64,000 nucleotides of DNA from an uncultured bacterium (lineage in GTDB: Bacteria > Vulcanimicrobiota > CADAWZ01), in assembly GCA_902790465.1 (NCBI GenBank), contig CADASF010000005.1:148622-212621 (forward strand), read 5' to 3'. Made by a program: the position numbers and the translations under genes. Below the pieces are notes generated by a model. It did no database searches. It was not told where the DNA came from and saw only the letters and a list, made by a program, of their open reading frames with translations. This document shows positions 1 through 64,000 of the stretch, piece after piece. Each line of letters opens with the position of its first letter. Positions within the stretch are counted from its first letter, which is position 1.

Positions 1-250
1 CAGAAAAAATTATTGAAATCTTTCCTCCTTCAACAGGTTCACCATCAGAAGATTTTCGTAATGATAAGACCAAATTTAAATTAGAACCTTCATAGACGAA
101 GTTTGGAGCAAAAATAAATCCCTGTAGATTTCCTATAAAATAATTTGAAAAAGAAATCCATAGAGTTATTATTACAAATATTGATATTGTTGTTGCCAAT
201 ATTATTTTAAGTAAATTTTTCTTTTTTCCAGCTTGAAAAAATAAGTGCAT
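1..250 (-). CDS. Partial CDS (N-terminal part; continues beyond the window start); hypothetical membrane protein
   Basis: The reverse strand reads ATG at 250..248 followed by MHLFFQAGKKKNLLKIILATTISIFVIITLWISF..., open to position 1. It has one hydrophobic helix, is truncated by the window edge and is not in the ORF track. Confidence 0.35.
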   Translation of the reverse strand, partial: MHLFFQAGKKKNLLKIILATTISIFVIITLWISFSNYFIGNLQGFIFAPNFVYEGSNLNLVLSLRKSSDGEPVEGGKISIIFS

Positions 251-281
251 ATTTCACCTTTTAAAAAGTTTATTATAAAAA

Positions 282-316
282 AACAGGCGACACTTTTGGA
301 TAAGTACCACCTGTTT
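282..316. terminator. Candidate bidirectional terminator downstream of pfp
   Basis: AAACAGGCG...CACCTGTTT forms an imperfect stem, flanked by an A-run upstream and a T-run downstream. Confidence 0.4.
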
Positions 317-329
317 TTTATTTTAATTA

Positions 330-1598
330 TTATAGAACACAGTCTTCAAATTCTTTGCGGAATTCTTCATTTGAGATTCCTGCTGTTTTAGCCAAAAGTG
401 ACAATTTTTCTTCATTTGTAAAATCACTCTTTTTAAGTCTTATCATGTACTCGCCAGCAATCTTGAATGAAAGCGAACCTGTGTCAACTAATCTGACTTT
501 TGTTCTGCCTGTTGTTGGATCTGCCATATCTTCAAATTTTATTGGAGTTATGTGATCGTATTGAATTGACATCAAAGCACTTGAACCGCCGTTTGCAAGG
601 AAATCAACAGCAGCATATCCTAAATTTCTTGTGTATTCAATGTCATAAGGACAAGGTCCGATACATCTTAATTCATATCCGAGTTTTTGATCAATGATTG
701 TTGGAGGTTTCATTCCAAGTTTTGTAAGTTTTGCTTTTACGCCATTTTTAATAACTTCACTGATGTTTATTTCAGCAAGTCTTATATGACCATGCTCATC
801 TCTTTCAATAGCTTTGCCAATGGCTTTTTCAATTTCATCTTCCTTGAAATATTCAAAGAAACCTTCAGCAATGATTGCGACACCATATCCTGAACCATAG
901 GCTTTGCGTTTGATTATTGAGCCTGCTATAGAATCAATAACTCTTTGAAGGGTTATTCCCTTTTCTGCAAACTCTTCAGGAATCAATGTTACTGTTGCAC
1001 CTGCTGATTTTCCAATACCAAGTGCAAGATGTCCTGCTTTTCTTCCCATTGCTGTTATGATAAACCAACGTCCAGAAGTCTTTGCATCTTCCATTATTGT
1101 AGATATGATTCTTGAGCCTTCTGCTCTTGCTGTTTCATATCCAAATGTTGGAATTCCTGCTGGAAGTGGAAGATCGTTGTCTATTGTTTTTGGAACATGA
1201 GCAGATTTGATATCATAACCGCATTTTTGAGCATATTCAGCAACAGTCTTTGATGAGAATGCTGTATCATCTCCACCAATTGTTACAATGTAATTTACTT
1301 CCATTTCAATTAAAGTCTCAACTACATTGCGAAGTTTTTCTTCACTCTTTGTTGGGTTTGCTCTTGATGTTCTAATAATACTTCCACCAGCTGTATGAAT
1401 ACGACTGACTTTTGGAATTGTCAAAAATTCAACATTTTTTTCTCTTTTTTCAAGGTGTGAAAAACCATCATAAACACCTATTACAGAAGCTCCTCTGTTT
1501 ATTGCTTCTATTGTTACTGCACTTATTACAGAGTTAATTCCAGGGGCTGGACCGCCTCCGACAATGATTGCAACTTTCTTACCCTTCATGTTATCCAT
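330..1598 (-). CDS. pfp: 6-phosphofructokinase, pyrophosphate-dependent type
   Basis: The N-terminal GGGPAPGINSVI motif and the TIGGDDT motif place it in the PFK family. Asp in GGDD (in place of Gly) and Lys in PKTIDND (in place of Gly) are the PPi-PFK signatures. The reverse strand shows a GGAG RBS 8 nt upstream of the ATG. Confidence 0.85.
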   Translation of the reverse strand: MDNMKGKKVAIIVGGGPAPGINSVISAVTIEAINRGASVIGVYDGFSHLEKREKNVEFLTIPKVSRIHTAGGSIIRTSRANPTKSEEKLRNVVETLIEMEVNYIVTIGGDDTAFSSKTVAEYAQKCGYDIKSAHVPKTIDNDLPLPAGIPTFGYETARAEGSRIISTIMEDAKTSGRWFIITAMGRKAGHLALGIGKSAGATVTLIPEEFAEKGITLQRVIDSIAGSIIKRKAYGSGYGVAIIAEGFFEYFKEDEIEKAIGKAIERDEHGHIRLAEINISEVIKNGVKAKLTKLGMKPPTIIDQKLGYELRCIGPCPYDIEYTRNLGYAAVDFLANGGSSALMSIQYDHITPIKFEDMADPTTGRTKVRLVDTGSLSFKIAGEYMIRLKKSDFTNEEKLSLLAKTAGISNEEFRKEFEDCVL

Positions 1599-1837
1599 CG
1601 TCTGTCTCCATATTCAAAAATAATATAATTACATTGACATACTCCCCATAAATGAATTTAGGGGATTCTGGGATATTAACGAACCTTGCCTACATTTTAA
1701 ATTAGAGGTCTTACGAGTTCTTTCCACAATGGTTGATGCCCCAACCATATTGTTTATTTATAATGCAAGTTTTTTTAAAATAAAGGCATTGATCCTTTAT
1801 TTTAAATGCACCTTATAACCCCATAACGGTGCGTTTC

Positions 1838-1874
1838 GGCAATTTTCAAAAATTTAGCATTTTTGAAAATTGCC
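1838..1874. promoter_or_regulatory. Perfect 16-bp-arm palindrome in the pfp upstream region (candidate operator or RNA hairpin)
   Basis: GGCAATTTTCAAAAAT-ttagc-ATTTTTGAAAATTGCC. It lies ~240 nt upstream of the pfp start and ~48 nt downstream of the tal-rpiB stop. No T-tract follows. Confidence 0.45.
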
Positions 1875-1921
1875 TTGAGAAATAAAATTTCGTTAATTTA
1901 ATGTCTTTTTCCTTTGTTATA

Positions 1922-3427
1922 TTATTTTTGCCTTTTCTCTATTTCTGCAATTTTATCTATTCTCGTCTGATGTCTCCCACCGTCAAATTCGGTTTCAAGC
2001 CAGGCTTTTACAATTTCTTCAGCATTTTTTGCTCTTTCTTGTGTATATGGTCTGCCAGATAGTGCTATCATGTTTGAATTATTATGTCTTCTTGACATGA
2101 TAGCAGAGTCTTTGTCATGAACTAAAGCAGCTCTTATTCCATTTACCTTGTTAGCGGCAATGCTTATTCCTATTCCACTACCACAGACAACAATACCTCT
2201 TCTTGCTCTTCCAGAAGCCACTTCATTTGCAGCTGCTTCACCAAAATCTGGATAGTCAACACTTATATCTGCAGAAGATGTACCTAAATCATTTATTTTA
2301 TAGCCGTTTTTGACCAGATAGTCAGCAACATAAGATTTCATTAAATAGCCAGCATGGTCAGAAGCTATAGCTATTATATTTTCACGGAGTGCTGAAGATT
2401 TTTCTTCTATTGCTTTTAATATTTTATCAAAATCTCCCTGAATTTCAACAATTTTCTCTTTCAATATTTTATTACAAACACTGTCAATACTTATTTCAGC
2501 ATCATCAAATTTTCTGATTATTTCATTTGCCTGTGATTGGTTGTATTTTATTTCACCTTTGAAATTTGGTGAAGAATAATATTTAAATTCTGTTTCAGAC
2601 ATTGAACTGATTGTATTTTTGCAGACTAAATCTTCCAAATATTTAGCTTCATTTTCAGATTTTATAGATGTCCACAAGATTCTTTGATCATTTCCTGAAT
2701 GGAAATATTTAAATATTTCTTTAAATCTTCCATATATATTTACAGCATTTGCCAATGAAGCACAACCTTTTAAGTCATCATCATAATCACTTTCACCTAC
2801 TAATGGATCTATAGCTTCGTCAATTTCACTTAAAGAAACACTTGCAACTGAATAGATTTTTGATGTATCAAGACCATTCTTTTTAGCTTTATTTATACCT
2901 TTTATATATGATAGAGCTGTTTTTTCATATTGTTCTATTGAATAAATCAAATAGGCATTTACATTTATTCCCATTGCTGTAAATTCTTCTATAGCTTCAA
3001 AACATTCATCAGTTGCAGGGACTTTTATCATCACATTTGGTCTGCCTATTTTTTCAACAAGTCTTTTTCCTTCTTTTAATGTTTCTTCCAAATTGTTTGC
3101 AAGTTTTGGATTTATCTCAATGTTTACATAGCCTTCCAATCCATTTGTCTGACCATAAACAGGAAGTAGTAAATCTGCCGATTTTGAAGCATCTTTTAGA
3201 ATTATTTCTTCATATATTTCAAAAGGTGAAGCAGATGTCTGAGAAAGTCTTCTTATATCGTTGTCATAACAATCCATAGAAATCAAATCTTGATAAAATA
3301 GTGATAAAAAGAAATTGAGACCTGTTATTCCACGTTCTATCAATTTTTTAAAACTGCCGTCTTCTATCGACTTTTTATTTGCAAAATTCAGCCATGAACT
3401 CTGCACACTCTTTTTTGACAATGTCAT
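1922..3427 (-). CDS. Bifunctional transaldolase / ribose-5-phosphate isomerase B fusion protein
   Basis: The N-terminal ~330 aa carry the transaldolase Schiff-base motif MIKVPATDE and GINVNAYLIYS. The C-terminal ~150 aa are RpiB/LacAB-like (IAIASDHAGY, VVCGSGIGISIAANK, ALSGR). Confidence 0.75.
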   Translation of the reverse strand: MTLSKKSVQSSWLNFANKKSIEDGSFKKLIERGITGLNFFLSLFYQDLISMDCYDNDIRRLSQTSASPFEIYEEIILKDASKSADLLLPVYGQTNGLEGYVNIEINPKLANNLEETLKEGKRLVEKIGRPNVMIKVPATDECFEAIEEFTAMGINVNAYLIYSIEQYEKTALSYIKGINKAKKNGLDTSKIYSVASVSLSEIDEAIDPLVGESDYDDDLKGCASLANAVNIYGRFKEIFKYFHSGNDQRILWTSIKSENEAKYLEDLVCKNTISSMSETEFKYYSSPNFKGEIKYNQSQANEIIRKFDDAEISIDSVCNKILKEKIVEIQGDFDKILKAIEEKSSALRENIIAIASDHAGYLMKSYVADYLVKNGYKINDLGTSSADISVDYPDFGEAAANEVASGRARRGIVVCGSGIGISIAANKVNGIRAALVHDKDSAIMSRRHNNSNMIALSGRPYTQERAKNAEEIVKAWLETEFDGGRHQTRIDKIAEIEKRQK

Positions 3428-5004
3428 TGTTTTTCTCCTTTGATATAAATTTTTTCACATTTGACTAAAATGCCTGAAGGGCTTGGAGTGCTAAGTCCTT
3501 TTATTCTCTTATTTACAGCAACTAAGCCTTTTGGACTCCAAAGAAATATGTAAGGTGAGTCATCTACAATTATTTTTTGAATTTCTGAGTAAATTTTTTT
3601 ACGATCTTTTTTATCTCTTGTAATTCTACCTTTTTCTATTAATCTATCTACTTCTTTATTTTTGTATGTCATGAAATTCATTCCGTCGTCATTACATTGA
3701 GATGAATGCCAAACAGTATAGTTATCAGGATCAAAATTTTCAACCCAATCAAATATCAATGATTCAAATTTTGAGGGATAACAGCTGTTTATAAGTGCAG
3801 AAAATTCCATTGATTTCAGACGCATTTCAATTCCTGCCTGTTTCATTTGTGCTTGCATAAAAACAGCTGCTTTTTCAAATGCAACATTACTTGAAGGGTA
3901 CATAACTTCAAAACTCAATTTTTTGCCGTCTTTTTCAAAAATTTTTGTTTTTTTGTTTATTTTCCAGCCAGATTTTTTTAGCAATTCGATAGATTTTTGA
4001 GGATCAAAATTGTATTCTGGTAACGAATCATCATAATACGGAGAGGCTGGAGGTATTGGACCTAAGGCTCTTACTGCATTTTTTTTGAAAACCGCACTTA
4101 TTATTGATTTTTTATCTGTTGCATAGTTGATAGCTTTTCTCAAATTTATATCTTGAAAAAGTGGATTTGTTAGATCAAATCCCATATAACAATACATAAA
4201 TTGATTCCAACTGTAAATATTTAAATTATCGCATTTGTTGAGTGCTAAAAGGTCTTCAGGTGTTATTTCTCCTATATCTGTATATCCTGTTATTAGAGAA
4301 GTTCTTCTTGATTCTGAAGAGGGAATTATCTGAAAAATTATTCCTTTTAGTTTTGGAGAACCTGCATAATAGTCTTCATTTTTTTCTACATATATTTTTT
4401 CTCCACTTTGCCATTTTTTGAATTTAAATGGTCCTGTTCCTATTGGGCTCCAGTTGAATCCATCCCTGTTTATATCTTTACCTTCCAAAATATGTTTTGG
4501 TACTATGCCTAAAGATGTTATATTTGATTCAAAAGGAGAAAATTTTTCAGGTAAAATTATTTCAACAGTGTATTTGTCTAAAGCCTTTACTTTTAGCTGT
4601 TTTCCCCCTATTGTAAAAAGTCCCCTGTTAAAAGTGTTTGTATTGGGATCGTATAATTTTTCAAATGTAAAGATAACATCATCTGAAGTAAATTCTACTC
4701 CATCATGCCATTTTACATTTTTTTTCAAATTAAAAATCCATTTTTTACCGTCTTCCTCAACATTAAATGATTCTGCTAAATCTGTTACTATATTCATTTT
4801 TTCATCATATCTCAAAAGAGAGTTAAATATAGTTGAATTTACAATTTGTGAGGGAATTTCGGAAGAAATTATAGGATTTAATGTGGTTGGATCCGCTTTT
4901 AGTGCATAAAATAAAATATCATTTGGCTTTTCAACACCACAGCCAAATATAAAGATAAATAATATTAATATTGTAAATAAGCTAAATTTTTTGATTATCG
5001 TCAT
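3424..5004 (-). CDS. ABC transporter substrate-binding lipoprotein, family 5 (oligopeptide/dipeptide/nickel type)
   Basis: It has a signal peptide with a lipobox (IFIFGCG). Its ~520-aa length and conserved SBP_bac_5-like blocks fit family 5. The start overlaps the upstream gene's stop by 4 nt. Confidence 0.75.
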   Translation of the reverse strand: MTIIKKFSLFTILILFIFIFGCGVEKPNDILFYALKADPTTLNPIISSEIPSQIVNSTIFNSLLRYDEKMNIVTDLAESFNVEEDGKKWIFNLKKNVKWHDGVEFTSDDVIFTFEKLYDPNTNTFNRGLFTIGGKQLKVKALDKYTVEIILPEKFSPFESNITSLGIVPKHILEGKDINRDGFNWSPIGTGPFKFKKWQSGEKIYVEKNEDYYAGSPKLKGIIFQIIPSSESRRTSLITGYTDIGEITPEDLLALNKCDNLNIYSWNQFMYCYMGFDLTNPLFQDINLRKAINYATDKKSIISAVFKKNAVRALGPIPPASPYYDDSLPEYNFDPQKSIELLKKSGWKINKKTKIFEKDGKKLSFEVMYPSSNVAFEKAAVFMQAQMKQAGIEMRLKSMEFSALINSCYPSKFESLIFDWVENFDPDNYTVWHSSQCNDDGMNFMTYKNKEVDRLIEKGRITRDKKDRKKIYSEIQKIIVDDSPYIFLWSPKGLVAVNKRIKGLSTPSPSGILVKCEKIYIKGEKQ

Positions 5005-5251
5005 TTTTTAAAATATTGTTACATCAATTTTCAACTTTAGATTTATTCTTTATTTTTTCTAATTTTCTTTTATTTTTCTATTTATGTTGTCTATTTTTCT
5101 TGTTATAAAATAAAAATAAATTAATGAAAATAATAAGAGGATAAAAAATTTTCCTCTTGAATAAGTCTTTAAAGCGACGAAAAAATATTAAAATAAAATT
5201 AAATATTGGTTTGTCGCTATTATTTTACTGTAGGTTGAAAGGATTTTTGAT

Positions 5252-6514
5252 ATGCCTGAAAAGAAAAGTGTTTATCAAAATGTCATAAGACAGTTTAATC
5301 ATGCCGCTGAAGTGATGAACCTTGATCCTGATGTCAAGGAAATTCTCTCCAAGCCAATGAACGAGATTATCGTCAATTTCCCTGTAAAAATGGATGACGG
5401 AAGAATCGAAATGTTCACAGGATATAGAGTTCAGCACAACAATACATTGGGCCCATTCAAAGGCGGTTTGAGATTTCATCCAAATGTAAATATTGATGAA
5501 GTTAGAGCCCTTGCAACTTGGATGACTTGGAAATCAGCTATTGCTGACATTCCTTATGGAGGTGCAAAGGGAGGTATTCAAATAGACCCTCGTAAATATT
5601 CTCAGTCTGAATTAGAGAGAATTTCAAGAAGATTTGCATTTGCACTCGGCTCAAATATCGGTCCAGAATACGATATTCCTGCTCCAGATGTAAATACAAA
5701 TGGTCAGATAATGGCATGGATTCTCGATACATATCAGTCAACATTCCCACCACAAGTCAGAAATACACTACTTCATGTAGTAACAGGTAAACCTGTAGAA
5801 GCTGGCGGAAGTATCGGAAGAAACAAAGCAACAGGTCAAGGTGTTTGCTACTGTGTAGAACAGTGGGCTAAAGACCATGATTTCGATCTCAAGAAAGCCA
5901 CATTCATGGTTCAGGGATTTGGAAATGTCGGTTCATGGGCAGCAAGACTTATTGCAGAAAAAGGTGCTAAACTTATTGCTGTTCAAGATCACACAGGTTC
6001 TATCTATTGCAAAGATGGAATTGATGCAGAGAAACTTGCTGACTATGTAGCTGAACACAGAGGAATCAAAGGATTCCCAGGTGTTGAAGAAATCAAAAAT
6101 GAAGACTTCCTCTCAACAGAAGCTGACATTTTTGTTCCAGCAGCACTTGAAAATCAGTTGACAGCAGAGACAACAGGCAAACTCAAAGTCAAACTCGTTG
6201 CAGAAGGTGCAAATGGTCCAACAGACCCAGACGGCGACAGAATTCTCCAAGAAAAAGGCATTGATTTGATTCCTGATGTACTTTGTAATGCTGGTGGAGT
6301 TATTGTTAGCTACTTCGAATGGTTACAGAACAAACGTTCAGAATTCTGGGATCTCGAAGAAGTCGATTCAAAACTCTATAAAAAGATAATCGGTGGCTAC
6401 AAGAGAGTTAAAGAAGCTGCTGAAAAATACAAAGTAGATTCAAGAACAGCTGCTTACATCGTTGCTCTTTCAAGAATCTTAGTTGTATATAAAGAAAGAG
6501 GCATCTTCCCGTAA
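5252..6514 (+). CDS. gdhA: Glutamate dehydrogenase (Glu/Leu/Phe/Val dehydrogenase family)
   Basis: It carries the GGAKGG active-site motif and a C-terminal NAD(P)-binding GFGNVG motif. AAAGGA RBS. A terminator hairpin follows. Confidence 0.9.
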   Translation: MPEKKSVYQNVIRQFNHAAEVMNLDPDVKEILSKPMNEIIVNFPVKMDDGRIEMFTGYRVQHNNTLGPFKGGLRFHPNVNIDEVRALATWMTWKSAIADIPYGGAKGGIQIDPRKYSQSELERISRRFAFALGSNIGPEYDIPAPDVNTNGQIMAWILDTYQSTFPPQVRNTLLHVVTGKPVEAGGSIGRNKATGQGVCYCVEQWAKDHDFDLKKATFMVQGFGNVGSWAARLIAEKGAKLIAVQDHTGSIYCKDGIDAEKLADYVAEHRGIKGFPGVEEIKNEDFLSTEADIFVPAALENQLTAETTGKLKVKLVAEGANGPTDPDGDRILQEKGIDLIPDVLCNAGGVIVSYFEWLQNKRSEFWDLEEVDSKLYKKIIGGYKRVKEAAEKYKVDSRTAAYIVALSRILVVYKERGIFP

Positions 6515-6535
6515 GTAATACATAAAAAATAAAAA

Positions 6536-6568
6536 AATCCGTATCGACATTTTCTGTTGGTACGGATT
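6536..6568. terminator. Bidirectional terminator between gdhA and the M/Q-rich gene
   Basis: AATCCGTA...TACGGATT forms the stem, followed by TTTTTTT. Confidence 0.6.
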
Positions 6569-6590
6569 TTTTTGTTCATAAAATTATAAT

Positions 6591-7187
6591 TTATTGACCC
6601 ATTCCCTGAATACCAGCGATAATATTATTTGCATGGGCACCTTGACCATCTTGCTGTTCACCACCATAATTTATGAGTTCAGCAGCACCATTAAGATCGC
6701 CTTGGATCAAGAGTTCTGCAGCTTCTCTTACTTCTGGATCCATTTCTTGATCCTTCACAGGTTTCCAAATGTTATTTTTGAAATTATTTATGCTTTCTTC
6801 TACTCTTGCCTCTTTTTGGTTGGGAATCATTTTATCAATTCCCAATGGTTTTTGTTTATCAAGAACTACTTGTATCTGTTCCTTAATTCCTTTACTAATA
6901 TCTTTTTTTGCGTTAGCCTTTGCTTCTTCTTGGATTCTCTTGCCAACATCTATATCTTTATTTTCTGAAAATGGATTATTAGCTTGTACTTCATCACTCA
7001 TTTCAGTTTTGTCCTGCTGATTAAGACCTTGAGCAAGCATTCCTTCTGGCTTTGCTTGTTTATTTTCATTGTCAAGTCCCTGAATTTCCTTCATATCCTT
7101 TGAACCTTGCACGGCTTGGAAATCCTGTATGCCTTGCATTCCCATCATGCCCTGCATTCCGCCACCGATTGCACTGATACTATCCAT
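6591..7187 (-). CDS. Hypothetical Met/Gln/Gly-rich low-complexity protein (paralog A)
   Basis: The start was reassigned to MDSISAIGGGMQGMMGMQG, which has a GGAGG RBS 8 nt upstream (reverse strand). There is no signal peptide. The first ~60 nt are near-identical to paralog B. Confidence 0.5.
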   Translation of the reverse strand: MDSISAIGGGMQGMMGMQGIQDFQAVQGSKDMKEIQGLDNENKQAKPEGMLAQGLNQQDKTEMSDEVQANNPFSENKDIDVGKRIQEEAKANAKKDISKGIKEQIQVVLDKQKPLGIDKMIPNQKEARVEESINNFKNNIWKPVKDQEMDPEVREAAELLIQGDLNGAAELINYGGEQQDGQGAHANNIIAGIQGMGQ

Positions 7188-7294
7188 AATAAAAACCTCC
7201 ACAAAAATTTAGCCTTTATATATAAATGGAGCAGATATAATATTAACCTGCTCCATTTGTTTATCGAAAATCTATTTTAAAATTGTTTCAAGAA

Positions 7295-7942
7295 TTATTG
7301 CTGTGGAATCTGCATTCCTTGGATTCCAGCGACGATCTTGTCAGCATGTGATTCCTGTGCTTTTCCTACCTGCTGTTCTTGGTTGAGACCCTGTGCAGCA
7401 CCCTGTTCTTTCTGCTGTCCATTGAGAATCTGATCTGCTCCCTTGATGTCGCCTTGGATTACATGATCAGCAGCTTCTTTTACTGATGAATCTATTGGTG
7501 TACCATTCTGCTGAGCCATTCCGAGTTGCTGTTTGAGCATTTCTACTTTCTGATTTGTTCCCTGATGCTGACCCTGTTGACCTGGTCCCTGTACTTTTGC
7601 TTCATCAATGATTTGCTGTACTGTATCTTTAACCTGCTGGCTTATGTCTTGTTGTTGACCTTGGATTCCACCAACTTTTCCTGCTTCAGCAGCTGCTTGA
7701 GCACCATTTACTTCCTGTGCTTCATCGCTCATTTCTGTTTTATCCTGCTGATTGATTCCCTGAGCCTGCATTTCTTCTGGCTTTGGTTGTTTTTGAGCAT
7801 CTTTTTCAAGACCCTGCATTTCCTTCATATCTTTTGGACCCTGTACGCTCTGCATGTCCTGCATGCCACCTGGCATTCCAACCATACCTTGCATTCCCAT
7901 CATGCCTTGCATTCCGCCACCGATTGCATTGATACTATCCAT
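7295..7942 (-). CDS. Hypothetical Met/Gln/Gly-rich low-complexity protein (paralog B)
   Basis: The start is MDSINAIGGGMQGMMGMQGMVGMPGGMQ with a GGAGG RBS. It shares the DKTEMSDE and HVIQGD blocks with paralog A. Confidence 0.5.
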   Translation of the reverse strand: MDSINAIGGGMQGMMGMQGMVGMPGGMQDMQSVQGPKDMKEMQGLEKDAQKQPKPEEMQAQGINQQDKTEMSDEAQEVNGAQAAAEAGKVGGIQGQQQDISQQVKDTVQQIIDEAKVQGPGQQGQHQGTNQKVEMLKQQLGMAQQNGTPIDSSVKEAADHVIQGDIKGADQILNGQQKEQGAAQGLNQEQQVGKAQESHADKIVAGIQGMQIPQQ

Positions 7943-8102
7943 AACAAATCCTCCAATCAATATTTAAAAAACTTTCTATGGTTGAATTATATCACCTTAG
8001 AATCTAAAAAAAAACTATTTTTTATTAATAAAAAGTAAATAATGTAAATTTTTCGTTAATTTTTTAAAATAATTATTTACATTAAAATTAAAGATATTTA
8101 AT

Positions 8103-9356
8103 CTAATCTTTTAATGCTCTATTGAAATTGCCAATTATTATGTCTTCATCAGTCTTTTTTATCTCATCTAATAGATTTACAATTCCAATTGGTTTTCCTT
8201 TTAATGTTGGCATGTTTGCGAAATAAATTTCTGGGTCTATATTTAGATTTCTTGTTTGAATCATGTTTGGTTTATATTCTTCTATAAATTTGAGAAATTC
8301 TTTTGCTTCATTCTCATTGTCATTTACTCCAGGCATGATCAAATAATTTATAGAAACAAAAATGCCTCTGTCTTTTGCGAGTTTGACAGATTTTTTCATA
8401 TTCTCAAAGCCATGTTCTCCAACATGAAAATACGAATCATAAGTTTCTTTAACAGCAGAGTTCATACTTATTCTTACACTGTCAAGTCCTGAATCTATCA
8501 ATTTTTCAAGACTATTTGTCAATACACCATTTGTATTTATATGAATAGTGCCTTTATCTGTTTTATCTCTCATTGAAGCAATAGAAGAAGCTATTAAATC
8601 TGCTTTTGTAAGTGGTTCACCTTCACACCCCTGTCCAAAACTTATTATTGCCCTTCCCATTTTTAAATGTGGAACAGCAATTTCCACAATTTCATCGACC
8701 GTAGGAGTGAATGTAATCCTATTTTGTGGAGATTGTAATTTTGTCTTTCTCTTTTTTGAAATACAGCCTAAACAGTCTGCATTACAAGATTCTGAAACAG
8801 GGATTCCGCCTTCCCATCTATCATAGAATATATTTTGAGCATTCCAGCAACCATATTCCATGGCACATTTAGATAGATGTTTTAACAGTCTATTTTTAGG
8901 GTATTTTTTTATTTTCTGTTTTATCTTTTTTTCAAGGTCTGGTCCGTTGTATTGGGAAGGATCCCATCTAAGTGAGTTGTCTGTTTCAATGGCTGCTATA
9001 TATATTTCACCATCTTTAAAAGCACCCATGGTATATGCAAAAAATGGCATTTCAATATTTTTCTTTATTTGGTATGCAGGCAAAAGGGTTCTTGTATATC
9101 CAATAGGTGGAATAAGTGCGACTGCACAAACTTTTTCATCACCTGTTTTAAACCAATTTGTTTTTTTGCCTTTTGCCATTCCGACAGGGTCTCTCTGTGG
9201 AAGAAAATTTACATCAGTTCCATAAGGGGCAATTGTCATTTCCCTTTCTTCTGGCTCTCTGATTTTGTCTCGTCCAGCTCTTCCCAATGCTAAATAATTT
9301 GTATTTTCAGAAATTTCGCCTTCATAAGTAGATTCAATAGCATAAAATTTTGACAT
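8103..9356 (-). CDS. Radical SAM domain protein with a ~185-aa uncharacterised N-terminal domain
   Basis: The CNADCLGC sequence gives the CxxxCxxC radical SAM cluster motif at about residue 190. The downstream TIM-barrel-like region contains SINYLIMPGVND. Confidence 0.65.
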   Translation of the reverse strand: MSKFYAIESTYEGEISENTNYLALGRAGRDKIREPEEREMTIAPYGTDVNFLPQRDPVGMAKGKKTNWFKTGDEKVCAVALIPPIGYTRTLLPAYQIKKNIEMPFFAYTMGAFKDGEIYIAAIETDNSLRWDPSQYNGPDLEKKIKQKIKKYPKNRLLKHLSKCAMEYGCWNAQNIFYDRWEGGIPVSESCNADCLGCISKKRKTKLQSPQNRITFTPTVDEIVEIAVPHLKMGRAIISFGQGCEGEPLTKADLIASSIASMRDKTDKGTIHINTNGVLTNSLEKLIDSGLDSVRISMNSAVKETYDSYFHVGEHGFENMKKSVKLAKDRGIFVSINYLIMPGVNDNENEAKEFLKFIEEYKPNMIQTRNLNIDPEIYFANMPTLKGKPIGIVNLLDEIKKTDEDIIIGNFNRALKD

Positions 9357-9423
9357 TTTGCCCCCTCTTCTGTCTAATTTTTGGATAGTCTGAAATTGTC
9401 ATTAGTCATGGTTAAAAACTGCT

Positions 9424-10689
9424 TTACTTATTAGAAAAAATTGCCTCTTTTGTCAATGTTGTCAAAAATTCTTTATTTGTCTTGGTTTTCTTTATCTGCT
9501 CTATCAACATCTCTGACATTTCATCACCAAAAACCTCTAATGCTCTTCTAAGAAGCCATGATTTTTTTAATTCAGATTCACTCAAAAGCAATTCTTCATG
9601 CCTTGTTCCAGATTTCTTTATGTCTATTGCAGGAAATATTCTTCTTTCAGAAAGTTTTCTTGAAAGATCAAGTTCCATATTTCCTGTTGCTTTGAATTCT
9701 TCAAAAATAACATCATCCATTTTAGAACCTGTTTCAACAAGTGCAGTTGCTATTATTGTCAAACTTCCACCAAATTCAAGATTTCTTGCAGACCCCAAAA
9801 ATCTTTTGGGCATTTTTAAGGCAGAAGTGTCAAGTCCTCCAGAAAGAGTTCTTCCTGTAGGTGGTGTAACTTGGTTGTAAGCTCTTGCAAGTCTTGTTAT
9901 ACTATCGAGCATAATTACGACATCTTTTCCAGATTCAACTAGTCTTTTTGCTTTTTCAATTACGAGTTCTGAAACATGTACATGCTGTTCTGGCGGTTCA
10001 TCAAAAGTAGAACTTATCACTTCTCCTTCAATAGAACGCTCCATATCTGTAACTTCTTCAGGTCTTTCATCTATTAAAAGAGCTATCAAAACTATATCAG
10101 GATAATTGGTTGTTATTCCATTTGCAATTTGTTTTAATAATGTTGTTTTACCTGCTTTTGGAGGAGCTACTATTAATCCCCTTTGTCCTTTGCCTATTGG
10201 GGCTAATATATCAATTATTCGAGTTGCTATATTTTCACTATTTGTTTCAAGTGTCAGTTTTTCATTTGGAAATATTGGAGTCAATTCATTAAAGTTGGGA
10301 CGTTTTTTAATGTCTTCAGGATTTAAAGAATTAACTCCTTGAATTTTTAGGAGTCCATAATATTTTTCACCTGCTTTTGGAGGTCTAACTTGACCTGATA
10401 CGATATCTCCCATTCTTAGATCAAATCTTCTTATTTGCGATTGAGAGACATAAATATCGTTAATACCAGGAAGATATGTTTTACCTCTTAAAAAGCCATA
10501 TCCATCTGGTAGAATTTCAAGGATTCCTGTTGAAAAAATAAGTCCCTGTTTTTGTGCTTTTTCTTCAAGAATTTCATATATCAATTCTTGTTTTTTCTTC
10601 TTTTGAGCTCCTGTGATTCCTATTTCTTTACAAATGTCAAGTAATTCATTTTTAGTCATATTTTCAAGATCTGCTATACTATCTGCCAT
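9424..10689 (-). CDS. rho: Transcription termination factor Rho
   Basis: It has the N-terminal Rho_N region ([27 protein letters not shown]), the RNA-binding [14 protein letters not shown] block and a Walker [13 protein letters not shown] motif. Confidence 0.9.
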
Positions 10690-10708
10690 TTAATCACCTT
10701 TTTTAGTA

Positions 10709-11287
10709 CTATTTTTTTGTGGACTTAGTCCACTTGATTTCTAATTTAGAATTTTCTTTAGCTATTTTTTCTGCATATCCAAAATTTATATTATTGGAAT
10801 ATAAGCAATAAACTTTTTTATGAATATTTGTTTTAGATATAATTTCAGAATTGATTCCTATATCATCTTTGATCTGCTCAGCAAAATCTTCTGCTTCTTG
10901 CTGAGAAACAAATTCTTTTTCTATTTTTATTTCATTTGAATTCTCAGAAGAGGAAATCATACTTATATTATAATTGTTATCTGCAAAATATTTTTTAGCA
11001 TATTTAAAATGTTTTTTTCCGATATTTGCTTTTAGATAATAAATAGGTTTTCCATAAATATCTTCCAATGTTACTTTTGTCTCTTTATTGCCTTCAAAAT
11101 ACATAGTTTGTAATTTTGTTAATTGTTTTTTGTCAGAGGAATATATTTTTATGGTTCCAAGCTCATTTTTATTTTTAGAAAAATTGGCAGTTTTTATCCA
11201 ATTAACAAAATTATATCCTACATTTAGAATTAGGCATAAAGAGAAAAAAACTATAAAAAATCGTCTTAAAAATACAGGTAAATTCAT
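10709..11287 (-). CDS. Hypothetical membrane-anchored protein
   Basis: It has an N-terminal TM/signal anchor. The C-terminal region is weakly SPOR-like and I could not confirm it. Confidence 0.45.
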   Translation of the reverse strand: MNLPVFLRRFFIVFFSLCLILNVGYNFVNWIKTANFSKNKNELGTIKIYSSDKKQLTKLQTMYFEGNKETKVTLEDIYGKPIYYLKANIGKKHFKYAKKYFADNNYNISMISSSENSNEIKIEKEFVSQQEAEDFAEQIKDDIGINSEIISKTNIHKKVYCLYSNNINFGYAEKIAKENSKLEIKWTKSTKK

Positions 11288-11306
11288 TTTTTTTATCCTT
11301 TAAATA

Positions 11307-12668
11307 TTAAATATGAGGATTTAACATTAGTATTCCAAGAAGTAAAAGAACAAAATCAATAATAAAATATACTAAATGATGATTTGAAGAATATATTTGT
11401 TTTCCGTCATTTCTTATGGCCATGACTTCTATATATGTCTTATCACTTTTTTTAAGCCAACCTGCAACAATAGCTTTGTTTTCTTCAGATTCTTTTAGTT
11501 CAACAGGAGACAACTCATAAAAATAAAGTCTGTATTCCATTTCTTGAGATTTAAAAATATATTTATCAAATCCAATTTTCTTTAATGTTCCCATTATAGC
11601 TATTTGGTGTCCAGAAATTGGGGAATATTGCAATTTTTCAATTTCTGGTTGCTTTTTTGAAAAAAGTGGTCTTTGTATAAAATGTAAAATAAAAAGTAAA
11701 ATAGCTGATAATAAAATAAATATTCCAGAGTTCATTCCTAATTTCATGATCAAAATAGAAATTAGAATTGAGATCGTAACTAAGATACAAATATAATAAG
11801 CTTTGTCGTCATTATTTTCGACTTTATTATATATCTGTTTGGTTCTTGATAAAATAGGTTCATGAGCTTTGAAAAGGATATACCAATTTTTCCATTTTGT
11901 TTTGAGACATTCTTCTATGCCCTCATTCTGTGGAACAGGATCGGCAAAACACAAAAAATCAATAGACCTTATTAAAGCACGGTCTTCAGATGTCCCTTCT
12001 TTAGGAGGAAATTCATTATATTTTTTTAGTATGTTTCTCAAATCATCTTTAGATTCAAAAGAAGTATCACATATTTTATCTGTTTCTCTTGAAACTATAT
12101 AGATTATCATATACAAAAATTTTATAAAAATATGAAATCCTCCAGCAAAAGACATGACGCTTTTGGCTGAACCATAATCACTTCCTCTACTCCCAAGTTT
12201 TTTAATCAACTTACATATATGTCTCATTAAAAATGGTATTCCGCCAACAGTAAAAAATATATTATTTAAACTTAATGAAGCTCTTTTTTTCTCCCTTTTA
12301 ACAAGTAATTCTAACTCTTTATCTGTCAATAAATCTATAAGTCCTCTTCCAACAATTAAAATATTTTTTGAAAATGGCATTGGAATATGAAAAATGACTG
12401 GTCTTTTTGTTTCCCAAATATAGCATTTATCTTTGTTATTTTCTGTAAATATTTCTAATTGTTTTGGTATCTCTTTATCATTTAATGCAGGTTTTATAAG
12501 TTTTAACAAAATATGTGGAAATACAAAATATTGCAATATCATTAAAACAAATGATATTATAAATGCAGGGTATAGAGGGTATAAAAGTAAATTTTCAATT
12601 ACAATTATTATATAAGCATAAATTAAATAGAAAATTAAAAAAACAGAAATAGATGAAATTACATACAT
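11307..12668 (-). CDS. Hypothetical polytopic membrane protein
   Basis: It has multiple hydrophobic helices at both ends and a soluble central domain. It sits on the same strand just downstream of the ABC pair. Confidence 0.5.
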   Translation of the reverse strand: MYVISSISVFLIFYLIYAYIIIVIENLLLYPLYPAFIISFVLMILQYFVFPHILLKLIKPALNDKEIPKQLEIFTENNKDKCYIWETKRPVIFHIPMPFSKNILIVGRGLIDLLTDKELELLVKREKKRASLSLNNIFFTVGGIPFLMRHICKLIKKLGSRGSDYGSAKSVMSFAGGFHIFIKFLYMIIYIVSRETDKICDTSFESKDDLRNILKKYNEFPPKEGTSEDRALIRSIDFLCFADPVPQNEGIEECLKTKWKNWYILFKAHEPILSRTKQIYNKVENNDDKAYYICILVTISILISILIMKLGMNSGIFILLSAILLFILHFIQRPLFSKKQPEIEKLQYSPISGHQIAIMGTLKKIGFDKYIFKSQEMEYRLYFYELSPVELKESEENKAIVAGWLKKSDKTYIEVMAIRNDGKQIYSSNHHLVYFIIDFVLLLLGILMLNPHI

Positions 12669-12673
12669 AATTA

Positions 12674-13363
12674 TTAAATATTGGCAGTTGAAATTCTTCC
12701 TTCATCAAGATAATAAACTTTATCAGCATAAGCGGCAACTTTTGAATCATGAGTAACCATTACAGTTGTTACTCCTTGTTGTCTATTTACTATTTTTAAC
12801 ATATCCATAACTTCTCTTGTACTTTTTGAATCTAGATTTCCAGTAGGCTCATCTGCAAGTAAAAGCCCTGGATTATTGACAAGAGCTCTAGCTGTTGACA
12901 CTCTCTGCCTTTGTCCTCCAGATAATTTTGCAGTATCAGAATTCCATTTTGCTTCCATTCCAACGAGTTCAAGCATTTTCATTGCTCTTTCTTCTTGTTT
13001 TCCTACAAATGAATTTGCAAGTTGCATAGGAAGCATGACATTTTCTAATACAGATAATGTTGGAATAAGATAATAATTTTGAAAAATGAAACCTATATGT
13101 TCCAGTCTTATTTCTTCTCTTATATTTTCAGGAATTGTACATATATCTGTATTATCAAGATATATTTCTCCAAAATTTGGTTTATCTATACAGCCTAAAA
13201 GATGTAAAAAAGTCGATTTTCCTGTTCCAGAAGGTCCCATGATTGCAATAAATTCTTTATCTGCAATATCGAGATTTACATTTTCTAAAACTCTTATTTT
13301 TCCAAATTCGCCTTCCCAATATTTATAAATTCCCTTCATTCTAATTCTCATATTATCCTTCAC
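12674..13363 (-). CDS. ABC transporter ATP-binding protein (MacB/LolD family)
   Basis: It carries Walker A GPSGTGKST, the LSGGQRQRVSTARAL signature, Walker B LLADEPTGNLD and an H-loop VMVTHD. Confidence 0.85.
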   Translation of the reverse strand: MKDNMRIRMKGIYKYWEGEFGKIRVLENVNLDIADKEFIAIMGPSGTGKSTFLHLLGCIDKPNFGEIYLDNTDICTIPENIREEIRLEHIGFIFQNYYLIPTLSVLENVMLPMQLANSFVGKQEERAMKMLELVGMEAKWNSDTAKLSGGQRQRVSTARALVNNPGLLLADEPTGNLDSKSTREVMDMLKIVNRQQGVTTVMVTHDSKVAAYADKVYYLDEGRISTANI

Positions 13364-14728
13364 CTACATATCCCATTTTAATGCTTTTATTATTTCAATT
13401 CTATATACAATTATAATCGGAATCAATGCTCCGACAATTCCAATGAAAACGGAGAGTAGCATTGCATATAATATCAACGCAGGCGTTATGTTTGCCATTG
13501 GAAATGAAATTTGAAATAGTGCTTTTACAGCGTCATCTAAAAATGCGGATCCAATGATACCAACAATGATTCCAGCTATCCCTCCTATGACAGACAAAAT
13601 CAGTGATTCAATAAGGATCATTGAGGCTATTACCGATCTATTTGCTCCTATTGCTCGCAATGCACCAAATTCTCTTATTCTTTCAAATGTTGACATCAAC
13701 ATTGTATTCATAGAAGCTGTTGTTGCAATCAAAATTCCAATTAATGCAATAGCGAACTGCATGAACCAAGCATATTTTACAATTTCGCCAGAAGCTCCTA
13801 AATATTCTTCACTTGTTTTGAATTCAAAATTTGGAAAATAATATTTTAAGAGTCTTTTAGTTTCTTTTATTTTAGACTTATTTTCTACTTGTATCCATAT
13901 TTCTTTTACTTTACCATCAGAACCATTTATTGTTAATGCAGTTTGAATAGGCATGTAACAGAAATAATCTTGAAATCCAGAATTAAAAGATACTATTGCT
14001 TCAGGTTTTAACAACAAGTCACTACTGCTTTTCATGGAAATTTTGCCATTTTTATCTATAATATCTTTTAAATTTAATTCTTCAGCTATTTTTTGACCTG
14101 ATATGAAAACTTTTTCTTCATTTGAAAGGTCGGATATTTCTTTTTTTTCTAAACAATATATGTCGTTATATTGTTTAGTTTCAACTGGAAATACACCATT
14201 TTGAACTCTCATGCCATTTAAATATAAACTAAATAGTGGAGTTCCATCATCTGCAGTTCCAAAAGGCAAACCCCAAAATACAACATTTCTTCCCCTAATC
14301 TTTTTTTGGAATCGTGTAACACCTATTGCAGATTTTATGTTTGGAACTTTTTGGTTTCCTTCTTCATCTATGTTTAGAAAATCTATTAAATTACCTCTTA
14401 CTTTTTTTATTTTATTTATATCAACTCTATTATTTACCTGTTCTAAACTTATTGGACTTTTGGGAAGTTCTTGATCTAGATTAATATCTTCATAGTCAGC
14501 TCCAAGAGCTCCTATTGAGCCTGTTGGCAGAGAAACAACTCCAGATGGAGTAACATAAATGTCAACATTTTTGCTCATTACTTCACTTGTTAATTTTTTA
14601 TTGAGTCCTTCAGCAATAGAAAGTAAAGCCACAAAACTACCAACAGCGAGTATTACACCGATTATAGTCAAAAGGCTTCTTTCTTGTTTTCTTATTATAT
14701 TTTTTTTGGCGAGAGAAAATGCAATCAC
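13364..14728 (-). CDS. ABC transporter permease, FtsX/MacB-like, with a large periplasmic domain
   Basis: It has an N-terminal TM helix, a ~250-aa extracytoplasmic domain and three C-terminal TM helices in FtsX topology. It lies immediately upstream of the ATPase with adjacent stop and start. Confidence 0.7.
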   Translation of the reverse strand: MIAFSLAKKNIIRKQERSLLTIIGVILAVGSFVALLSIAEGLNKKLTSEVMSKNVDIYVTPSGVVSLPTGSIGALGADYEDINLDQELPKSPISLEQVNNRVDINKIKKVRGNLIDFLNIDEEGNQKVPNIKSAIGVTRFQKKIRGRNVVFWGLPFGTADDGTPLFSLYLNGMRVQNGVFPVETKQYNDIYCLEKKEISDLSNEEKVFISGQKIAEELNLKDIIDKNGKISMKSSSDLLLKPEAIVSFNSGFQDYFCYMPIQTALTINGSDGKVKEIWIQVENKSKIKETKRLLKYYFPNFEFKTSEEYLGASGEIVKYAWFMQFAIALIGILIATTASMNTMLMSTFERIREFGALRAIGANRSVIASMILIESLILSVIGGIAGIIVGIIGSAFLDDAVKALFQISFPMANITPALILYAMLLSVFIGIVGALIPIIIVYRIEIIKALKWDM

Positions 14729-14830
14729 GATTATTTCCTTTTCCGAAATATTATAGTTTAAAACAAAGGGAAAACATTAATTTCAATAGAAGTTTAAAAA
14801 TAAAAAAATATTATTATTTACAAATAAATT

Positions 14831-17800
14831 ATGAATGATCAAAAATTTGATACAAATGAGTCTAATGCCTCCTTATCTCCAGAAAAAGAGAAAAAAAATT
14901 TTTTTTCAAGGGTTGGAGATACAGTTTCGCTTTTCTTTACAAAAGATACAAATAAAGCGATTGAAACTATAATTGATCCTGAAGCTCCGCTCTTTCAGAG
15001 AACTGCAGCAATAAAAAGTGCTGTTGTAAAAAGAAATTTGGATGCTCGAATTCCACTTATAGAAGTTGTAAAAGGCGAATACGGAGCAAATGAAGAGCTT
15101 CGCATACAAGCTGCCAAAGCACTATCTGATATTGGAGATGTATATGCCACAGACATAAAATCTTCATATTTGATAGATTTGCTTGAAATTTATCTAACAA
15201 CTATAGATAATAAATTGAGCAAAGAAATTGGCATAATTTTTCTAAAAGCAGAAGGACTTCCATATATAAAATTTATTGGAAAGACTCTTATAACAAGATT
15301 CCAAATTGATGATGATGTAAGCTCTGATGCTTGGCAGATTTTTGCGAGAGCATTAGCTTTCTCGTATGAATTTGCATTAAATGAAAATATAGAAAAAATA
15401 AGAGCTGAATTAAACAGTTTACCACAAAATATAAATAAACAAGTTCAAGTAATTGAACATGGTGCTTATTTTGTTAGAAGAATTATTAATATTCTTGATG
15501 ATTCTAGAAAAACCCTTTGTGATTATATGGCTAAAGATCCAAATGGTCAAAAATTATCAGAATTATTGATGTATCCTTCTCTTACATCTACATATCATGA
15601 AAATTCGGCAGAATTGGTTAAACATATAACTTCCATATTTGATTTTGTTCTCCATGACAAAAAAGAACTTAGAGATTTGGCAATATCTGAACTCAGAACA
15701 ATAGAGACTCCAATAGTATATGATTCTTGTAAAACACTTATCATGGACCCAGCCCCACGTTATCCTGATATATGTGAGGGATTGACTGGAGTTATAACAG
15801 AAGCGATATCGAGAGGCGATATTCTTGCAAGAAATATATTTATTTCTATGGCAAATAATCCTCCTGTTTATTGTGAAGCTTTCTTTTATTCTGAAGTAGT
15901 TAGGTTATCCAAATTAGATGAAGAATTTCATGCCAAGATGATTTCTGTTACAAAAGGATTTATAAAGCGTTCAGAAGCAAGTGATAAAGTTATAATATCA
16001 ATGCTAAGATCCGTTTTTTCTTTTAATTTGACAGAAGAAAATCTTGAATTTTTGATTTATCTTGTAACAGGAAAAGTAAAAGTTTCTATAGATGTTGCTG
16101 TTGAAACAGTTTCTCTTTTGGTACACTTAAATAAAGAAGATTTTCCATTCTACGACAAAATTTCAAAAATTTTAAAACTTTCATTGCAAAATAAAGTCCC
16201 AGATGAAATTAAATCGAGAATTATTTCAGAATCAAAAAATAATATAACAGATACAAGTTTGTCATGCCTTGAAATTGCTGCTTTTTTAGACACTCCAACA
16301 GTATCAGCAGAAGCAATAAGAGCAGTTTTTGATGTAGCAAGAAGTGGAGACATGAAATCTGATAGATTTATTGCTTTTCTGTGTAAAATGTTGAGTGATG
16401 AGAAAGTTCTTAGAGATAATATATCTCTATCTCTTGCATTTTTGAAAAATTACAAATATAGAAATTCTGCTTTGAGAGATGAAATAGCAAAATTATTGTC
16501 ATCAAATGATCAAAATTTCAGATTTGATGCTTTGATTTTGTCTTCAAAATGGCTAAAAAATTCTGAAGATGAGGATGAATTTATTCAACAACTAAAAATG
16601 TTTGTTGGCATAATACAAAATCCAGAATGGAAACACAATGATATATATCAAAAAGTATTAGATTTATTTGAGTCATTTATTTTATCTGAAGAAGAAAAAT
16701 ACAAAAAAATACAAAATTTCTTACTAAACTCAATAAGAAGTGCTTTAGGTGCTAAAATACAAGATAATTATAAAATTGCTATTTGTAGAATGTTTGAAAG
16801 CATTCTGAAAAAGGGAAATGATGATATATCTCAAAAAGCAATGATTCTGCTTGAAGATGTTATTTCTTCTAAGGATATTTCTACCGCTGTTAAATTACAT
16901 GCAATAGAATATTTTGCTGTTGATAGAGGAGAAATTGTACATATTTTACCTCAAGTTGTAACTGCTCTTAAAGATGAGAATTATGACAATAAAAGTGGAA
17001 TTTTGCTAATTTTAGTAAAAGCACTTGACAAAGTTAAAAAATATACAATTAAAGAAAAAATTAATGCACTAAAACAGGGGCAACCTGTTGAAATATGTGA
17101 GCATGTCAAATTTGAGATACTCATGGGAATGGAGATATGCCCAATATTAAATGATCTTTTAAAACTCAATTTCATGAATAGGGAATTAGTTCAAAGTGCA
17201 TTGACTCTTGCAAAATATATGGATTATGCAAGAACATTTGTAAAGTTTATTTTTGAATTTACTAATTATCCTGAAGATGAGATAATAAGAGCAAGGGCTA
17301 TAGAAACTGTTGGTGCTTTGATATATCCTCCATATACGCAAGATGAGGGTGAAATATTATTGAGCATAATGAAGACTGCAAAAGATAATAAACAACCTCA
17401 ACATATGAGAAGAGCTGCTATTTTAGCACTTGAAAAAATAGCGGATCCTGCTTTTGAAGATGTATTGAGTGAAATAGCTCTCGATAGTAAAACAAAAGAA
17501 GATTTGAGAATTTTGACAATAAATGCATTGTCTTCATTGTGTGATGAACATGTAAATGGTACATACAAAACGATATTAAAAGACCCAAATGCTTCTTGGT
17601 TAATAAAAGAATCAATAGTGAAAGTTCTAAATGATTCAATAACTTTTGATATGATTGATACCATGATTGATTTAATGACAAATGCTCCAGGAACAGTTTT
17701 TAAAAATCAAATAGCAGATGCAATGAAGGCAAGTGGATTTGAGAATGTGGTAAGAATAAAAGAATTAGATACAGCCTGTGCAAATGATATGAATAAATTA

Positions 17801-18442
17801 AATATCATGAAAATGAGTGCTGAAAGGGCAGTTGAAGAAAAACGAACTGCTGTTTTAGCTTTTGCAGCTCTTAAAGAAAAAATGAAAGAAGCAAAAGAAA
17901 AATTAGATAGCATGAAAAATGAAGTAAACATGCTTCAGGAGAAAATTCAAGAAACAGAATATAAATGGCAAACAGAAAATGCTTCAACTACTGCAAAAAT
18001 GCAACAGTTATCTGCTTCTGGAAATAAGCAAGAATATATAGCATTAAAGCAATCACTTTTGGAAAAGAAAGATGAGTATGATGATTTGGTAGATTCATCT
18101 AAATTGAGAATGAAAAGACTTGAAGAAGCTATTTCCAAGAGAAGTGAAGAATTTGAGGAATTGCAAAAAAGATATGAAGCATCTGAAAAAGAAATAGAAA
18201 GATTTGATAGACAGATAAGTAAGCCGACTTCTGAGGGAGATGAGATAAGAAAAAGAGTTGAAGAGGCAAATATGGAGAAGAAAACGCTTTATGAGGCTGT
18301 CATGAAAAATAGACCAGTAATAGAAAAAGAACTCAATAGAAGAATGGAAGAAAAAAGAAATAGAAAAGCAGAGGCTGAAGAAGAACGAGACCTTTATAAT
18401 AAATTTATATTTAGGAATATAGAAAAAAATTTAAATACCTAA
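14831..18442 (+). CDS. Large (1203 aa) HEAT-like repeat protein with a C-terminal ~250-aa coiled coil; function unknown
   Basis: It contains PBS-lyase/HEAT-type repeats (LRIQAAKALSDIGD; RRAAILALEKIADP). The C-terminus is a heptad-rich Lys/Glu coiled coil. It has no signal peptide. Confidence 0.6.
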   Translation: MNDQKFDTNESNASLSPEKEKKNFFSRVGDTVSLFFTKDTNKAIETIIDPEAPLFQRTAAIKSAVVKRNLDARIPLIEVVKGEYGANEELRIQAAKALSDIGDVYATDIKSSYLIDLLEIYLTTIDNKLSKEIGIIFLKAEGLPYIKFIGKTLITRFQIDDDVSSDAWQIFARALAFSYEFALNENIEKIRAELNSLPQNINKQVQVIEHGAYFVRRIINILDDSRKTLCDYMAKDPNGQKLSELLMYPSLTSTYHENSAELVKHITSIFDFVLHDKKELRDLAISELRTIETPIVYDSCKTLIMDPAPRYPDICEGLTGVITEAISRGDILARNIFISMANNPPVYCEAFFYSEVVRLSKLDEEFHAKMISVTKGFIKRSEASDKVIISMLRSVFSFNLTEENLEFLIYLVTGKVKVSIDVAVETVSLLVHLNKEDFPFYDKISKILKLSLQNKVPDEIKSRIISESKNNITDTSLSCLEIAAFLDTPTVSAEAIRAVFDVARSGDMKSDRFIAFLCKMLSDEKVLRDNISLSLAFLKNYKYRNSALRDEIAKLLSSNDQNFRFDALILSSKWLKNSEDEDEFIQQLKMFVGIIQNPEWKHNDIYQKVLDLFESFILSEEEKYKKIQNFLLNSIRSALGAKIQDNYKIAICRMFESILKKGNDDISQKAMILLEDVISSKDISTAVKLHAIEYFAVDRGEIVHILPQVVTALKDENYDNKSGILLILVKALDKVKKYTIKEKINALKQGQPVEICEHVKFEILMGMEICPILNDLLKLNFMNRELVQSALTLAKYMDYARTFVKFIFEFTNYPEDEIIRARAIETVGALIYPPYTQDEGEILLSIMKTAKDNKQPQHMRRAAILALEKIADPAFEDVLSEIALDSKTKEDLRILTINALSSLCDEHVNGTYKTILKDPNASWLIKESIVKVLNDSITFDMIDTMIDLMTNAPGTVFKNQIADAMKASGFENVVRIKELDTACANDMNKLNIMKMSAERAVEEKRTAVLAFAALKEKMKEAKEKLDSMKNEVNMLQEKIQETEYKWQTENASTTAKMQQLSASGNKQEYIALKQSLLEKKDEYDDLVDSSKLRMKRLEEAISKRSEEFEELQKRYEASEKEIERFDRQISKPTSEGDEIRKRVEEANMEKKTLYEAVMKNRPVIEKELNRRMEEKRNRKAEAEEERDLYNKFIFRNIEKNLNT

Positions 18443-18458
18443 GAAAGGGGATAAAAAA

Positions 18459-19706
18459 ATGAAAAAAATATTGGTTTTGTTAGCAACAATAGCTCTTACG
18501 ATTCCTGTTTTAGTTGGTTGCGGTGGAGGTGGAGGAGGAAGCCACTATGATGGCGGTTCCTCTTATGCAATGTATGCTTTTTTACAACAACAGCAACAAC
18601 AAAATAACAATAATAATAACAATAACAATAACAATAATAATAATAACAACAATAATAATAATCAGGCTGATTCAAGTGATTCTTCGACTCCTGAGGTTAT
18701 GACAAAAAATTCTATAATAGTATCGTCTGGAGTTTATTCTGAATCTATATTTTCTGTTGTAGGCTCTGGTTTTGGATATACACAACAGTTAGGTGATGTT
18801 ACACTTACTGTAGAATCTGGAGAGGTTCCTGATTCCCTTACATATAGTATTCAAAAATGGAATAATGATTCGATTAATATAAAGTTAGATGGGCTTTCTC
18901 AAGAATTTACATCTACTCTTAGTATGAAAATTAAAACAAATGCTGGCACAGAAATTGCAGGTCCAAATATTGAAATAAAACCAATGGCAATAGATAACAA
19001 TATTGGAAATAAGGCTTATGGTATTTTTGTAGGCTCTCCTAGAACATCTATTGGTCAATATTGTGTAAAAGATGCTGAAGATGTAAAGAAGGCACTTGTT
19101 GGAAATTCATGTTTTAATTGGCAACAATCTGAATTGTTGACAACTGAAAGTGATGCTTCTCATGCTATGGTAACAAGTTTATTAGAAATCATGGCAAGTA
19201 AAATGGATGATTCTTCAACATTTATATTTTATTATTCTGGTCATGGTGCCTCTAATTATCTTCAGGTAACAGATGGATTAACTGCTTCTGAATTGGAAAC
19301 TTATTTACAGAAAATGCCAGAAAAATCTCATAAAATACTTTTGATAGATGCTTGTTCAAGTGGAAGTTTTCTTCCTAAGAATTTAAAGAAATCGAGTAAG
19401 ACTTTTAAATCTCTTTCAAGTAGTATCAAAAATTTAGCTGTGATTTCGGCAAGTGGTCCAGAAAATAACTCACAAGTTTCGATGAAATTGAATCAAAGTG
19501 AAATGACTTATGCTTTGTTAGATGCATTAGGAAGAACTAAAGATAATGTAGAAATAGATTATCTTGGTTCAGCTTTGACATTGTCTGAATTATATAATTA
19601 TATGGCTGTTCAAGATGTTTATACAAGTTTGGATGATGAATATGGAACACAGGATATATTTCCTACATTTAGAAAAACTGGAAATGATTTTTATATAAAG
19701 AGATAA
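18459..19706 (+). CDS. Lipoprotein with poly-Gln/Asn linker and C-terminal clan CD (caspase/legumain-like) cysteine peptidase domain
   Basis: It has a lipobox (LVGCGGGGG) followed by a Q6N29 run. The His in YYSGHGA and the Cys in LLIDACSSGSF are spaced ~45 aa apart, as in the caspase-type HC dyad. AAGGGGA RBS. Confidence 0.6.
   Translation: MKKILVLLATIALTIPVLVGCGGGGGGSHYDGGSSYAMYAFLQQQQQQNNNNNNNNNNNNNNNNNNNNQADSSDSSTPEVMTKNSIIVSSGVYSESIFSVVGSGFGYTQQLGDVTLTVESGEVPDSLTYSIQKWNNDSINIKLDGLSQEFTSTLSMKIKTNAGTEIAGPNIEIKPMAIDNNIGNKAYGIFVGSPRTSIGQYCVKDAEDVKKALVGNSCFNWQQSELLTTESDASHAMVTSLLEIMASKMDDSSTFIFYYSGHGASNYLQVTDGLTASELETYLQKMPEKSHKILLIDACSSGSFLPKNLKKSSKTFKSLSSSIKNLAVISASGPENNSQVSMKLNQSEMTYALLDALGRTKDNVEIDYLGSALTLSELYNYMAVQDVYTSLDDEYGTQDIFPTFRKTGNDFYIKR
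18584..18662 (+). repeat. Coding trinucleotide SSR (CAA/CAG then AAT/AAC) encoding Q6N29 in the lipoprotein linker
   Basis: Direct reading of 18581-18663. Confidence 0.9.
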
Positions 19707-19796
19707 TTATTTTGGTGTGAAAAAGTGATGTGGATTTTCTGCATCACTTTTTTATTTATAGATGTTAAAATAAATGACAGGACAGGGGTTATAAAA

Positions 19797-20498
19797 ATGA
19801 AAGCACTTATTTTATCTGCAGGGCTTGGAAAAAGACTTAGACCTCTTACAGATATAATTCCAAAGCCACTTGCCGACATAAATGGCAAGCCAATTATTGA
19901 CATTATTGTTGAAAAATTAAAAAATATAGGTGTTGACGAATTTGCCTTTAATCTACATCATCTTCCAGAAAAGATAAGAGAACATTTTTCTAATTCATCT
20001 GAAAAAATGATTTTTTCTTATGAAGATGAACTTCTTGATACAGGAGGGACACTTGCTTCTTTTTCTGACTGGTTAAATGAAGATGAATTTTTGATTGTAC
20101 ATAATGGAGATATTTATTCAGATATTGATATCAAATTTTTGTTGAATAAGGCTTTAGAAAAGAATGCTCCAACATTGGCATTGATTCCAAATGGACCTGT
20201 TGGAAATGTAAAATTTTTTCCTAAAACAGAAAAAATTGTTGATTTTAGAAATTCTTTAGGTATTGATGATTCTAAATATATAAATTGTACTTTTTCTGGA
20301 ATAGCTGTTTATCCAGCAAATTTTATAAAAGAAATGCCAAAGGGTAAATATTCTGTCATTGATTATATGATTGAAAAATTAAAAGAAAAAAAGGATATTT
20401 TTGGGGTTTTGTTTGAAAATATTTATTGGAATGATATAGGAACTCATGAAGCACTTGAAGCATGTAGAAAATTTGATTTAAGAAAAGGTGTAAAATGA
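19797..20498 (+). CDS. murU: Sugar-1-phosphate nucleotidyltransferase, MurU-like (N-acetylmuramate alpha-1-phosphate uridylyltransferase-like)
   Basis: The start was reassigned to MKALILSAGLGKRLRPLT, the nucleotidyltransferase G-loop. LDTGG and TFSGIAVY blocks are present, as in MurU. The 24 upstream codons in the ORF track have no RBS. Confidence 0.65.
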   Translation: MKALILSAGLGKRLRPLTDIIPKPLADINGKPIIDIIVEKLKNIGVDEFAFNLHHLPEKIREHFSNSSEKMIFSYEDELLDTGGTLASFSDWLNEDEFLIVHNGDIYSDIDIKFLLNKALEKNAPTLALIPNGPVGNVKFFPKTEKIVDFRNSLGIDDSKYINCTFSGIAVYPANFIKEMPKGKYSVIDYMIEKLKEKKDIFGVLFENIYWNDIGTHEALEACRKFDLRKGVK

Positions 20499-21460
20499 TA
20501 GGCTCTGAAAAGTTGAATGAATTTTTAAATGATTTTTTTGAAGGAAAAAAATTTGATTTTGATGAGATATGCAAGGGTGGATCAGATAGAAAATTTTATA
20601 GAGTTTCAAATTTGAATAAGTCTTGCATTTTATCAATTTCTTCAGATTTTGAAGAATATCGTTATTATTGTGCCTTTGCTCGTTATTTTAGGGAGCATGG
20701 CATTTGTATTCCTGAATTTTATTTTACTATTCCTGAGGAAGGAATAGCAGTTATGTTTGATGCAGGAACAGAATCTCTTTGTGATTATACACAGAAACAC
20801 TCTGATGGTGAAAATTTTGCAATTTATTCAAAAGTTATTGAGAAATTGTTCGATTTTCAGGAAATGGATTTTAATAATTGTCTTGAAATATCTGAAAGAC
20901 AATTTGATTATGAGGCTATTTTGTGGGAAACTTCGTATTTTTCACAATTTTTTTTAAATCAATATTCAAAAATAGAAGATATTCCAGATGAGGTAAAAGA
21001 GGAATTTTTAAATTTGGCAAAAATTCTTTCTAAATTGCCAAGAGTTCCAATGCATAGGGATTTTCAATCACAAAATATTTTTATTAAAGATGGTGAAATA
21101 TACTTTATAGATTTTCAGGGAGCAAGATTGGGAAACAGATTTTATGATTTAGCTTCCCTTATAAGAGATCCTTATGTTAAATTGAGTCGTGGAACTAAAC
21201 ATTCTCTTGAAAATATATTTTTGGAAAAATTGGCAGATAAAACAGGTGAAAAATATTCATATTTGATGAATATGTTCTCTTTAAATTCTGCTTCAAGATT
21301 GATGCAAGCTCTTGGAGCTTATGCCAATTTAGGGCTAAATAAACATAAAACGCAATTTTTAAATTACATAGAACCTGGATTGAAAAATTTGTCTATTGTT
21401 TTAGAAAATTGTTCAATATTGAAAAATACTTATAATTTTTTATCAAACAGGGTTATTTAA
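20495..21460 (+). CDS. amgK: Aminoglycoside-phosphotransferase-fold kinase, AmgK-like anomeric MurNAc/GlcNAc kinase (or choline-kinase-like)
   Basis: It has the APH/ChoK catalytic loop HRDFQSQNIFI and the FIDFQGA metal-binding motif. An ATGA overlap with the upstream nucleotidyltransferase gene indicates translational coupling. Confidence 0.6.
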   Translation: MIGSEKLNEFLNDFFEGKKFDFDEICKGGSDRKFYRVSNLNKSCILSISSDFEEYRYYCAFARYFREHGICIPEFYFTIPEEGIAVMFDAGTESLCDYTQKHSDGENFAIYSKVIEKLFDFQEMDFNNCLEISERQFDYEAILWETSYFSQFFLNQYSKIEDIPDEVKEEFLNLAKILSKLPRVPMHRDFQSQNIFIKDGEIYFIDFQGARLGNRFYDLASLIRDPYVKLSRGTKHSLENIFLEKLADKTGEKYSYLMNMFSLNSASRLMQALGAYANLGLNKHKTQFLNYIEPGLKNLSIVLENCSILKNTYNFLSNRVI

Positions 21461-21515
21461 TAATTAGATAGAATATAAAAAGTTGAAATTAAAGAAAATG
21501 TCGGAGGATTTTTTT

Positions 21516-23171
21516 ATGTTGAAAAATTTAACTGCAGCTCTTATTGTTGCAGGTGTCATGACTACAGCCGCATTTGCTCAAAATGTAGATGTAAAATCAG
21601 CTATAAATGATTTATCAAATAGAAGTGGATCTGTTCGTCAAAATGCAGTAATGATTTTAGGTTCTTCAAATGATAGAAGCGTTGTTTCCAATATTGAAAG
21701 ATTGGCTTACGATTCAGATTCTGGAGTTAGAACAGCTGTATGTTGGGCTCTTGGTCAATTTAAATCTCCGACAAGTGAAAATGTTTTAAATTCGCTCGCA
21801 AGAGATTCAAGACCAGAAGTTAGACAGGCTGCTGTAAACGCACTTGGAAATTACAAAAGTGTTGCAACAGGAGAAACTTTGATTAGAGCCACCTATGATT
21901 CAGATGTAAATGTTAGAAAAAGTGCTATAAATTCACTTGCTATAGTAAAATATGAGCTTGCAGGTCCTAGACTTTCAACTCTTCTCTCTGATTCTAATCC
22001 AGATGTCAGAGCAGCAGCTGCTATAGCCATGAAGAGCATGAATTATAGTGCTCCTTCTTCAATGGTTGCCAATAAATTAAAAGACCCAGATTCAAGAGTT
22101 AGAACTGGTGCCGCACAGAATTTAGGAAATTCAGGAAAAGACGATAATATTTCTATCATTGTTCCAGGATTAAGTGATTTAAATCCTTCAGTAAGAGCTA
22201 ATGCCGCAACTTCTTTGGGAGATACAAAAAGTGACAAGGCTATTCCTTATCTTGTAAAAGCTCTTGGTGATAGAACTGATAGTGTTGGTCTTTCAGCTGC
22301 TGCAGCACTTTCAAAAGTTGGACCTTCATCTGTTCCACAAATTGTTGACAAACTTGAATCTTCAGAAACTCGTGTTCAAAAACATTGTATAAGAGCTCTT
22401 GCAGGAATGGGTGAAACAAATGTTGATCTTCTTTCCGAATATTCAAAAAGACCAGAGTTAAGAGAAATTTCTATTTGGGGACTTGGAGAGACAAAATCTT
22501 CAAAAGCATTCCCTGCAATTTTTGATGGTTTTTCTGATAATGATGAAAAAATTCAACTCACAGCATCAGAAGCTATGGGTAAGGTTGGTTCATCTGTTCT
22601 TGAAAATTTGAAGAAAGAAAAAGAAAATCCAAATGAAATAGTTAGAAAAAATATAGCAAAATCTTTGGGATTTATGCCTTATGAAGAAGATGTTGCTAAA
22701 TTTCTTGTCGAGTTGATGGCAGATGATAAGGAAACTGTAACAGCTGAGGCTTCTGTATCACTTTCTAAATATGGTGAATCAGTAAAACCTCTCTTGTTGG
22801 AAACATTGAAATCAAATGATGAAATGCAGAGAACAGGTGCTATAAATGCTCTTGCATTGATGGGAAAAGAATGTGCTCCAACACTTAGAGAATGTTTAAA
22901 AGACAAAAGTTCTAAAGTTAGAGCTGGTGCTGCTTTAGGTCTTGGACAAATGGGAGATACTGTTTGTGCAAATGATATAGTACAACTTTTTGAAAATGAC
23001 AATGATCCAGAAGTAAAGCGTGCATGTGCTTGGACTATTGGAAAAGTTTGTAAACCTTCAGATGAACTCATGAAAAGGCTTGTATTGGAAAAAACAAGAG
23101 CTGGTGGTAAGAAACTCCCTGCACTTCAAAAGACAATAGAAGATACAATAAGAATTTTTGAAGGTAAATAA
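21516..23171 (+). CDS. Secreted PBS-lyase HEAT-repeat protein
   Basis: The start was reassigned to MLKNLTAALIVAGVMTTAAFA, a signal peptide with a GGAGGA RBS 7 nt upstream. It contains about 15 tandem HEAT-like repeats (D..VR..A..ALG). Confidence 0.7.
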   Translation: MLKNLTAALIVAGVMTTAAFAQNVDVKSAINDLSNRSGSVRQNAVMILGSSNDRSVVSNIERLAYDSDSGVRTAVCWALGQFKSPTSENVLNSLARDSRPEVRQAAVNALGNYKSVATGETLIRATYDSDVNVRKSAINSLAIVKYELAGPRLSTLLSDSNPDVRAAAAIAMKSMNYSAPSSMVANKLKDPDSRVRTGAAQNLGNSGKDDNISIIVPGLSDLNPSVRANAATSLGDTKSDKAIPYLVKALGDRTDSVGLSAAAALSKVGPSSVPQIVDKLESSETRVQKHCIRALAGMGETNVDLLSEYSKRPELREISIWGLGETKSSKAFPAIFDGFSDNDEKIQLTASEAMGKVGSSVLENLKKEKENPNEIVRKNIAKSLGFMPYEEDVAKFLVELMADDKETVTAEASVSLSKYGESVKPLLLETLKSNDEMQRTGAINALALMGKECAPTLRECLKDKSSKVRAGAALGLGQMGDTVCANDIVQLFENDNDPEVKRACAWTIGKVCKPSDELMKRLVLEKTRAGGKKLPALQKTIEDTIRIFEGK

Positions 23172-23193
23172 TTTATTATAATAATTGTTAAAA

Positions 23194-23233
23194 TTAAGAA
23201 CTCGCAATTAATTTTACGAGTTCTTAATTTTTT
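23194..23233 (+). terminator. Rho-independent terminator after HEAT-repeat gene
   Basis: TTAAGAACTCG-caattaatttta-CGAGTTCTTAA is followed by TTTTTT. Confidence 0.7.
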
Positions 23234-23261
23234 GTTTGTTTGTCATTAATATAACTTGTTG

Positions 23262-23389
23262 TGTTATTTAAAAATAGTAGTTTTTCTTATAAAGTTCCAT
23301 AATTATTATTCTTAGTTTTTAGGTATAAGTCGCTCACTAGTTCTTTTTTTTCCGCATATTATAGTTATAATTGCAAGAATCGTTCGCCG
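23262..23389. repeat. ~125-bp intergenic repeat element, copy A (begins with the TAACTTGTTGTGTTATTTA motif)
   Basis: It is ~93% identical to 63818..63941. An inverted copy of the terminal motif (TAACTAACACAACGA) lies at 23435..23449. Confidence 0.8.
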
Positions 23390-23495
23390 ACTTACACCGT
23401 AAAAACTCTTTTACCTGCTAAATAGATAAAAAAATAACTAACACAACGATTTGAAATAATATTATAAAAAATGTTGAAAAGAAGGACTTAAAAAA

Positions 23496-24890
23496 ATGAA
23501 ACACATACACATGATTGCTATTTGCGGAACTGGCATGGGAGCTTTTGCAGGTCTTCTCGTACAGTCTGGTTATAAAGTTACTGGCTCTGATCAAAATGTA
23601 TATCCTCCAATGAGTACAAAATTAATGGAATTGGGAATAAAATTGATGTCTCCATTTTCAGCTGAAAATATAGCAGATAAGCCTGATTTAGTTATTGTTG
23701 GAAATGCTGTTAGAAGAACAAATCCAGAGGCTATTGCTGTTATGGACAGTGGTATTCCATATATGTCTTTTCCACAAGCACTTGGTGAATTTTTCTTAAA
23801 AGACAGAAAATCACTTGTTGTAGCAGGAACACATGGTAAGACAACAACATGTTCAATGACAGCATGGATTCTTGAACATGCCCAAAAAGACCCAAGTTTT
23901 TTGATTGGTGGAGTTTTAAATAATTTTGATAGCAACTGCAAGCTCGGAAAAGGTGAATATTTTGTTGTTGAAGGTGATGAATATGATACAGCATTTTTTG
24001 ACAAAGGACCAAAATTCATGCACTATGCTCCAACGAGTGCTATTTTGACAAGTGTTGAATTTGACCATGGCGATATTTATAAAGATATCGACCACATAAA
24101 AAGTGCTTTTTCAAAATTTTTAAAATTGATACCAAAAGATGGTTATTTGATTGCATGCAAAGATTTTGTCCATGTCAATGAGATTCTTCCAGAAGCCTCA
24201 TGTAATGTTGAGACTTATGGTTTTTCTGAAGGTGCTGATTGGACTGCTGAAAACATAAAATTGGGTGTTGAAAGTTCTTATGATCTTACTTACAAAGGCA
24301 AAAAATTGTGTGAAGTTGTTTTAAAAGTACCTGGAAAACACAATATTTTAAATTCTGTTGCTGCTTCAGCTCTTCTCTATCACAAGGGAGTTACACCACA
24401 GGAATGTTCAGATGCTTTGAAAGAATATACAGGAGTTAAAAGACGCCAAGAAGTAAGAGGAATTGTAAATGGAATAACTGTACTTGACGATTTTGCACAT
24501 CATCCAACAAAAGTAAAAGCAACTGTTGATGCAATTAAGTCAAAATATCCAAATAATAGAGTTTGGGCTATTTTTGAGCCTCGCACAAATTCAAGTAGAA
24601 GGGCATTTTTCCAAAAAGACTATGTAAATTCTTTTGATTCTGCAGATTTAATTGTAATTGCCGATGTTTTTAATAAAGAACAAATCGACGAAACAGAAAG
24701 ATTCAGCAGTGAAAAACTTTCAAGAGATCTTGTTGAAAGAGGCAAAAATTCAAAGTGTATCCCAAATGCAGATGAGATAGTGAAATATGTCGCTGAAAAT
24801 GCTTCTTCTGGTGATGTGATATTGATCATGTCAAATGGCGGTTTTGACAACATCCATGAAAAATTGTTGGAAGAATTGAAGAAACATTAG
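23496..24890 (+). CDS. mpl: UDP-N-acetylmuramate:L-alanyl-gamma-D-glutamyl-meso-diaminopimelate ligase (murein peptide ligase)
   Basis: The N-terminal ICGTGMG...GSDQNVYPPMST block closely matches E. coli Mpl (DANVYPPMST). The Mur ligase P-loop GTHGKTTT is present. Length is 464 aa. Confidence 0.8.
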   Translation: MKHIHMIAICGTGMGAFAGLLVQSGYKVTGSDQNVYPPMSTKLMELGIKLMSPFSAENIADKPDLVIVGNAVRRTNPEAIAVMDSGIPYMSFPQALGEFFLKDRKSLVVAGTHGKTTTCSMTAWILEHAQKDPSFLIGGVLNNFDSNCKLGKGEYFVVEGDEYDTAFFDKGPKFMHYAPTSAILTSVEFDHGDIYKDIDHIKSAFSKFLKLIPKDGYLIACKDFVHVNEILPEASCNVETYGFSEGADWTAENIKLGVESSYDLTYKGKKLCEVVLKVPGKHNILNSVAASALLYHKGVTPQECSDALKEYTGVKRRQEVRGIVNGITVLDDFAHHPTKVKATVDAIKSKYPNNRVWAIFEPRTNSSRRAFFQKDYVNSFDSADLIVIADVFNKEQIDETERFSSEKLSRDLVERGKNSKCIPNADEIVKYVAENASSGDVILIMSNGGFDNIHEKLLEELKKH

Positions 24891-25027
24891 TGAGTTTGTT
24901 AACACGACTTAGACTCCGAGTTAATAAAAATTTAACAAAAATTGAAAAAATTTAACATCTCTTTCTTATTTTTGTTCTTTTTTATGTTTTAGAATATATC
25001 TAAGAAAAAATAAGGAGTAGATGTTTT

Positions 25028-25663
25028 ATGAATACAAAAATTTTTGAAAAAATAAAAAGATATGGTGTAAAGGCACTGACACAATCTGAACTTTTGACAG
25101 CAACTTCACTTGATAAAGGTGATATTTACAATAGGCTTATGGCTTCTGTTGATGTTGATGAGTTTCAAACTTTTGATTTAAACTATTCAAAAGATAAGAA
25201 ACTTGCTGTATATATGTGTTTTTCAGAGATGATAAGAAGAAGAAAAGCATGTACAGATAGAAAAATAAGATGCACATCTGATGCTGTTCCATATTTTTTG
25301 GAATATGCAGATATGAATAAGGAATATTTTATAGTATTGACATTAAATGGGGCAAATGAACTGATAAAAAAACATGTCATAACTATTGGACTTGCAAATA
25401 AAACACAGATTCACCCAAGAGAGATTTTTTCTGAGGCTATAGCAGACAGAGCATGTTTTATCATTGCAGGACACAATCATCCATCAGGTTCATTAGAACC
25501 AAGTGTTGAAGACCTTGCAGTAACTGAAAAAATAAAAGTTACAGGTGATATAATAGGAATCAAAGTTTTAGACCATATAATTTTTTCAAAAAAAGGTCAT
25601 TTCAGTATTTTTCACTTAGATTCACTTGAAGAAAAAAATAGGAAATTATTTTATGAAAATTGA
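25028..25663 (+). CDS. radC: RadC-family JAB/MPN domain protein (UPF0758)
   Basis: The JAMM motif HNHPSGSLEPSVED and an N-terminal HhH-like LTQSELLATSL are present. AAGGAG RBS. Confidence 0.85.
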   Translation: MNTKIFEKIKRYGVKALTQSELLTATSLDKGDIYNRLMASVDVDEFQTFDLNYSKDKKLAVYMCFSEMIRRRKACTDRKIRCTSDAVPYFLEYADMNKEYFIVLTLNGANELIKKHVITIGLANKTQIHPREIFSEAIADRACFIIAGHNHPSGSLEPSVEDLAVTEKIKVTGDIIGIKVLDHIIFSKKGHFSIFHLDSLEEKNRKLFYEN

Positions 25664-26270
25664 AGTAAAATATTCAAAAGAACCATATAACGAGGCAATA
25701 CAAAAAAAAGAGAGTTCCATAAAACTGCTTGAATACAATGGCAATAATATTCCAAAAGATATGGCTACTTTTTATGATTTGTATTGGAATGAAAATGGAT
25801 TTTATGCTCATTTTATATCTTTTCACAATGGACAGATTAAATTTTGTCCAAAAGAAACTGAAATTTCACAAAATGGAAAGACTTTTAAACTTTGGGCTAT
25901 AAGTGAAGTTTGTGAAATATTTATTTCACATGACAAATTGGATTTTTACAGAGAATTTGAATTTGCACCTGATGGTCGCTTTCTCGATATTGATATTAAA
26001 TATATTGAAGGAAATAGAAAAACTGATTTTTATTGGGTATCAAATCTTGAATATAAATCAGAAGTTCATGAGAATTACTGGGATGGTTTTGCCTTTATTC
26101 CTTGGAGTGCTTTTGACAATAAATTTCCAAAAGTTGGCGATATCTGGCATGGAAATTTTTATAGAATTTTGACAAGAGATGAAAAGGAATTATATTTGGC
26201 TTGGAATCCTGTATATAAAATTAATTTTCATCAACCACAATATTTTGGGGAGATTCTTTTTGTAAAATGA
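25653..26270 (+). CDS. Hypothetical protein (no recognisable motifs)
   Basis: The start was reassigned to MKIEVKYSK with an AGGAAA RBS. It overlaps the radC 3' end by 11 nt. Aromatic-rich soluble protein. Confidence 0.5.
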   Translation: MKIEVKYSKEPYNEAIQKKESSIKLLEYNGNNIPKDMATFYDLYWNENGFYAHFISFHNGQIKFCPKETEISQNGKTFKLWAISEVCEIFISHDKLDFYREFEFAPDGRFLDIDIKYIEGNRKTDFYWVSNLEYKSEVHENYWDGFAFIPWSAFDNKFPKVGDIWHGNFYRILTRDEKELYLAWNPVYKINFHQPQYFGEILFVK

Positions 26271-26854
26271 GTTTACCGACAAACAGTGAATCAGATTCAG
26301 TAAATGCAATTAATATTTTAATTGATGAGCCACAACATTTTAAAGCTGAAAAAACGATAGATTTTTCTGGGGCTATTGGGGGGGCAATTTTTGTCTTTTT
26401 TATGTTTGGATTTCCTTTTTTACTATCTCTTGGAAAATCAACTCCTGAATCTTCAGTATCTCCTCTAATTTTTGTTTTAATATTACCTATTGTATTTTTT
26501 CTTTTTTATTATAATACTCAACATCAAAGACATTCTGTTATAGAAGTGAAAAATGATATTATTTCTACATTTGAAAAAACAATTTTTGGAAAAATAGTAA
26601 ATAATGTACAGGCTAAACTTGACATAAATATGATGACAGAAGTAAAAAAAATTGTTCATGAAAAAATTATAGAAAGATATACTAATAAAGAAAAAGATGT
26701 TGTTACTTATGTTGTAATATATCGAACTATAAATTTCAAAGATCAAAATTATAAATCTTGTGATATTATTTCAGGGCTTAGTGAAGAAGAGGCAAATTTT
26801 TTATCAAATAAAATAAATGAAATGATTTTAAGAAAAAGACAACAGGTTAGTTAG
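26267..26854 (+). CDS. Hypothetical membrane protein (2 TM plus a soluble C-terminal domain)
   Basis: ATGA start/stop overlap with the upstream gene. It has two hydrophobic helices between residues 35 and 85. Confidence 0.5.
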   Translation: MSLPTNSESDSVNAINILIDEPQHFKAEKTIDFSGAIGGAIFVFFMFGFPFLLSLGKSTPESSVSPLIFVLILPIVFFLFYYNTQHQRHSVIEVKNDIISTFEKTIFGKIVNNVQAKLDINMMTEVKKIVHEKIIERYTNKEKDVVTYVVIYRTINFKDQNYKSCDIISGLSEEEANFLSNKINEMILRKRQQVS

Positions 26855-26862
26855 GAAAAAAA

Positions 26863-27798
26863 ATGTTCTCGTTTTTATTTAAGAAAAAAAATAAAGATAC
26901 AGATGATAAATTTGAGAAAACTGAATATTCACAAAATGAGTTTCTAAAATTGGCTAAAAATAGGAATGAAGCAAAATATAAATATCTATTTCAAGAGCCT
27001 TTTGTAAATTTTGATGGTAAAACAAAAGACACAGACCGTGATTTTTCAGATATTGTTGCTGAATTGATTGAAAGTGGAAAGATAAATTTTTCTTTAAATC
27101 CTATTGACAAAAATTCAGAAGTTAAATTGGAAACTCCCCTGCATTTAAAAACAGAAAAAGTTGATTATGCCTCTTATACTAATGGCAAATTTATTGGTTC
27201 TGAAGAAAAAATTGCAGGTCGTCTTTTTGAAATTAATGCTACAGCAGAGATATTTGGTGAATTATGTGAAGTTTGTGATTTTTCAGTTCCTGTAAATAAC
27301 AATGGAAAAGAAAATTCAGATGGAAAAATAGATGTTATTTTTTCTTCAAAGGGATTTCATGTTCCTGATTTTCTCAATACAAATGATAAAAAGTTTTTGG
27401 AGTCTGAGGATCCTTTCTGTCAATATATTGCTTGGATATATGGGAATTTAAAAAAATATCCTAAAAGCCTTGTTGTTTCATCTGTTAAATATAGTGGTAA
27501 TAATGACAGTTTGTTAAAATGTATCCTTGAAATTGAAACATTTTACAGGAAAATACCTCATGATAGATTGAGAGCCTGTTACCATAGAGACTGGATAAGA
27601 AAAGCTATACTTGTATTTGATGATTCAAGAGCCTATTCCGAATATCTTTCATTTGGTTTTAATTCTGTAAAAAAATTGCTTGAAAAATGGGAAATTGCTG
27701 TTTTGACATTAAAAGAGTATTATCTTGATTGTGAGCCACAGTTGAATGAATATTCAATAAATTCTATTTCTCATATATACAGGGCTTATAAAAAATAA
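26863..27798 (+). CDS. Hypothetical protein
   Basis: It begins 9 nt after the upstream stop and ends at a strong bidirectional terminator. No known motifs. Confidence 0.5.
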   Translation: MFSFLFKKKNKDTDDKFEKTEYSQNEFLKLAKNRNEAKYKYLFQEPFVNFDGKTKDTDRDFSDIVAELIESGKINFSLNPIDKNSEVKLETPLHLKTEKVDYASYTNGKFIGSEEKIAGRLFEINATAEIFGELCEVCDFSVPVNNNGKENSDGKIDVIFSSKGFHVPDFLNTNDKKFLESEDPFCQYIAWIYGNLKKYPKSLVVSSVKYSGNNDSLLKCILEIETFYRKIPHDRLRACYHRDWIRKAILVFDDSRAYSEYLSFGFNSVKKLLEKWEIAVLTLKEYYLDCEPQLNEYSINSISHIYRAYKK

Positions 27799-27820
27799 TG
27801 GTGAGTAGCCCAAAAAAATA

Positions 27821-27856
27821 GGCTGTGATAAAAGTATTTTTTCACAGCCCATTTTT
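27821..27856. terminator. Bidirectional terminator between the convergent 26863 and 27857 genes
   Basis: GGCTGTGA...TCACAGCC forms the stem, with an A-run upstream and a T-run downstream. Confidence 0.7.
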
Positions 27857-28978
27857 TCACTTCTTTGTTGGATAAATAATATAGCCAATTCCTCCGCTAT
27901 TTATAAACCAGATTTTTTCAAATTCCTCTCTTTTATATGACAAAATTCCGTCTTCTTCTTTTCTAAATCCACCGTCTGCACAGAGAATATCTCCATTTTT
28001 ATCAAATCCCATTATGACTATAACATGTCCATCTGTTTCATAATTTGGATCATCTGAAATGTCATTTTTATTCACACTTATACATGCAATAACTGGCATT
28101 TTTTTATCTATATATTCTTTTACATCTTCAAAACTTCTAAAATGTCTTACATATCCCTCAAATCCATATTGATGGGCTGATTGTACAGCTCTCCACCACA
28201 TTCCATACATTTTATATCTTTTGTCATAAGCAATTTTTGCAAGTTCTGCTGTTTTTATGTCAACTCCATAATAATCCATGACAGTTGCCGTTGAAACTAC
28301 ACTGCAAATTTCACTTGATATTTTTTTATCTTCCCAACCTTGTGAACGAAATGGAACAGAAAAATAAGAATTTTTTCCTAAATTTGTTTTTTCGTATAGT
28401 TTTAATTTTTTGTCTCCTCTATGTGTTGAAGCAGATATATTTAGTGAGGAAAATTCGATTGTATCTTCACAATTTGGATCAAAAATAAAACAAAATTGAA
28501 TCTTATTAAATTTTTTGTTTTTAGATAGTATGTAATCTGTTTCTATTGATATTCCAGAATATTTAAATGGATTTTCAAATTTACCGTCTATTTTTGAATT
28601 ATCAAGATATGATTTGAGTTTTTTATAATCTGACATTTCTCCCCATTCGCCCATTAGTAACCAAGGAGATATTTGATTTTCGCCATCTTCAAATCTTACA
28701 AAAACATAAAATGATGATTTATCAGAACATTTAATATTCCATGAGGGAACACATTCTTCAAAATTAAAGGGCAATTTTATAATAGGGGAGAGTATATAAG
28801 AATTTTTATTTTTTATTATTATTTTGTTATCTTCAAAAATAGAATCTTTTAATGTGAATTGTTTTAAATCGTTTTCTTTGTATATTATAAAAATATCGCT
28901 ATAGTCGATTGCATAGGAAGTATTAAATAAAATAAAAAATATGAATATAATTGATAAAATAAAATTATTTCTGCACAT
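27857..28978 (-). CDS. Secreted protein with C-terminal papain-like (peptidase C39-like) domain
   Basis: It has an N-terminal signal/anchor. The C-terminal region has a candidate Cys in CSVVSTATVMDYYG and a candidate His in ETDGHVIVIMGFD in C39-like order. The call is tentative. Confidence 0.5.
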   Translation of the reverse strand: MCRNNFILSIIFIFFILFNTSYAIDYSDIFIIYKENDLKQFTLKDSIFEDNKIIIKNKNSYILSPIIKLPFNFEECVPSWNIKCSDKSSFYVFVRFEDGENQISPWLLMGEWGEMSDYKKLKSYLDNSKIDGKFENPFKYSGISIETDYILSKNKKFNKIQFCFIFDPNCEDTIEFSSLNISASTHRGDKKLKLYEKTNLGKNSYFSVPFRSQGWEDKKISSEICSVVSTATVMDYYGVDIKTAELAKIAYDKRYKMYGMWWRAVQSAHQYGFEGYVRHFRSFEDVKEYIDKKMPVIACISVNKNDISDDPNYETDGHVIVIMGFDKNGDILCADGGFRKEEDGILSYKREEFEKIWFINSGGIGYIIYPTKK

Positions 28979-29122
28979 ATTTTTAAAATTAGAATATAGG
29001 GAAATAAAATCCTTCTATAAATAAAGGTGAAATGTCTTTTGACTAAAAACAGGATTTTTGACAAAATAATTAAATTATTAATAATCATAGTATTTTTTTA
29101 CTTTTAAAAGGAGACAAGGCAC

Positions 29123-30529
29123 ATGGGATTAATAAAAGCAGGAATTGATGCTGTAATGGGAACTTTAAAAGACCAATGGAAAGAATATTTCTATTGTGAA
29201 GCTCTTCCAGTTGATGTACTTGTAAGTAAAGGACAAAAGAAAGTACAAAGAGGCGGAAATAAAGGTGATGACAATGCTATAAGTGATGGTTCAGTAATTG
29301 CTGTAGCAGACGGTCAATTTATTATAATTGTTGAAAATGGACTTATTGTAGATTTTTCAGGAGAACCTGGAGAATTTGTATATAGAAACAATGTACAACC
29401 CAGTCTTTTTTCAGGAGAGGATGGTCTTGGTGAAAAATTGAAAAAGACTTTCTCTCAAATTGGAAAAAGATTCACATTTGGTGGGGAAACACCAGGAGTT
29501 CAAAGAGTTTATTTCTTCAACAAAAAAGAGATAATGGGAAACAAATATGGCACTCCAAATCCTGTTCCATTCAGAGTTGTTGACAAAAATATTGGATTAG
29601 ATGTTGACATATCAATAAGATGTCATGGTGAGTATTCTTACAGAATAACCGATCCTATGTTATTCTACAAAAATGTTTGTGGAAATGTAGAATATGAATA
29701 TAAGCGTTCACAGATTGACAGCCAGTTAAAATCAGAATTGATGACAGCTCTTCAACCTGCATTTGCAAAAATTTCCGAGATGGGAATAAGATATAGTGCA
29801 CTACCAGGTCACACATTTGAAATTGCAGATGCACTCAACGAAGTTCTTTCTAAGAAATGGAGAGAAAAAAGAGGAATTGAGATAGTTGAATTCGGAGTAA
29901 ATGGAGTAAATGCTTCTCCTGAAGATGAAGCTATGATCAAACAAATGCAGAAAAAAGCTGTCTACAGAAATGCAGATATGGCAATGGCTGGAATGGTAGA
30001 TGCTCAAAATGAAGCATTAGTAGGTGCAGCAAACAATAAAGCAGGAGCTATGCAGGGATTCATGGCAATGAATATGATGCCAGGTGGCGGTGGTGCCAAT
30101 TTGGGTAACCTCATAATGCAACAACAACAGATGCAACAACAGCAACAAATGCAACAGCAAGCTCCTCCAGCAGCTCAAAAAGCAGGTTGGACTTGTTCAT
30201 GTGGTGCTGTAAATACAGCTAAATTCTGTGCTGAATGTGGCAAACCACAACCAGCTCCAAAAGCAAGTTGGACTTGTTCATGTGGTGCTGTAAATACAGG
30301 TAAATTCTGTGCTGAATGTGGTGCAAAACAACCAGCTCCAAAAGCAAGCTGGACTTGTTCATGTGGTGCTGTAAATACAGGCAAATTCTGTGCTGAATGT
30401 GGTGCAAAACAACCACAAGACCTTCACTATAAATGTGATAAATGCGGTTGGGAACCAACACCTGGTGCAAAGATTCCAAAATTCTGTCCAGAATGTGGCG
30501 ATCCAATAAATGAAAACGATTTAGTTTAG
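29123..30529 (+). CDS. SPFH/Band-7-like protein (YdjI-like) with Met/Gln-rich linker and three tandem C-terminal zinc ribbons
   Basis: It has an N-terminal MGLIKAGIDAVMGT SPFH-like domain. The C-terminus repeats WTCSCGAVNTxKFCAECG three times, then a fourth CDKCG...CPECG ribbon. AAGGAGA RBS. Confidence 0.6.
   Translation: MGLIKAGIDAVMGTLKDQWKEYFYCEALPVDVLVSKGQKKVQRGGNKGDDNAISDGSVIAVADGQFIIIVENGLIVDFSGEPGEFVYRNNVQPSLFSGEDGLGEKLKKTFSQIGKRFTFGGETPGVQRVYFFNKKEIMGNKYGTPNPVPFRVVDKNIGLDVDISIRCHGEYSYRITDPMLFYKNVCGNVEYEYKRSQIDSQLKSELMTALQPAFAKISEMGIRYSALPGHTFEIADALNEVLSKKWREKRGIEIVEFGVNGVNASPEDEAMIKQMQKKAVYRNADMAMAGMVDAQNEALVGAANNKAGAMQGFMAMNMMPGGGGANLGNLIMQQQQMQQQQQMQQQAPPAAQKAGWTCSCGAVNTAKFCAECGKPQPAPKASWTCSCGAVNTGKFCAECGAKQPAPKASWTCSCGAVNTGKFCAECGAKQPQDLHYKCDKCGWEPTPGAKIPKFCPECGDPINENDLV
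30178..30414 (+). repeat. Three tandem 81-nt near-identical repeats encoding zinc-ribbon modules
   Basis: Repeat units begin at ~30178, 30259 and 30340, with only a few substitutions between them. Repeat symmetry produces a spurious antisense ORF. Confidence 0.9.
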
Positions 30530-30542
30530 TTAGGATAAAAAA

Positions 30543-31691
30543 ATGGACGAAAACGAACCAAAAATAGAAAAAACAAAAGAAGAAACAGACAGAAAATGTC
30601 CTGACTGTGGTGGAGTTATGGATTTTGATCCTTCTACAGGAGGATTGACATGTCCATATTGTGGTCATCAAGAGGAAATAAAAGTAGGAAAAAAAGTTCA
30701 ACCTACTGGAAAAAGTGAAGATGGCAAAGATAATGAAGAAAATTGGCCAGAAGAAACAAGTGTAAAAGAACAAGATTTTAGTCTTGCAGAAACAAAAGAA
30801 AACTGCGATTGGGGAGCTGCAAAAAAGACTATTATATGTAAATCTTGCGGTGCTGAGTCAATATATGATGAAAATCAAATAGCAAATTCATGCCCATACT
30901 GTGATTCCAACCAAGTAATGGAAGAAAAGGGCAAAAATCAATTAGCACCTGGTGGTGTATGCCCATTTGCTATAAAATCTGACAAAGCAGAAGAAAACTT
31001 CAAAAAGTGGATTAAAAGTCAATTTTGGGCTCCAAATATTGTTCAGAAAAAAGCAAGAGCTGATTCATTTACTGGTGTATATATTCCATATTGGACATTT
31101 GATACAAATACATTTTCAAAATATACTGCTCAATATGGTATTGACTATGAAGAAGAAGATAGCGAAGGAAATAAAACAACTCGTACTGATTGGTATGATA
31201 CAAGAGGTCGCTATAAAGAATTCATAGATGATTTTCCTGTCTGTGCTACAAATAGATATAAAAAAGAACTTTTGAAAAAGATTCTTCCATTTGGTACAGA
31301 TAAAAGTAAACCATATAAACCAGAATATGTGGCAGGATTTATAGCAGAAAGATATACAATAGGTTTAAAAGATGGTTGGGAAGAAGGTCAAAAAGGTATA
31401 ACTGAACATCTAAAAGACAAAATAGAACAAGTTATACGCAAAGAAGAAAATGCAGACCATGTCAGACATCTCAATGTTTCAACTGTTTATAATGATTTGA
31501 AGTACAAATATCTATTGCTTCCTGTTTGGCTTTCATCTTTCAAACATAATGGAAAAATATATAATTTCATGGTAAATGGTGAAACAGGAAAAGTTGGAGG
31601 AGAATGTCCAGTTTCAGGTTGGAAAGTTGCTATTGCTATAGCTATTGCTATATTAGTTCTTTGGTTTTTATTCTCATGTCTTGGAAGTTAA
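30543..31691 (+). CDS. Zinc-ribbon protein with C-terminal TM anchor (YdjG-like partner of SPFH protein)
   Basis: It has paired CxxC motifs (CPDCGG...CPYCGH; CKSCGA...CPYCD) and a C-terminal TM helix VAIAIAIAILVLWFLF. It starts 13 nt after the upstream gene. Confidence 0.5.
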   Translation: MDENEPKIEKTKEETDRKCPDCGGVMDFDPSTGGLTCPYCGHQEEIKVGKKVQPTGKSEDGKDNEENWPEETSVKEQDFSLAETKENCDWGAAKKTIICKSCGAESIYDENQIANSCPYCDSNQVMEEKGKNQLAPGGVCPFAIKSDKAEENFKKWIKSQFWAPNIVQKKARADSFTGVYIPYWTFDTNTFSKYTAQYGIDYEEEDSEGNKTTRTDWYDTRGRYKEFIDDFPVCATNRYKKELLKKILPFGTDKSKPYKPEYVAGFIAERYTIGLKDGWEEGQKGITEHLKDKIEQVIRKEENADHVRHLNVSTVYNDLKYKYLLLPVWLSSFKHNGKIYNFMVNGETGKVGGECPVSGWKVAIAIAIAILVLWFLFSCLGS

Positions 31692-31755
31692 TCTTTGAAG
31701 TAACATAAAAAAAAAGTGGATTGTGAATTTTCACTTTCCACTTTTTTTATTTTAT

Positions 31756-32883
31756 TTATTTTGTAAGCTCGTAGTAATCAACTCTATTATTATCTTTTAT
31801 TACAAGTAGCTTGTTTATTTCTTCAATAAAAGCAACAGGATATGGCTTTGAAAGTGTCAAAACTTTTTGCATTTTTCCATCTTGTCTTAGATATACATTG
31901 AATTCATTGCCTTTTTGACCATAAAACCAAACTCTGCCATCATTGAATATCTTTCCTGCTAAAGGATGTACCTTACTTGATATTTCTGTTTTTTCTCCAT
32001 TTGAAACGAGAAAAACCTTGTTTTCACCTTTATTAGAATTTGTTCCAAATAAGCATTTAGAAGCATCTGAAGATAAATCAAGAGGTTTTATTGCTTGTTT
32101 TGCTCCGTGTAATTTTTTAACTTCTCCATTTTTATTTACTAAAAATATATAATTTACAAAATTTTTATCAGTTGGTTTTGGTCTATTTGTTATTACACAT
32201 AGACAAGAGTCTGATTCATTTGTTTTTACAAAACTTGTCATCAATTTTTTTAGGTCTTCTTTATTTTTTACAATGGTGCTTCCTGTTTTTTCTATAAGTC
32301 CATTTTGTGTAAATACATTTGTCATAGAAAATGGGTCTGTACATATATCCATTATAACTGTATCTCTTACATAATGACCAGTATCCCATTTATCAAGGTA
32401 TGAATAGGCATTTGTATCATTAAAAAATGAAAAAGTAGAAATTGGAGAAATTGCAAATCCTTCTTTATCTTTTGCTGGATTTGAATATACTTCATTCCAT
32501 TTTTTTGTTTTTGTATTTAAAGTCCATAATTTACCAGGATATTTTGAATAGACAAGAGCATTATTGGCATTTGTTGATATAGCAAATTTATTGAAATCTG
32601 TAAAAGGACATGAACCTTCTCTTACTATAGATCTTTTAAAAGGATCATATATATGCCATCTCAACTTTTTTGTTGTTTTATTTCTACCCAAAAAGAATAT
32701 TTCACCTGTTTTTGAAGCTACAGAAGGTGCTAATAATTCATGTTTTATTTGTTCTTGTGTCTTCTGTTCAAGGTTTTCTTTTGTAAAAGATGTTGCTTCT
32801 TTCAAATTAATATCTTTTGCATGGGCAACCATTATTGAAAACAATCCAAAAATACACAAAAATAAAACAGCTATTTTTTTCAT
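31756..32883 (-). CDS. Secreted hypothetical protein (tandem paralog 1)
   Basis: It has a signal peptide MKKIAVLFLCIFGLFSIMVAHA. It is ~65% identical over its full length to the adjacent paralog and is 375 aa long. Confidence 0.55.
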   Translation of the reverse strand: MKKIAVLFLCIFGLFSIMVAHAKDINLKEATSFTKENLEQKTQEQIKHELLAPSVASKTGEIFFLGRNKTTKKLRWHIYDPFKRSIVREGSCPFTDFNKFAISTNANNALVYSKYPGKLWTLNTKTKKWNEVYSNPAKDKEGFAISPISTFSFFNDTNAYSYLDKWDTGHYVRDTVIMDICTDPFSMTNVFTQNGLIEKTGSTIVKNKEDLKKLMTSFVKTNESDSCLCVITNRPKPTDKNFVNYIFLVNKNGEVKKLHGAKQAIKPLDLSSDASKCLFGTNSNKGENKVFLVSNGEKTEISSKVHPLAGKIFNDGRVWFYGQKGNEFNVYLRQDGKMQKVLTLSKPYPVAFIEEINKLLVIKDNNRVDYYELTK

Positions 32884-32899
32884 ATATTTTCTCCTTTAA

Positions 32900-34027
32900 T
32901 TATTTTGTAAGCTCGTAATAATCAGCTCTTTTATTGTCTTTTATTACAAGAAGTTTGTTTACATCTTCAATAAAAGCGACTGGATAAGGCTTTGAAAGAG
33001 TTAAAACTTTTTGCATTTTTCCGTCTTTTCTTAAATATATGTTAAATTCATTTCCTTTTTGACCATAAAACCAAATTCGTCCATCATTAAATATATTTCC
33101 AGATAGAGGATGTATGTTATCAAAAATTTTTATTTTTTCATTGTTTGAAACAAGATAAACTTCGCTTTCTCCTTTTAAAGATATTGTTCCAAACATATAT
33201 TTAGAAGCATCAGAAGAAAGAGCAAGAGGTTTTATCATATTTGGACATCCATGCACTTTTTTTACATTGCCATTTTTATTGACCAAGAATATGTAATTTA
33301 CAAATCCTTTATCTGTCTGTCTTGGTCGATTTGTTATAACACAAAGACATGAATCTGAACTATTTGTTGTTATGAATGTTGTCATCAATTTTTTGATATC
33401 TTCTTTATTTTTGACAATAACATTTCCTGTTTTTTCTATCAATTCTCTTTGGGTATATGTCTTATTCATAGAAAATGGATTTACCGCAATATTAGTTATT
33501 ACTGTATCTCTTACATAATGATCTTTATCCCATTTATCAAGATATGAATAGGCATTTGTATCATTAAAAAATGAAAAAGATGAAATTGGAGAAATTGCAA
33601 GTCCTTCTTTATTGTTTTCAGGATTTGAATAGACTTCATTCCATTTTTTCTTATCTGTATTTAATACCCAAAGTCGCCCTGGATATTTTGAATAAACAAG
33701 AGCATTACCTGCATTTGTTGAAATAGCAAATTTATTAAAATCGGTAAAAGGGCAATCGCCTTCTTTGATAATTTTCTTTTTAAAAGGATTGTAAATGTGC
33801 CATCTTAATTTTTTTGTATTTTTATTCCTGCCAAAAAAGAATATATCACCTGTTTTTGAAGCAAGACATGGACCTAATAAACTATGTTTTATCTGTTCTT
33901 TTGTTTTTTGTTCGAGGTTTTCTTTTGTAAAATATGTAGATTCTTTCAATTCACCTTTTTTTTCAGCTGAAATTGCTGTAGAGAACATAGTAATTATAAG
34001 TAATAACATTACTGCTATTTTTTTCAT
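32900..34027 (-). CDS. Secreted hypothetical protein (tandem paralog 2)
   Basis: It has a signal peptide MKKIAVMLLLIITMFSTAISA and the same length and block structure as paralog 1. Confidence 0.55.
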   Translation of the reverse strand: MKKIAVMLLLIITMFSTAISAEKKGELKESTYFTKENLEQKTKEQIKHSLLGPCLASKTGDIFFFGRNKNTKKLRWHIYNPFKKKIIKEGDCPFTDFNKFAISTNAGNALVYSKYPGRLWVLNTDKKKWNEVYSNPENNKEGLAISPISSFSFFNDTNAYSYLDKWDKDHYVRDTVITNIAVNPFSMNKTYTQRELIEKTGNVIVKNKEDIKKLMTTFITTNSSDSCLCVITNRPRQTDKGFVNYIFLVNKNGNVKKVHGCPNMIKPLALSSDASKYMFGTISLKGESEVYLVSNNEKIKIFDNIHPLSGNIFNDGRIWFYGQKGNEFNIYLRKDGKMQKVLTLSKPYPVAFIEDVNKLLVIKDNKRADYYELTK

Positions 34028-34151
34028 GTAAGAAATCCCCTTATTTGCTTATTTAAATATATTATTTCTTTATTTATTATTTTAAAGCCTTTTTTTTATG
34101 ATATTTTCTGACTTAATAAAATAAAATTTGACAATATCTTCTAAATAAAAA

Positions 34152-34189
34152 AGAGCGAATTTCCAAATTATACAACTTGGAATCGCTCT
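34152..34189 (-). terminator. Terminator downstream of 34208..35209 (reverse strand)
   Basis: AGAGCGAATTTCCAA...TTGGAATCGCTCT is a long stem. On the reverse strand it is followed by a T-run. Confidence 0.6.
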
Positions 34190-34207
34190 ATTTTATTTTA
34201 AATTATA

Positions 34208-35209
34208 TTATGACTCTTGGAATTTTCTTGTTGAAGAAACTGCTGGCCACCAATCCCAACTTATGTGCATTTGACCATCTTCTGTTTTGTATGAGCTTAC
34301 ATAGTTGCTGTGGTTTGTGGAGATTGCTGTGATACCAAAATCTGCAAGGCTCTTTAATTCTTCTGTCTGGCAAACACCGTCACTGTTGACATCCATCCAA
34401 AGTGCAAGACCTTCAAGTTCTTTTCCTTCTACCCAACCATTTTTGTCTGTATCACAAACTAATGAGAGTTTCTCGTAACCGTCTTCATATCCACCAGCTG
34501 TTCCGAAGAGTTGAAGTGCTGTTTCTACTTTGCCATTTTCTGGTTTTACGAGAAGAGCATCACCTGTGTTTGGTGTTGTCCATTCTGTGTAATCAACATT
34601 TCCATCACCTGTGATATCAAAGAATTTTGCATACTGACCAAAGAATTTTGGAGCATGTTTTGTCCACATACCAAATGCTGTTGATGGTGTGTTGTCATTG
34701 TTGAGGTCGAGCATTATTGGAGATGAATCATAAGCATCTGCTACGAGCTGATATATATCACCTTTTTTGGTTTCTGTAATTGTTTTTGAATTTGTTGTTA
34801 CAACAACTCCGTCAACTACTTTTACTGTTCTTGAAACATTTGAATCAACTTCTGTCCAAGTATTTGTGACTGGAGCAACTGTTGAGCAGGTTGAGTTTGT
34901 CAAATCAATATAGTAATTTACTCCACCTTTAAGGTCTGTAAGAGTCTGGAGATAAGCCCATTCTGAATCAGTATAATCACTTCTATTGAAACCTCTATCC
35001 CAATCGTTCTCTGTCATATTGTCGTGACTTGAACTTTCAGTGATTTCTCTGTTTGCATAAACATGGATATATCTGTGTGTTTTGGTTTGATCAAGTTTTT
35101 GTACCTGATTGTTATTTACTGTTTTGAATTTGTTTGTTGTGCCAGCATAAACAGAACCAGCAGCTAATATTGCTATAGCAGCTAAAGCTATTGTCAATTC
35201 TTTCTTCAT
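34208..35209 (-). CDS. Secreted protein with two C-terminal EF-hand/dockerin-like Ca-binding loops
   Basis: It has a signal peptide. The DTDKNGWVEGKELE and DVNSDGVCQTEELK loops follow the Dx[DN]xDG pattern. A terminator hairpin lies downstream. Confidence 0.5.
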   Translation of the reverse strand: MKKELTIALAAIAILAAGSVYAGTTNKFKTVNNNQVQKLDQTKTHRYIHVYANREITESSSHDNMTENDWDRGFNRSDYTDSEWAYLQTLTDLKGGVNYYIDLTNSTCSTVAPVTNTWTEVDSNVSRTVKVVDGVVVTTNSKTITETKKGDIYQLVADAYDSSPIMLDLNNDNTPSTAFGMWTKHAPKFFGQYAKFFDITGDGNVDYTEWTTPNTGDALLVKPENGKVETALQLFGTAGGYEDGYEKLSLVCDTDKNGWVEGKELEGLALWMDVNSDGVCQTEELKSLADFGITAISTNHSNYVSSYKTEDGQMHISWDWWPAVSSTRKFQES

Positions 35210-35389
35210 AATTTTTATCTCCTTAAAATTTAATTTTTATCTTGTCTATATGATATTCCTAATATATTAACAATTGTTTACAAATTAATTACAAAAATGT
35301 CAAAAACATGTGAAAAAAAATAAACATTTTTTAAAAATAAAAAAGTGTTGCGAAAAAAACGCAACACTTTTGAAAAAAACATATAAAAA

Positions 35390-36487
35390 TTAGAATAATT
35401 CCATTTGTTGAGATTGTTCTTCTATGTCTCTTTCCATAAGATTTAAATCTAAATCATTGATTTCTGAAAAATGTTCATATAGGTCTCTTGCTATATTTTC
35501 TTCATCAGTACCGATTTTAATATCTAAAATTTCTTTCAATATAGAAGCTGAATCTTCTGGAGTCAATGGCTTAAAAGAAGTTGTTCCCCAATTATTTTTT
35601 GTCTTTCCTGTTTGAGTATGGTGATTCCAAAATTTAATTTTTACTGCTTCAGATTTTTTTAATTCAATTCTGTATTTTTCATCAGCAACTATAAATTCAG
35701 ATTCTCCATCTTTTAAAGTTCCTGCTGTCATGAACACTGCAAATACAAACCTATCTTTTTCATCTGTGCTTTTGAATTTTGTAGTCAAGATTACAAGGCT
35801 ATCCTGTAAAATTCCAGCAAGTTTGGATGAATCAATTTTTATTCTCCAATTTTTGAGCAAGTCTTTTTCATTACATATAAACATGTTTGAATCGACGATT
35901 TTTTTGAAATCTTCTTCTTGTATTTCTCCAAATAAAAATTTTTTACATACACATTCAGGAGAGTTACAAATTTTATTATTTCTCTGTTTATTTACATTGT
36001 AATCCATCTGTGATGGGCTACATATTCCACAATATCCCATATTGTCATCAAATTGACCACCATCACAGTAATTAAATTTGATAGCCAAATTTTTTATAGA
36101 ACCTTTTGAACGGCTTTTGGTTTGTTTAGAAACAGTTTTTGTTTCAGTATTTTCAACTACAACATTTTCTTGGGTGGATGTCTTAGTTGCTTCAAGAAGT
36201 TTTGTTGAAGTCTTTTGGGGTTCTATTGGTTGAGAAACATATTGGATCTCTTTTTTCTTTTTAGCTTCAAGAAGCATTTGAGCCTTTTCATGAAGAGCTT
36301 CAATGTCTGCTTTTATTTTTTCTTTAGCTTCTTTGTCTTCTATTGTGAGGAATTTTTCAAATACACTTGGATAAGAAAAAATTTTTTCTTCTTGTCCAAA
36401 AATTACATGTAGATATTTTTCATCACAGCTTTTTATAATTCCCTCGCCAAATACCTTATGGTTAACTTTCTTATCTACTAAACACAC
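35390..36487 (-). CDS. Hypothetical protein with central Cys-rich segment
   Basis: Long ORF with no known motifs. It contains Cys clusters (CDGG...CGIC...CNSPECVC). Confidence 0.45.
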   Translation of the reverse strand: MCLVDKKVNHKVFGEGIIKSCDEKYLHVIFGQEEKIFSYPSVFEKFLTIEDKEAKEKIKADIEALHEKAQMLLEAKKKKEIQYVSQPIEPQKTSTKLLEATKTSTQENVVVENTETKTVSKQTKSRSKGSIKNLAIKFNYCDGGQFDDNMGYCGICSPSQMDYNVNKQRNNKICNSPECVCKKFLFGEIQEEDFKKIVDSNMFICNEKDLLKNWRIKIDSSKLAGILQDSLVILTTKFKSTDEKDRFVFAVFMTAGTLKDGESEFIVADEKYRIELKKSEAVKIKFWNHHTQTGKTKNNWGTTSFKPLTPEDSASILKEILDIKIGTDEENIARDLYEHFSEINDLDLNLMERDIEEQSQQMELF

Positions 36488-36669
36488 TTTGATCTCCTAA
36501 AAAACCAAATTATATTTTGATTTTTATATTATAATTTTAACTTTTATAATTTCACTAAATTTTCTCTTTTTTCCTGCTTATTTGATTTTACAGCAATTTT
36601 CAAAAATACTAGGGCGTGTTGGTAAAGTCCATAAGAAAAATAATAATTATGGCACTTTTTAATACAACT

Positions 36670-38004
36670 TCACTTTTTGTTTGCCGTAAATAATATTGAA
36701 ATTGCAAGTCCAAAAATCATTAAAATTGGATAGAACATATACTGCATTATGGAAAATGAACTAACTGCCACAGATGAAGCAAGACTTGTTGCAATAAGAA
36801 TTTGAGCTCCATATGGGATTACTCCTTGTACACAGCAGGAAGTTATGTCTAATAGACTTGCTGTTCTCTGTGGTGAAACATCGTATTTTTGTGACAATTC
36901 TTTTGCAATTCCTCCAGATGTTATGATTGCAACAGTATTATTTGCTGTAAATAGATTTGTCATTCCTACTAAAAAGCAGATTCCTACTTCACAACTTCTT
37001 TTATCTTTAATTCTTTTTCCTGTTTCTTTGATTATATATGTTATTCCACCATGACTTTTTACAAGAATTAACAGACCGCCTGCAAGCATTGCAACTATAA
37101 GAGTTGTTGCCATTTCAACTGTTCCATCACCTATATAGATAAATCCTGTGAAAATATCAAATATTCCATAACATACCCCTGTAATTATGTTAAATGCTGT
37201 TCCTGCAAGGAGTAGAAACATTACATTTATTCCCAATATTCCACAAATTAAAAGCAATATATATGGGAGAACTTTTATGATGTTATCAAGTCCAATACTT
37301 TCTAAATTTGTTGTCCCTGTTGCATTTGAAAACATTGGCAACATATATATTAAAGCACATAATATAGCAGGTATTGCAACTATTTTAAAGTTACATATCA
37401 TCTTATCTTTCATTTCTACATTTTGACTTCTTGTTGAAGCTATTGTTGTATCTGAAATCAATGAGAGATTATCTCCAAACATTGCTCCACCTACTGTTGC
37501 ACCTATTAATACTGCAGGATTTAACCCTAATGTCTGTGATAGTGATACTGCGATTGGAACTATTGCAGCTATTGTTCCACATGATGTTCCAACAGCAAGA
37601 GATATCAATGCAGATGTAACAAATAATCCAGAAGTTGTTAAATTAGGTGGTATTATATGACAGGCTATTTTGACAGCTGAATCTATTCCACCAACTGCTT
37701 TTGATGTTGCAGTGAATGCTCCTGCTAATATGAATATGAGGCACATTATCATTATGTCTTTGTGTCCCATACCTTGTGCAAATACTTCTAATTTTGTTCC
37801 TAATTTTTCTCTTGTATTTAAAGCTAAAGCAGTTGCAGAAGACATTAAAAATGCAACTGTCATTGGCACTTTGGAAAAATCTTTTGTTGCTATTGCAAAT
37901 CCAAAATAGAATATTACAAAAACTATAAATGGAAGTAATGATCTAAATCCTAATTCACGATATATTTTTGTTTCTTTGTTATCCTGTTCCAATTTGTCCC
38001 TCAT
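36670..38004 (-). CDS. Na+/H+ antiporter NhaC-family membrane transporter
   Basis: It is a ~12-TM polytopic protein. Its 444-aa length and block pattern are consistent with the NhaC family. The call rests on recall of family signatures, not an exact motif. Confidence 0.55.
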   Translation of the reverse strand: MRDKLEQDNKETKIYRELGFRSLLPFIVFVIFYFGFAIATKDFSKVPMTVAFLMSSATALALNTREKLGTKLEVFAQGMGHKDIMIMCLIFILAGAFTATSKAVGGIDSAVKIACHIIPPNLTTSGLFVTSALISLAVGTSCGTIAAIVPIAVSLSQTLGLNPAVLIGATVGGAMFGDNLSLISDTTIASTRSQNVEMKDKMICNFKIVAIPAILCALIYMLPMFSNATGTTNLESIGLDNIIKVLPYILLLICGILGINVMFLLLAGTAFNIITGVCYGIFDIFTGFIYIGDGTVEMATTLIVAMLAGGLLILVKSHGGITYIIKETGKRIKDKRSCEVGICFLVGMTNLFTANNTVAIITSGGIAKELSQKYDVSPQRTASLLDITSCCVQGVIPYGAQILIATSLASSVAVSSFSIMQYMFYPILMIFGLAISILFTANKK

Positions 38005-38014
38005 AAATAAAAAA

Positions 38015-38048
38015 AGGCTAAATGTCCGAAAATTTTGACATTTAGCCT
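38015..38048. terminator. Bidirectional terminator (perfect 12-bp stem)
   Basis: AGGCTAAATGTC-cgaaaatttt-GACATTTAGCCT. T-runs lie on both strands. Confidence 0.75.
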
Positions 38049-38065
38049 TTTCTCGTCCATACTGT

Positions 38066-38434
38066 TTATTTTTCTGTCATGTATCGCCCTATTTCAATAA
38101 ATGAAGCATAGCCTTCGCTGTCAACTTTTGCATTGATTCTTATGCCTTCTTTTAAAGCTGATTTAGATGGGCGATAGTCTGTTATTTTGTCTATTTTTAC
38201 TTTTACTGTTTGGTTGTCATCTGTTTTTATGATTATGTATCTATCCCAATTAACAGATGTATCAATTTTTTCAACAGTTCCAAAATATTCTTTTACCCAA
38301 GTTCTTCCATAATTAGCTCTTGTTCTCATTCCTGTATCTCTATGGGTATAATCTGTAAATATGATGAGATTTTGAGCAAATGAAATAGACGATAATAAAA
38401 TTATAAAAGCAAAAATTGCAATTAGTCGTTTCAT
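38066..38434 (-). CDS. Small secreted hypothetical protein
   Basis: It has a signal peptide MKRLIAIFAFIILLSSISFA. It is flanked by a perfect 12-bp-stem terminator. Confidence 0.5.
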   Translation of the reverse strand: MKRLIAIFAFIILLSSISFAQNLIIFTDYTHRDTGMRTRANYGRTWVKEYFGTVEKIDTSVNWDRYIIIKTDDNQTVKVKIDKITDYRPSKSALKEGIRINAKVDSEGYASFIEIGRYMTEK

Positions 38435-38447
38435 TTTTTAGTCCTTT

Positions 38448-40922
38448 CTATTTTTTTGAAGATTTTCTGACTCTTTTTTTAGGAGCAGGTTTTTCTTCTT
38501 CAGTTTTTTCTACTTTTGTAGCTTTTAATTCTTCTACTCTTTTTCTTGTTGCTTCAGCTCTTTTAGAACGAACTTTTTTAACTTCTTCAATTTTGGGCTT
38601 TTCTACCTTTGGAATTTCAATTTTTACTTCTTCAACTTTCGCTTCTTCTTTTTTGACTTCCTCAACTTTTATTTCTTCTTTAGGTTCTTCAACTACTGGC
38701 TCAGGTACTGGCTCGGGTTCTGGAAGTTCTATTGCAAAGTACAAAGCACCAAGTGGTGGAAGTGTCAAGTCGATAGAATATGGCATTTCATGCATTGGCT
38801 CTGGCTCTGCATATACTCCGCCTAAATTTCCATAATTATAACCGCCATATATTGCAGAATCGGAATTTAAGATTTCTCTGTAGAATCCTTCTGCAGGAAC
38901 TCCTATTTTGTAGTGTCTTCTCAAAACAGGAGTAAAATTAAATACGCCTATTATGAGCTTTCTGCCTGTTTCATCTTTTCTGATGAATGAGACAACACTG
39001 TTATTTGAATCCTTGAAATCGATCCACTGGAAGCCCTTACTGTCAAAGTCAATTTGATATAATGCTGGATTTTCTCTATATACATGAAGCAGATCTTTTG
39101 TGAATCTGCTTATTTGGCTGAATGGTTCATAATTCAATAAGTGCCAATCTATGCTTTTGTCATGATTCCATTCTGCTGGCTGTCCAAAATCGCTTCCTTG
39201 GAATAAAAGTTTTTTACCAGGGTGTGCAAACATATATGCAAATAACAATTTTAGATTTGCAACTTTTTGATCATCTGGACCAGGCATTTTGTTTATGAGA
39301 GAACCCTTTCCATGTACTATTTCATCATGTGAAAGTGGAAGCACAAATTTTTCAGAAAAAGCATACATCAATGAGAATGTTATTGCAGATTGGTTATATT
39401 TTCTGTAAAGTGGATCTGTTGACATATATCTGAGCATGTCATTCATCCAGCCCATATTCCATTTGTAGCTAAATCCAAGACCTCCCATATATACAGGGGC
39501 TGATACCAAAGGCCAAGCAGTTGATTCTTCTGCAGTCATCATGACTTCTGGGTAATATTTACCAATAACAGTATTTAGCTGTTTTAAGAAATCGACAGCA
39601 TCTAAATTTTCATGACCACCGTATTTATTTGGAATCCACTGACCAGGTTTTCTTGAATAATCCAAATATAACATCGAAGCTACTGCATCGATTCTTAAAC
39701 CGTCTGCATGGTATTTGTCAAACCAAAATAGAGCATTTGAAATCAAGAAGTTTCTAACTTCATTTCTTCCGAAGTTGAAAATAAGTGTTCCCCAGTCCAT
39801 GTGTTCACCTTGTCTTGGATCTTGGTGTTCATAAAGACATGTTCCGTCATATCTTGCAAGTGAATACATATCTTTTGGGAAATGTGCTGGAACCCAATCG
39901 AGAATTACAGAAATTCCATTTTGGTGGCATATGTCAATCAAATACATGAATTGATCTGGAGTGCCAAATCTGCTTGTTGGTGCATAGTAACCTGTTACTT
40001 GGTAGCCCCATGAACCTGAAAATGGATGCTCTGCTACAGGAAGAAGCTCTATGTGAGTATATCCCATTTCTTTTACATATTTTACAAGATTGTTTGCAAG
40101 ATCGACATAATTTAACATTTCGTTTTTGCCGTCTGCTGTTCTCATCCAAGAACCGAGATGTACTTCATAAATGGACATTGGCTCATTTCTGTAGTTACGT
40201 TTTTTGCGTTCTTCCATCCATTCGCTATCATTCCATTTGTATTTATCTATGTCATACACATAAGAAGCAGTGTTTGGAACTTTTTCTGTTCTAAATGCAA
40301 ATGGATCCATTTTTAGGATATTCTGTCTATATTGTGTATATATTTCGTATTTGTAGAGGTCGCCATCGAGGATTTCAGGGATGAATAGCTCCCATATTCC
40401 TGAAGAGCCTCTCAAACGCATAGTATGTACTCTTCCATCCCATCTGTTAAAGTCGCCTACGACACTAACTCTTCTTGCTGTTGGAGCCCATACTGCAAAA
40501 ACAGTTCCTTTTACTCCCTCTTTTTCTACAATGTGAGCTCCAAGTGAGTTATATGCAAAATTTAGATTGCTTCTATTATATAAATACAAATCTTCTTCAG
40601 ATAGTATTGGAAGGAATGAATATGTATCATATTCTTCTGTTTCATTGCCATTTGAATCTATTTTTATCAATTTGTATTTGAAATTTTCAGTTTTATCATC
40701 AAGTATTATTTCAAAAAATCCGCTTTTGTGAAGTTTTTGCATTTCGTATCTTGAATTGTCTGATAAATCTTTTACAAAAATTGCTTCTGCATAAGGATCA
40801 TAACAGCGGATTGCGATTTTTCCGTCTTCTTCAACATGTAATCCCAATACTGAAAATGGGTCTGTTGTATCTGAGTAGATAACGCTGTACATCTGCTCAG
40901 GTGTAAGTGATTTTTCTATCAT
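38448..40922 (-). CDS. glgB: 1,4-alpha-glucan branching enzyme with ~110-aa Lys/Glu/Pro/Val-rich C-terminal tail
   Basis: It has GH13 catalytic blocks (GLRIDAVASMLY; the region around HDEIVHGK) and a GlgB N-terminal CBM48-like region. The tail is PEPEPVPEPVVEEPKEEIKVEEVKKEEAKVEEVK... Confidence 0.9.
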   Translation of the reverse strand: MIEKSLTPEQMYSVIYSDTTDPFSVLGLHVEEDGKIAIRCYDPYAEAIFVKDLSDNSRYEMQKLHKSGFFEIILDDKTENFKYKLIKIDSNGNETEEYDTYSFLPILSEEDLYLYNRSNLNFAYNSLGAHIVEKEGVKGTVFAVWAPTARRVSVVGDFNRWDGRVHTMRLRGSSGIWELFIPEILDGDLYKYEIYTQYRQNILKMDPFAFRTEKVPNTASYVYDIDKYKWNDSEWMEERKKRNYRNEPMSIYEVHLGSWMRTADGKNEMLNYVDLANNLVKYVKEMGYTHIELLPVAEHPFSGSWGYQVTGYYAPTSRFGTPDQFMYLIDICHQNGISVILDWVPAHFPKDMYSLARYDGTCLYEHQDPRQGEHMDWGTLIFNFGRNEVRNFLISNALFWFDKYHADGLRIDAVASMLYLDYSRKPGQWIPNKYGGHENLDAVDFLKQLNTVIGKYYPEVMMTAEESTAWPLVSAPVYMGGLGFSYKWNMGWMNDMLRYMSTDPLYRKYNQSAITFSLMYAFSEKFVLPLSHDEIVHGKGSLINKMPGPDDQKVANLKLLFAYMFAHPGKKLLFQGSDFGQPAEWNHDKSIDWHLLNYEPFSQISRFTKDLLHVYRENPALYQIDFDSKGFQWIDFKDSNNSVVSFIRKDETGRKLIIGVFNFTPVLRRHYKIGVPAEGFYREILNSDSAIYGGYNYGNLGGVYAEPEPMHEMPYSIDLTLPPLGALYFAIELPEPEPVPEPVVEEPKEEIKVEEVKKEEAKVEEVKIEIPKVEKPKIEEVKKVRSKRAEATRKRVEELKATKVEKTEEEKPAPKKRVRKSSKK

Positions 40923-41043
40923 ACAATCTCCTTATATCTCTTTTATATAATAGTTTAATATTATAATTTGTTATGTTATTTTATAATTCCTGTATAATAT
41001 AAGATAAATTATCTCTATAGGCTATGTGTATTTTGTAAAAAAG

Positions 41044-41103
41044 CCTGTAAGAAAGGGAAAATTTTGTAAAATAAGAAATAATATATAAAAAAATAAAAAA
41101 CAT
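41044..41103 (+). repeat. Duplicated ~55-nt upstream segment (copy 1) ahead of paralog gene 41210
   Basis: GAAAGGGAAAATTTTGTAAAATAAGAAATAATATATAAAAAAATAAAAAACATG is repeated at 42817..42870. Confidence 0.85.
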
Positions 41104-41209
41104 GGGGCTGTGAAAAAAGTATTTTTTTATATAATTTTAGTAAATTAACTCGTTGTGCTAGTTATTTTTATTTATTACTTATTAAAATGATATAGCTGAG
41201 TAGAGACAT

Positions 41210-41809
41210 ATGACTACAATACAAGAAGCAAAAATTGGTGATTATGTAAAATTTGGTAGTTATCCACAGAGTGCAAAAGGTATAGTTCGACCTATTGAAT
41301 GGTTGGTTTTATCAAAAGAAGAAAATAAAATGTTGTTAATATCTCGTTATGGTCTTGAAGCAAGGTATTTTATTAAAGCAAAGTGTTTTGACAGTAATTC
41401 AAATGATTGGAAAAATAGTGAAATTCGCAAGTGGTTGAATGGTGAGTTTTACAATAAAGCCTTTGATGAAAATGAGAAAACAAATATAAATCCTTTTGAT
41501 GGTGATAATTTATTTTTGTTGAGTAAGGAAGAAGTAGAAAAATATTTTGTTAATGCTAAAGAAAGAAAATGTAAAGCTACTAAACATGCTGTGAAAAATT
41601 GTGCTTTGATTGATAATGGTTGCAATTATTGGTGGCTTCCTAAGACTTTGGTTAATGATAATAATGGTTGTAGCTCTTGGTGGCTTCGCTCTCCTCGTCC
41701 TAATATTAGTAATATTGTCTATAATGTAGATAGTGTAGGTTCTATCGTATGTAGCCGTGTTGATGATAGTTATAATTTTGTGAGACCCGCTTTATGGATA
41801 AAACTATAG
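41210..41809 (+). CDS. Uncharacterised conserved-domain protein (GRYPQ...WWLRSP...RPALWI family), paralog 1
   Basis: It shares GSYPQ, EWLVLS, RKWLNGEFYN, WWLRSPRPN and VRPALWIKL with the C-terminal domain of the 42953 gene. It has no signal peptide. Confidence 0.55.
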   Translation: MTTIQEAKIGDYVKFGSYPQSAKGIVRPIEWLVLSKEENKMLLISRYGLEARYFIKAKCFDSNSNDWKNSEIRKWLNGEFYNKAFDENEKTNINPFDGDNLFLLSKEEVEKYFVNAKERKCKATKHAVKNCALIDNGCNYWWLPKTLVNDNNGCSSWWLRSPRPNISNIVYNVDSVGSIVCSRVDDSYNFVRPALWIKL

Positions 41810-41910
41810 TTCTTTTTGTGAATAAATAGATAATAGCGTGTGAAGAAAATCATTCTCCGCACGCTATTTTTTGATATTTACAATTTTTGTTTAGGGAGCA
41901 TTTAGGTAAT

Positions 41911-42237
41911 CTACAGTTGTGCCAAATAAAATTCGTGTTTCTCTTGTGGAATTTTTAAAGCATTCATTGCATTTTCTGCAGTTATATTCATAGTCTCCAT
42001 TAACGATCTTATGTTATTGATAACAGCCTCTGCCATTCCTTCAAATTTTCCCTGTTTCTGTGCTTGTTTAGCTTGCGTTTCCGCTTGTTTTCTTGCTTTT
42101 TCTTCAGCTTTCTGTGCTTGTTTAGCTTGCTTTTCGGCTTCTTTTCTTGCTTTCTCGATTTCTCTTATTTTAGCTTCTGCTTCTTTCATTGCTTCTTCTT
42201 TAGCTTTTTGTATTTCTTTCTCAAAAAAGTCGAGCAT
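41911..42237 (-). CDS. Small Lys/Glu/Ala/Gln-rich coiled-coil protein with internal tandem repeat
   Basis: The start was reassigned to MLDFFEKEIQ, which has an AAGGAGGG RBS (reverse strand). It contains a repeated KQAETQAKQAQK unit encoded by a ~45-nt tandem DNA repeat. Confidence 0.4.
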   Translation of the reverse strand: MLDFFEKEIQKAKEEAMKEAEAKIREIEKARKEAEKQAKQAQKAEEKARKQAETQAKQAQKQGKFEGMAEAVINNIRSLMETMNITAENAMNALKIPQEKHEFYLAQL

Positions 42238-42502
42238 AAATGTTTCTCCCTCCTTTGTTTCTTTTAAATATTTTACAGGTTCTCTCAATTCGCTCTTTCA
42301 AGTTCTGCTCCTGCACAAACTCTTCCTTTAATTATATGTGAATAAAGGTAAAGAATCAATAAAATTTATAATATTATTTCTAATAATTCAAAAGTCAAAA
42401 AATTGACTTGTGTTATGTAAATTTAACTCGTTGTGTTAGTTAATAAAAGTAAATAAAAATTTGCTCTAAACTATCCAATATATGCCTGTATACTGCCACT
42501 TT

Positions 42503-42672
42503 GTCATTGCGAGGCTTTAGCCGTGGCAATCTAAGCCTGTAAATTATAAATTTACTTAAAAATTGAGTCGATCGTCTGTATTTGGAATATTGTCCTCAAT
42601 CTACTTAATAAATTACTAAATTTAAATTAAGCGTTTGAGATTGCCACGGTCGCACAGCTCCCTCGCAATGAC
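42503..42672. other. Long-range inverted repeat / candidate structured ncRNA: two perfect 12-bp helices enclosing ~105 nt
   Basis: GTCATTGCGAGG (42503-14) pairs with CCTCGCAATGAC (42661-72). CCGTGGCAATCT (42521-32) pairs with AGATTGCCACGG (42638-49). A small internal loop lies between the helices and there is an AT-rich interior hairpin (ATTGAG...CTCAAT). No ORF lies inside. Confidence 0.4.
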
Positions 42673-42784
42673 ATCGCTTCTAAATAGTGGCTATTTTGGT
42701 TACGGAAATCAATTTTTGTTATTGATTTTGCTGTTAAATAATTTTCAAAAATACGATACAATGTTAATATTTTTTATTTTGTAG

Positions 42785-42870
42785 CTGTAAGCCAATGCGT
42801 GAACGATAACTTTTTAGAAAAGGGAAAATTTTGTAAAATAAGAAATAATATATAAAAAATAAAAAACATG
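42785..42870 (+). repeat. Duplicated upstream segment (copy 2, with a 26-nt insertion) ahead of paralog gene 42953
   Basis: CTGTAAG-[CCAATGCGTGAACGATAACTTTTTAG]-AAAAGGGAAAATTTTGTAAAATAAGAAATAATATATAAAAAATAAAAAACATG. Confidence 0.85.
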
Positions 42871-42940
42871 TTATGAGGTGTGTAAGTTATGAAATAACTT
42901 ACACACCTCATAACCCAGTTAATCTACCAAATTAACTGGG
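42870..42940 (+). promoter_or_regulatory. Two consecutive hairpins in the 5' leader of gene 42953: a perfect 21-bp-arm palindrome (42870-42914) and a 9-bp-arm hairpin (42915-42939) just upstream of the RBS
   Basis: GTTATGAGGTGTGTAAGTTAT-gaa-ATAACTTACACACCTCATAAC is followed by CCAGTTAAT-ctaccaa-ATTAACTGG. AGGAGA lies at 42943 and ATG at 42953. Confidence 0.6.
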
Positions 42941-42952
42941 TTAGGAGAGATC

Positions 42953-44059
42953 ATGACGAAGAAATTTTTATTTCTTACACTATGCCTTTTTATCCTCGGC
43001 ACATTCATTTCAGCCTGTGGCGGAAGTGGCAAAACAACTCCACCAGACAACTCTGCATATTACTATTTATTGGCTCAACAGAATAACAACAATCAGCAAG
43101 ATAATAATCAAGAACAAAATAATCAAGAACAAAATAATCAAGAACAAAATAACCAAGAACAAAATAATCAAGAACAAAATAACAACGAACAACAAGTCGA
43201 TCCAGCTTTGCCAAGTCTTGAAGTTAATCCAAAAGAAATTTATGTAGTGGTTGATGAGGAAGATAATATAGTAGTTACACTTGAAGGAAAAGTTGTAACA
43301 GAAGATGTTACTTACAAATCTGATGATGAATCGATCGCAACAGTTGATAAAGGAACAGTAAAGGGCTTAAGAGTTGGTACTACTAATATAACAGTATCTC
43401 TTGAAGGTGCAAACAGTGCAGTTTTTGAAGTAAATATTGTAGAAAATCCATTTAAAGAAGCCCAAAAAGGTGATGAAGTGGAATTTGGTCGTTATCCTCA
43501 GACCGCAGAAGGTGAAGTTCAACCTATAAAATGGCTTGTATTGTCAAGAGATGACGAAAATAAACAATTATTGGCAATTTCAGTTGATGGTCTTGATGCA
43601 CTTCGTTTTGATGATGATTCAGATGGTAGTACAACAAATGTTTGGGAAAAGAGTGTAATTCGTGGTTGGTTGAATGGCGATGGTTTTTATAATAGAGTTT
43701 TAGAAGATGAAACAGCAGTATTTACTGATGGTGAGAAAAGTTTAATAAAGCCAGTAGTTCTTGCAGATGTATATATGACAGAGCCAGATAATGTATTTTT
43801 GTTGAGTAAGAAAGAGGCAGAGGATTATTTTGCCGATGATTCTGCTCGAATGTGTAAAGCAACCGAATATGCAAAGGCAGATGGTGCTAGGATATCAACA
43901 TCTGGAAGTTATGCAGGTAATTGTTCTTGGTGGCTTCGTTCTCCTAGTCCTAATTTTACTAATCGTGTCTATTATGTTGTTGGTGATGGTGCTAATCTCT
44001 TCGACAATGTTGATAATACCAATAATTCAGTTCGGCCCGCTTTATGGATCAATCTTTAA
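42953..44059 (+). CDS. Lipoprotein with N/Q/E-rich linker, a bacterial Ig-like group 2 domain and a C-terminal uncharacterised conserved domain (paralog 2)
   Basis: It has a lipobox (FISACGGSG) and five (NNQEQ) repeats. A Big_2-like block (SIATVDKGTVKGLRVGTTNITV) is followed by a C-terminal FGRYPQ/KWLVLS/WWLRSPSPN/VRPALWINL domain. AGGAGA RBS. Confidence 0.6.
   Translation: MTKKFLFLTLCLFILGTFISACGGSGKTTPPDNSAYYYLLAQQNNNNQQDNNQEQNNQEQNNQEQNNQEQNNQEQNNNEQQVDPALPSLEVNPKEIYVVVDEEDNIVVTLEGKVVTEDVTYKSDDESIATVDKGTVKGLRVGTTNITVSLEGANSAVFEVNIVENPFKEAQKGDEVEFGRYPQTAEGEVQPIKWLVLSRDDENKQLLAISVDGLDALRFDDDSDGSTTNVWEKSVIRGWLNGDGFYNRVLEDETAVFTDGEKSLIKPVVLADVYMTEPDNVFLLSKKEAEDYFADDSARMCKATEYAKADGARISTSGSYAGNCSWWLRSPSPNFTNRVYYVVGDGANLFDNVDNTNNSVRPALWINL
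43104..43195 (+). repeat. Coding 15-nt tandem repeat (AATAATCAAGAACAA, about 5-6 copies) encoding (NNQEQ)n in the lipoprotein linker
   Basis: Direct reading of 43090-43200. Confidence 0.9.
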
Positions 44060-44097
44060 TCAAAAAAATATAGATTAGAACTTGAAGAAATGCAATA

Positions 44098-44137
44098 AAA
44101 AGACTCGGTACTAAATTAGCACCGAGTCTTTTGGTTT
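44098..44137 (+). terminator. Rho-independent terminator after the 42953 gene
   Basis: AGACTCGGT-actaaattagc-ACCGAGTCT is followed by TTTTGGTTT. Confidence 0.75.
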
Positions 44138-44179
44138 GAGGCTAAGGTCTGATTCCATATGGATCACCTCTTTTTCACT

Positions 44180-44761
44180 TTAGAATCCGAAAAAGCTACC
44201 TATTTTTTTGAAAATAGATTTTGCACCATTTACTACTTTGCCACCTACTTTTTCTATAACTCCGCTGGCTACTTTTCCTACAACTCCACCTGCTAAATTT
44301 CCAACTATACCACCGATAGGACCACCTATTGCTCCGCCAATTACTGTTCCTATGCCTTTACCTACTGCTGTTCCAGCTTCGCCACTGATTTTTCCTAATA
44401 TGCCTTTACTTTTTTCTGATTTTTTTGCTTCTTTTGTTTTGTCAGTATGTACTTCATTTGCTTTGTTTTCTTTAACCGCAGGAGCTATATTTTTGTTTGC
44501 TTCAAATTGTGGAAATGCTGGCATTTGTTGCATTGCTCCAACTCCATTTATTCTCCAAGCCTGTCCACCCATTTGTTGAATCATTTGCATTGTCTGCATT
44601 TGCATCATAATTTGTTGCATTTGTATCATCATTTGTTGCATTTGCATATACTGCATATTTCCAAAACCGTAGTTGTAATTGTAGTTCATTCCGTAATTGG
44701 AATTTCCATTATAAAAATTGCTGTAGTACATTACATTTGAATATATAATTTGGTTATTCAT
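44180..44761 (-). CDS. Hypothetical protein: N/Y-rich then M/Q-rich low-complexity N-terminus, with a C-terminal glycine-zipper segment
   Basis: It has a GGAGG RBS (reverse strand). NFYNGNSNYGMNYNYNYGFG is followed by MQYMQMQQMMIQMQQ. The C-terminal zipper reads GKGIGTVIGGAIGGPIGGIVGNLAGGVVGKV. Confidence 0.5.
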   Translation of the reverse strand: MNNQIIYSNVMYYSNFYNGNSNYGMNYNYNYGFGNMQYMQMQQMMIQMQQIMMQMQTMQMIQQMGGQAWRINGVGAMQQMPAFPQFEANKNIAPAVKENKANEVHTDKTKEAKKSEKSKGILGKISGEAGTAVGKGIGTVIGGAIGGPIGGIVGNLAGGVVGKVASGVIEKVGGKVVNGAKSIFKKIGSFFGF

Positions 44762-45212
44762 AATCTTAAACCTCCAAAAAAAATATTTATTTTCTTGTTT
44801 TTTATATCACTTAAAATTTCAATTAGTAAATAGGTTTAGTGAATAATTTATGCTCTATTTCACGATTGCAATAAATTAAATAATGATTTTTTTCACAAAT
44901 GTAATATTTAATAATTTTTATTATATTTTGATATATTTTTGAAATATTTATTAATAATTTTTCTGTAAATTCTATTTTTATTAAGTCAGAAATTAAACAA
45001 TTTGTCTGTGAAATAGAAATAATTATTTGATTACAGAATTAATTAAAAATAATGGATGATTCTCACAGAATGACAATAGATGCTCACAAAACAAAATATT
45101 TTTTTATTCCAAAAATTTATCAAGATATTTCTGGAAACATAAACAAAGGGGCAAGAAATAATAAATTGGTATGTAATCCAATGCGTGAAAGATGATAAAA
45201 AGACAACATAAA

Positions 45213-45253
45213 AAGGCTCGGTACTTAGTTAATAGCACCGAGCCTTTTAGTTT
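45213..45253. terminator. Bidirectional terminator downstream of the PKS-like gene (similar in sequence to the 44098 terminator)
   Basis: AAGGCTCGGT-acttagttaatagc-ACCGAGCCTT is followed by TTTAGTTT. On the reverse strand a T-run follows. Confidence 0.7.
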
Positions 45254-45263
45254 ACTCACACAT

Positions 45264-48200
45264 TTACATCATCTTTAATGCGAAGTTGGAGAATTTGTAG
45301 ATATTTCTGCCATCGACTGAAAGCCAGCCGTCACAGATAATTACTTTGTCATCATTTGATTTTGAAGTTACCCAAACTCTGACTGTTACCAAATCATCTT
45401 TTGGGATTACCTGTCCTCTATATGTCCACAAATGTTTACATTCACATAATGGAGAGATAAATCCCTCTGATTTCTCCGCTTCTTTACTCCAGAATTTTAT
45501 TGACATATACTTCATCAATGAAATCATTGATTCAAGACCGAGTGATCCAGGTATTACTGGATCCTGATAGAAATGAGCTTTGAAGAACCAATCTGAAGGT
45601 CTTACTTTCATAGTTCCTTCAATATAGCCCAATCCTTTTGGACCGCCATGTGGTGCAAAAACTGTTATATTATCTATCATTTTTAACATAGATTTTGGCA
45701 ATATCCTATGTTCTGGATATATAATATTTCGTTCTGAATCTTTGTCATTGCCTACAGGCGGAATCTTTGCGTCCAATATACCTATTTGATTTTTTAGTGC
45801 CTCTTTTGAGAAGAAGCCAAAATATGTCCAACCTTTATATACACTTCCTATTTCATCATAGACATCAAAGAAGTAATTTTGAATGACCATTCCTGCCGAT
45901 TTTGAGACTGTTTCAAGTTTTACATCTGTATGTAATATCTTTGTGTTTTTGTTTACAGGTCTTTCAAGATGACCATAACCACCTAAATTTCTAAATGACA
46001 GATCAAAATTTTCGGTAAGTGCAGAACCGACATAGGCAGCAAGCCAACCGCAAGGCTGAAGTGCAACTTCAAGAAGTACAGAAAATGGCATTAATGATGA
46101 AGAACTCTGTTCAAAATACCATTCATTACCATTCATATCATATTGAGCAGAGGCTGATGCAGGAGTTTTCATTACCCATTGTTCACCTGCTACTTTTACG
46201 ATTCTGTCAAGGAATTTATATGGATCGCCTGGTAATCTTGCGATTATTCTGTCTTTGTCAAATACTGCATATTTACTGCCAAATGCTTCTGAAGGATTGC
46301 CAATAGCAAATGCAGTTATCGAGGCATTGTCAAAAACTGGAGTTTGTGGAGTTTTGCCAACATTTTTAATATTTCGCCATATCTTTTCCAAGCGTTCTTT
46401 AGATGAACCTTTTAACTGAATTGACATATTCAGCATTTCGACAATAGGTTTTCCATCTGCAAACATCAAGGCATCTGCTATTGCATAAGGATATGGATTA
46501 TAGCCAATTTCTTTTATTGAGATTCTAAAAGATGATTTTTTAGTTGATTCTATGACTTGACCTCTACATTTTAGAGAGCTTGAAACTCCCTGTATTGGCT
46601 CCCAAACAGTGTCTTTAGCTGAATCAATCCAACCAGCTCTCATCAAGAAAATTCTGAGTGTGTGCATGCAACATTCATACATCAATGTACCTGGCATGAC
46701 ATTGTCATCTGAGAAGTGGCATGTCAAGAACCAGTCATCTGGATGGATATCGAGTTCAGATTCAATGCTTCCTATTCCAAATCTGCCACCCGTTGGATTT
46801 AGGTTAATAACCCTGTCGAGAAGTTTCATGTATTTATGTCTTGGTAATGTCAATGGGTCTTCACAGTCCATATAATCAAAAGACGATCCAAAACATGCAG
46901 AAATTTTGCCTTTTCTCAATTCGGCTATTTCGGTATCTGCATAAGATTCTTCATACATTGGGACAAATGGTTTAAAGCCGTCTTTTATCAGTCCTTTTTC
47001 AGGGCGTAAGTCAAGGGCTGTGTGGATAATTCCTTTGCCTTCGTCAAGTTGTTGTTGTGTGAAGAAGCCTGCACAGCCATTTGTCATTGACATCAATTTT
47101 TTAGTGCCGACAAAACTTTCAAAATTGAAGTAGAACAGCCAAACCGATCCTTGTGTAAAGAATCTTTCAATATTTATTTCATATCTTATCGTTTCACCGA
47201 CTTTTGGAAGGTGATCATGGAATTGAATCGAGGCATTTAACAATCTATAGACAGCAAGACCTTTTGTCTTTTTGTCAATACCCAACCAGCCAGATAAAAA
47301 TAGATCAGATTGACCCGCTTCAACAGCAACACAAGTTGGAATAATGCCATTGTCCAAATACCAAGCATTTTCTTTTATATCATGTTCTGTAACTGTTGAA
47401 CCTGATGTCAGAGAAAGTGGTTCACCAGAAACACTTAAGATCCTATCCGCAAGCATTAATGGCTCATCAGGAAGTCTTACTCTTGTTGGATAGCTATCTA
47501 TCTCCTCAAACATTTTACCCAAAACTTTACCAATAGACCCTGTGGCAAACTCCATGCATGCCTCTCTATCCATAAATATCTTTTTGTCGCTTGCGTTCTT
47601 ATCTCTGCGATCGATTTTGTCTCTGCTACTTGTTTGGTAATTGCCATCTACAAAGTTTTTCTCTTGGCTTGCGTTCTTATCTCTGCGATCGATTTCGTTT
47701 TGGCTAACTTTTTCATAACTGCCATATACATTATTTTCTTTTTGGCTCTCTTGCTTATTTCTGCGATCGACATTGCCAAGATATATATTTTGTGAAATTT
47801 CTGTTGGGCAATCCAAAACAAGGGAAATCAAATCTTGTGAGAAGTTCAAATATTCGCCATGAGCTTCTGCCGTCTTCTGTTCCATTTCAAATATTCTTTT
47901 TAGTACGCTATTTGCTGTTTCTGTAGTTTGGCTAATTTCAATTTGTGGCATTTTTTCTTTGCTCTCTTGTTTGTATATGCTACCTAATTCGTTTTGAGTT
48001 ACTTCTTTGTCTCTAAAATTTATAAAGTTTTCTCTATGCTCGTTGTTAATATTTTGTGATATTACAGGCTTACTTTCTTTTTCTTTACTTAATTTATTGT
48101 CTCTTTGCTCTATTGTTTTACTGGAATTTGTCTTTTTTGAATTGTATTCAGAACTTTTTTCACTAAAAGCTCTTTTTGATAGAGAAATTTTCATCAGATT

Positions 48201-51200
48201 TGATTTTTTAGTTTCTTTAAAATCTCTGTCAAAAAGATTCAATTTTTCAAAATCTATTCCATTTACAAAAAGAACAGCACACATATTTAAGAATGTATCT
48301 ATTTCAGAAAATCCAGCTTTTGTCGCATATACAGCAAGATGAGGTTTTTCTGACAAAATGGAATCTATCATTCTTGTACAAGAACAACTTGGACCGACTT
48401 CTATAAATACTCTTATTCCGTCTTTCCAAGCCTGTTCTATGACTGCAGGGAAATCTATTGTATAAGAAGCCTGGTTTAATATTGTGTCAGCTATATTGTC
48501 TGATGTTATATCATAACTTTTCTTTAATGCCGTACTGTAAAAAGTTATATTATTTGGATTTTCTGCAGGGAAGTAGTGAAGATCTCTGTATTTCTGAGCA
48601 ACAGGTTTTAAAACTTCACAATGAACAGAAGTTACACCTTCAATAGGAATTATCGTACATTTTAGTTCTTCTGCACATTTCTCTACTTCTTTTCTCTCTC
48701 CGCCAATAACACAATCTTCATAAGTATTTATTATAAGGAGATATACTCTGTCATATTTTTCTATGACTTTTTGAGCTTTCTTGTAATTACAAGCGATAAC
48801 AGCTGTAAGCCAATCGACTTTTTCATTTTCAGGTATATTCCAAACTTTTTTGGCGGAATTATATTCACCTGCTAAGTCATCTATAAAGAGAGATGATGAA
48901 TTTAATCTATCCATCATTTCATCTCTTGAATGCCAAATTCTAAGTGCTGTTATTCCTGCCATTTCTCCGAGAGAATAGCCAATAGAGGCATTTGGCTTTA
49001 TTCCCAAATTTGCCACACAATCAGAGGCAATAGATGACATAGCTGTTTGACCTTGAAGGAGTGCAGGGTGATTATTTGAAACATCATCTAAATTTTCTTT
49101 TGTCCAAAAATAATTTGGCAAAATTTGATCTTTCAATCTCAAATTTTCTTCATTTTCATTATACATGACATTTGGGAATCTTAGAGCAAGCTCTTTTCCC
49201 ATTCCTGCATAATGGTTGCCTGAACCTGGAAATACAAATGCTATTTTTCCTTTTTCTGCAAATTTTCCGTCATTGTATGTAAGACCTTCCGTGTGTTCAG
49301 GGAATGTATTTGCAATTTTCTTAAATTCTGCAAAGTCTTTTGCCAAAATACTTGCTCTGAATATATCTTTGTCAGTATCTTTTTCTCTATTTTTTTCAAG
49401 ATATAGTGCAGATTGTGAAAAAGTTAAATCTGTTTCTGACAAAAATTTTAATGCAGAATCTATTTTTTGTTTTAAATCTTCTTCATTTTTAGAGGCAAAG
49501 AAGAATATCTCTTTATTTTGGAAATTGTGTAGGTGTTCAGGCTCACAAGGTGGCTCTGAAATATCTATTTTTATGCCTCTATTTGTTATTGATGAAAAAG
49601 AGGTTGCAGAATCTGTTATTTTGCCTTCAATTCTGTTTGAAAGTCTATATGTTTTACTTATAGGCTCGAATCTGTCTTTTATGAAAAGGCATTTTTCAAC
49701 AAGTTCCAAAGCACCATTTTTCTCTTGGCTCTCTTTTTCGTCTCTGCGATCGACTTTGTCTAAGCTACTTGTTTGATAATTACCATTTACAAAGTTTTTC
49801 TCTTGGCTCTCTTTTTCGTCTCTTGGTGAGATTTTAGAAACATTGTCAATTACAGCATATATTTTGTTTTTATCTCTTACTGCGTCATCATATCTTTTTA
49901 AAACAAAACAAACAGATGTATCAAAGAATTTGTCATTTCTTTTTGACATCATATTTTTACAGAAAGTAAATCTGTCATCAGAGGCAATATCTGTACAACC
50001 TGCAATGACTACATCTGTTTCAAAATTTACAAGTGAGTCAAAAGCGAGTGATACTGCTTCTAAGCCTCCGTTTTCAGATTCAGAAACAGTGTGTGAGGTT
50101 TTGCCAAAGCCAAATTCTCTCGCTATTCTGCTTGCAGTTATACTACCCAATGCCCCCATTGTTCTATTTGCATTTAATGGCTCTGAAAAGACTTTGTCTC
50201 CAGTTCTCCATGATACATAGAAATCTGTTGTTGAAAAATCAAAATTGATTCCGATAAAAACTCCGCCTTTTGCATATTCTTCTTTTTTGATGTCAGCGTC
50301 AGACATTGCAGAAATTGCAGAAAGAAGCATTGCTTTTTGTTGTGGAAGTGATTCATCAAGCTCTTTTGGAGGAATTTTTATTTTTCCAAATGGTATTTGT
50401 GTATCTTCAAATGTTCTTTTTGAAGGATATTTTCCCTCGGCTCTCATTTTTTCAAATTCATAGGCATTATTTACATTGCCAACTCTCACATCAATTCCGA
50501 CTACAGCTACTTTCTTATCATTTTTTTGTGGATTGAGAGCTTTTTTATTTTCATAAAGTTCTTTTTTAAATTCTTCAATTATTACATGTGCATTTATTCC
50601 ACCAAAACCAAATGCACTTACAGCCACTCTTTTTGTTTTTGAATCCCATTTTTCAGCTTTTGTTGGAACAAAAAATGGAGAATTTTCTATATCTATTGAT
50701 GGTGTTGAATAATTTGCAATAGGTGGCAAAATGCCCTTTTGCATTGAAAGTAAAACCTTTACAAGTCCTGCACCACCTGCACCTGTCAAAAGGTGTCCTA
50801 TATTGGATTTTACACTACCAAGTGCAGATTTTTTGTTTTCTCTCTTACAATTAAATTCAGAAAATAGCTTGCATAGGCTTCCAAATTCAACTTTATCACC
50901 TGCAGGTGTTCCTGTTGCATGGCATTCAAATAAATCTATGTCAGAGGGGAGAAGATTTGCCTGTTCGTAAGCCTCTTTCATTGCTCTTAATTGACCCTCT
51001 TGCGAAGGCATTAAAAGGCTTCCTTCTCTGTCATTTGAAAGACCAACTGCTTTTATAACTCCGTATATTTTGTCTCCGTCTTTTATTGCATCTTCAACTC
51101 TTTTTAAACAGATGATTCCTGCACCTTCACCTGTAACAAGCCCTTTGCCTTTTTTGTCAAATGGGGCACATATTCCGTCTGTAGAAAGTGCTGATAATTG

Positions 51201-51872
51201 AGTAAATCCTATTGATGTGTACATGCAGTCAGGTCTTGAAACTCCACCTGCAAGCATTAGATCGGCTTTTCCTTCAACAAGGCGATCGCATGCGAGTTTT
51301 ACTGCATAGAGTGAAGAAGCACATGCTGCGTCAAGTGTGAATGATTCACCTTCAGCTCCTATTGTTTTTGCCAAAAATGAGGCTGTGTGTGAATTTACAA
51401 GTGAATTTATTGGATTTGTAGAAATATTTTTGCAATCAGATAAAGCCAAATCAAAAGATATTTGTTCTGATGTCTCCGTAGGAAGTGCGATACTTCCCAA
51501 AATAACTCCTACCTTGTCAGCTGATATTGATGATGAATTGCATTCTTTAAATGCTGATTTTCCTGCTATTGCTGTTATTTTAAATACTGGATCGAGATTG
51601 TCGTCTTCAATTCCATATTTAGAACATAATTTTTGTATTGTATCTTCAGAGATAAATGCTCCTATATCTGTAAATGCTTTGTTTGGTGTTTTTACTTCAG
51701 ATATTACCGAAGATGAATCAAGTATCCATCTATTTTTAGGTGCATGTTTAAATGCATATTTTCCATTTTCTATCATATCCCAAAAATCTTTGAGGTCTTC
51801 ACATTCTGGGAAAAGTCCACCAATTCCAACTATTGCTATGTCGTAACTACTCTTTTTCATATCTATTTCCAT
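45264..51872 (-). CDS. PUFA-synthase-like (PfaB/PfaC-type) polyketide megasynthase: KS - CLF - AT - FabA-like DH - FabA-like DH (2202 aa)
   Basis: The KS domain has DAACASS (active Cys ~184), HATGTPAGD and GHLLTGAG. The second KS-like domain lacks the Cys (SESENGG), marking it as a chain-length factor. The AT domain has GYSLGE. Two C-terminal FabA-type DH domains follow (HPDDWFLTCHF...GTLMYE; PSDWFFKAHF...GSLGLE). No DSL ACP motif, no KR and no ER are present. Confidence 0.8.
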   Translation of the reverse strand: MEIDMKKSSYDIAIVGIGGLFPECEDLKDFWDMIENGKYAFKHAPKNRWILDSSSVISEVKTPNKAFTDIGAFISEDTIQKLCSKYGIEDDNLDPVFKITAIAGKSAFKECNSSSISADKVGVILGSIALPTETSEQISFDLALSDCKNISTNPINSLVNSHTASFLAKTIGAEGESFTLDAACASSLYAVKLACDRLVEGKADLMLAGGVSRPDCMYTSIGFTQLSALSTDGICAPFDKKGKGLVTGEGAGIICLKRVEDAIKDGDKIYGVIKAVGLSNDREGSLLMPSQEGQLRAMKEAYEQANLLPSDIDLFECHATGTPAGDKVEFGSLCKLFSEFNCKRENKKSALGSVKSNIGHLLTGAGGAGLVKVLLSMQKGILPPIANYSTPSIDIENSPFFVPTKAEKWDSKTKRVAVSAFGFGGINAHVIIEEFKKELYENKKALNPQKNDKKVAVVGIDVRVGNVNNAYEFEKMRAEGKYPSKRTFEDTQIPFGKIKIPPKELDESLPQQKAMLLSAISAMSDADIKKEEYAKGGVFIGINFDFSTTDFYVSWRTGDKVFSEPLNANRTMGALGSITASRIAREFGFGKTSHTVSESENGGLEAVSLAFDSLVNFETDVVIAGCTDIASDDRFTFCKNMMSKRNDKFFDTSVCFVLKRYDDAVRDKNKIYAVIDNVSKISPRDEKESQEKNFVNGNYQTSSLDKVDRRDEKESQEKNGALELVEKCLFIKDRFEPISKTYRLSNRIEGKITDSATSFSSITNRGIKIDISEPPCEPEHLHNFQNKEIFFFASKNEEDLKQKIDSALKFLSETDLTFSQSALYLEKNREKDTDKDIFRASILAKDFAEFKKIANTFPEHTEGLTYNDGKFAEKGKIAFVFPGSGNHYAGMGKELALRFPNVMYNENEENLRLKDQILPNYFWTKENLDDVSNNHPALLQGQTAMSSIASDCVANLGIKPNASIGYSLGEMAGITALRIWHSRDEMMDRLNSSSLFIDDLAGEYNSAKKVWNIPENEKVDWLTAVIACNYKKAQKVIEKYDRVYLLIINTYEDCVIGGERKEVEKCAEELKCTIIPIEGVTSVHCEVLKPVAQKYRDLHYFPAENPNNITFYSTALKKSYDITSDNIADTILNQASYTIDFPAVIEQAWKDGIRVFIEVGPSCSCTRMIDSILSEKPHLAVYATKAGFSEIDTFLNMCAVLFVNGIDFEKLNLFDRDFKETKKSNLMKISLSKRAFSEKSSEYNSKKTNSSKTIEQRDNKLSKEKESKPVISQNINNEHRENFINFRDKEVTQNELGSIYKQESKEKMPQIEISQTTETANSVLKRIFEMEQKTAEAHGEYLNFSQDLISLVLDCPTEISQNIYLGNVDRRNKQESQKENNVYGSYEKVSQNEIDRRDKNASQEKNFVDGNYQTSSRDKIDRRDKNASDKKIFMDREACMEFATGSIGKVLGKMFEEIDSYPTRVRLPDEPLMLADRILSVSGEPLSLTSGSTVTEHDIKENAWYLDNGIIPTCVAVEAGQSDLFLSGWLGIDKKTKGLAVYRLLNASIQFHDHLPKVGETIRYEINIERFFTQGSVWLFYFNFESFVGTKKLMSMTNGCAGFFTQQQLDEGKGIIHTALDLRPEKGLIKDGFKPFVPMYEESYADTEIAELRKGKISACFGSSFDYMDCEDPLTLPRHKYMKLLDRVINLNPTGGRFGIGSIESELDIHPDDWFLTCHFSDDNVMPGTLMYECCMHTLRIFLMRAGWIDSAKDTVWEPIQGVSSSLKCRGQVIESTKKSSFRISIKEIGYNPYPYAIADALMFADGKPIVEMLNMSIQLKGSSKERLEKIWRNIKNVGKTPQTPVFDNASITAFAIGNPSEAFGSKYAVFDKDRIIARLPGDPYKFLDRIVKVAGEQWVMKTPASASAQYDMNGNEWYFEQSSSSLMPFSVLLEVALQPCGWLAAYVGSALTENFDLSFRNLGGYGHLERPVNKNTKILHTDVKLETVSKSAGMVIQNYFFDVYDEIGSVYKGWTYFGFFSKEALKNQIGILDAKIPPVGNDKDSERNIIYPEHRILPKSMLKMIDNITVFAPHGGPKGLGYIEGTMKVRPSDWFFKAHFYQDPVIPGSLGLESMISLMKYMSIKFWSKEAEKSEGFISPLCECKHLWTYRGQVIPKDDLVTVRVWVTSKSNDDKVIICDGWLSVDGRNIYKFSNFALKMM

Positions 51873-52076
51873 GTTATCTATTATAAATTATTCTATATTA
51901 TATTATTTAAGAAAATAAAAAATCCCCTTTTATATAAAAAGGATTTTGTTTAAACCTTATTCATTTTAATAAAAAAATTAACATTTCTTTAATTAAGATT
52001 CTCTTGAATTGATTCTTTTATTAATGTATAATAAAATTTAATATGAGAAAATTTTAAAGATTGGAATTTTCATCTT

Positions 52077-53855
52077 ATGAATACAATAAATCCAAATATG
52101 CGTATGTTTTCAACAGATAGCATACAGCAAGTAAATACTCCTCAGACAGCAAAGACAGAAGCTGTTAAAACTCCAGAAACTCCACAACAGGAGATTAGAG
52201 AGACTGCAGACCTCTCTTCTGGAAAGCCTGCAAAAGATTTAAATGCAGAAAAATTGAGAAATTTTGCTGCTACACAAGCTGTAACAACAAGTAGTGAAGT
52301 AGAAGCACTACCTACTACTTCAGAAGTTGCAGATATGGCACTCAGTACAAGTATTCAGACAGCAGGATCAATGGTTCCTTCTACCGCTGGTACTACAATA
52401 AGATTGCTTTTTACAGATGATCTTCATGGTGCTATATTCTCAAGTCCAATGTGGGGAAGACCTGATGTTGAGCAGGGCGGAATGTCAATGCTCAAAACAG
52501 CAATAGACGAAAATAAAAATGATGCTACACTTGTTTTAGATGCAGGTGATTGGGCTCAGGGAACATATCCTGGTGGAATGGACAAAGGTGTTACAGTCGT
52601 AGATCTCATGGGAAAATTGGGATATGACGCAGCTGCAGTAGGAAATCATGAGTTTGATTGGGGAAGAGACCAGTTAACACAATTGGCCCAGCAAGCTACA
52701 TTTGATGTTTTGGGAGCAAATGTTCTCGCAAGTGAAACAGGTGAAGTAATGCCAGGTGTTGCTCCACATACAATAAAAGTTGTAAATGGCGTAAAAGTTG
52801 GACTTATCGGTGTAACAACACAGGATACCCCAGAACTTGGTGCTAAGAGCAATACTGAAGGGGTCGTATTTGCAGATACAGCAGATAGCATTAAAAAATC
52901 TATTCCTGAACTAAAGAAACAAGGTGCAGAAGTTCTCGTGCTTCTCTCACACTGTGCAACAGGTGAAGACCAAAAAATAGCAGAAGCAGTTCCAGAGCTT
53001 GATGTAATAATTGGTGGTCATGACCATGAAAAATTGGATGAACCTATAGTTATTGGAAAAACAATTATAACAAAAGCAGGTCCACATGCAAGGACATTGG
53101 GACAACTCGATTTGGTCGTTGATAAAGAACAAAAGCAAGTAACATCTTTTGAACATAAACTCCATACTATAGATTCAGAACATGTAAAACCAAATGCTGA
53201 ATTTGATCAAGTTCTCTCTCCTATTTCTAAAAGAGTTGATCAAATAATGGGTGTAAAAGTTGGTTCAAGCACAGTAGGAATCACAAGAGATAAATTTACA
53301 CCAGAGTCAACAGCAGGAAATTTAGTTACTGATTCTATGATAGATGCCACAGGAGCAGACATTGCATTTTTGAATACAGGTGCAATGAAAAAGGCAATAG
53401 ATAAAGGCGAAATAAAATTTGGTGATGTGTTTAATTTACTTCCTTATGATAACCAGATTGTAACTGTTGACATGACAGGTGAATCGATAATGAAAGTTCT
53501 TGAACATAGTGCAGGAAATGCTGATACTATACCTGAAAAAGGTTCAACAAATATAATTCAATTTGCAGGTTTAAGAGCTACATTTGATCCAAGTCAACCT
53601 AAAGGTCATAGAGTAAGTAATGTAACTGTTGGTGGACAGCCACTCGATTTAAATAGAACTTACAGTGTTGCTTCTATTGATTATTTAGTATCAGATAGCA
53701 ATGAATTTCCAGCAATGCATGAAGCAACAAATAAACAGGTTACAGAATTTGAATTGAGAGATACTGTTCACAAATTTATACAGAAAAATTCACCACTTGA
53801 TGAGTCAACAGTAAAAATTGATGGTCGTCAAGGTTGGACAAGTATCCCTAAATAG
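52077..53855 (+). CDS. Bifunctional metallophosphatase / 5'-nucleotidase (UshA-like) with ~100-aa Thr/Ala/Gln-rich N-terminal linker
   Basis: It has calcineurin-like motifs (DLHG, GDWAQG, GNHEFD) and a C-terminal 5'-nucleotidase domain. No N-terminal signal peptide is evident. Confidence 0.75.
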   Translation: MNTINPNMRMFSTDSIQQVNTPQTAKTEAVKTPETPQQEIRETADLSSGKPAKDLNAEKLRNFAATQAVTTSSEVEALPTTSEVADMALSTSIQTAGSMVPSTAGTTIRLLFTDDLHGAIFSSPMWGRPDVEQGGMSMLKTAIDENKNDATLVLDAGDWAQGTYPGGMDKGVTVVDLMGKLGYDAAAVGNHEFDWGRDQLTQLAQQATFDVLGANVLASETGEVMPGVAPHTIKVVNGVKVGLIGVTTQDTPELGAKSNTEGVVFADTADSIKKSIPELKKQGAEVLVLLSHCATGEDQKIAEAVPELDVIIGGHDHEKLDEPIVIGKTIITKAGPHARTLGQLDLVVDKEQKQVTSFEHKLHTIDSEHVKPNAEFDQVLSPISKRVDQIMGVKVGSSTVGITRDKFTPESTAGNLVTDSMIDATGADIAFLNTGAMKKAIDKGEIKFGDVFNLLPYDNQIVTVDMTGESIMKVLEHSAGNADTIPEKGSTNIIQFAGLRATFDPSQPKGHRVSNVTVGGQPLDLNRTYSVASIDYLVSDSNEFPAMHEATNKQVTEFELRDTVHKFIQKNSPLDESTVKIDGRQGWTSIPK

Positions 53856-53905
53856 GCTTTAAATCCGCCGTATCAAAAAAAAATAAAAATTTTTTAAAAA
53901 AACTC

Positions 53906-53934
53906 TTGACAAAATGAAGATACCGTTGTATAAT
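53906..53934 (+). promoter_or_regulatory. Consensus sigma70-type promoter of the tRNA operon (TTGACA - 17 nt - TATAAT, with TG immediately upstream of the -10)
   Basis: TTGACA lies at 53906-53911 and TATAAT at 53929-53934, with an exact 17-nt spacer. The predicted start is ~45 nt upstream of tRNA-Pro. Confidence 0.7.
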
Positions 53935-53984
53935 GTCCTCACTGTCAAGGAAGCAAACCGATACAGGATACGGCGGATAAGTTT

Positions 53985-54059
53985 CGGGGTGTAGCGCAGC
54001 TTGGCTAGCGCATCTGGTTTGGGACCAGGGGGTCGGAGGTTCGAATCCTCTCACCCCGA
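53985..54059 (+). tRNA. tRNA-Pro (anticodon TGG)
   Basis: Hand fold: acceptor CGGGGTG/CACCCCG, anticodon loop TTTGGGA, T-loop TTCGAAT. Confidence 0.8.
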
Positions 54060-54086
54060 CTTCAGTCTTAAAAGCCTGGAATCAAT

Positions 54087-54163
<77 letters not shown>

Positions 54164-54170
54164 TTAAAAT

Positions 54171-54245
54171 GGTGAGTGTAGCTCAATTGGTTAGAGCGCT
54201 GGTCTGTGGAACCAGAGGCTGTGGGTTCAAGTCCCACCATTCACC
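54171..54245 (+). tRNA. tRNA-His (anticodon GTG) with G-1
   Basis: Hand fold: G-1 plus acceptor GTGAGTG/CATTCAC, anticodon loop CTGTGGA, T-loop TTCAAGT. Confidence 0.8.
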
Positions 54246-54273
54246 CTTGACAAAATAAATAAAGTTTTTACAT

Positions 54274-54347
54274 GGGTCGTTAGCTCAGTTGGCTAGAGCA
54301 CCTGACTTTTAATCAGGGTGTCACAGGTTCGAGTCCTGCACGACCTA
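54274..54347 (+). tRNA. tRNA-Lys (anticodon TTT)
   Basis: Hand fold: anticodon stem CCTGA/TCAGG, loop CTTTTAA, acceptor GGGTCGT/ACGACCT. Confidence 0.75.
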
Positions 54348-54362
54348 TTTTTTTTGATAAGA

Positions 54363-54435
54363 GGGTCTTTAGCTCAGTTGGTAGAGCACCTGACTCTTAA
54401 TCAGGGTGTCGAGAGTTCGAGCCTCTCAAGACCCA
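54363..54435 (+). tRNA. tRNA-Lys (anticodon CTT)
   Basis: Hand fold: anticodon loop CTCTTAA, acceptor GGGTCTT/AAGACCC. Confidence 0.8.
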
Positions 54436-54444
54436 TTCTCCTTA

Positions 54445-54526
54445 GGGCGAGTGGCGGAATTGGCAGACGCGCTAGACTTAGGATCTAGTGGCCTTGGTCG
54501 TGGGGGTTCAAGTCCCTTCTCGCCCA
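54445..54526 (+). tRNA. tRNA-Leu (anticodon TAG), long variable arm
   Basis: Hand fold: acceptor GGGCGAG/CTCGCCC, anticodon stem CTAGA/TCTAG, loop CTTAGGA. Length 82 nt. Confidence 0.75.
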
Positions 54527-54547
54527 TAGTCCTAAACAAAATAATTT

Positions 54548-54620
54548 GCGGAAGTAGCTCAGCGGCTAGAGCATCGCCTTGCCAAGGCGGGGGTCGAGGG
54601 TCCGAATCCCTTCTTCCGCT
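54548..54620 (+). tRNA. tRNA-Gly (anticodon GCC), copy 1 (T-loop TCCGAAT variant)
   Basis: Hand fold: acceptor GCGGAAG/CTTCCGC, anticodon loop TTGCCAA. Confidence 0.75.
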
Positions 54621-54684
54621 CTCATAAAGCCCCTAAATATAACTAAAATCTTTCTGATTTTTATCATAACCCCAATAGTTGGGG

Positions 54685-54757
54685 GAGGGGAATTGCGGAA
54701 GTAGCTCAGCGGCTAGAGCATCGCCTTGCCAAGGCGGGGGTCGAGGGTTCGAATCCC
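54685..54757 (+). tRNA. tRNA-Gly (anticodon GCC), copy 2
   Basis: It is identical to copy 1 except for the canonical T-loop TTCGAAT. Confidence 0.8.
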
Positions 54758-54781
54758 TTCTTCCGCTTTTTTTATTTCTCA

Positions 54782-54808
54782 AAAAATAAAACAGCTAAAA
54801 TTTTAGGC
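54782..54808 (+). terminator. Rho-independent terminator of tRNA operon
   Basis: The ACAGCTAAAATTTTAGGCTGT hairpin is followed by TTTTTTTATTTT. Confidence 0.55.
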
Positions 54809-54828
54809 TGTTTTTTTATTTTAAAAAC

Positions 54829-55464
54829 ATGAACAATATTTTTTTAGACAATGTAAAATTTAATGACGATCCTACATCGGATTTAAAAATTGAGATGCAA
54901 AGTAACTTACCTTCTTTTTATACTTCTTTGCGTGAAAATATTTTTAATAGTCAATTAGAGTGTATTTTATTAACACTTAGCACAATATTATCTATTCTAT
55001 TTTTGATTGTTTTGCCTGTAATAATTTTGTTATTTGATAATGATTCATTTGATAATTGTTTTTTACCTTTTTTTTTAGTTACTTTGCCTTTGTTTTTAGC
55101 TTTTATTTTATCTTTAATCGTATTTTGGGGTGAAAATAAAAAGCAATATGTTAAAATTTTCAATTCAGGAATAGAAATTACATGTGAAAAAATAGAAAGA
55201 GGTTCTATTTTTATTAAGAGTTCTGATATTAGAGATGTTGTTTTTAAATACCTTTCAGGCTCAGCTCCAAGATCAACTAAAATATATATGGAATATCGAA
55301 TTGAAGTAATTCTTAAATATCCTATAGATTTGCCGTTTTCTAAAAGAAAATTGAATAAATTTCCTTTATTTTTCTTAACAAATAAAGAAAGAGAATTTTT
55401 TGAAGATAGAGAATTTTTTAAAGATTTAGCACAAAAAATAAAAGATATATTGCAAATAAAATAA
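54829..55464 (+). CDS. Hypothetical membrane protein
   Basis: It has two long hydrophobic helices. No known motifs. Confidence 0.45.
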   Translation: MNNIFLDNVKFNDDPTSDLKIEMQSNLPSFYTSLRENIFNSQLECILLTLSTILSILFLIVLPVIILLFDNDSFDNCFLPFFLVTLPLFLAFILSLIVFWGENKKQYVKIFNSGIEITCEKIERGSIFIKSSDIRDVVFKYLSGSAPRSTKIYMEYRIEVILKYPIDLPFSKRKLNKFPLFFLTNKEREFFEDREFFKDLAQKIKDILQIK

Positions 55465-55598
55465 TTATTTCAAATATTTATTGTAAATGCAGGAAATAAG
55501 GTATTAAATTATAGAATTTTACAATTTACAAAAATTTCAGAAAAATAAGTATCACTGAATTAAATGATAGTTTAAAATATACGAGAGGTTTTTGAATC

Positions 55599-57068
55599 AT
55601 GAAGTCAGAGATTAAAAAAGGTGAAAAAAGCACCTGCACACTTACTGTAAAAATTGAAGAAGCTGAAATTAAAGAAGCTAATGAAAAGGCTTTAGTTGCA
55701 GCTATGAAAACTGTTTCAGTTCCAGGATTTAGAAAAGGAAAAGCCCCAAGAAAACTTGCTGAAAAAGCAATAAATCAGGCTGCATTGAGAGCAAGGGTCA
55801 TGGAAGATTTGATTGAAAGTTCTTATCCAAAGGCTGTTGAAGAAAATAAGATTAGACCTATATCAAGACCTGAAATCAATATAACAAACTACAATTCTGA
55901 ATCAGAAATAGAATATACAGCGAAAGTTGATATATATCCAGAATTAGAACTTGATGAAGCATCATATAAGCATTTGAAATTAGAAGTTGAAAAAGAAGAT
56001 ATTAAGGAAGCTGCAGTACAAAAAGCTATTGAATTTTTGAGAGAACAAGCAGCAGTCTATACACCAATAGAAGAAGACAGAGGACTTCAAGAGGGAGATT
56101 ATGCACTCGTTGATTTCCTATGCACAGTAAAAGGTAAAAAAGTTAAAGAGGGAAGTGTTACAAATTACACAATGCAAGTAATCCCTGCATCTTTTGTACC
56201 AGGTTTTACAGATAGCATAATTGGTGTCAAAAAAGGCGAGACAAAAGAATTTGATATAACTTTCCCAGAAGATTATCATTCTGTTCTCAAAGGCAAAAAT
56301 GCAAAATTCAAATTCACTCTTCATGAGATTCAAACAAAGACTCTTCCTGAATTAGATGATGAATTTGCAAAACAAGTATCAGAATATGATACTTATGAAA
56401 AAATGCTTGAAGACATCAACAATAGAATGGATGAAAATGCAAATGCTCGTACATTGAATGATTCTAAAAATGTTGCTGGTGAAAAATTGGCAGAAACAAT
56501 AAAAGTTGATCTTCCAGAAAGCCTCATTCAAGCAGAATTAAATGGAATTCTTTCAAAAATGGCTCAATCTTATGCAAGACAGGGATTGGATATTTTCAAA
56601 AATTTAGATGATGAACAGATTAGAAAAATTGCTGAATCAAGAAGAGCAGAAGCTGAAAAATATTCAGCAGTTCAAGTAATTCTCCATTCTATAGCCAAAA
56701 AAGAAAATATCACTGTAACTGAGGAAGAAGTCAATACAAAATTGGCAGAAATTTCAGGAGGCAGAGATGTCAGAAAGATGAGAAGAGACCTTATTAAATC
56801 TGGCAGAATAGCAGAAGTTGAAGAGGGAATTCTTCTCGATAAGACACTTGAATTTGTTGTAGAAAATGCAGATATAACATATAAAGTTGTTGAATCTAAA
56901 ACAGATGATGAAATAGCAACTGATATAGCAAAAGAAACTGCAGAAGCAGAAGCAAAAATGGCTGTTGAATCAGAAGAAGTACCAGCTGAAGAGCCTAAAG
57001 TTGAAGAAGTAAAAGCCGAAGAAGCACCAGCTGAAGAGACAAAGATTGAAGAAGTAAAAGCCGAGTAA
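55599..57068 (+). CDS. tig: Trigger factor (ribosome-associated peptidyl-prolyl isomerase) with acidic EEVK-repeat C-terminal extension
   Basis: It has the N-terminal ribosome-binding GFRKGKAPR motif and a central FKBP-like domain. tig-clpP-clpX synteny supports the call. The tail reads EEPKVEEVKAEEAPAEETKIEEVKAE. Confidence 0.9.
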   Translation: MKSEIKKGEKSTCTLTVKIEEAEIKEANEKALVAAMKTVSVPGFRKGKAPRKLAEKAINQAALRARVMEDLIESSYPKAVEENKIRPISRPEINITNYNSESEIEYTAKVDIYPELELDEASYKHLKLEVEKEDIKEAAVQKAIEFLREQAAVYTPIEEDRGLQEGDYALVDFLCTVKGKKVKEGSVTNYTMQVIPASFVPGFTDSIIGVKKGETKEFDITFPEDYHSVLKGKNAKFKFTLHEIQTKTLPELDDEFAKQVSEYDTYEKMLEDINNRMDENANARTLNDSKNVAGEKLAETIKVDLPESLIQAELNGILSKMAQSYARQGLDIFKNLDDEQIRKIAESRRAEAEKYSAVQVILHSIAKKENITVTEEEVNTKLAEISGGRDVRKMRRDLIKSGRIAEVEEGILLDKTLEFVVENADITYKVVESKTDDEIATDIAKETAEAEAKMAVESEEVPAEEPKVEEVKAEEAPAEETKIEEVKAE

Positions 57069-57110
57069 TTGAAGATAGAAGCCTAAACAAAAACGGAGGT
57101 ATAAAATAAT

Positions 57111-57722
57111 ATGATACCTGATATGAGAATGCAACATCTTATTCCAATGGTTGTTGAACAGACATCAAGAGGCGAGCGTTCGTATGATATTTATTCAAGA
57201 CTTCTAAAAAATAGAATCATATTTCTTGGTGATGAAATAGAAGATTCACTTGCAAATTTGATTATAGCTCAACTTCTTTTTTTAGAGCAGGAAGACCCTG
57301 ATAAAGATATTGATTTATATATCAATAGTCCTGGTGGTTCTGTTACTGCAGGAATGGCTATATATGATTGTATGCAACTAATAAAACCTGATGTTTCCAC
57401 GATCTGTATAGGAATGGCTGCAAGTGCAGCAGCTCTTCTTCTCTGCTCAGGAGCAAAAGGAAAAAGATTTTCACTTCCTTATTCAAGGATATTGATCCAT
57501 CAACCATGGATTAAGAGTATTGGTGGGCAAGCAACAGATGTCGATATCCATGCAAGAGAGATTATAAAAACAAAAGAAACTTTGAATAATATAATCGCTT
57601 GTAATACAGGACAACCTCTTGAAAAAGTCAAAAGAGATACTGAAAGAGATTATTATATGTCGGCAACTGAAGCTGTTGAATATGGCTTAATAGACAAAGT
57701 GATAACTAAAGAAACACGTTAG
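57111..57722 (+). CDS. clpP: ATP-dependent Clp protease proteolytic subunit
   Basis: Catalytic Ser is in GMAASAA and His in ILIHQP. GGAGG RBS. Confidence 0.9.
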
Positions 57723-57734
57723 GAAAATGCAAAA

Positions 57735-57770
57735 ATATCCGCATTTCTTACCAAAAATGCGGATATTTTT
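57735..57770 (+). terminator. Perfect 12-bp stem-loop plus T-tract between clpP and clpX (partial terminator/attenuator)
   Basis: ATATCCGCATTT and AAATGCGGATAT form the stem, followed by TTTT. Confidence 0.65.
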
Positions 57771-57795
57771 ACAATATGCCGAAAAAAGGAGCGAC

Positions 57796-59091
57796 ATGTA
57801 TCTTTACGGAGATAATAACGGCAGTAAAAAATGTTCTTTCTGTGGAAAGAGCGAAGAACAAGTAGATAAAATTCTTCCCGGAGCAACTGCTTCAATATGT
57901 AATGAGTGTATAGAACTTTGTAATTCTATTCTTGAAGAAGAATTTAGTTATGATGATAAGAGAAAAAAAGATGGAATATCTCTTAGAAAACCAAAAGAGA
58001 TTACAGAAATTTTAGACCAATACATAATAGGTCAAGAGAGAGCTAAAAAAGCACTTGCAGTTTCTGTTTACAATCATTATAAAAGAATAGAATCAAATGA
58101 AAAAGTTTTGAAAGCTCAATCTCGCAAAAAAAATAAAAAAGATATTGATAAAAATGTTGAAGATGTTGAAATTCAAAAAAGCAATATCCTTTTAATTGGT
58201 CCAACTGGAAGCGGTAAAACATACCTTGCACAATGTTTGGCAAAAATATTAAATGTACCATTGGCTATAGCTGATGCTACATCTTTAACAGAAGCTGGTT
58301 ATGTTGGAGAAGATGTTGAAAATATACTTTTGAAATTGATTCAAAGTGCAGATTATGACATGAAAAAAGCAGAACATGGAATAATCTATATAGATGAAAT
58401 AGATAAAATTTCAAGAAAAAGTGAAAATCCTTCAATAACAAGAGATGTTTCTGGTGAAGGTGTTCAACAAGCTCTTTTAAAAATATTGGAAGGCACTAAG
58501 GCAAATGTACCTCCACAAGGTGGAAGAAAACATCCACATCAAGAATATTTACAAATAGATACAACAAATATTTTGTTTATATGTGGTGGAGCTTTTGAGG
58601 GCATAGACAAAGTTATTGAAGAGAGAATAAAGGAACAAGCCATAGGATTTAGAGCGGAAATTAAAACTAAAAAAGAAAAAGAAGATGAAAACATACTTGA
58701 AAAAGTTATGCCAGATGATTTAATGAAATTTGGTTTGATTCCTGAGTTAATAGGTCGTCTTCCTGTCGCAGTACCACTTCATGCTTTGACTGAAAAAATG
58801 CTTGAAAAAATTTTAATAGAACCTAAAAATTCAATAGTAAAACAGTTTAGAAAGATGTTATCTTTTGAAAATGTTGAATTGGAGATAACAGATGAGGCTA
58901 TTGAGGCTATTGCAAAAGAAGCATATAAGAGAAAAACAGGGGCAAGAGCATTGAGAAGCATTATGGAGGATTTCATGATTGATGTTATGTATGAAGTTCC
59001 TTCTATGGAAAATGTTAAGAAGTGTATTATAACAGAAGAAGTTATAAAAGAACATAAAAAGCCAACAATAGAATTTAATAGTGAAAAATAA
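57796..59091 (+). CDS. clpX: ATP-dependent Clp protease ATP-binding subunit ClpX
   Basis: The start was reassigned to [18 protein letters not shown] (zinc-binding domain), with an AAGGAG RBS 4 nt upstream. Walker A is GPTGSGKT. The upstream extension in the ORF track spans the hairpin. Confidence 0.9.
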
Positions 59092-59096
59092 TGTGA

Positions 59097-59131
59097 AAAC
59101 TGTCGCATGATTATATGTGGCAGTTTTTTTT
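59097..59131 (+). terminator. Rho-independent terminator after clpX
   Basis: AAACTGTCGCAT and ATGTGGCAGTTT form the stem, followed by a T8 run. Confidence 0.6.
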
Positions 59132-59238
59132 ACCAACAAGTCCTAGTTATGTTAATGTGTTAAATGTTGTATTTCTGTTAACAATATTAGTGCAGGGAGA
59201 TATTATATTCTTGACGAATAAAAACAAGATATGTTTAA

Positions 59239-60798
59239 ATGATTTTATTTGGAGCTGTACATATTTTGTTTATTAATATTCTTGCTGTTTGTATTATTTT
59301 TGTATTTATTATAGCAAAATATAATGATATAACTTTAATTTCTGATCTTTCTTTGTTCTTTTTATTTTTATTAATACCTGTATATATATTAAAAGATGCT
59401 CGATTAAAAAAACTTGAAGCAGAACAAAGATTTATTTCTAAATATAAAATTCCTGAAATTTTTAAAGATATAATAAAAACCAAGCCTAAAAATATAAGAG
59501 AGTCTTATGAAGCAATAGATAGTTTGGCAAATAATATTGACAGTTTTCAAAAATATGATGAAGATTCAATTAATAAATTAAATGAAAGATTGGTACTTGT
59601 TCAAGATAAATTTCTTGAAAAGTACAATGAAGTTAATCAACTCTATGAGAAATATTTAGCTGAAACTGAAAAAAATAAAGAATTATATAAATTTTCAGAA
59701 CTTATTTCAGGAACAAAAGATTTAAATAAAGTCTATGAATTTACAGCCCAAAAACTTTTTGAAGATTTTACATGTAGATGTGCTTTTATTTTAAGTATAG
59801 AAAATAAGGTTTTTAAGTTAAAAGTTAATAAAGGAACAATAAGTGATGAAACTGTTAGAAATTTAGAAATTTCTGATATTTTAGCACCTGTTTTAAATGA
59901 AGGAAAATCTGTAATACTTCGCAGGGAATATTTTGAAAAACTAAATTATATGATAGGCAATGTGAAAGAACCTATATATAATTTGATATGTGTTCCGCTT
60001 ATTACGAAAAATGATTCAAGAGCATTTGGAGCTATAGGTATAATAAACAACATCAATGGAAATGATTTTTCAGAAGATTATGAAGAACTTATAAATTTAA
60101 TTGCAATAGAAGTTGCGATTTCAATAAAAAATATCGTCTATGTTTCACAGCTTGAAGTAAGTTATGAAGAAACGATGACTTGTCTTGCACAGGCTCTTGA
60201 AGGAAGAGATAAATATACGCATGGTCATGTTGACAGAGTAAGAGATCTTTCCGTAAAACTTGCAACAAAAATGGGACTTCCAAAAGAAGAAATAAAAATG
60301 ATAAAACGAGCTGCAACTCTTCATGATGTTGGTAAGATTGCAACCCCTGACAGTATTTTACATAAACAGGATAAATTGACACCTGAAGAATGGGAAATAA
60401 TGAGAATGCACCCAGAGATGTCTGCAAAAATACTCGAACCGATAAGCAGTTTACCGAGAGAAGTTATTGCAATGGTCAGAGCTCATCATGAGAGATGGGA
60501 CGGAAATGGTTATCCACATAAACTTTCACGAAATGCAATTCCAAGAGGGGCTCAGATAATATCAGTGGCAGATGCATTTGATGCACTTACTACAGATAGA
60601 CCTTATAGAAAAGGGTTAAGTTATGAATCAGCACTTTCTAAATTAAAAAGAGAGTCTATAGGCACTCAATTCGATCCTGAAGTAATAAGTGTATTTTTAG
60701 TAATGATGTATGATGAATTGGTCAAAATAAGAAAGAGAAAAGTAAAAAATGAAAGCGAAGAATTTCCCATTGTCGATGGGATAATAAAAATGGAATAG
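59239..60798 (+). CDS. Membrane-anchored HD-GYP domain protein (putative c-di-GMP phosphodiesterase) with central coiled-coil/GAF-like region
   Basis: It has two N-terminal TM helices. The HD domain carries THGHVDRV and LHDVGKI, and the HHERWDGNGYP block supplies the GYP motif. Confidence 0.7.
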   Translation: MILFGAVHILFINILAVCIIFVFIIAKYNDITLISDLSLFFLFLLIPVYILKDARLKKLEAEQRFISKYKIPEIFKDIIKTKPKNIRESYEAIDSLANNIDSFQKYDEDSINKLNERLVLVQDKFLEKYNEVNQLYEKYLAETEKNKELYKFSELISGTKDLNKVYEFTAQKLFEDFTCRCAFILSIENKVFKLKVNKGTISDETVRNLEISDILAPVLNEGKSVILRREYFEKLNYMIGNVKEPIYNLICVPLITKNDSRAFGAIGIINNINGNDFSEDYEELINLIAIEVAISIKNIVYVSQLEVSYEETMTCLAQALEGRDKYTHGHVDRVRDLSVKLATKMGLPKEEIKMIKRAATLHDVGKIATPDSILHKQDKLTPEEWEIMRMHPEMSAKILEPISSLPREVIAMVRAHHERWDGNGYPHKLSRNAIPRGAQIISVADAFDALTTDRPYRKGLSYESALSKLKRESIGTQFDPEVISVFLVMMYDELVKIRKRKVKNESEEFPIVDGIIKME

Positions 60799-60813
60799 TT
60801 AGGGTAAAAAATC

Positions 60814-63486
<2,673 letters not shown>

Positions 63487-63817
63487 CTTTTATCTTGAAG
63501 GGGCTGTGAAAAAATAAGTTGGTTTTATCTGCTTTCGCAACTTTTTGGGTGCAATACGCTCACTTTAACATTTTTCTCTTTTTATTTTTCTAATTTTATT
63601 TAAAATAGAGAATATTTTCAGTAGGAGATTTCTTTTTAGATACTACTACGAGAAAAAGTGATGCAGTTCGCTGTATTGTACCGCACAAAAGTTGCTCATT
63701 TAGAGTTTTTTCACAGCTCCATTTGGAAGCACGGAAATTAATTTTTTTAGTTCATAATAATTTTCAAAAATACTATTTTTTTATTTTGTATTAGTATGTT
63801 TGAAAATTTATTTAAAG

Positions 63818-63941
63818 TAACTTGTTGTGTTAGTTAAAAAGAGTAGTTTTTTATAAAGTGCCATAATTATTATTCTTATTTTTTAGGTATAAGTCGCTCA
63901 CTAGTTCTTTTTTTTCCGCATATTAGTTATAATTGCAAGAA
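63818..63941. repeat. ~125-bp intergenic repeat element, copy B
   Basis: It aligns to 23262..23389 (TAACTTGTTGTGTTAGTTAAAAAGAGTAG...TAGGTATAAGTCGCTCACTAGTTC...AATTGCAAGAA). Confidence 0.8.
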
Positions 63942-64000
63942 ACTACTATGGAAAAAAAACATACATATCGTTCCTGTATTTTTCCTCCTTGGAGCAAATA

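What the first reader, a model, noticed from the sequence alone, without database searches (positions are those of the whole stretch)
19797..24890. MurU-like and AmgK-like genes clustered with Mpl: a cell-wall recycling / UDP-MurNAc salvage module
A nucleotidyltransferase resembling MurU (LDTGG...TFSGIAV...) is translationally coupled (ATGA) to an APH-fold kinase resembling AmgK. Murein peptide ligase Mpl lies two genes downstream, separated by a secreted HEAT-repeat protein. In Pseudomonas, AmgK plus MurU convert MurNAc to UDP-MurNAc and bypass MurA, which confers intrinsic fosfomycin resistance. Finding the pair next to mpl in an unrelated AT-rich organism suggests a consolidated recycling locus. 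The alternative reading is a LicA/LicC-like choline kinase plus cytidylyltransferase, which would decorate surface glycans with phosphocholine.
Basis: partly seen in the sequence, partly recalled or inferred. Interest (0 to 1): 0.5.

Follow-up and report, generated by a model that had tools for sequence, protein, structure and literature searches.

The report
MurNAc salvage gene pair beside Mpl
An uncultured rumen bacterium (Candidatus Xenobia) carries a coupled sugar kinase and nucleotidyltransferase pair that most likely recycles the cell-wall sugar MurNAc into UDP-MurNAc; this is an ordinary, widespread pathway, and its position near the peptide ligase Mpl looks specific to this lineage.

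Summary
A 233-aa nucleotidyltransferase (19797-20498) overlaps a 321-aa APH-fold kinase (20495-21460) by ATGA. An exported HEAT protein and then Mpl follow.

Sequence, profile and predicted-fold searches all place the transferase nearest MurU. They place the kinase nearest the AmgK family and PDB 3csv, not LicA/LicC.

Both proteins hit the same amgK-murU loci in Acinetobacter, Aeromonas, Legionella, Halomonas and Bacteroidales. In 55 of 78 related loci the transferase sits directly upstream of the kinase. One genome fuses the two. In 14 loci from nine phyla the exo-N-acetylmuramidase NamZ precedes the pair, which points to MurNAc as the substrate.

The pair is a divergent member: it scores below NCBIfam cut-offs, has the motif HRDFQSQN, and has the reverse gene order.

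The ligase is Mpl-like: 41% identity to E. coli Mpl against 31% to MurC.

The idea of a "consolidated locus" is weak. A strong terminator hairpin and a 324-nt spacer separate Mpl from the HEAT gene. Mpl lies near the pair only in this species (1 of 83 loci). The HEAT gene is unlinked in other relatives. No other recycling gene lies in the 64 kb.

This is a new member of a known kind, of modest interest.

The parts
19797..20498 (+). MurU-like sugar-1-phosphate nucleotidyltransferase. It is 233 aa and single-domain, with no C-terminal beta-helix extension.
   Evidence: Pfam NTP_transferase E = 6e-22. The best NCBIfam hit is MurU NF045761, full length, at 133 bits; the next family scores 78 bits. 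The best PDB sequence hits are MurU 8hhd and 4y7t. The AF2 model has pLDDT 95.9. Its top four fold hits are MurU structures, with TM 0.82-0.89 and rmsd 2.2-2.9 A. It shares these motifs with Pseudomonas MurU: GxGxRLRPLT, PKPL, L(D/E)TGG, NGD, TFSGI and WxDIGT.
20495..21460 (+). AmgK-like anomeric sugar kinase, 321 aa, APH fold. The catalytic loop is H187-R-D189-FQSQ-N194 and the Mg-binding residue is D206 (IDFQG).
   Evidence: Pfam APH E = 1.7e-12. AmgK models are the two best NCBIfam hits (45.6 and 41.2 bits); weaker hits to other APH-fold families follow. The best PDB hit is 3csv, which itself scores 271 bits on AmgK model NF045698. The clade profile hits 3csv at 2.8e-38, and the next PDB hit is at 1.5e-3. 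The AF2 model has pLDDT 95.0. Its top fold hit is 3csv, with E = 5.5e-15 and TM 0.79.
20495..20498 (+). ATGA stop/start overlap between the transferase and the kinase (translational coupling).
   Evidence: Read directly from the sequence. The known pairs show the same 4-nt overlap in the opposite gene order: Xanthomonas, Parabacteroides and Legionella.
21516..23171 (+). Exported HEAT-repeat protein, 551 aa. It is a neighbour, probably not a functional partner.
   Evidence: HEAT_2 E = 2.8e-77. A signal-peptide-like N-terminus is visible. It is 67% identical, without gaps, to the gene downstream of the pair in L001. However, orthologues at 73%, 45% and 45% identity lie in unrelated contexts.
23190..23242 (+). 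Intrinsic-terminator-like hairpin with a 15-bp stem, followed by a U-rich tail, directly after the HEAT gene.
   Evidence: RNA fold gives -17.9 kcal/mol and z = -4.8, with 0 of 200 shuffles folding as well. The first 83 nt of the spacer are 90% conserved in L007, while the middle roughly 200 nt are not. The simple terminator scanner missed it because it counted the interrupted stem as a 12-nt loop.
23496..24890 (+). Mpl-like murein peptide ligase, 464 aa. It is probably a separate transcription unit.
   Evidence: All three Mur ligase domains are present. TIGR01081 (mpl) scores 444.9 against a cut-off of 388.7, but TIGR01082 (murC) also passes at 374.5 against 335.1. The best PDB hit is 3hn7 at 4.7e-94. 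Identity is 41% (359 bits) to E. coli Mpl and 31% (209 bits) to E. coli MurC. It shares with E. coli Mpl the segment DEYDxAFFDKxxKF, which is a 7-residue gap in the MurC alignment.

Best explanation
[quoted passage not shown] The kinase uses ATP to phosphorylate free MurNAc (and possibly GlcNAc) at the anomeric C1 hydroxyl. The transferase then joins MurNAc-alpha-1-phosphate to UTP, giving UDP-MurNAc and bypassing MurA/MurB. The nearby but separately transcribed Mpl can ligate recycled L-Ala-gamma-D-Glu-mDAP tripeptide onto UDP-MurNAc. What is shown: fold, catalytic motifs, nearest families, gene coupling, and a conserved link to NamZ in relatives. What is inferred: the sugar, the nucleotide, and any effect on fosfomycin. 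The host is an uncultured rumen Candidatus Xenobia (Vulcanimicrobiota/Eremiobacterota).
For: (1) Nearest families. The transferase scores 133 bits on MurU and 78 on the next family. AmgK models are the kinase's two best NCBIfam hits (45.6 and 41.2 bits); the remaining seven hits, to other APH-fold families, are weaker.
(2) Solved structures. MurU 8hhd/4y7t are the best sequence hits. The predicted fold matches MurU first, with TM 0.82-0.89. The kinase clade profile hits 3csv at 2.8e-38 and everything else at 1.5e-3 or worse. 3csv is also the top fold hit and is itself AmgK-like (271 bits on NF045698).
(3) Paired hits. Searched independently, the kinase and the transferase hit adjacent genes in the same records: Acinetobacter, Aeromonas, Legionella, Halomonas, Shinella, Parabacteroides, Bacteroides and Phocaeicola. 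In Xanthomonas the neighbour of the homologous phosphotransferase is annotated MurU.
(4) Coupling. The ATGA overlap is real. The transferase lies directly upstream of the kinase in 55 of 78 loci. One Fibrobacteria protein of 515 aa fuses the two.
(5) Substrate clue. NamZ (Pfam PF07075/PF20732) lies directly upstream of the pair in 14 of 71 loci from nine named phyla, including the closest relatives L001, L004 and L005. NamZ is an exo-beta-N-acetylmuramidase that releases MurNAc (PMC8054146).
(6) Calibration. The Parabacteroides pair scores 71 and 146 bits on the same models, similar to the window's 45.6 and 133. Parabacteroides belongs to Tannerellaceae, and Tannerella forsythia AmgK/MurU are used functionally (PMC10941766, PMC7670621).
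(7) JGI names several homologues N-acetylmuramate 1-kinase and MurNAc alpha-1-phosphate uridylyltransferase.
Against: Both proteins fall well below the NCBIfam equivalog cut-offs: 45.6 against 550, and 133 against 250. Identity to characterised enzymes is only about 23-33%. A profile of the transferase clade scores MurU, GDP-mannose pyrophosphorylases and tlr0611 almost equally, at 168-184 bits. The transferase alone therefore does not fix the sugar or the nucleotide. NamZ, the main substrate clue, is absent from this 64-kb window. So are nagZ, ampG, anmK, mupP and murQ. The gene order is the reverse of the characterised systems. No enzyme of this clade has been assayed.
Confidence: 0.75

Rival explanations
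1. The pair salvages or activates a different sugar, for surface-glycan synthesis rather than UDP-MurNAc. Examples would be GlcNAc or GalNAc to a UDP-HexNAc, or a mannose- or heptose-type GDP-sugar.
For: The transferase clade profile scores GDP-mannose pyrophosphorylases (7whr, 8yre, 7x8j, 7d72) and tlr0611 as high as MurU. Related transferases in L004 and L005 carry a GMPPB-type C-terminal domain, and L004's scores 146 bits on a mannose-1-P guanylyltransferase model against 129 on MurU. Most related loci have no NamZ (57 of 71). Pseudomonas AmgK is named as a MurNAc/GlcNAc kinase (PMC10941766).
Against: The window protein on its own scores MurU well above every other family (133 against 78 bits). 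It lacks the C-terminal domain, and its four best fold matches are all MurU. The kinase's only strong relatives are AmgK-type. Where a glycosidase is linked to the pair, it is the MurNAc-specific NamZ.
Confidence: 0.18
2. The pair is a LicA/LicC-like choline kinase plus CTP:phosphocholine cytidylyltransferase that decorates surface glycans with phosphocholine.
For: Both families share the general folds (APH-like kinase, Rossmann-like transferase). LicC 1jyk matches the N-terminal nucleotide-binding loop (E = 7e-10, residues 1-61).
Against: There is no Pfam Choline_kinase hit at E <= 0.01. No choline kinase or LicA appears among the 60 best-scoring PDB chains listed in the kinase clade-profile search, the weakest of which had E = 0.57. 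By fold, LicA 4r7b ranks 23rd (E = 5e-9, TM 0.58), against 3csv at 5.5e-15 and TM 0.79. LicC aligns only over about 60-70 N-terminal residues and is absent from the top 50 fold hits. No licB/licD-like genes lie nearby.
Confidence: 0.02
3. The transferase, kinase, HEAT protein and Mpl form one co-selected, co-regulated recycling cluster. On this view the adjacency is not incidental.
For: The chemistry fits: MurU's product UDP-MurNAc is Mpl's substrate. All four genes are on the same strand within 5.1 kb, and the arrangement is kept in the conspecific MAG L007. The HEAT gene also follows the pair in L001.
Against: A strong terminator-like hairpin (z = -4.8) and a 324-nt spacer precede Mpl. The middle of that spacer is not conserved even within the species. 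No Mpl/MurC homologue lies within 10 kb or less (as far as each contig extended) of the kinase in the other 82 loci. HEAT orthologues sit in unrelated contexts in L092, L093 and L094; L092 comes from the same genome as L005, whose pair is on another contig.
Confidence: 0.2

Closest known systems
AmgK/MurU anabolic MurNAc recycling pair of Pseudomonas putida and P. aeruginosa (MurU structures 4y7t and 8hhd; also Legionella, Acinetobacter, Xanthomonas)
   Same: An APH-fold kinase is paired with a minimal, single-domain nucleotidyltransferase of about 220-245 aa. The genes are adjacent with a 4-nt overlap. Transferase motifs are shared, and so are the kinase catalytic HRD...N and IDFQ motifs. MurU is the best sequence and fold match for the transferase.
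   Different: Identity is only about 28-33% for the transferase and 23-27% for the kinase. The gene order is reversed, with the transferase first. The kinase loop reads HRDFQSQN/IDFQG, against HRDYHSRN/IDFQD or HRDFMPRN/LDFQD. There is no lptD-surA neighbourhood. Scores fall below NCBIfam cut-offs. The host phylum is Vulcanimicrobiota.
Bacteroidales (Tannerellaceae) AmgK-MurU pair, used functionally from Tannerella forsythia (PMC10941766, PMC7670621)
   Same: It lies at a similar distance from the Pseudomonas-type models: Parabacteroides scores 71 and 146 bits against the window's 45.6 and 133. It is host-associated and anaerobic, and its genes also overlap.
   Different: The Parabacteroides kinase comes first and carries a C-terminal RapZ-like domain (476 aa). 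Identity to the window proteins is 28% and 32%. Orthology of the Parabacteroides pair to the T. forsythia enzymes is inferred from taxonomy and was not tested.
Mpl, UDP-MurNAc:L-Ala-gamma-D-Glu-mDAP ligase (E. coli; Psychrobacter 3hn7)
   Same: It has three Mur ligase domains. TIGR01081 scores above its cut-off. It is 41% identical to E. coli Mpl over the full length. It has the Mpl-type segment DEYDxAFFDKxxKF and the NVYPPMST motif.
   Different: It also passes the MurC model cut-off (374.5 against 335.1), which E. coli Mpl does not (273.5). It is therefore intermediate between the two, and exclusive Mpl function is not proven.
NamZ-linked peptidoglycan sugar recycling (B. subtilis namZ operon; T. 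forsythia NamZ1/2)
   Same: In relatives of this locus, NamZ sits directly upstream of the pair. This suggests NamZ releases MurNAc for the kinase.
   Different: No NamZ lies in this window. The characterised T. forsythia NamZ enzymes carry predicted signal peptides (10.1101/2021.12.02.470905), whereas the linked NamZs begin directly with the conserved domain. Muller et al. report that NamZ is mostly missing where AmgK/MurU occur (PMC8054146).
LicA/LicC phosphocholine pathway
   Same: Only the general folds are shared.
   Different: There is no family-level sequence match, and the fold rank is poor.

Membership tests
AmgK (anomeric MurNAc/GlcNAc kinase) | APH/protein-kinase-like fold with catalytic loop HxDxxxxN and a downstream Mg-binding Asp | tested here: met
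   H187-R-D189-FQSQ-N194 and D206 are invariant in 30 clade members. The AF2 model has pLDDT 95, and every hit listed (top 50) has the APH-type kinase fold.
AmgK (anomeric MurNAc/GlcNAc kinase) | Score above the curated NCBIfam equivalog cut-off (NF045759 at 550; NF045698 at 500) | tested here: not met
   The scores are 45.6 and 41.2 bits. The cut-offs are very narrow, however: the Xanthomonas kinase gene adjacent to a PGAP-annotated murU (259 bits) and the Legionella adelaidensis kinase in the lptD-surA context (263 bits) also fail, as does Parabacteroides (71 bits).
AmgK (anomeric MurNAc/GlcNAc kinase) | Closer to AmgK than to any other characterised APH-fold family | tested here: met
   AmgK models are the two best NCBIfam hits; the other seven are weaker. 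The clade profile hits AmgK-like 3csv at 2.8e-38, and the next PDB chain at 1.5e-3. A neighbour-joining tree places the clade next to Bacteroidales and proteobacterial AmgKs, but that tree had no non-AmgK outgroup.
AmgK (anomeric MurNAc/GlcNAc kinase) | Genetically coupled to a MurU-type nucleotidyltransferase | tested here: met
   ATGA overlap. Adjacent in 55 of 78 loci. Fused in P0101. Both proteins hit the same known loci.
AmgK (anomeric MurNAc/GlcNAc kinase) | ATP-dependent phosphorylation of MurNAc (and GlcNAc) at C1 | not testable with these tools
   This needs an enzyme assay. The only indirect support is the NamZ linkage in relatives.
MurU (MurNAc-alpha-1-P uridylyltransferase) | Minimal single-domain sugar nucleotidyltransferase with a MurU-like fold | tested here: met
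   It is 233 aa with no C-terminal domain. Its top four Foldseek hits are MurU structures, with TM 0.82-0.89 and rmsd 2.2-2.9 A.
MurU (MurNAc-alpha-1-P uridylyltransferase) | Motifs shared with Pseudomonas MurU (GxGxRxxPLT, PKPL, LETGG, NGD, TFSGI, WxDxGT) | tested here: met
   Alignment A2 shows LDTGG in place of LETGG, with TFSGIAV and WNDIGT present. The MurU structure paper was not available, so these motifs come from the alignment, not from published substrate contacts.
MurU (MurNAc-alpha-1-P uridylyltransferase) | Score above the NCBIfam NF045761 cut-off (250) | tested here: not met
   The score is 133.1 bits. Legionella adelaidensis (237.9) and Parabacteroides (146.2) also fail; Xanthomonas passes at 265.
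MurU (MurNAc-alpha-1-P uridylyltransferase) | Clearly closer to MurU than to other sugar-1-P nucleotidyltransferases | tested here: inconclusive
   The single sequence favours MurU (133 against 78 bits; PDB 72.6 against 64.6 bits for HddC). The clade profile, however, ties MurU with GDP-mannose pyrophosphorylases and tlr0611.
MurU (MurNAc-alpha-1-P uridylyltransferase) | UTP and MurNAc-alpha-1-P specificity | not testable with these tools
   This needs an enzyme assay.
Mpl (murein peptide ligase) | Three Mur ligase domains and a score above the TIGR01081 cut-off | tested here: met
   Pfam Mur_ligase, Mur_ligase_M and Mur_ligase_C all hit. TIGR01081 scores 444.9 against 388.7.
Mpl (murein peptide ligase) | Distinguishable from the paralogue MurC | tested here: inconclusive
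   It is closer to E. coli Mpl (41%, 359 bits) than to MurC (31%, 209 bits) and has the Mpl-type insertion. The best PDB hit is 3hn7. It nevertheless also exceeds the MurC cut-off (374.5 against 335.1), unlike E. coli Mpl. Whether the genome has a separate murC is unknown.
LicA/LicC phosphocholine pathway | Kinase matches the choline kinase family, and the transferase matches LicC over its full length | tested here: not met
   There is no PF01633 hit. No choline kinase appears among the 60 best-scoring PDB chains listed for the clade profile. LicA has fold rank 23. LicC matches only residues 1-61/73.
   A terminator-like hairpin and a 324-nt spacer intervene. Mpl is near the pair in 1 of 83 loci. 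No nagZ, ampG, anmK, mupP, murQ or namZ lies in the window. Transcription itself was not measured.

The most novel reading that the evidence does not exclude
The window pair belongs to a large, uncharacterised branch of the AmgK/MurU family. This branch has the kinase motif HRDFQSQN and places the transferase first. In at least nine phyla it forms an operon with a NamZ that lacks a signal peptide. That would define a cytoplasmic route from an imported MurNAc-terminated glycan or disaccharide, through MurNAc, to UDP-MurNAc. Such a route is not described in the literature I could read, which states that NamZ is mostly absent where AmgK/MurU occur. In host-associated Xenobia the pair plus Mpl might even replace MurA/MurB, giving MurNAc auxotrophy as in Tannerella.
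Probability: 0.3. Interest if true: 0.45.

Novelty: new member of a known kind. Interest (0 to 1): 0.3.

Why it matters
The finding extends the AmgK/MurU salvage route to a barely studied, uncultured, rumen-associated lineage (Candidatus Xenobia). It shows that the curated family models miss a large divergent branch, present in at least 586 species-level genomes. If the enzymes work as predicted, the organism could bypass MurA and would be intrinsically less sensitive to fosfomycin. The enzymes could also be useful for metabolic labelling of cell walls with MurNAc probes. The recurring NamZ-transferase-kinase operon in relatives is a testable lead on how uncultured bacteria scavenge wall sugars. 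The specific claim of a consolidated locus with Mpl does not add much.

Tried and rejected
(1) The HEAT protein as a third component. It is 67% identical in L001, downstream of the pair there too. Orthologues at 73%, 45% and 45% identity lie elsewhere, so it was rejected.
(2) Something functional in the HEAT-Mpl spacer. Rfam at a permissive threshold found nothing there. The middle of the spacer is not conserved in L007.
(3) NamZ in the window. tblastn with three NamZ queries found none.
(4) Other conserved neighbours of the kinase. Clustering 888 neighbouring ORFs gave only clade-specific genes, such as a metallo-beta-lactamase-fold protein, a tail-specific protease and Wzi.
(5) Published MurU substrate-contact residues. 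The JBC structure paper is not held, so motifs were taken from my own alignment.
(6) The transferase clade profile as a discriminator. It ties MurU with GDP-mannose pyrophosphorylases.
(7) A tree with LicA, NahK and similar outgroups. I had no way to fetch those sequences.
(8) The simple terminator scan missed the hairpin because the interrupted stem was counted as a long loop. Folding recovered it.

Full report
**Observation.** The region holds four co-directional ORFs exactly as described.
- The transferase starts at ATG 19797, behind an AGGGG ribosome-binding site, and ends at 20498.
- The kinase ATG at 20495 overlaps the transferase stop codon as ATGA.
- The HEAT-repeat gene most likely starts at ATG 21516, behind GGAGGA, and ends at 23171. 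Its N-terminus looks like a Sec signal peptide; this was judged by eye.
- The ligase gene is at 23496-24890.

**Organism.** A genome-collection scan found a 96%-identical kinase, with the same gene order, in the MAG 'Candidatus Xenobia bacterium ruminal_MAG_271' (L007). Candidatus Xenobia is a class of the phylum Vulcanimicrobiota, also called Eremiobacterota. The window has about 31% G+C.

**The transferase.**
- Pfam gives NTP_transferase.
- In NCBIfam the best, full-length hit is MurU NF045761 at 133 bits. The next family scores 78 bits. The score is below the 250-bit cut-off.
- The best PDB sequence hits are MurU 8hhd and 4y7t (E about 4e-19), then HddC (1e-16). LicC matches only residues 1-61.
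- An AlphaFold model built on 34 homologues has pLDDT 95.9. Its four best Foldseek matches are all MurU structures, with TM 0.82-0.89 and rmsd 2.2-2.9 A.
- An alignment with Pseudomonas, Xanthomonas, Legionella and Parabacteroides proteins shows the shared motifs GxGxRLRPLT, PKPL, L(D/E)TGG, NGD, TFSGI and WxDIGT.
- Caveat: a profile of the wider clade scores MurU, GDP-mannose pyrophosphorylases and tlr0611 about equally, at 168-184 bits. The transferase alone therefore does not fix the substrate.

**The kinase.**
- Pfam gives APH.
- The two AmgK models are the best NCBIfam hits (45.6 and 41.2 bits), far below their cut-offs; weaker hits to other APH-fold families follow.
- Those cut-offs are very narrow. 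The Xanthomonas kinase next to an annotated murU scores 259 bits, and the Legionella adelaidensis kinase in the classical lptD-surA context scores 263 bits. Both also fail.
- The Parabacteroides (Tannerellaceae) pair scores 71 and 146 bits, much like the window pair. Tannerella forsythia AmgK/MurU are used functionally (PMC10941766, PMC7670621).
- A 30-sequence clade profile hits PDB 3csv at 2.8e-38. The next chain, an APH(3'), is at 1.5e-3. No choline kinase or LicA appears among the 60 best-scoring chains listed, the weakest of which had E = 0.57.
- 3csv itself scores 271 bits on AmgK model NF045698.
- The kinase model has pLDDT 95.0. It matches 3csv first (E = 5.5e-15, TM 0.79); LicA ranks 23rd.
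- The catalytic residues H187, D189, N194 and D206 are invariant in the clade.

**Gene-pair evidence.**
- Searched independently against the plasmid collection, which includes mislabelled chromosomes, the kinase and the transferase hit adjacent genes in the same records. These are Acinetobacter, Aeromonas, Legionella, Halomonas, Shinella, Parabacteroides, Bacteroides and Phocaeicola.
- Across 83 non-redundant related loci, the transferase lies directly upstream of the kinase in 55 of the 78 that have enough upstream sequence.
- In one Fibrobacteria genome the two are a single 515-aa protein.
- The family is common. At least 586 species-representative genomes encode a relative carrying the motif used for the scan.

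**Substrate clue.**
- In the nearest relatives outside the species (L001, L004, L005), a NamZ gene sits immediately upstream of the pair.
- The same holds in 11 further loci. The 14 loci are labelled Eremiobacterota/Vulcanimicrobiota, Armatimonadota, Thermodesulfobacteriota, Fibrobacterota, Elusimicrobiota, Krumholzibacteriia, Nitrospira, Eisenbacteria and a Pseudomonadota MAG.
- NamZ is an exo-beta-N-acetylmuramidase that releases MurNAc (PMC8054146). This is the best available argument that the sugar is MurNAc.
- NamZ is not in this window.

**The ligase.**
- It has all three Mur ligase domains.
- It passes the Mpl model (444.9 against 388.7) but also the MurC model (374.5 against 335.1).
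- For calibration, E. coli Mpl scores 915 on Mpl and 273.5 on MurC, and E. coli MurC scores 182.5 and 609.7. The window protein leans towards Mpl but is intermediate.
- It is 41% identical to E. coli Mpl (359 bits) and 31% identical to E. coli MurC (209 bits).
- It shares with E. coli Mpl the segment DEYDxAFFDKxxKF, which is a gap in the MurC alignment.
- Its best solved relative is 3hn7. From memory, 3hn7 is the Psychrobacter Mpl, although it was deposited under a MurC name.

**Is it one locus?**
- Directly after the HEAT gene there is a 15-bp-stem hairpin followed by a U-rich tail. It folds at -17.9 kcal/mol with z = -4.8. A 324-nt spacer follows.
- The hairpin region and the Mpl ribosome-binding region are conserved in L007. 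The middle roughly 200 nt are not.
- Rfam finds nothing in the spacer.
- No Mpl/MurC homologue lies within the fetched flanks of any of the other 82 kinase loci.
- The HEAT protein is 67% identical, without gaps, to the gene after the pair in L001. Orthologues at 73%, 45% and 45% identity sit in unrelated neighbourhoods. One of these comes from the same genome as L005 but lies on a different contig from its pair.
- Pfam scans of nearly all the larger ORFs found only housekeeping and unrelated genes. There is no nagZ, ampG, anmK, mupP, murQ, ldcA or ampD.
- The conserved unit is therefore the two-gene pair. Its adjacency to Mpl is chemically sensible, but it is specific to this lineage and probably not an operon.

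**Mechanism.** Free MurNAc is phosphorylated at C1 by the kinase. The transferase uridylylates it to UDP-MurNAc. UDP-MurNAc then enters the Mur ligase pathway, or is joined directly to a recycled tripeptide by Mpl. What is shown: folds, catalytic motifs, family proximity, coupling and context. What is inferred: the sugar, the nucleotide, the physiological role and any effect on fosfomycin.

**Novelty.** This is a new, divergent member of a known pathway. It differs from the characterised systems in four ways:
- the gene order is reversed;
- the kinase loop reads HRDFQSQN/IDFQG;
- identity to characterised enzymes is low;
- the host phylum is new for this pathway.

The most interesting by-product concerns NamZ. 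Relatives carry a NamZ-transferase-kinase operon whose NamZ lacks a signal peptide. The characterised T. forsythia NamZs have predicted signal peptides (10.1101/2021.12.02.470905), and NamZ was reported as mostly missing where AmgK/MurU occur (PMC8054146).

Noticed in passing
L001 8065-9228; L004 7846-9024; L005 7886-9058; also L009-L011, L030, L038, L045-L048, L080, L083: A NamZ (exo-N-acetylmuramidase family) gene lies directly upstream of the transferase-kinase pair in 14 loci from nine named phyla. These NamZs start straight into the conserved domain with no signal peptide, unlike the T. forsythia enzymes with predicted signal peptides. The published survey says NamZ is mostly absent where AmgK/MurU occur.
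   Followed up: partly
L004 9017-9970; L005 9116-10000; many hits: Most related transferases are about 295-330 aa and carry a C-terminal GMPPB-type beta-helix domain. The window protein and L001's (233-240 aa) lack it, as does Pseudomonas MurU. This suggests domain loss in the Xenobia branch.
   Followed up: partly
P0101 / L014 9368-10891: A single 515-aa protein in Fibrobacteria bacterium GUT31 joins the transferase (N-terminal) and the kinase (C-terminal). The called N-terminus lacks the GxGxR loop, so the start may be miscalled.
   Followed up: partly
L089 4920-6350 (Parabacteroides distasonis): The Bacteroidales AmgK-like kinase is fused to a C-terminal RapZ-like domain (residues 330-465). 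The record names the whole protein 'RNase adapter RapZ', which is probably a misannotation.
   Followed up: no
window 18459-19706: A lipoprotein (lipobox LVGC) has a Gly run, a long poly-Gln/poly-Asn tract and a caspase (Peptidase_C14) domain. It lies immediately upstream of the transferase and is conserved in L007.
   Followed up: no
window 14831-18442: A 1203-aa protein combines HEAT repeats with a long C-terminal coiled coil that gives a weak SMC-like hit. Its function is unknown, and it is 97% conserved in L007.
   Followed up: no
window 23255-23456: The middle of the HEAT-Mpl spacer has no counterpart in the conspecific MAG L007, which has a different stretch of about 308 nt there. The flanking terminator and ribosome-binding regions are 90-97% conserved.
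   Followed up: partly
window 29123-30529: An SPFH/Band-7 protein has a Gln-rich linker and three near-identical tandem zinc-ribbon repeats (WTCSCGAVNTxKFCAECG), followed by a fourth, divergent one.
   Followed up: no
window 45264-51872 (- strand): A 2202-aa multidomain protein carries ketosynthase, acyltransferase and two FabA-like dehydratase domains. It resembles a polyunsaturated-fatty-acid or polyketide synthase subunit.
   Followed up: no
window 1922-3427 (- strand); L094 17633-19141: A single 501-aa protein fuses transaldolase and ribose-5-phosphate isomerase B. The PFK / TAL-RpiB / SBP_bac_5 gene trio is syntenic with L094, where it lies only about 4.6 kb from the HEAT orthologue. This indicates frequent rearrangement in the lineage.
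   Followed up: no
window 53985-54767: A cluster of eight tRNA genes (Pro, Arg, His, Lys x2, Leu, Gly x2) lies upstream of trigger factor, clpP and clpX.
   Followed up: no
window 25028-25663: A RadC-like JAB-domain gene lies directly downstream of Mpl, followed by several small ORFs with no family match (26267-27798).
   Followed up: no

What the first reader, a model, noticed from the sequence alone, without database searches (positions are those of the whole stretch)
23262..23449. Interspersed ~125-bp intergenic repeat with inverted terminal motif (second copy at 63818-63941)
A ~125-bp sequence (TAACTTGTTGTGTTA[G/T]TTAAAAA...TAGGTATAAGTCGCTCACTAGTTCTTTTTTTTCCGCATATTA...AATTGCAAGAA) occurs upstream of mpl and again downstream of valS, at ~93% identity. 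In the first copy, its leading 15-19-nt motif reappears in inverted orientation ~155 bp further on (TAACTAACACAACGA at 23435-23449). This gives a MITE-like arrangement with terminal inverted repeats. The element could alternatively be a conserved sRNA gene or a promoter module. The window ends before the right side of the second copy can be seen.
Basis: seen in the sequence. Interest (0 to 1): 0.55.

Follow-up and report, generated by a model that had tools for sequence, protein, structure and literature searches.

The report
Small transposon (MITE) with IS982-type ends
The repeat is a roughly 225-bp non-coding "hitch-hiker" transposon (a MITE) whose ends match those of an IS982-family insertion sequence; it is present upstream of mpl in this strain and absent from a sister strain, so it is a real but ordinary kind of mobile element.

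Summary

- **Two copies.** Copy 1 is window 23253-23456. Copy 2 is 63820 to past the window end. It is complete in an identical contig, L007 13007-13304.
- **No transposase.** The canonical form is 222-226 bp, has no ORF of 20 aa or more inside it, and folds as a long imperfect hairpin.
- **Ends match an IS.** The 19-21-nt end motif is the terminal inverted repeat of a 1123-bp IS982-family insertion sequence, which has at least six copies in Romboutsia ilealis. The match is 22/22 nt.
- **Matching target-site duplications.** That IS makes 6-7-bp AT-rich duplications (TAATTA, TAAATTA). The small element is flanked by TAAAGTA (copy 2), TAAGTTA (a third insertion in a rumen Candidatus Xenobia MAG) and TAATAT (copy 1).
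- **Empty site.** A sister strain (Mpl 99% identical) lacks copy 1 and carries a single TAATAT at exactly that junction.
- **Open points.** No cognate transposase was found in about 77 kb of this genome. The interior is not IS-derived. It is a lineage-specific palindromic module that also occurs without these ends.
- **Effect on neighbours.** Any effect on mpl expression is untested.

Verdict: a new member of a known kind. Interest is low to moderate.

The parts
23247..23252 (.). Left copy of the direct repeat TAATAT flanking copy 1 (target-site duplication)
   Evidence: The empty allele in L033 has a single TAATAT at this junction.
23253..23456 (+). MITE copy 1, upstream of mpl. It is 204 nt here and 226 nt in other assemblies of the same locus, because the window lacks 22 nt after about 23378.
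   Evidence: Alignments. Profile hit at E=3e-58. This exact segment is absent from L033.
23254..23272 (+). Left terminal inverted repeat of copy 1 (ACTTGTTGTGTTATTTAAA)
   Evidence: It matches the IS982-type IS left end ACTCGTTGTGCTAGTTAAA.
23316..23405 (+). Internal palindromic core. The left arm is TTTTTAGGTATAAGTCGCTCAC. The right arm is GTTCGCCGACTTACACCGTAAAAA. The loop holds a TATAAT (23366-23371).
   Evidence: Arms located. Folds of the full copies give z = -7.1 as RNA and -3.8 as DNA.
23435..23451 (-). Right terminal inverted repeat of copy 1 (reverse complement AATCGTTGTGTTAGTTA). It is followed by 5 extra nt (TGAAA) before the direct repeat.
23457..23462 (.). Right copy of the direct repeat TAATAT flanking copy 1
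63813..63819 (.). Left copy of the 7-bp target-site duplication TAAAGTA of copy 2
   Evidence: The same 7-mer directly follows the right end of the element at L007 13305-13311.
63820..64000 (+). MITE copy 2, downstream of valS, cut by the window end. The complete element is L007 13007-13304 (298 nt), including an extra insertion of about 80 nt in the right arm (L007 about 13163-13243).
36635..36679 (-). Decayed fragment of the left subterminal part of the element (...AAAGTGCCATAATTATTATT...)
   Evidence: Inverted repeats I20/I24. BLAST 84% over 43 nt. Profile E=9.5e-4.
41145..41165 (+). Solo copy of the terminal-repeat motif (TTAACTCGTTGTGCTAGTTAT), 45 nt upstream of the ORF at 41210
42423..42443 (+). 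Solo copy of the terminal-repeat motif (TTAACTCGTTGTGTTAGTTAA), preceded by a second, decayed copy (ACTTGTGTTATGTAAA)

Best explanation
[quoted passage not shown] It is a non-coding element of about 225 bp whose 18-22-bp terminal inverted repeats (ACTCGTTGTGCTAGTTAA...) are those of an IS982-family insertion sequence.

**Proposed mechanism.**
1. An IS982-type DDE transposase, supplied in trans, binds the two terminal repeats.
2. It moves the element into an AT-rich target of the type TAA..TA.
3. Repair of the 6-7-bp staggered cut leaves the flanking direct repeats.

**Interior.** It is not a deleted IS. It is a lineage-specific long imperfect palindrome that also exists in this lineage without these ends. 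The element therefore looks like IS982 ends wrapped around a host palindromic module.

**State of the window's copies.** Both are old and decaying:
- the independent insertions are 87-92% identical;
- the right ends are degenerate;
- one copy has a 22-nt deletion and the other an insertion of about 80 nt.

Copy 1 is still polymorphic between strains.

**Shown:** ends identical to an IS, target-site duplications, an empty site, no coding capacity, several insertion contexts.

**Inferred:** mobilisation in trans by an IS982-type transposase, the origin of the interior, and any effect on mpl.
For: 1. **The end motif is an IS end.** In L016, TTAACTCGTTGTGCTAGTTAA lies about 75 nt upstream of a 313-aa ORF. 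That ORF matches Pfam DDE_Tnp_1_3 at 2e-22. It matches NCBIfam NF033520 'IS982 family transposase' at 259.6 bits against a cut-off of 130. An inverted copy of the motif follows the ORF.

2. **The IS is well defined.** A transposase 87% identical to that ORF (P0043) sits in at least 6 copies of a 1123-bp IS on the Romboutsia ilealis chromosome. The ends are ACTCGTTGTGCTAGTTAAA...TTAACTAGCACAACAGAT. The flanking duplications are TAATTA, TAAATTA or TAATTTA.

3. **The match is exact.** The left 22 nt of the L001 element, including 3 flanking nt, are identical to the IS left end.

4. **The small element has target-site duplications.** They are TAAGTTA/TAAGTTA in L001, TAAAGTA/TAAAGTA for copy 2 and TAATAT/TAATAT for copy 1. 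At 32% G+C, a perfect 7-mer match has a chance of about 1e-4.

5. **There is an empty site.** L033 comes from a strain 96-98% identical in nucleotide sequence in the flanks. It joins window ...23252 directly to 23463... with one TAATAT.

6. **The contexts differ.** They are upstream of mpl, downstream of valS, and downstream of a gene ending in a SecA-like CPCGSGKKYKNCCG motif in a Candidatus Xenobia MAG.

7. **There is no coding capacity.** No ORF of 20 aa or more lies inside the element; the only hit is a 58-aa reverse-strand ORF that overlaps its last 35-40 nt. tblastn finds no transposase similarity.

8. **There is a precedent.** IS982-derived MITEs of about 240 bp are described in Cardinium (PMC9769881).
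Against: - **No cognate transposase.** None was found in the window, in the 10-kb extension, or in any locus of this lineage (tblastn). The close homologues that were looked up sit in Clostridia-like gene contexts.
- **Low observed copy number.** There are two full copies, one fragment and three solo ends in about 77 kb. An exact-match scan of 185,579 species genomes with a 19-mer from the core found only two other loci. Two scans of JGI metagenomes found none.
- **Imperfect ends.** The right ends of both window copies are imperfect. Copy 1 has 5 unexplained nt (TGAAA) between its right end and the direct repeat.
- **No internal IS sequence.** The interior shares nothing with the IS beyond the ends, so derivation from that IS rests on the ends and the duplications alone.
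- **Ambiguous direction.** The empty allele could in principle be a deletion between the TAATAT repeats rather than the ancestral state.
Confidence: 0.88

Rival explanations
1. It is a duplicated regulatory or promoter module. The 19-21-nt motif would be an operator for a dimeric DNA-binding protein (TTAACT-N9-AGTTAA), and the 125-bp block a promoter region copied in front of two genes.
For: The motif has internal dyad symmetry and also occurs alone in intergenic DNA at 41146, 42424 and L007 18000. All three full copies point towards the downstream gene. The loop holds a TATAAT. In the occupied mpl allele a promoter-like match appears, with -35 CTAACA in the right end, a 16-nt spacer and TATTAT in the flank. 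That match is absent from the empty allele.
Against: The same motif is the end of a transposase-bearing IS in another phylum. The copies are flanked by 6-7-bp direct repeats, and a sister strain has the precise empty site. One solo motif lies between convergent genes. Promoter-like matches are no more frequent than in shuffled sequence: 3 found against 3.1 expected. A side effect on transcription remains possible but is not the origin of the repeat.
Confidence: 0.05
2. It is a small RNA gene or a cis-acting structured RNA. The long hairpin would be the functional product, and the repeat would be dispersed because the RNA gene is duplicated.
For: The fold is very stable, with z = -7.1 as RNA. 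Related hairpins in the lineage keep the stem through changes on both sides, with a conserved bulge.
Against: No Rfam family matches, even at E up to 10. No promoter plus intrinsic-terminator pair is predicted. Both strands fold equally well, as expected of a DNA palindrome. The window's copy 1 has lost half of the apical stem and copy 2 has about 80 nt inserted in the right arm, which argues against constraint on an RNA. Palindromic DNA repeats can keep their arms complementary without any RNA function.
Confidence: 0.04
3. It is a REP/BIME-like palindromic repeat spread by a Y1 (RAYT or IS200/IS605-type) transposase acting on single-stranded hairpins. The IS982-like ends would be incidental.
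For: The palindromic core occurs without IS982 ends, nested inside other palindromes (hairpin at 63497-63723; L002 1640-2020). It has a conserved bulged T and a conserved mismatch. Such features are typical of hairpins recognised as single-stranded DNA.
Against: Y1-mediated insertion does not make target-site duplications (established knowledge of IS200/IS605). Here 6-7-bp duplications flank the outer IS982-type ends. No Y1 transposase gene was seen in the surveyed sequence, and no GTAG-type guide tetranucleotide is evident. This rival could still hold for the core module alone.
Confidence: 0.03

Closest known systems
MITECca01/MITECca02 of Cardinium cOegib, derived from ISCca4 of the IS982 family (PMC9769881)
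   Same: Both are about 240-bp non-coding elements whose terminal inverted repeats match an IS982-family IS. Both lack a transposase gene and are confined to one lineage.
   Different: The Cardinium MITEs keep a few subterminal bases of their parental IS and coexist with intact parental copies at high copy number. Here the interior is an unrelated palindromic module, no parental IS was found in the host lineage, and the observed copy number is low. The end sequences themselves were not compared with ISCca4.
The 1123-bp IS982-family insertion sequence of Romboutsia ilealis and relatives (transposase P0043; also on IMG/VR contigs L014 and L016)
   Same: The terminal 18-22 nt are identical (ACTCGTTGTGCTAGTTAA). 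Both make 6-7-bp AT-rich target duplications that start with TAA.
   Different: The IS is 1123 bp and encodes a 313-aa DDE transposase, and it lives in Clostridia. The window element is about 225 bp and non-coding, and sits in a rumen member of Vulcanimicrobiota (Candidatus Xenobia-like).
Classical bacterial MITEs that fold as hairpins and affect neighbouring genes (Neisseria Correia elements, pneumococcal RUP, enterobacterial ERIC). This comparison is from general knowledge and was not tested here.
   Same: All are small, intergenic, bounded by terminal inverted repeats and target duplications, and strongly self-complementary. All can potentially supply promoter parts or RNA hairpins to adjacent genes.
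   Different: They belong to other IS families (RUP is linked to IS630-Spn1, and Correia elements make a TA duplication), have different ends and have much higher copy numbers. No regulatory effect has been shown for the present element.

Membership tests
MITE (non-autonomous IS-derived element) | Small size (under about 300-500 bp) with no transposase ORF | tested here: met
   The elements are 226 nt (L003), 222 nt (L001) and 298 nt (copy 2, with its extra insert). No ORF of 20 aa or more lies within the element; a 58-aa reverse-strand ORF overlaps only its last 35-40 nt. tblastn with the IS982 transposase finds nothing.
MITE (non-autonomous IS-derived element) | Terminal inverted repeats | tested here: met
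   In L001 the two ends match at 19 of 20 positions including the 3 flanking nt (TTAACTCGTTGTGCTAGTTA / TTAACTCGTTGTGCTAATTA). Copies 1 and 2 keep 13-15 nt.
MITE (non-autonomous IS-derived element) | Ends match those of an autonomous IS | tested here: met
   22/22 nt are identical to the left end of the 1123-bp IS982-family IS.
MITE (non-autonomous IS-derived element) | Target-site duplication of the length made by the parental IS | tested here: met
   The MITE has 7, 7 and 6 bp. The IS has 6-7 bp at nine insertions read.
MITE (non-autonomous IS-derived element) | Presence/absence polymorphism with a precise empty site | tested here: met
   The L033 junction is exact and has one TAATAT. Copy 2 was present in every contig examined.
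MITE (non-autonomous IS-derived element) | Multiple dispersed copies in one genome | tested here: inconclusive
   There are two full copies, one fragment and three solo ends in about 77 kb. The rest of the genome could not be searched.
MITE (non-autonomous IS-derived element) | Cognate transposase available in the same cell | not testable with these tools
   None was found in the surveyed 77 kb or in loci L001 and L002.
IS982 family (for the parental IS) | Transposase matches the curated IS982 model above its cut-off | tested here: met
   NF033520 scores 259.6 bits against a cut-off of 130, E=2.7e-77. Pfam DDE_Tnp_1_3 matches at 2e-22.
IS982 family (for the parental IS) | About 1-kb element with a single ORF, terminal inverted repeats and short direct repeats | tested here: met
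   The IS is 1123 bp with one 313-aa ORF, inverted ends and 6-7-bp duplications.
Rfam RNA families | Covariance-model match at or near the gathering score | tested here: not met
   Only tRNAs pass the gathering score in the window. The best sub-threshold hits on the element are chance-level.

The most novel reading that the evidence does not exclude
The palindromic interior is not passive filler. It would be an independent structured module specific to this lineage. Its scaffold is TTTTTRGGT-N6-CGCTCAC ... GTTCGCYG-N6-ACCG, with a conserved bulged T and a conserved wobble or mismatch position. Three stem positions change on both sides between the MITE core and the hairpin at 63497-63723.

The module occurs in at least three different 'shells': inside IS982-type ends, inside GGGGCTGTGAAAAAA...TTTTTTCACAGCTCC ends, and nested in L002. 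It could be a new kind of hairpin element, mobile or functional, that an IS982-type transposase has captured and now spreads. The ends are identical to those of a Clostridial IS, which would then record cross-phylum traffic of mobile DNA in the rumen.
Probability: 0.12. Interest if true: 0.5.

Novelty: new member of a known kind. Interest (0 to 1): 0.27.

Why it matters
The result gives a firm annotation for an otherwise puzzling intergenic repeat in an uncultured rumen lineage (Vulcanimicrobiota, Candidatus Xenobia-like). It appears to be an early documented MITE there.

Its ends are identical to those of an IS that is common in gut Clostridia. This suggests that IS traffic crosses phyla in the gut or rumen and can leave orphan MITEs behind.

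Copy 1 sits 40 nt upstream of the mpl start codon and is polymorphic between strains. That gives a natural pair of alleles for testing whether such an insertion changes expression of a peptidoglycan-recycling gene.

In practice, repeats of this kind break MAG assemblies. One contig (L006) ends inside the element.

Tried and rejected
- **Rfam.** A gathering-threshold scan of the window and permissive scans of both copies gave only tRNAs and chance hits.
- **Promoter and terminator scans.** Matches were no more frequent than in shuffled sequence.
- **Species-genome scan.** An exact scan with the 19-mer GGTATAAGTCGCTCACTAG found only two loci, L001 and L002.
- **JGI metagenome scans.** The same 19-mer and a degenerate core-scaffold pattern both found nothing.
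- **IMG/VR scans.** The core scaffold and a pair of ends 165-195 nt apart found nothing. A scan with the end motif alone is what led to the IS.
- **Plasmid and phage BLAST.** The MITE against plasmids and the IS against phages gave no match.
- **Synteny in the sister genus.** Loci with Mpl 66-69% identical have a different gene order upstream of mpl, so they could not serve as empty sites. They carry no end motif.
- **Empty allele for copy 2.** ClpP-anchored contigs all carry the element.
- **Parental IS in the host.** Two transposase homologues on long contigs were looked up, and both lie in Clostridia-like contexts.
- **CIRCE/HrcA operator idea.** This was considered for the motif from memory and dropped, because spacing and half-sites do not fit and the IS match explains the motif.

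Full report
**1. The observation**

The stretch 23252-23379 aligns with 63818-63941. There are 4 mismatches and two 2-nt gaps in 128 columns, and similarity is lost sharply on both sides. The repeat finder recovers the same pair (D12 and D17).

The leading motif recurs inverted at 23435-23453. Allowing up to 3 mismatches, the 19-mer TAACTTGTTGTGTTAGTTA is found 5 times in the window against 0.08 expected.

**2. The full element**

An exact scan of one genome per species with a 19-mer from the conserved core found two loci, both in rumen MAGs. L001, titled Candidatus Xenobia bacterium, holds a complete element of about 222 bp. Its ends are almost perfect inverted repeats: TTAACTCGTTGTGCTAGTTA ... 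TAATTAGCACAACGAGTTAA. Its interior contains both the sequence that follows the 125-bp block in copy 2 and the sequence that follows it in copy 1.

Contigs carrying the window's exact Mpl protein show the same locus with 22 more nucleotides than the window (AATTACTATGGAAAAAAAACAT). Against one of these contigs (L004), that gap is the only difference in 21.4 kb. The window's copy 1 is therefore a full element with a very recent internal deletion, or possibly an assembly slip.

L007 is 100% identical to window 50814-64000 and continues past the window end. It shows copy 2 as a complete 298-nt element that ends in ...TAACTAACACAAC. An extra segment of about 80 nt is inserted in its right arm.

**3. 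The end motif is the end of an IS982-family insertion sequence**

A scan of IMG/VR contigs with the degenerate motif gave eight hits. Two of them, L014 and L016, carry the exact 21-mer TTAACTCGTTGTGCTAGTTAA in intergenic DNA.

- In L016 the motif lies about 75 nt upstream of a 313-aa ORF.
- The ORF matches Pfam DDE_Tnp_1_3 at 2e-22.
- It matches NCBIfam NF033520 'IS982 family transposase' at 259.6 bits against a cut-off of 130.
- An inverted, slightly diverged copy of the motif follows the ORF.

Homologues at 71-96% identity are very numerous, and those that carry names are from Romboutsia and Paraclostridium. On the Romboutsia ilealis chromosome LN555523 at least six copies were read, along with copies on other contigs. 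The IS is 1123 bp with ends ACTCGTTGTGCTAGTTAAATTTTTC ... TTAACTAGCACAACAGAT. Each copy is flanked by a 6-7-bp duplication (TAATTA, TAAATTA or TAATTTA). The left 22 nt of the L001 element, including 3 flanking nt, are identical to the IS left end.

**4. Footprints of transposition**

| Insertion | Left flank and end | Right end and flank |
|---|---|---|
| L001 | TAAGTTA\|ACTCG... | ...CGAGT\|TAAGTTA |
| Copy 2 | TAAAGTA\|ACTTG... | ...CTCCC\|TAAAGTA |
| Copy 1 | TAATAT at 23247-23252 | TAATAT at 23457-23462 |

At 32% G+C, a perfect 7-mer match has a probability of about 1e-4.

The 99%-identical representative of the Mpl cluster lies on a 2.2-kb contig, L033, from a strain 96-98% identical in nucleotide sequence. 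There the terminator of the upstream HEAT-repeat gene is followed directly by ...GTCATTAATAT|TATAAAAAATG... and then mpl. A script confirmed that L033 joins window position 23252 to 23463 with nothing in between. That is a precise empty site with one copy of the direct repeat.

Copy 2 is present in all contigs reached through ValS or ClpP. The spacer between valS and the next gene is constant at 667 nt.

**5. What the element does not contain**

- No ORF of 20 aa or more lies within the element; the single listed ORF (58 aa, reverse strand, running out of mpl) overlaps only its last 35-40 nt.
- tblastn finds no similarity to the transposase.
- No Rfam family matches.
- No promoter or terminator signal exceeds chance.

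Similarity to the IS is limited to the ends.

**6. The interior**

The interior is a long imperfect palindrome:

TTTTTAGGTATAAGTCGC..TTTTTTTTCC [loop with TATAAT] GGAAAAAAAA..GCTGACTTACACCGTAAAAA

It folds far better than shuffled sequence, with z = -7.1 as RNA on one strand and -6.2 on the other, and -3.8 as DNA for the L003 copy.

A homologous core with a different stem sequence lies in the 225-nt palindrome just after valS (63497-63723, z = -6.6). Two further cores are nested in L002. None of these has IS982-type ends.

Between the MITE core and the valS hairpin, three stem positions change on both sides. A bulged T and one wobble or mismatch position are kept. This can be read directly.

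I take this as evidence that the interior is a pre-existing palindromic module of the lineage, not a remnant of the IS. Arm-to-arm complementarity in DNA palindromes does not by itself show an RNA or protein-binding function.

**7. Census and host**

A profile built from three copies finds the following in the window: the two full copies, a fragment at 36635-36679, and weak hits at the solo ends (41147-41169, 42426-42452). One more solo end lies in L007 at 18000-18034.

About 80 kb from sister-genus genomes (Mpl 66-69% identical) carries no end motif. The three independent full insertions are 87-92% identical.

The host is a low-G+C rumen bacterium. Its named Mpl relatives are labelled Candidatus Eremiobacterota or Vulcanimicrobiota. 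The L001 record is labelled Candidatus Xenobia, a class of Vulcanimicrobiota.

No IS982-type transposase was seen in any sequence of this lineage available here. The two homologues on long contigs that I looked up are in Clostridia-like contexts.

**8. Mechanism**

The best-supported explanation is a non-autonomous element mobilised in trans by an IS982-type DDE transposase. The transposase would recognise the 18-22-bp ends and insert into AT-rich TAA..TA targets with a 6-7-bp staggered cut.

- Shown: ends identical to an IS, duplications of the right length, a precise empty site, several insertion contexts, and no coding capacity.
- Inferred: the identity and present availability of the transposase. 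The decayed right ends and the internal deletion and insertion suggest that the window's copies are old and may no longer be mobile.

**9. Possible effect on neighbours (speculative)**

Copy 1 sits between the terminator of the HEAT-repeat gene and mpl, and it ends 40 nt before the mpl ATG. In the occupied allele the scan finds -35 CTAACA (inside the right end), a 16-nt spacer and -10 TATTAT (in the flank). No such site is found in the empty allele.

IS982-family elements are reported to create fusion and outward promoters (PMC9330008). However, the match is only 9 of 12 and lies within chance expectation. Copy 2 shows nothing similar.

**10. Comparison with known elements, and verdict**

IS982-derived MITEs of about 240 bp are already described in Cardinium (PMC9769881). 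This element is therefore a new member of a known kind, found in a new host lineage. Two modestly unusual features are an interior that is not IS-derived and ends identical to an IS that is abundant in another phylum.

Noticed in passing
window 63497-63723: A 225-nt nested palindrome starts 11-14 nt after the valS stop codon, with outer arms GGGGCTGTGAAAAAA / TTTTTTCACAGCTCC (DNA fold z = -6.6). Its inner core is homologous to the MITE interior but has a different, compensated stem sequence. It could be another MITE-like family or the valS terminator.
   Followed up: partly
window 41104, 63500; L002 2015(-); L007 17068(-): The short motif GGGRCTGTGAAAAAA recurs in intergenic DNA, sometimes alone. 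At 41104 it lies 40 nt before a solo IS982-type end. Its meaning is unknown.
   Followed up: partly
window 42440-42735; L002 about 1455-1607: Another conserved intergenic element has a large inverted repeat (GTCATTGCGAGG..CCGTGGCAATC / GATTGCCACGG..CCTCGCAATGAC). It is 82-85% identical between the window and the RUG13696 MAG and has no Rfam match at the gathering score. It starts right after the solo end at 42423.
   Followed up: partly
L002 1640-2020 (- strand): A palindrome of about 380 nt has at least three nested layers. One core hairpin sits in the loop of another, which suggests repeated insertion of palindromic elements into each other.
   Followed up: partly
window about 23378 (compare L003/L004 about 9880-9901): A 22-nt deletion (AATTACTATGGAAAAAAAACAT) removes half of the apical stem of MITE copy 1. 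It is the only difference between the window and contig L004 over 21.4 kb. It is either a very recent slippage at the hairpin or an assembly artefact.
   Followed up: partly
L007 13163-13243 (begins at window about 63976): An extra segment of about 80 nt lies inside the right arm of MITE copy 2. It contains its own small hairpins (GGAGCAAATAAGCTCC; CTCCTAAATTTTTAATTTAGGAG, which scores as terminator-like on the minus strand). No other copy was found.
   Followed up: partly
window 53985-54767: A cluster of eight tRNA genes on the plus strand includes a near-identical tandem pair (54548-54620 and 54695-54767).
   Followed up: no
window 30171-30415: Three tandem 81-nt coding repeats are 88-90% identical. 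Each encodes a CxC...CxxC zinc-ribbon-like unit (WTCSCGAVNT.KFCAECG).
   Followed up: no
window 43073-43192: A 15-nt tandem coding repeat gives a low-complexity Q/N/E-rich tract inside the ORF 42953-44059.
   Followed up: no
window 31743-32403 vs 32887-33547; 6685-7211 vs 7437-7966; 41504-41744 vs 43787-43994: Three pairs of neighbouring paralogous gene segments are 70-86% identical at the DNA level, which indicates local gene duplications.
   Followed up: no
window 45264-51872 (- strand): A 2202-aa ORF lies here. On the matching contig it carries ketoacyl-synthase, acyltransferase and tandem FabA domains, like a PfaA-type polyunsaturated fatty acid or polyketide synthase. This is unusual for a rumen bacterium with a small genome.
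   Followed up: no
L006 position 1: One metagenome contig ends inside the MITE, 219 nt upstream of mpl. This illustrates that the repeat breaks short-read assemblies, and it may explain why exact-match scans of MAG collections find so few copies.
   Followed up: no

What the first reader, a model, noticed from the sequence alone, without database searches (positions are those of the whole stretch)
25028..27798. RadC-led four-gene operon with three overlapping genes of unknown function, facing a papain-like secreted protein
A canonical full-length RadC (HhH plus JAB with HNHPSGSLEPSVED) is followed on the same strand by three ORFs of 205, 195 and 311 aa with no recognisable motifs. The first overlaps radC by 11 nt, the second has an ATGA overlap and the third starts 9 nt later. 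The second encodes a 2-TM protein. The unit ends at a strong bidirectional terminator opposite a secreted C39/papain-like protein. Tight coupling implies co-function. RadC-family JAB proteins are frequent components of mobile-element and defence-associated modules, yet none of the partners resembles known systems.
Basis: partly seen in the sequence, partly recalled or inferred. Interest (0 to 1): 0.55.

Follow-up and report, generated by a model that had tools for sequence, protein, structure and literature searches.

The report
Lineage-specific radC operon with variable tail
The four tightly packed genes are real, but relatives show that only radC, a sugar-binding-module-like gene and a fast-evolving membrane gene stay together, the fourth gene is an optional, probably inactive nuclease look-alike, and nothing marks the set as a defence system.

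Summary
The geometry is as described. radC, a 205-aa, a 195-aa two-TM and a 311-aa ORF lie on one strand with an 11-nt overlap, an ATGA overlap and an 8-nt gap. They end at a strong hairpin opposite a secreted C39-like peptidase.

The closest genomes are rumen MAGs, one labelled Candidatus Xenobia. Across them a ~100-nt upstream region plus radC, ORF2 and an ORF3-type 2-TM gene is kept in four different chromosomal neighbourhoods. Slot four holds ORF4, an S41 peptidase or nothing. ORF3 is truncated in one close relative (dN/dS 0.53). A more distant genome has ORF2-like, ORF4-like and S41 without radC.

I found no PADLOC, phage, plasmid or mobile-element signal. My verdict is a lineage-restricted chromosomal operon of unknown biochemical role and modest interest.

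The parts
24926..25027 (+). Conserved upstream region (putative promoter and leader) that travels with the cassette. It contains two TTTAACA boxes 21 nt apart and an AGGAG ribosome-binding site.
   Evidence: DNA homology with L038 and L040, which have different upstream genes, starts at window 24926 in both. The five-way alignment shows invariant blocks AAAATTTAACAAA...TTAACAT...TTTTA.AAT...AGGAG. No Rfam family matches here. Promoter function is inferred, not shown.
25028..25663 (+). radC: a RadC-family JAB/JAMM protein of 211 aa with an intact metal site and a degenerate N-terminal HhH region.
   Evidence: PF04002 E 2.5e-35. It falls below the NCBIfam RadC equivalog cutoff, 125 against 180. 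E132, H149, H151, S159 and D162 are invariant in the alignment with canonical RadCs, while GIGxAKA is missing. dN/dS is 0.07.
25653..26270 (+). ORF2: a CBM9_2-type β-sandwich protein of 205 aa without a signal peptide, translationally coupled to radC by an 11-nt overlap.
   Evidence: Pfam PF16011 at 25.0 bits, exactly the cutoff. Homologues P0008-P0014 carry PF16011. The family profile hits PDB 4jpq at E 1.2e-11 and the Thermotoga xylanase CBM9 1i82 at E 0.027. There is no hydrophobic N-terminus. dN/dS is 0.18-0.28.
26267..26854 (+). ORF3: a fast-evolving 2-TM membrane protein of 195 aa with a conserved C-terminal helix motif G[LI]S..EAN[FY]L..KIN..I.
   Evidence: Hydropathy profile. Only relatives at 64% identity or more were found by sequence search. 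Positional counterparts of 248 aa (L005) and 283 aa (L040) share the architecture and the motif. Versions shortened by deletions exist: 94 aa in L010 and 163 aa in P0016. dN/dS is 0.53. The AF2 model has pLDDT 47 and is unusable.
26863..27798 (+). ORF4: a PD-(D/E)xK (NucS-like) fold protein of 311 aa with a degenerate active site (E114, D157, S207-V-K209, E223) and a ~38-aa insertion.
27813..27857 (.). Bidirectional intrinsic-terminator-like hairpin closing the unit and the convergent C39-like gene.
   Evidence: MFE -19.3 kcal/mol on the + strand and -24.6 on the - strand, z -4.7 and -6.9, with 0 of 200 shuffles as stable. In L038 a different hairpin occupies the same position after ORF4.

Best explanation
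This is a chromosomal operon, apparently vertically inherited and restricted to a group of rumen bacteria; one relative is labelled Candidatus Xenobia. It is not a defence or mobile module.

The invariant core is a ~100-nt upstream region, radC, the CBM9-like gene ORF2 and an ORF3-type 2-TM gene. The fourth position is optional and holds ORF4, an S41 peptidase or nothing.

Proposed working:
- RadC is an active JAMM-type metallohydrolase whose own DNA-binding HhH module has decayed.
- It is made in fixed proportion with the cytoplasmic CBM9-like β-sandwich protein, which supplies ligand or substrate recognition.
- The pair may be held at the membrane by the 2-TM protein.
- ORF4 is a nuclease-fold protein that has lost its catalytic Glu. 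It most likely binds nucleic acid, or acts as a scaffold, rather than cutting.

Shown: gene structure, coupling, folds, motif states, conservation pattern and selection.
Inferred: complex formation, membrane tethering, non-catalytic status of ORF4, and the substrate, which is unknown.
For: - Core conservation: radC, ORF2 and a 2-TM gene, with the 11-nt overlap, occur in four distinct flanking contexts.
  - HEAT-mpl...C39 in the window and L010.
  - rtcB-mpl...S41-TerD in L005-7 and L009.
  - A 301-aa gene...rplY/prs in L038.
  - A class-I aminoacyl-tRNA synthetase gene...penicillin amidase in L040.
- DNA homology begins at the same base, 24926, in L038 and L040. The upstream region is conserved.
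- Purifying selection acts on radC (0.07), ORF2 (0.18-0.28) and ORF4 (0.10).
- The JAMM residues are intact and the HhH is degenerate.
- ORF2 is CBM9-like with no signal peptide.
- ORF4 has the PD-(D/E)xK fold. The ExK position reads S-V-K in ORF4, K-L-H in P0018 and S-L-K in P0019, so it is not conserved in the subfamily.
- ORF2-like (41% identity) next to ORF4-like (45%) in the more distant L030 shows the pair is old.
- There is no PADLOC, phage, plasmid, viral-contig, integrase or repeat signal.
Against: - No experiment or structure shows a RadC-ORF2 complex.
- The substrate is unknown.
- Some restriction enzymes, recalled from memory, work with an SxK motif and an acidic residue from a neighbouring helix. 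E223 is conserved, so ORF4 could still be active.
- The cassette sits at different loci in genomes that are 95% identical in DNA. ORF3 also evolves fast with indels. Both features would fit a conflict system too.
- Taxon assignment rests on one record title.
- Most relatives are MAG or metagenome contigs, so absence of a gene from a locus does not prove absence from the genome.
Confidence: 0.45

Rival explanations
1. Cell-envelope or peptidoglycan-turnover module. The CBM9-like protein recognises a glycan or muropeptide-type ligand, RadC acts as a JAMM (iso)peptidase on it, and the locus is functionally tied to the S41 C-terminal processing peptidase and to mpl.
For: - An S41/PDZ CtpB-like peptidase directly follows ORF3-like or ORF4-like genes in three lineages, with 4-nt overlaps or 11-44 nt gaps (L005, L026, L030).
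- mpl (TIGR01081, 445 bits) lies immediately upstream in two contexts.
- NTP_transferase and APH genes, resembling murU and amgK, lie upstream in the window.
- ORF2 belongs to a carbohydrate-binding-module family.
- radC lies beside mreBCD in many bacteria (my own knowledge, not tested here).
Against: - RadC, ORF2 and ORF4 have no signal peptide, whereas all three S41 proteins do, so the compartments differ.
- The mpl adjacency is lost in L038 and L040, and S41 is absent from the window locus.
- ORF4's fold is typical of nucleic-acid enzymes.
- Distant ORF2 homologues have unrelated neighbours.
Confidence: 0.2
2. A novel defence or conflict cassette. RadC and a membrane protein act as sensor and effector with a nuclease-fold protein, and the variable third and fourth slots reflect arms-race turnover.
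For: - ORF3 is fast-evolving and prone to indels (dN/dS 0.53; variants of 94, 163, 195, 248 and 283 aa).
- The fourth slot is variable.
- The cassette is found at a different chromosomal position in a genome whose cassette is 95% identical in DNA.
- Canonical members of ORF4's family sit beside WYL, AAA and MBL-fold genes, and one is fused to SIR2 next to SbcCD, SNF2 and PDDEXK_7 genes.
Against: - PADLOC gives only a JAB hit at E 0.014. Family members give only weak generic Cas4/NERD hits.
- The catalytic Glu of ORF4 is lost, and the motif is not conserved in its subfamily.
- The radC-ORF2 core is present in every related locus recovered and is under purifying selection, so it behaves as core rather than accessory.
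- No relatives occur in phages, plasmids or viral contigs.
- No mobility genes or boundary repeats.
- GC content (26-30%) is within the window's range.
Confidence: 0.12
3. Co-transcribed but functionally unrelated genes. The compact packing is genome streamlining, and the shared order is only inherited synteny.
For: - Differential loss shows the genes are separable: ORF4 is lost in L005 and L040, S41 is missing from the window, radC is absent in L030, and ORF3 is truncated in L010.
- Distant RadCs are single genes flanked by opposite-strand genes.
- Distant ORF2 homologues have no radC or ORF4 next to them.
Against: - The radC-ORF2 overlap and the upstream region survive at least three rearrangements whose breakpoints fall at the cassette borders.
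- ORF2-ORF4 adjacency is retained at 41-45% protein identity in L030 while all other neighbours differ.
Confidence: 0.18

Closest known systems
RadC/YicR family (Pfam PF04002, JAB/JAMM domain; UPF0758)
   Same: The JAB domain has an intact E...HxH...S..D metal-site motif. It is 35-47% identical over nearly its full length to ordinary chromosomal RadCs of Desulfobacteraceae and other MAGs.
   Different: The N-terminal HhH module is shortened and its GIGxAKA hairpin is lost. The protein scores below the NCBIfam equivalog cutoff. It is not in a maf-radC-mreB arrangement. It leads a lineage-specific operon in which a CBM9-like gene overlaps its stop codon.
CBM9_2 (Pfam PF16011) / family 9 carbohydrate-binding modules; PDB 4jpq (uncharacterised) and 1i82 (Thermotoga xylanase 10A CBM9-2)
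   Same: Profile-level sequence similarity: PF16011 in ORF2 and its homologues, 4jpq at E 1.2e-11 and 1i82 at E 0.027.
   Different: ORF2 is a stand-alone 205-aa protein without a signal peptide and not attached to a glycoside hydrolase. Its ligand is unknown. It is coupled to radC only in this lineage.
NucS/EndoMS and other PD-(D/E)xK restriction-endonuclease-fold nucleases
   Different: There is no sequence-level match to any solved structure, and Foldseek finds nothing significant. The ExK motif reads S-V-K, there is a ~38-aa insertion between the Asp strand and the (E)xK strand, and the N-terminal domain differs.
Unannotated family of ~240-aa PD-(D/E)xK proteins (P0020-P0154), often beside MBL-fold hydrolases
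   Same: ORF4 aligns over both halves at E 1e-32 to 1e-4 and shares E114, P143, D157, K209 and E223.
   Different: Canonical members keep ELK, lack the insertion, and have other neighbours: WYL, AAA and MBL-fold genes, or a SIR2 fusion. The ORF4 subfamily (window, P0018, P0019) sits instead with CBM9-like and S41 peptidase genes.

Membership tests
RadC family (PF04002 / UPF0758) | RadC-like JAB domain detectable by profile | tested here: met
   PF04002 E 2.5e-35, 121.5 bits against a cutoff of 22.1, residues 81-194.
RadC family (PF04002 / UPF0758) | JAMM metal-site motif E...HxH...S..D | tested here: met
   E132, H149, H151, S159 and D162 are invariant in the alignment with five other RadCs.
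RadC family (PF04002 / UPF0758) | N-terminal helix-hairpin-helix module, as in full-length 'equivalog' RadC | tested here: not met
   The GIGxAKA hairpin is replaced by LNYSKDKK and there are three deletions in the N-terminal region. NF000642 scores 125.5 bits against a cutoff of 180 and matches only from model position 64.
maf-radC-mreB housekeeping arrangement | radC flanked by maf and mreBCD | tested here: not met
   No Maf or MreB Pfam family appears among genes within about 10 kb on either side. The neighbours are mpl upstream and a C39-like peptidase downstream.
CBM9_2 (PF16011) | Profile match at or above the gathering score | tested here: met
   ORF2 scores 25.0 bits, equal to the cutoff of 25. 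Seven homologues carry precomputed PF16011. The family profile hits 4jpq at 1.2e-11 and CBM9 1i82 at 0.027.
CBM9_2 (PF16011) | Carbohydrate binding | not testable with these tools
ORF2 lacks a signal peptide, which is unusual for a polysaccharide-binding module.
PD-(D/E)xK nuclease superfamily | Restriction-endonuclease-like α/β core fold | tested here: met
PD-(D/E)xK nuclease superfamily | Catalytic D ... (D/E)xK motif | tested here: not met
   D157 is kept, but the ExK position reads S207-V-K209. It reads K-L-H in P0018 and S-L-K in P0019, whereas 90% or more of the aligned family have E and K.
NucS/EndoMS | Sequence-level homology including the N-terminal DNA-binding domain | tested here: not met
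Known anti-phage defence systems (PADLOC-DB 2.0) | Any component matching a defence-system model | tested here: not met
   The only hit is JAB at E 0.014 for RadC. ORF2, ORF3 and ORF4 have no hits. ORF4-family members give only weak generic Cas4/NERD hits.
Mobile genetic element / genomic island | Integrase or transposase, boundary repeats, relatives in phages or plasmids, deviant composition | tested here: not met
   No such Pfam families within about 10 kb. Only chance-level AT-rich repeats. No hits in plasmids, phages or viral contigs. GC content of 26-30% is like the surroundings.

The most novel reading that the evidence does not exclude
RadC, whose function has been unknown for decades, may work in this lineage as the catalytic half of a two-protein enzyme. 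Its substrate-recognition half would be a cytoplasmic CBM9-like β-sandwich that replaces RadC's lost HhH module. The complex would be tethered to the membrane by the ORF3-type protein. It would act on a glycan-bearing or muropeptide-like substrate, linking RadC to cell-envelope turnover (mpl and S41 CtpB neighbours) rather than to DNA repair.
Probability: 0.1. Interest if true: 0.65.

Novelty: new variant of a known kind. Interest (0 to 1): 0.3.

Why it matters
RadC is one of the most widespread bacterial proteins without a known function. A lineage in which its DNA-binding module has decayed, and in which a ligand-binding partner is always translationally coupled to it, is a natural handle for finding its substrate.

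The work also brings to light an unannotated PD-(D/E)xK family of about 240-aa proteins (138 representative clusters, no Pfam or NCBIfam model). It documents one branch of that family that looks catalytically dead. Otherwise the locus is an ordinary chromosomal operon and should not be counted as a candidate defence system.

Tried and rejected
- PADLOC and PHROGs scans of all four proteins gave nothing useful.
- Word-indexed homology searches made ORF3 and ORF4 look like near-ORFans. The exhaustive HMMER search overturned that for ORF4.
- The afdb50 library was unavailable.
- The AF2 model of ORF3 from a 4-sequence alignment had pLDDT 47 and was not used. A PH-like reading of its β-β-β-α...β-α pattern remains a guess.
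- Weak 8xMP and PrgI Pfam hits for ORF3 lie below cutoff, and the literature search for 8xMP found nothing relevant.
- I looked for a riboswitch or sRNA in the conserved leader and found none.
- I looked for boundary repeats or att-like sites and found only AT-rich chance matches.
- I looked for an S41 peptidase, TerD, RtcB and the 301-aa gene of the sister genomes in the 64-kb window and found none.
- I searched for relatives in phages, plasmids and viral contigs and found none. One viral scan with the wide ORF4 alignment could not be run.
- Literature searches for a newly established RadC function turned up only the nuclease/nucleic-acid-processing hypothesis and the 'misleading name' caveat.
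Full report
**Observation**

The region holds four same-strand ORFs:
- radC, 25028-25663, 211 aa.
- ORF2, 25653-26270, 205 aa from the ATG.
- ORF3, 26267-26854, 195 aa.
- ORF4, 26863-27798, 311 aa.

Independent gene calls on metagenome contigs that encode the identical proteins give the same four genes.

Each start is preceded by an AGGA/GGAG-type ribosome-binding site.

The unit ends at a hairpin at 27813-27857. It is much more stable than shuffled sequence on both strands (z -4.7 and -6.9) and is flanked by A and T runs, so it reads as a bidirectional terminator. The consensus scan missed it only because of its loop limit.

The convergent gene 27857-28978 is a Peptidase_C39_2 protein with a hydrophobic N-terminus. 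ORF3 has two hydrophobic segments.

Pairwise dN/dS against a close relative supports real coding for three genes: 0.07 for radC, 0.28 for ORF2 and 0.10 for ORF4. ORF3 is relaxed at 0.53.

**What the proteins are**

RadC:
- It has a strong PF04002 JAB domain and all JAMM residues.
- It falls below the NCBIfam full-length RadC cutoff.
- Aligned with ordinary RadCs, its N-terminal region is shortened and the GIGxAKA helix-hairpin-helix is gone.
- So 'canonical HhH plus JAB' is only half right.

ORF2:
- It is not motif-free. It matches Pfam CBM9_2 exactly at the gathering score, and its homologues carry PF16011.
- A profile of the family hits the uncharacterised structure 4jpq (E 1.2e-11) and the classical CBM9 of Thermotoga xylanase (E 0.027).
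- It lacks a signal peptide.

ORF4:
- It looked like an ORFan in the word-indexed search.
- An exhaustive HMMER search then found 138 representative clusters, mostly proteins of about 240 aa without any Pfam or NCBIfam model.
- Their alignment shows the motif set NRxEExIA ... DYQVPLK ... GKIDL ... LxELK ... LLRCxLEIxTYY.
- An AlphaFold model built on that alignment is confident, with pLDDT 85.8.
- Family members weakly hit PDDEXK_9, NERD, Cas4 and YhcG_C.
- In ORF4 the Asp is kept (D157), but the ExK reads S207-V-K209. In its two closest relatives it reads K-L-H and S-L-K. All three carry a ~38-aa insertion between the two catalytic strands.
- I read this subfamily as probably non-catalytic. 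This is an inference. Some restriction enzymes, as far as I recall, use SxK with a Glu supplied from a helix, and E223 is conserved here.

ORF3:
- It could not be assigned. It has only weak sub-threshold hits, and its model is unusable.

**Relatives and gene order**

The closest genomes are rumen MAGs, and one record is titled Candidatus Xenobia bacterium.

| Locus | Identity to the window | Gene order |
|---|---|---|
| L010 | Mpl 98.5%; ORF4 95.5% | Same order and flanks; ORF3 reduced to 94 aa by two in-frame deletions |
| L005-7, L009 | Mpl 97%, RadC 93%, ORF2 83% | rtcB - mpl - radC - ORF2 - 248-aa 2-TM protein - S41/PDZ peptidase - 160-aa secreted protein - TerD cluster; no ORF4 |
| L038 | RadC 99.5%, ORF2 96%, ORF3 90%, ORF4 94% | All four genes, but a 301-aa gene upstream and rplY/prs downstream |
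| L040 | RadC 94%, ORF2 80% | Class-I aminoacyl-tRNA synthetase gene - radC - ORF2 - 283-aa 2-TM protein, then convergent genes |

In L038 the DNA homology to the window runs exactly from 24926 to 27799 at 95% identity. A further block matches window 6532-1761 in the opposite orientation.

The 248-aa and 283-aa proteins are 33% identical to each other. They share with ORF3 the 2-TM architecture and the C-terminal motif G[LI]S..EAN[FY]L..KIN.

Homology with both L038 and L040 starts at the same base, 24926. The ~100 nt before radC are conserved in all five contexts, including two TTTAACA boxes.

The stable unit is therefore the upstream region plus radC, ORF2 and an ORF3-type gene. Slot four is variable.

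More distant relatives:
- In L030 (38% GC), an ORF2-like gene (41% identity) is followed by an ORF4-like gene (45%) and an S41 peptidase, with no radC.
- In L026-28, an ORF4-like gene (44-45% identity) is followed by S41, a HAD phosphatase and a 475-aa gene.
- More remote ORF2 homologues (29-46% identity) have neither radC nor ORF4 nearby.
- The nearest RadCs outside the group (35-47% identity) are single genes with opposite-strand neighbours.

**Interpretation**

The pattern fits an old ORF2-(ORF3)-ORF4-S41 neighbourhood. In one genus-level group it became headed by radC, and it has since lost members differentially.

The radC-ORF2 coupling is the only link that never breaks within that group. 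It survives at least three rearrangements whose breakpoints fall at the cassette borders. That is good evidence for co-function of those two genes and weaker evidence for the third.

ORF4 is dispensable for the others. It is absent in L005 and L040 while ORF2 stays under purifying selection.

All three S41 proteins have signal peptides, whereas RadC, ORF2 and ORF4 do not. A direct protease-substrate relation is therefore unlikely, and the S41 link may simply be inherited synteny.

**Defence or mobile element?**

- PADLOC gives nothing beyond a marginal JAB hit.
- No relatives exist in the phage, plasmid or viral-contig collections.
- No mobility genes lie within about 10 kb.
- There are no boundary repeats.
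- Composition is unremarkable.
- The one nuclease-like protein has a degenerate site.

Three points speak for a conflict role. ORF3 evolves fast and is prone to indels. The cassette has relocated in a near-identical genome. Canonical members of ORF4's family sit in defence-like company, beside WYL, AAA and MBL-fold genes, or fused to SIR2 beside SbcCD, SNF2 and PDDEXK_7 genes. I rate this reading at about 0.12.

**Comparison with known families**

- RadC meets the JAB and JAMM criteria but not the HhH one.
- ORF2 meets the CBM9_2 profile criterion. Its ligand is untestable here.
- ORF4 meets the fold criterion of PD-(D/E)xK but fails the catalytic-motif criterion. It is not a NucS by sequence.
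- The literature still treats RadC as functionally unresolved. [quoted passage not shown]

**Verdict**

This is a real, compact operon with partly recognisable components, restricted to a lineage of rumen bacteria.

It is not a RadC-led four-gene obligate system and not a recognisable defence module.

The most useful leads are the invariant radC/CBM9-like coupling in a RadC that has lost its HhH module, and the unannotated PD-(D/E)xK family to which ORF4 belongs.

Interest is 0.3. Novelty: a new variant of a known kind.

Noticed in passing
L033:2144-2875, L037:1626-2417, L035:7001-8836: Canonical members of ORF4's unannotated ~240-aa PD-(D/E)xK family, with ELK intact, sit directly beside MBL-fold (Lactamase_B/RMMBL) hydrolases. 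One is in an AAA-WYL-X-MBL arrangement. One Paenibacillus protein is a SIR2 fusion next to SbcCD, an SNF2 helicase and a PDDEXK_7 gene. This could be an undescribed two-gene nuclease or defence module.
   Followed up: partly
window 19775-24890: NTP_transferase (233 aa) and APH-family kinase (321 aa) genes, resembling murU and amgK, then a HEAT-repeat protein and mpl. Together they look like a peptidoglycan-recycling cluster just upstream of the cassette. The murU/amgK names are my inference from the Pfam families only.
   Followed up: no
window 25028-25663 compared with L010:8001-8630: Synonymous divergence between the window and L010 is 0.79 in radC, against 0.18-0.30 in HEAT, mpl and ORF4. 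This suggests a recombination mosaic across radC to ORF3.
   Followed up: no
window 1761-6532 and L038:6527-11313: In L038 the cassette lies about 2 kb from a block that in the window is 18 kb away and inverted. The rplY/prs genes between them have no match in the window. So there are several rearrangements between genomes whose cassettes are 95% identical in DNA.
   Followed up: partly
window 29123-31691: An SPFH/Band_7_1 protein carries three tandem zinc-ribbon repeats (SWTCSCGAVNTGKFCAECGAKQP...) and a Gln-rich linker. It is followed by a multi-zinc-ribbon protein with a C-terminal TM helix.
   Followed up: no
window 31756-34027: Two adjacent 375-aa paralogous genes on the minus strand have no Pfam family. 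Next to them is a gene with a PF26745 (SPM) hit. This comes from the gene table of L001, shifted into window coordinates.
   Followed up: no
window 53985-54767: A cluster of eight tRNA genes on the + strand.
   Followed up: no
window 41095-41169 and 42413-42699: Short intergenic sequences are 82-95% identical to intergenic stretches of L005 and L006, beside the rtcB and TerD genes. They may be a small dispersed repeat.
   Followed up: no
L005:11206-16615: In the sister genomes the radC operon is followed by a tellurite-resistance-like cluster: five TerD-domain genes and a YceG_bac gene.
   Followed up: no

What the first reader, a model, noticed from the sequence alone, without database searches (positions are those of the whole stretch)
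41044..42870. Paralogous GRYPQ/WWLRSP/RPALWI-domain genes preceded by a duplicated ~55-nt upstream block
Genes 41210 (stand-alone domain) and 42953 (lipoprotein, N/Q linker, Big_2 domain, then the same domain) share an uncharacterised domain: GxYPQ...WLVLS...WLNG...WWLRSP...VRPALWI. Each is preceded by a nearly identical 55-nt sequence ending ...AAAAAACATG (41050-41103 and 42817-42870). Copy 2 carries a 26-nt insertion (CCAATGCGTGAACGATAACTTTTTAG), a fragment of which also recurs at 45178-45193. This points to duplication of a gene together with its promoter or leader, followed by divergence of one copy into a surface-anchored form.
Basis: seen in the sequence. Interest (0 to 1): 0.5.

Follow-up and report, generated by a model that had tools for sequence, protein, structure and literature searches.

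The report
Copied upstream block, two lectin-like genes
Two old paralogous genes for a C-type-lectin-like binding domain (Pfam DUF6273) in an uncultured rumen bacterium each carry a nearly identical 53-base upstream block, probably the surface lipoprotein gene's own promoter/leader recently copied in front of the other gene; the two copies bracket a 1.8-kb segment that one natural variant lacks, so this is real and tidy but an ordinary kind of genome dynamics.

Summary
R1 (41052-41104) and R2 (42819-42870) match at 52 of 53 positions, with one A-run indel. They are the only copies in the window. Both genes match Pfam DUF6273. Predicted structures show a C-type-lectin-like fold, closest to the N-terminal domain of the Thomasclavelia ramosa IgA protease.

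The interpretation needs correcting. The genes are old paralogs (50% aa identity), yet the blocks are 98% identical. In a sister lineage the closest relative of gene 1 (87% aa) has no block. The block does sit directly before the ribosome-binding site of lipoprotein-gene orthologs and alleles: 100% identical in two same-species alleles and 76-84% in a sister lineage. So it is the lipoprotein gene's native upstream region, with a conserved TGTAAAAT -10-like element, and it reached gene 1 only recently.

The "26-nt insertion" is 27 nt. It is the relic 3' end (CKPMRER*) of a 191-aa gene family, so copy 1 most likely carries a deletion.

One rumen contig holds a single block and lacks the 1767 bp between the copies.

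Alleles of the lipoprotein gene are mosaics that diverge in the C-terminal part of the lectin-like domain. There is no sign of a diversity-generating retroelement (DGR). Promoter activity is inferred, not shown.

The parts
41045..41104 (+). Copy 1 of the block (R1): CTGTAAG followed by the 53-nt core AAAGGG…AAAAAACATG. It lies 105 nt upstream of the gene 1 ATG and 130 nt upstream of the divergent glgB start.
   Evidence: (D6)
41104..41133 (+). GGGGCTGTGAAAAAAGTATTTTTTT, the left half of a hairpin type seen complete at 27829-27851 and as the termini of the inverted-repeat element at 63500-63720. It is followed by a perfect TATAAT (41128-41133), an alternative promoter for gene 1.
41146..41164 (+). 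19-nt motif TAACTCGTTGTGCTAGTTA. It recurs at 42424, 23252, 23435(-) and 63818.
   Evidence: 5 matches; 0.01 expected
41210..41809 (+). Gene 1: a 199-aa stand-alone DUF6273 domain with no signal peptide.
   Evidence: (E 1.2e-20)
41832..41874 (+). Intrinsic terminator of gene 1 (GC-rich stem plus U-run). The same 3' end and terminator follow lipoprotein-type genes in L098, L099, L101 and L102.
   Evidence: (-27 kcal/mol, z -7.1)
41911..42288 (-). Truncated C-terminal remnant of an Rpn-family nuclease/putative transposase gene (coiled-coil KQAEKQ repeats). It is longer in other contigs. The window lacks 46 nt at 42291/42292.
   Evidence: TIGR01784 E 1.4e-7 for the longer L099 copy
42495..42690 (.). 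MITE-like inverted-repeat element with arms GTCATTGCGAGG…CCGTGGCAATCT. Several assemblies break inside it.
   Evidence: I2; z -5.9; contig ends at 42646 and 42688
42702..42783 (+). Repeated intergenic module ACGGAAAT…AATAATTTTCAAAAATAC…TTTTTTATTTTGTA, also present at 63731-63790.
42786..42809 (+). Relic of the last 7 codons plus stop (CKPMRER*) of a 191-aa gene family. It accounts for most of the 27 nt 'extra' in copy 2.
   Evidence: (D14)
42819..42870 (+). Copy 2 of the block (R2), 52 nt. It contains the conserved TGTAAAAT -10-like element at 42832-42839.
42870..42939 (+). Two perfect hairpins: 21 bp at 42870-42914 and 9 bp at 42915-42939. The 62 nt at 42878-42939 are absent in L097 and L099 and are flanked by GTTATGAG and GTTAGGAG. 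On the minus strand, hairpin 1 plus the T-run of R2 looks like a terminator.
   Evidence: I7; z -8.1
42953..44059 (+). Gene 2: a 368-aa lipoprotein. It has a lipobox (FISAC), a disordered N/Q/E linker (aa 21-81; 15-nt repeats at 43103-43192), a Big_2 Ig domain (43211-43396) and a DUF6273 domain (43475-44053). From about 43550/43750 to the end, alleles are strongly divergent.
44098..44132 (.). Hairpin terminator between the convergent gene 2 and the 193-aa gene. A related hairpin lies at 45211-45248.
   Evidence: (D12, D16)
45058..45195 (+). Larger relic (45 codons plus stop) of the 3' end of the same 191-aa gene family.
   Evidence: (68.9% aa identity, E 7.4e-16)

Best explanation
The 53-nt block is the native upstream region of the DUF6273 lipoprotein gene (gene 2). 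It combines a weak-(-35), extended-(-10)-type sigma-70 promoter core (conserved TGTAAAAT) with an A-rich 5' leader that originally ran straight into the ribosome-binding site. In this lineage a second, very recent copy of that region lies in front of the old paralog, gene 1, a stand-alone DUF6273 domain. That copy still carries CTGTAAG, the start of the gene relic that precedes R2. Its position probably puts both lectin-like genes under the same transcription signal.

The two copies are direct repeats. Together they bracket a 1767-bp cassette made of gene 1, a truncated Rpn-family gene and a MITE-like element. Homologous recombination between them removes (or adds) that cassette, which gives presence/absence polymorphism in the population.

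Both proteins are C-type-lectin-like ligand binders. Gene 2 displays its domain on a lipid anchor, a long disordered linker and an Ig spacer. The C-terminal, ligand-facing third of its domain differs sharply between alleles through recombination, not through a diversity-generating retroelement (DGR).

Shown: the repeat, its age relative to the genes, its conservation upstream of gene-2-type genes, the single-copy variant, the fold, and the mosaic alleles. Inferred: promoter activity, co-regulation, recombination as the cause of the variant, and ligand binding.
For: - Repeat: 52/53 identity, E 1.6e-18, only two copies in the window.
- Relative age: the genes are 50% aa and 53-76% nt identical.
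- Gene 1's ortholog in L093 (92.7% nt over 41198-41802) has no block and sits 35 nt behind another gene.
- Same-species alleles of gene 2: in L097 the 90 nt at 42788-42877 are 100% identical although the gene is 86.7% identical overall. L101 also carries the identical block.
- Sister lineage L099/L100: the block is an island of 76-84% identity in otherwise unalignable intergenic DNA, with the invariant core GGAAAATTTT(TT)GTAAAATAA.AAATAA. As in L097, it abuts the RBS.
- The organism uses canonical sigma-70 signals. The tRNA cluster promoter is TTGACA-17-TATAAT with an adjacent TG (TGTATAAT), the same form as the block's TGTAAAAT.
- L011 carries glgB, one block and then gene 2. Its flanks are 99.9% and 100% identical to the window and the 1767 bp are missing.
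- Literature: DUF6273 is described as C-lectin-like (PMC10743442; bioRxiv 10.1101/2024.10.15.618418).
Against: - The block has no good -35 hexamer, and the consensus promoter scan did not flag it.
- No transcript data exist.
- Gene 1 has its own perfect TATAAT downstream of R1, so R1 may be a passenger.
- The single-block variant rests on one MEGAHIT contig.
- The direction of the event is not resolved. It could be a deletion, or the state before an insertion.
- Only about 64 kb of this genome plus roughly 100 kb of related contigs could be examined for further copies.
- Evidence for the duplicated unit to the left of the core is 7 nt, plus the argument from the gene relic. Homology further left is not significant.
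Confidence: 0.6

Rival explanations
1. The block has no regulatory function. The two copies are only the junction scar of the recombination event that placed the gene-1 cassette next to glgB, for example Campbell-type integration of a circular intermediate or unequal crossing-over. Their near-identity reflects youth alone.
For: - 98% identity despite old genes.
- The cassette between the copies carries mobile-DNA debris: an Rpn-family remnant and a MITE-like element.
- An empty or deleted allele, L011, exists.
- The right edge of R1 coincides exactly with a repeated 15-mer, GGGGCTGTGAAAAAA.
- Gene 1 has its own TATAAT.
- No consensus -35 is present.
Against: The block is conserved as an island upstream of the gene-2 homolog in the sister lineage L099, where the surrounding intergenic DNA does not align. 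It abuts the RBS in L097 and L099. This is the behaviour of a functional 5' region, at least for R2.
Confidence: 0.22
2. The block functions on the minus strand. Its complement is a T-run which, together with the 21-bp hairpin at 42870-42914, forms an intrinsic terminator or insulator that stops leftward transcription.
For: The terminator scan lists the hairpin plus ATGTTTTTTA on the minus strand. The hairpin is perfect, with z -8.1 for the leader fold.
Against: - No minus-strand gene ends there, because gene 2 to the right is on the plus strand.
- The hairpin is absent at R1, and is also absent in L097 and L099, where the block is nevertheless conserved. The block's conservation therefore does not depend on the hairpin.
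Confidence: 0.05
3. The block is one member of a genome-wide dispersed repeat (REP- or MITE-like) that sits near both genes only by chance.
For: This genome does carry several short repeated intergenic modules: the 19-nt motif (5 copies), the GGGGCTGTGAAAAAA 15-mer (4 copies), the 128-nt repeat, and the module at 42702 and 63731.
Against: - Only two copies occur in 64 kb.
- No further copies occur in L093-L102 beyond those upstream of gene-2-type genes.
- There were 0 hits in 185,579 species-representative genomes and 0 in JGI metagenomes for the core. A degenerate pattern found only 4 unrelated sequences.
- The block has no terminal inverted repeats.
Confidence: 0.05
4. Gene 1 is a silent donor cassette. 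The shared block and the conserved 3' end (…VRPALWI plus terminator) act as recombination anchors for swapping lectin-domain cassettes into the expressed lipoprotein gene. This would be a programmed variation system.
For: - Gene 1 lacks a signal peptide.
- Gene-2 alleles are mosaics whose break points lie inside the domain.
- The 3' end and terminator of gene 1 also follow gene-2-type genes in L098, L099, L101 and L102.
- Another genome holds a Sel1-repeat-DUF6273 protein followed by at least 9 tandem DUF6273 cassettes.
Against: - The divergent parts of the L097 and L101 alleles are no closer to gene 1 (55-75%) than window gene 2 is.
- Gene 1 has its own RBS, terminator and an 87% ortholog elsewhere, and hundreds of stand-alone homologs exist. 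It therefore looks like an expressed gene.
- No recombinase is intact in the locus.
Confidence: 0.08

Closest known systems
Pfam PF19789 (DUF6273); N-terminal domain of the Thomasclavelia ramosa IgA protease (PDB 9qa6)
   Different: In the protease the domain is fused to an M64 metallopeptidase and is sortase-anchored (PMC12402451). Here it stands alone (gene 1) or is lipid-anchored behind a Big_2 domain (gene 2). No ligand is known for any member.
C-type-lectin-fold variable proteins of diversity-generating retroelements (Mtd, TvpA, TaqVP; phage 'tentaclins' and Mtd-like DUF6273 targets)
   Different: - There is no template repeat in the window.
- No ORF of 150 aa or more carries a Y[AVMIL]DD motif.
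- Mismatches between the paralog 3' ends are not adenine-specific.
- Close strain variants differ at scattered positions, not in a variable region.
Variation here comes from exchange of whole segments.
Direct-repeat-mediated deletion or duplication of gene cassettes by homologous recombination (general bacterial genome dynamics)
   Same: Two 52/53-nt direct repeats bracket 1767 bp. A natural variant has exactly one repeat and lacks the interval, with the left flank of copy 1 and the right flank of copy 2.
   Different: The repeat is not an IS element or an rRNA operon. It is the 5' region of one of the genes, so the rearrangement leaves gene 2 with an intact upstream region.
Silent-cassette antigenic variation (own knowledge: Borrelia vls, Treponema tprK, Neisseria pilE/pilS)
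   Same: A surface protein has segmentally variable alleles and a promoter-proximal paralog nearby. DUF6273 cassette arrays occur in another genome.
   Different: No donor-to-recipient tracts were found. Gene 1 looks like an independent, expressed gene. There is only one potential donor.

Membership tests
Pfam DUF6273 (PF19789) | HMM score above the curated gathering threshold (23.5 bits) | tested here: met
   Gene 1 scores 74.5 bits (E 1.2e-20) and gene 2 scores 64.1 bits (E 1.9e-17). All 120 listed homologs of gene 1 carry PF19789.
C-type-lectin-like fold | A confident 3D model that superposes on solved CTLD / FGE-like / DGR variable-protein structures | tested here: met
C-type lectin (functional, Ca2+-dependent glycan binding) | Ca2+/carbohydrate-binding motifs (EPN/QPD, WND) and demonstrated glycan binding | not tested
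   Identity to CTLDs is only 5-12%.
DGR target (variable protein) | A cognate template repeat differing from the variable region only at adenines | tested here: not met
   Self-BLAST finds no copy of either 3' region other than the paralog. The mismatch spectrum between the paralog 3' ends is spread over all bases.
DGR target (variable protein) | A reverse transcriptase and accessory gene nearby | tested here: not met
   No Y[AVMIL]DD motif occurs in any ORF of 150 aa or more in the 64-kb window. This was a motif scan only, not an HMM search, and the rest of the genome was not seen.
DGR target (variable protein) | Variation between close strains confined to the variable region | tested here: not met
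   Variants with at least 99% identity differ at D212, L217, R218, T227, F335, K172 and in linker copy number.
Bacterial lipoprotein (gene 2) | N-terminal signal peptide ending in a lipobox [LVI][ASTVI][GAS]C | tested here: met
   MTKKFLFLTLCLFILGTFISAC|GGSGK, read directly from the sequence. The model has a helix at residues 2-20. No dedicated predictor was run.
Sigma-70 promoter (for the block) | -35 and -10 hexamers with 16-18 nt spacing, upstream of a mapped transcription start | tested here: inconclusive
   A conserved TGTAAAAT resembles the TGTATAAT of the tRNA and 52077 promoters. The -35 matches only 3 of 6 positions, and the consensus scan does not list the block. No transcription-start data exist.
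Dispersed repeat / MITE (for the block) | Many copies in unrelated contexts, with terminal inverted repeats and target-site duplications | tested here: not met
   There are two copies in the window, and the other copies found all lie upstream of gene-2-type genes. Public scans gave 0 relevant hits. The whole genome is not available.
Intrinsic terminator (hairpin 42870-42914 plus minus-strand T-run) | A GC-containing stem followed by a U-run at the 3' end of a transcription unit | tested here: inconclusive
   The stem and T-run are present on the minus strand, but no minus-strand gene ends there. The hairpin is absent in L097 and L099.
Rpn family recombination-promoting nuclease/putative transposase (ORF 41911-42288) | Match to TIGR01784 above its cut-off, including the PD-(D/E)XK nuclease core | tested here: not met
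   The longer but still partial L099 homolog gives E 1.4e-7 and 31.6 bits, below the 52.1-bit cut-off. The window copy keeps only the C-terminal coiled-coil tail, so it is a remnant and not a member in working order.

The most novel reading that the evidence does not exclude
The conserved 5' block and the conserved 3' end with its terminator (…VRPALWI) act as portable homology arms. These arms let whole or partial DUF6273 lectin cassettes be swapped, added or dropped at a surface-lipoprotein expression site. This would be a recombination-based counterpart, in an uncultured rumen bacterium, of the retroelement-driven diversification that the same fold undergoes in gut phages. Stand-alone DUF6273 genes and arrays, as in L107, would serve as the cassette reservoir.
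Probability: 0.1. Interest if true: 0.6.

Novelty: new member of a known kind. Interest (0 to 1): 0.3.

Why it matters
DUF6273 is a very large family with no experimentally defined ligand. One search found more than 2000 relatives at E ≤ 1e-10. The family is known mainly as a DGR target in gut phages and as the N-terminal domain of an IgA protease.

This locus shows the same lectin-like domain on a bacterial surface lipoprotein. Its alleles are segmentally variable in the same cattle-rumen populations. A short 5' block also marks a presence/absence polymorphism of a paralog. This gives a concrete place to study how a commensal diversifies a surface binding protein without a retroelement.

The block itself is a small, testable candidate promoter for an uncultured lineage that has no close relative among 185,579 representative genomes. 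None of this changes a general principle. It is a well-documented example of ordinary recombination-driven locus dynamics.

Tried and rejected
- **Genome-wide repeat.** I scanned 185,579 representative genomes and the JGI metagenomes for the block core and found 0 hits. A degenerate pattern found 4 sequences with no other similarity to the window. The representative genomes hold no close relative: the best GlgB match is 60% identical.
- **Known RNA family.** The Rfam gathering scan of the whole window found only 8 tRNAs and nothing in 41000-43000.
- **Structured leader shared by both genes.** The gene 1 leader folds no better than shuffles (z -0.24). The strong fold of the gene 2 leader comes from a 62-nt hairpin insert that L097 and L099 lack.
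- **DGR.** Rejected.
- **Gene 1 as donor for the divergent gene-2 alleles.** Not supported.
- **Phage origin of gene 1.** There is only one weak phage hit (28% identity). The PHROG hits are to families of unknown function and to Hoc-like families.
- **Defence-system membership.** No PADLOC hit.
- **Extension of the duplicated unit further left than CTGTAAG.** Not significant: 32 of 300 shuffles reach the score.
- **Taxonomy.** NCBI names the matching MAG proteins only '[bacterium]'.
- **Neighbouring proteins.** Pfam and NCBIfam give nothing for the 193-aa, 191-aa and 404-aa neighbours.
Full report
**1. What is in the sequence**

The ORF list shows two plus-strand genes. Gene 1 runs from 41210 to 41809 (199 aa) and gene 2 from 42953 to 44059 (368 aa). 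They lie between a minus-strand glycogen-branching-enzyme gene (38448-40922) and a minus-strand 2202-aa polyketide/PUFA-synthase-like gene (45264-51872).

Window 41052-41104 and 42819-42870 align over 53 columns with one indel (A7 versus A6), which is 98.1% identity at E 1.6e-18 in a self-BLAST of the window. A search with up to three mismatches finds no further copy, and dinucleotide shuffles give none.

Both copies are preceded by CTGTAAG. Copy 2 then carries 27 additional bases (42792-42818). Twenty of 22 bases at 42786-42807 recur at 45172-45193.

**2. The domain**

Both proteins match Pfam PF19789 (DUF6273) well above threshold. Gene 2 also has a Big_2 Ig-like domain. The two DUF6273 domains are 50% identical.

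Homology searches return hundreds to thousands of relatives, all carrying PF19789 and none with a functional name.

AlphaFold models built on these alignments are confident, with mean pLDDT 85.6 for each.
- Weaker matches follow: the Legionella Lcl C-terminal domain (7.7), Treponema denticola variable protein TvpA (7.3), FGE/EgtB-type domains, many animal C-type lectin domains (about 5) and Bordetella phage Mtd (5.2).
- Foldseek and a sequence profile agree on 9qa6.

This matches the literature. The domain is described there as C-type-lectin-like and as a frequent target of diversity-generating retroelements in gut phages (PMC10743442; bioRxiv 10.1101/2024.10.15.618418). It is also described as the N-terminal domain of the IgA protease (PMC12402451).

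The gene 2 model shows four parts:
- a signal helix;
- a disordered stretch at residues 21-81, the N/Q/E linker encoded by six 15-nt repeats;
- an Ig sandwich at residues 89-163;
- the lectin-like domain at residues 175-367.

The lipobox FISAC is read directly from the sequence. Gene 1 has no signal peptide.

**3. Where the organism and the locus occur**

The exact proteins occur on dozens of contigs from cattle-rumen metagenomes. NCBI labels the matching MAG proteins only '[bacterium]'. The best GlgB match among 185,579 representative genomes is 60% identical, so the lineage is essentially unrepresented in that collection.

**4. The block is much younger than the gene duplication, and it belongs to gene 2**

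Across the aligned domain, gene 1 and gene 2 are 53-76% identical in DNA, whereas the blocks are 98% identical.

The nearest relative of gene 1 is on contigs L093-L096, from a related rumen organism in which another shared gene is 83% identical. This relative is 87% identical in protein and 92.7% in DNA. Homology to the window begins only 12 nt before the ATG (window 41198). There is no block. The gene sits 35 nt behind a 404-aa gene and in front of a 191-aa gene.

Genes of the gene-2 type, in contrast, carry the block.
- In L097 and L101, which are same-species alleles with flanks 100% identical to the window, the 90 nt at 42788-42877 are 100% identical. The genes are only 85-87% identical overall.
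- In L099/L100, a sister lineage with 64% protein identity, the block is recognisable at 76-84% identity. It forms an island in otherwise unalignable intergenic DNA, with an invariant core GGAAAATTTT(TT)GTAAAATAA.AAATAA.
- In both L097 and L099 the block runs directly into the ribosome-binding site.

The window and most other contigs instead have 62 extra bases (42878-42939). These form two perfect hairpins and are flanked by GTTATGAG and GTTAGGAG.

More distant gene-2 relatives (L098, L102) have unrelated upstream regions.

My reading is that the block is the native 5' region of the lipoprotein gene and that the copy before gene 1 is secondary.

**5. The 'insertion' in copy 2**

The bases TGT AAG CCA ATG CGT GAA CGA TAA (42786-42809) encode CKPMRER plus a stop codon. 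The intact 191-aa gene next to the gene 1 ortholog in L093 ends …TYKPMRER*. A 45-codon relic of the same gene family lies at 45058-45195 (68.9% identity, E 7.4e-16).

Copy 2 therefore preserves the junction between a decayed gene end and the block. Copy 1 keeps only CTGTAAG of that junction. A 27-nt deletion in copy 1 is thus more likely than an insertion in copy 2. Similarity further to the left is not significant.

**6. A natural variant with one block**

Contig L011 (ERZ27280336) matches window 40000-41104 at 99.9% and window 42819-44184 at 100%. The two matches overlap by exactly one block.

L011 lacks the 1767 bp in between, which hold:
- gene 1 and its strong terminator;
- the C-terminal remnant of an Rpn-family nuclease/putative-transposase gene;
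- a MITE-like inverted-repeat element.

This is the product expected from homologous recombination between the two direct repeats. It could equally be the state before a reciprocal insertion, and I cannot tell which. It rests on one contig.

The R1-specific A7 and the R2-specific A6 are constant in all other contigs.

**7. Does the block act as a promoter?**

The organism uses canonical sigma-70 signals. The tRNA cluster is preceded by TTGACA-17 nt-TATAAT, with TG immediately before the -10 (TGTATAAT). The same TGTATAAT precedes gene 52077.

The block contains TGTAAAAT, which is invariant in every copy including L099. A start about 7 nt downstream of it would give a leader of about 45 nt in L097, about 110 nt for gene 2 in the window, and about 130 nt for gene 1.

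Three points count against a promoter role:
- the -35 region matches only 3 of 6 positions;
- the consensus scan does not list the block;
- gene 1 has its own perfect TATAAT at 41128.

Promoter function is therefore my best inference, not a result.

On the minus strand, the first hairpin plus the block's T-run scores as a terminator. However, no gene ends there, and the hairpin is missing in lineages where the block is conserved.

**8. Variation in the lectin-like domain**

A codon-based sliding comparison shows where the alleles depart from the window's gene 2.
- L097 is 94-100% identical up to about 43750 and then falls to 57-88%.
- L101 is identical up to about 43550 and then falls to 62-85%.
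- The second half of L101 is of the L099 type. It is followed by the terminator that follows gene 1 in the window (92.7% identity over 41774-41855).

The divergent tracts are not derived from gene 1. Their identity to gene 1 is 52-82%, about the same as window gene 2's own identity to gene 1 (53-76%).

The most variable stretch lies between the conserved WWLRSP and VRPALWI motifs. This is the region that DGRs mutate in phage members of the family.

There is no DGR signature here:
- no template repeat in the window;
- no RT-like motif in any long ORF;
- no adenine bias in mismatches between the paralog 3' ends;
- scattered differences among near-identical strains.

Linker repeat number also varies between strains.

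**9. Comparison with known systems, and verdict**

The proteins are new members of a catalogued but functionally uncharacterised family. Gene 2 has the architecture of an adhesin-like surface lectin.

The duplicated block is a short, recently copied 5' region. It doubles as a substrate for a cassette-sized indel.

The surrounding DNA is a patchwork of gene relics and small repeated modules.

A more exotic reading is programmed cassette exchange that uses the block and the conserved 3' end as homology arms. Three observations hint at it: the shared 3' end and terminator, the mosaic alleles, and a tandem array of at least nine DUF6273 cassettes behind a Sel1-repeat-DUF6273 protein in another genome. 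No donor tracts support it, and I give it about 10%.

Overall the finding is confirmed as an observation and corrected in interpretation. It is of modest interest.

Noticed in passing
window 23252-23379 and 63818-63941: A 128-nt intergenic repeat (93.8% identical) begins with the 19-nt motif TAACTYGTTGTGTTAGTTA. A related sequence follows the 191-aa gene in L093 (7229-7320). It could be a small RNA gene or a regulatory module.
   Followed up: partly
window 41146, 42424, 23252, 23435(-), 63818; also L099 about 7900(-): The near-palindromic 19-nt motif TAACTCGTTGTGTTAGTTA occurs 5 times in intergenic DNA, against 0.01 expected. One copy lies between R1 and gene 1, and one lies upstream of the Rpn remnant. 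It is a candidate operator or promoter element.
   Followed up: partly
window 63500-63720; 41104-41118; 27829-27851: GGGGCTGTGAAAAAA forms the inverted termini of an element of about 220 nt at 63500-63720. It is also the stem of a bidirectional-terminator-like hairpin at 27829-27851. A solo half-copy starts exactly at the right edge of R1.
   Followed up: partly
window 42495-42690: A MITE-like inverted-repeat element has arms GTCATTGCGAGG…CCGTGGCAATCT. Several metagenome contigs end inside it (at 42646 and 42688), which suggests it is multi-copy in the genome. The flanking module 42702-42783 recurs at 63731-63790.
   Followed up: partly
window 42291/42292: The window lacks 46 nt that all other contigs of this locus carry. 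The deletion shortens the already truncated Rpn-family ORF, which is called at 92, 108 or 164 aa in other contigs.
   Followed up: partly
window 42878-42939: A 62-nt insert forms two perfect hairpins in the gene 2 leader. It is flanked by the 8-nt near-repeat GTTATGAG/GTTAGGAG and is absent in L097 and L099. The right arm of hairpin 1 contains the reverse complement of the flank, which is reminiscent of a fold-back (template-switch) duplication.
   Followed up: partly
window 43103-43192: A 15-nt tandem repeat (NNQEQ, 6 copies) lies in the lipoprotein linker. Copy number differs between strains: P0123 has one fewer and L097 has three fewer.
   Followed up: yes
window 44180-44761 (-): A 193-aa protein has an N-terminal N/Y/M/Q-rich low-complexity half and a C-terminal glycine-rich, membrane-like half. 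It has no family match. A homolog (about 80% nt) sits next to the gene-2 homolog in L099 but on the other side of it.
   Followed up: partly
window 31756-32883 and 32900-34027 (-): Two adjacent 375-aa genes are tandem paralogs, 80% identical over 1057 nt.
   Followed up: no
window 45264-51872 (-): A 2202-aa multidomain synthase (KS, KS, AT-like and FabA-type dehydratase domains, PUFA-synthase-like) has internal repeats, for example 47602-47669 versus 49741-49808.
   Followed up: no
L107 794-10494 (ERZ28634528 scaffold_1965) and L108: In another genome, a 1008-aa Sel1-repeat protein ends in a DUF6273 domain. It is followed by a tandem array of at least 9 DUF6273 units (60-92% nt identity). Some units are single ORFs and some are 2-3-domain ORFs. 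The array is interrupted by an Ntox50 toxin-domain fragment.
   Followed up: partly
L093 4752-7197: In the related organism the gene 1 ortholog is flanked by a 404-aa multi-pass membrane protein and a 191-aa protein, both without family matches. Relics of the 191-aa gene occur twice in the window, which suggests an old three-gene neighbourhood.
   Followed up: partly
window 53985-54767: A cluster of 8 tRNA genes lies behind a textbook TTGACA-17-TATAAT promoter at about 53905-53933.
   Followed up: partly
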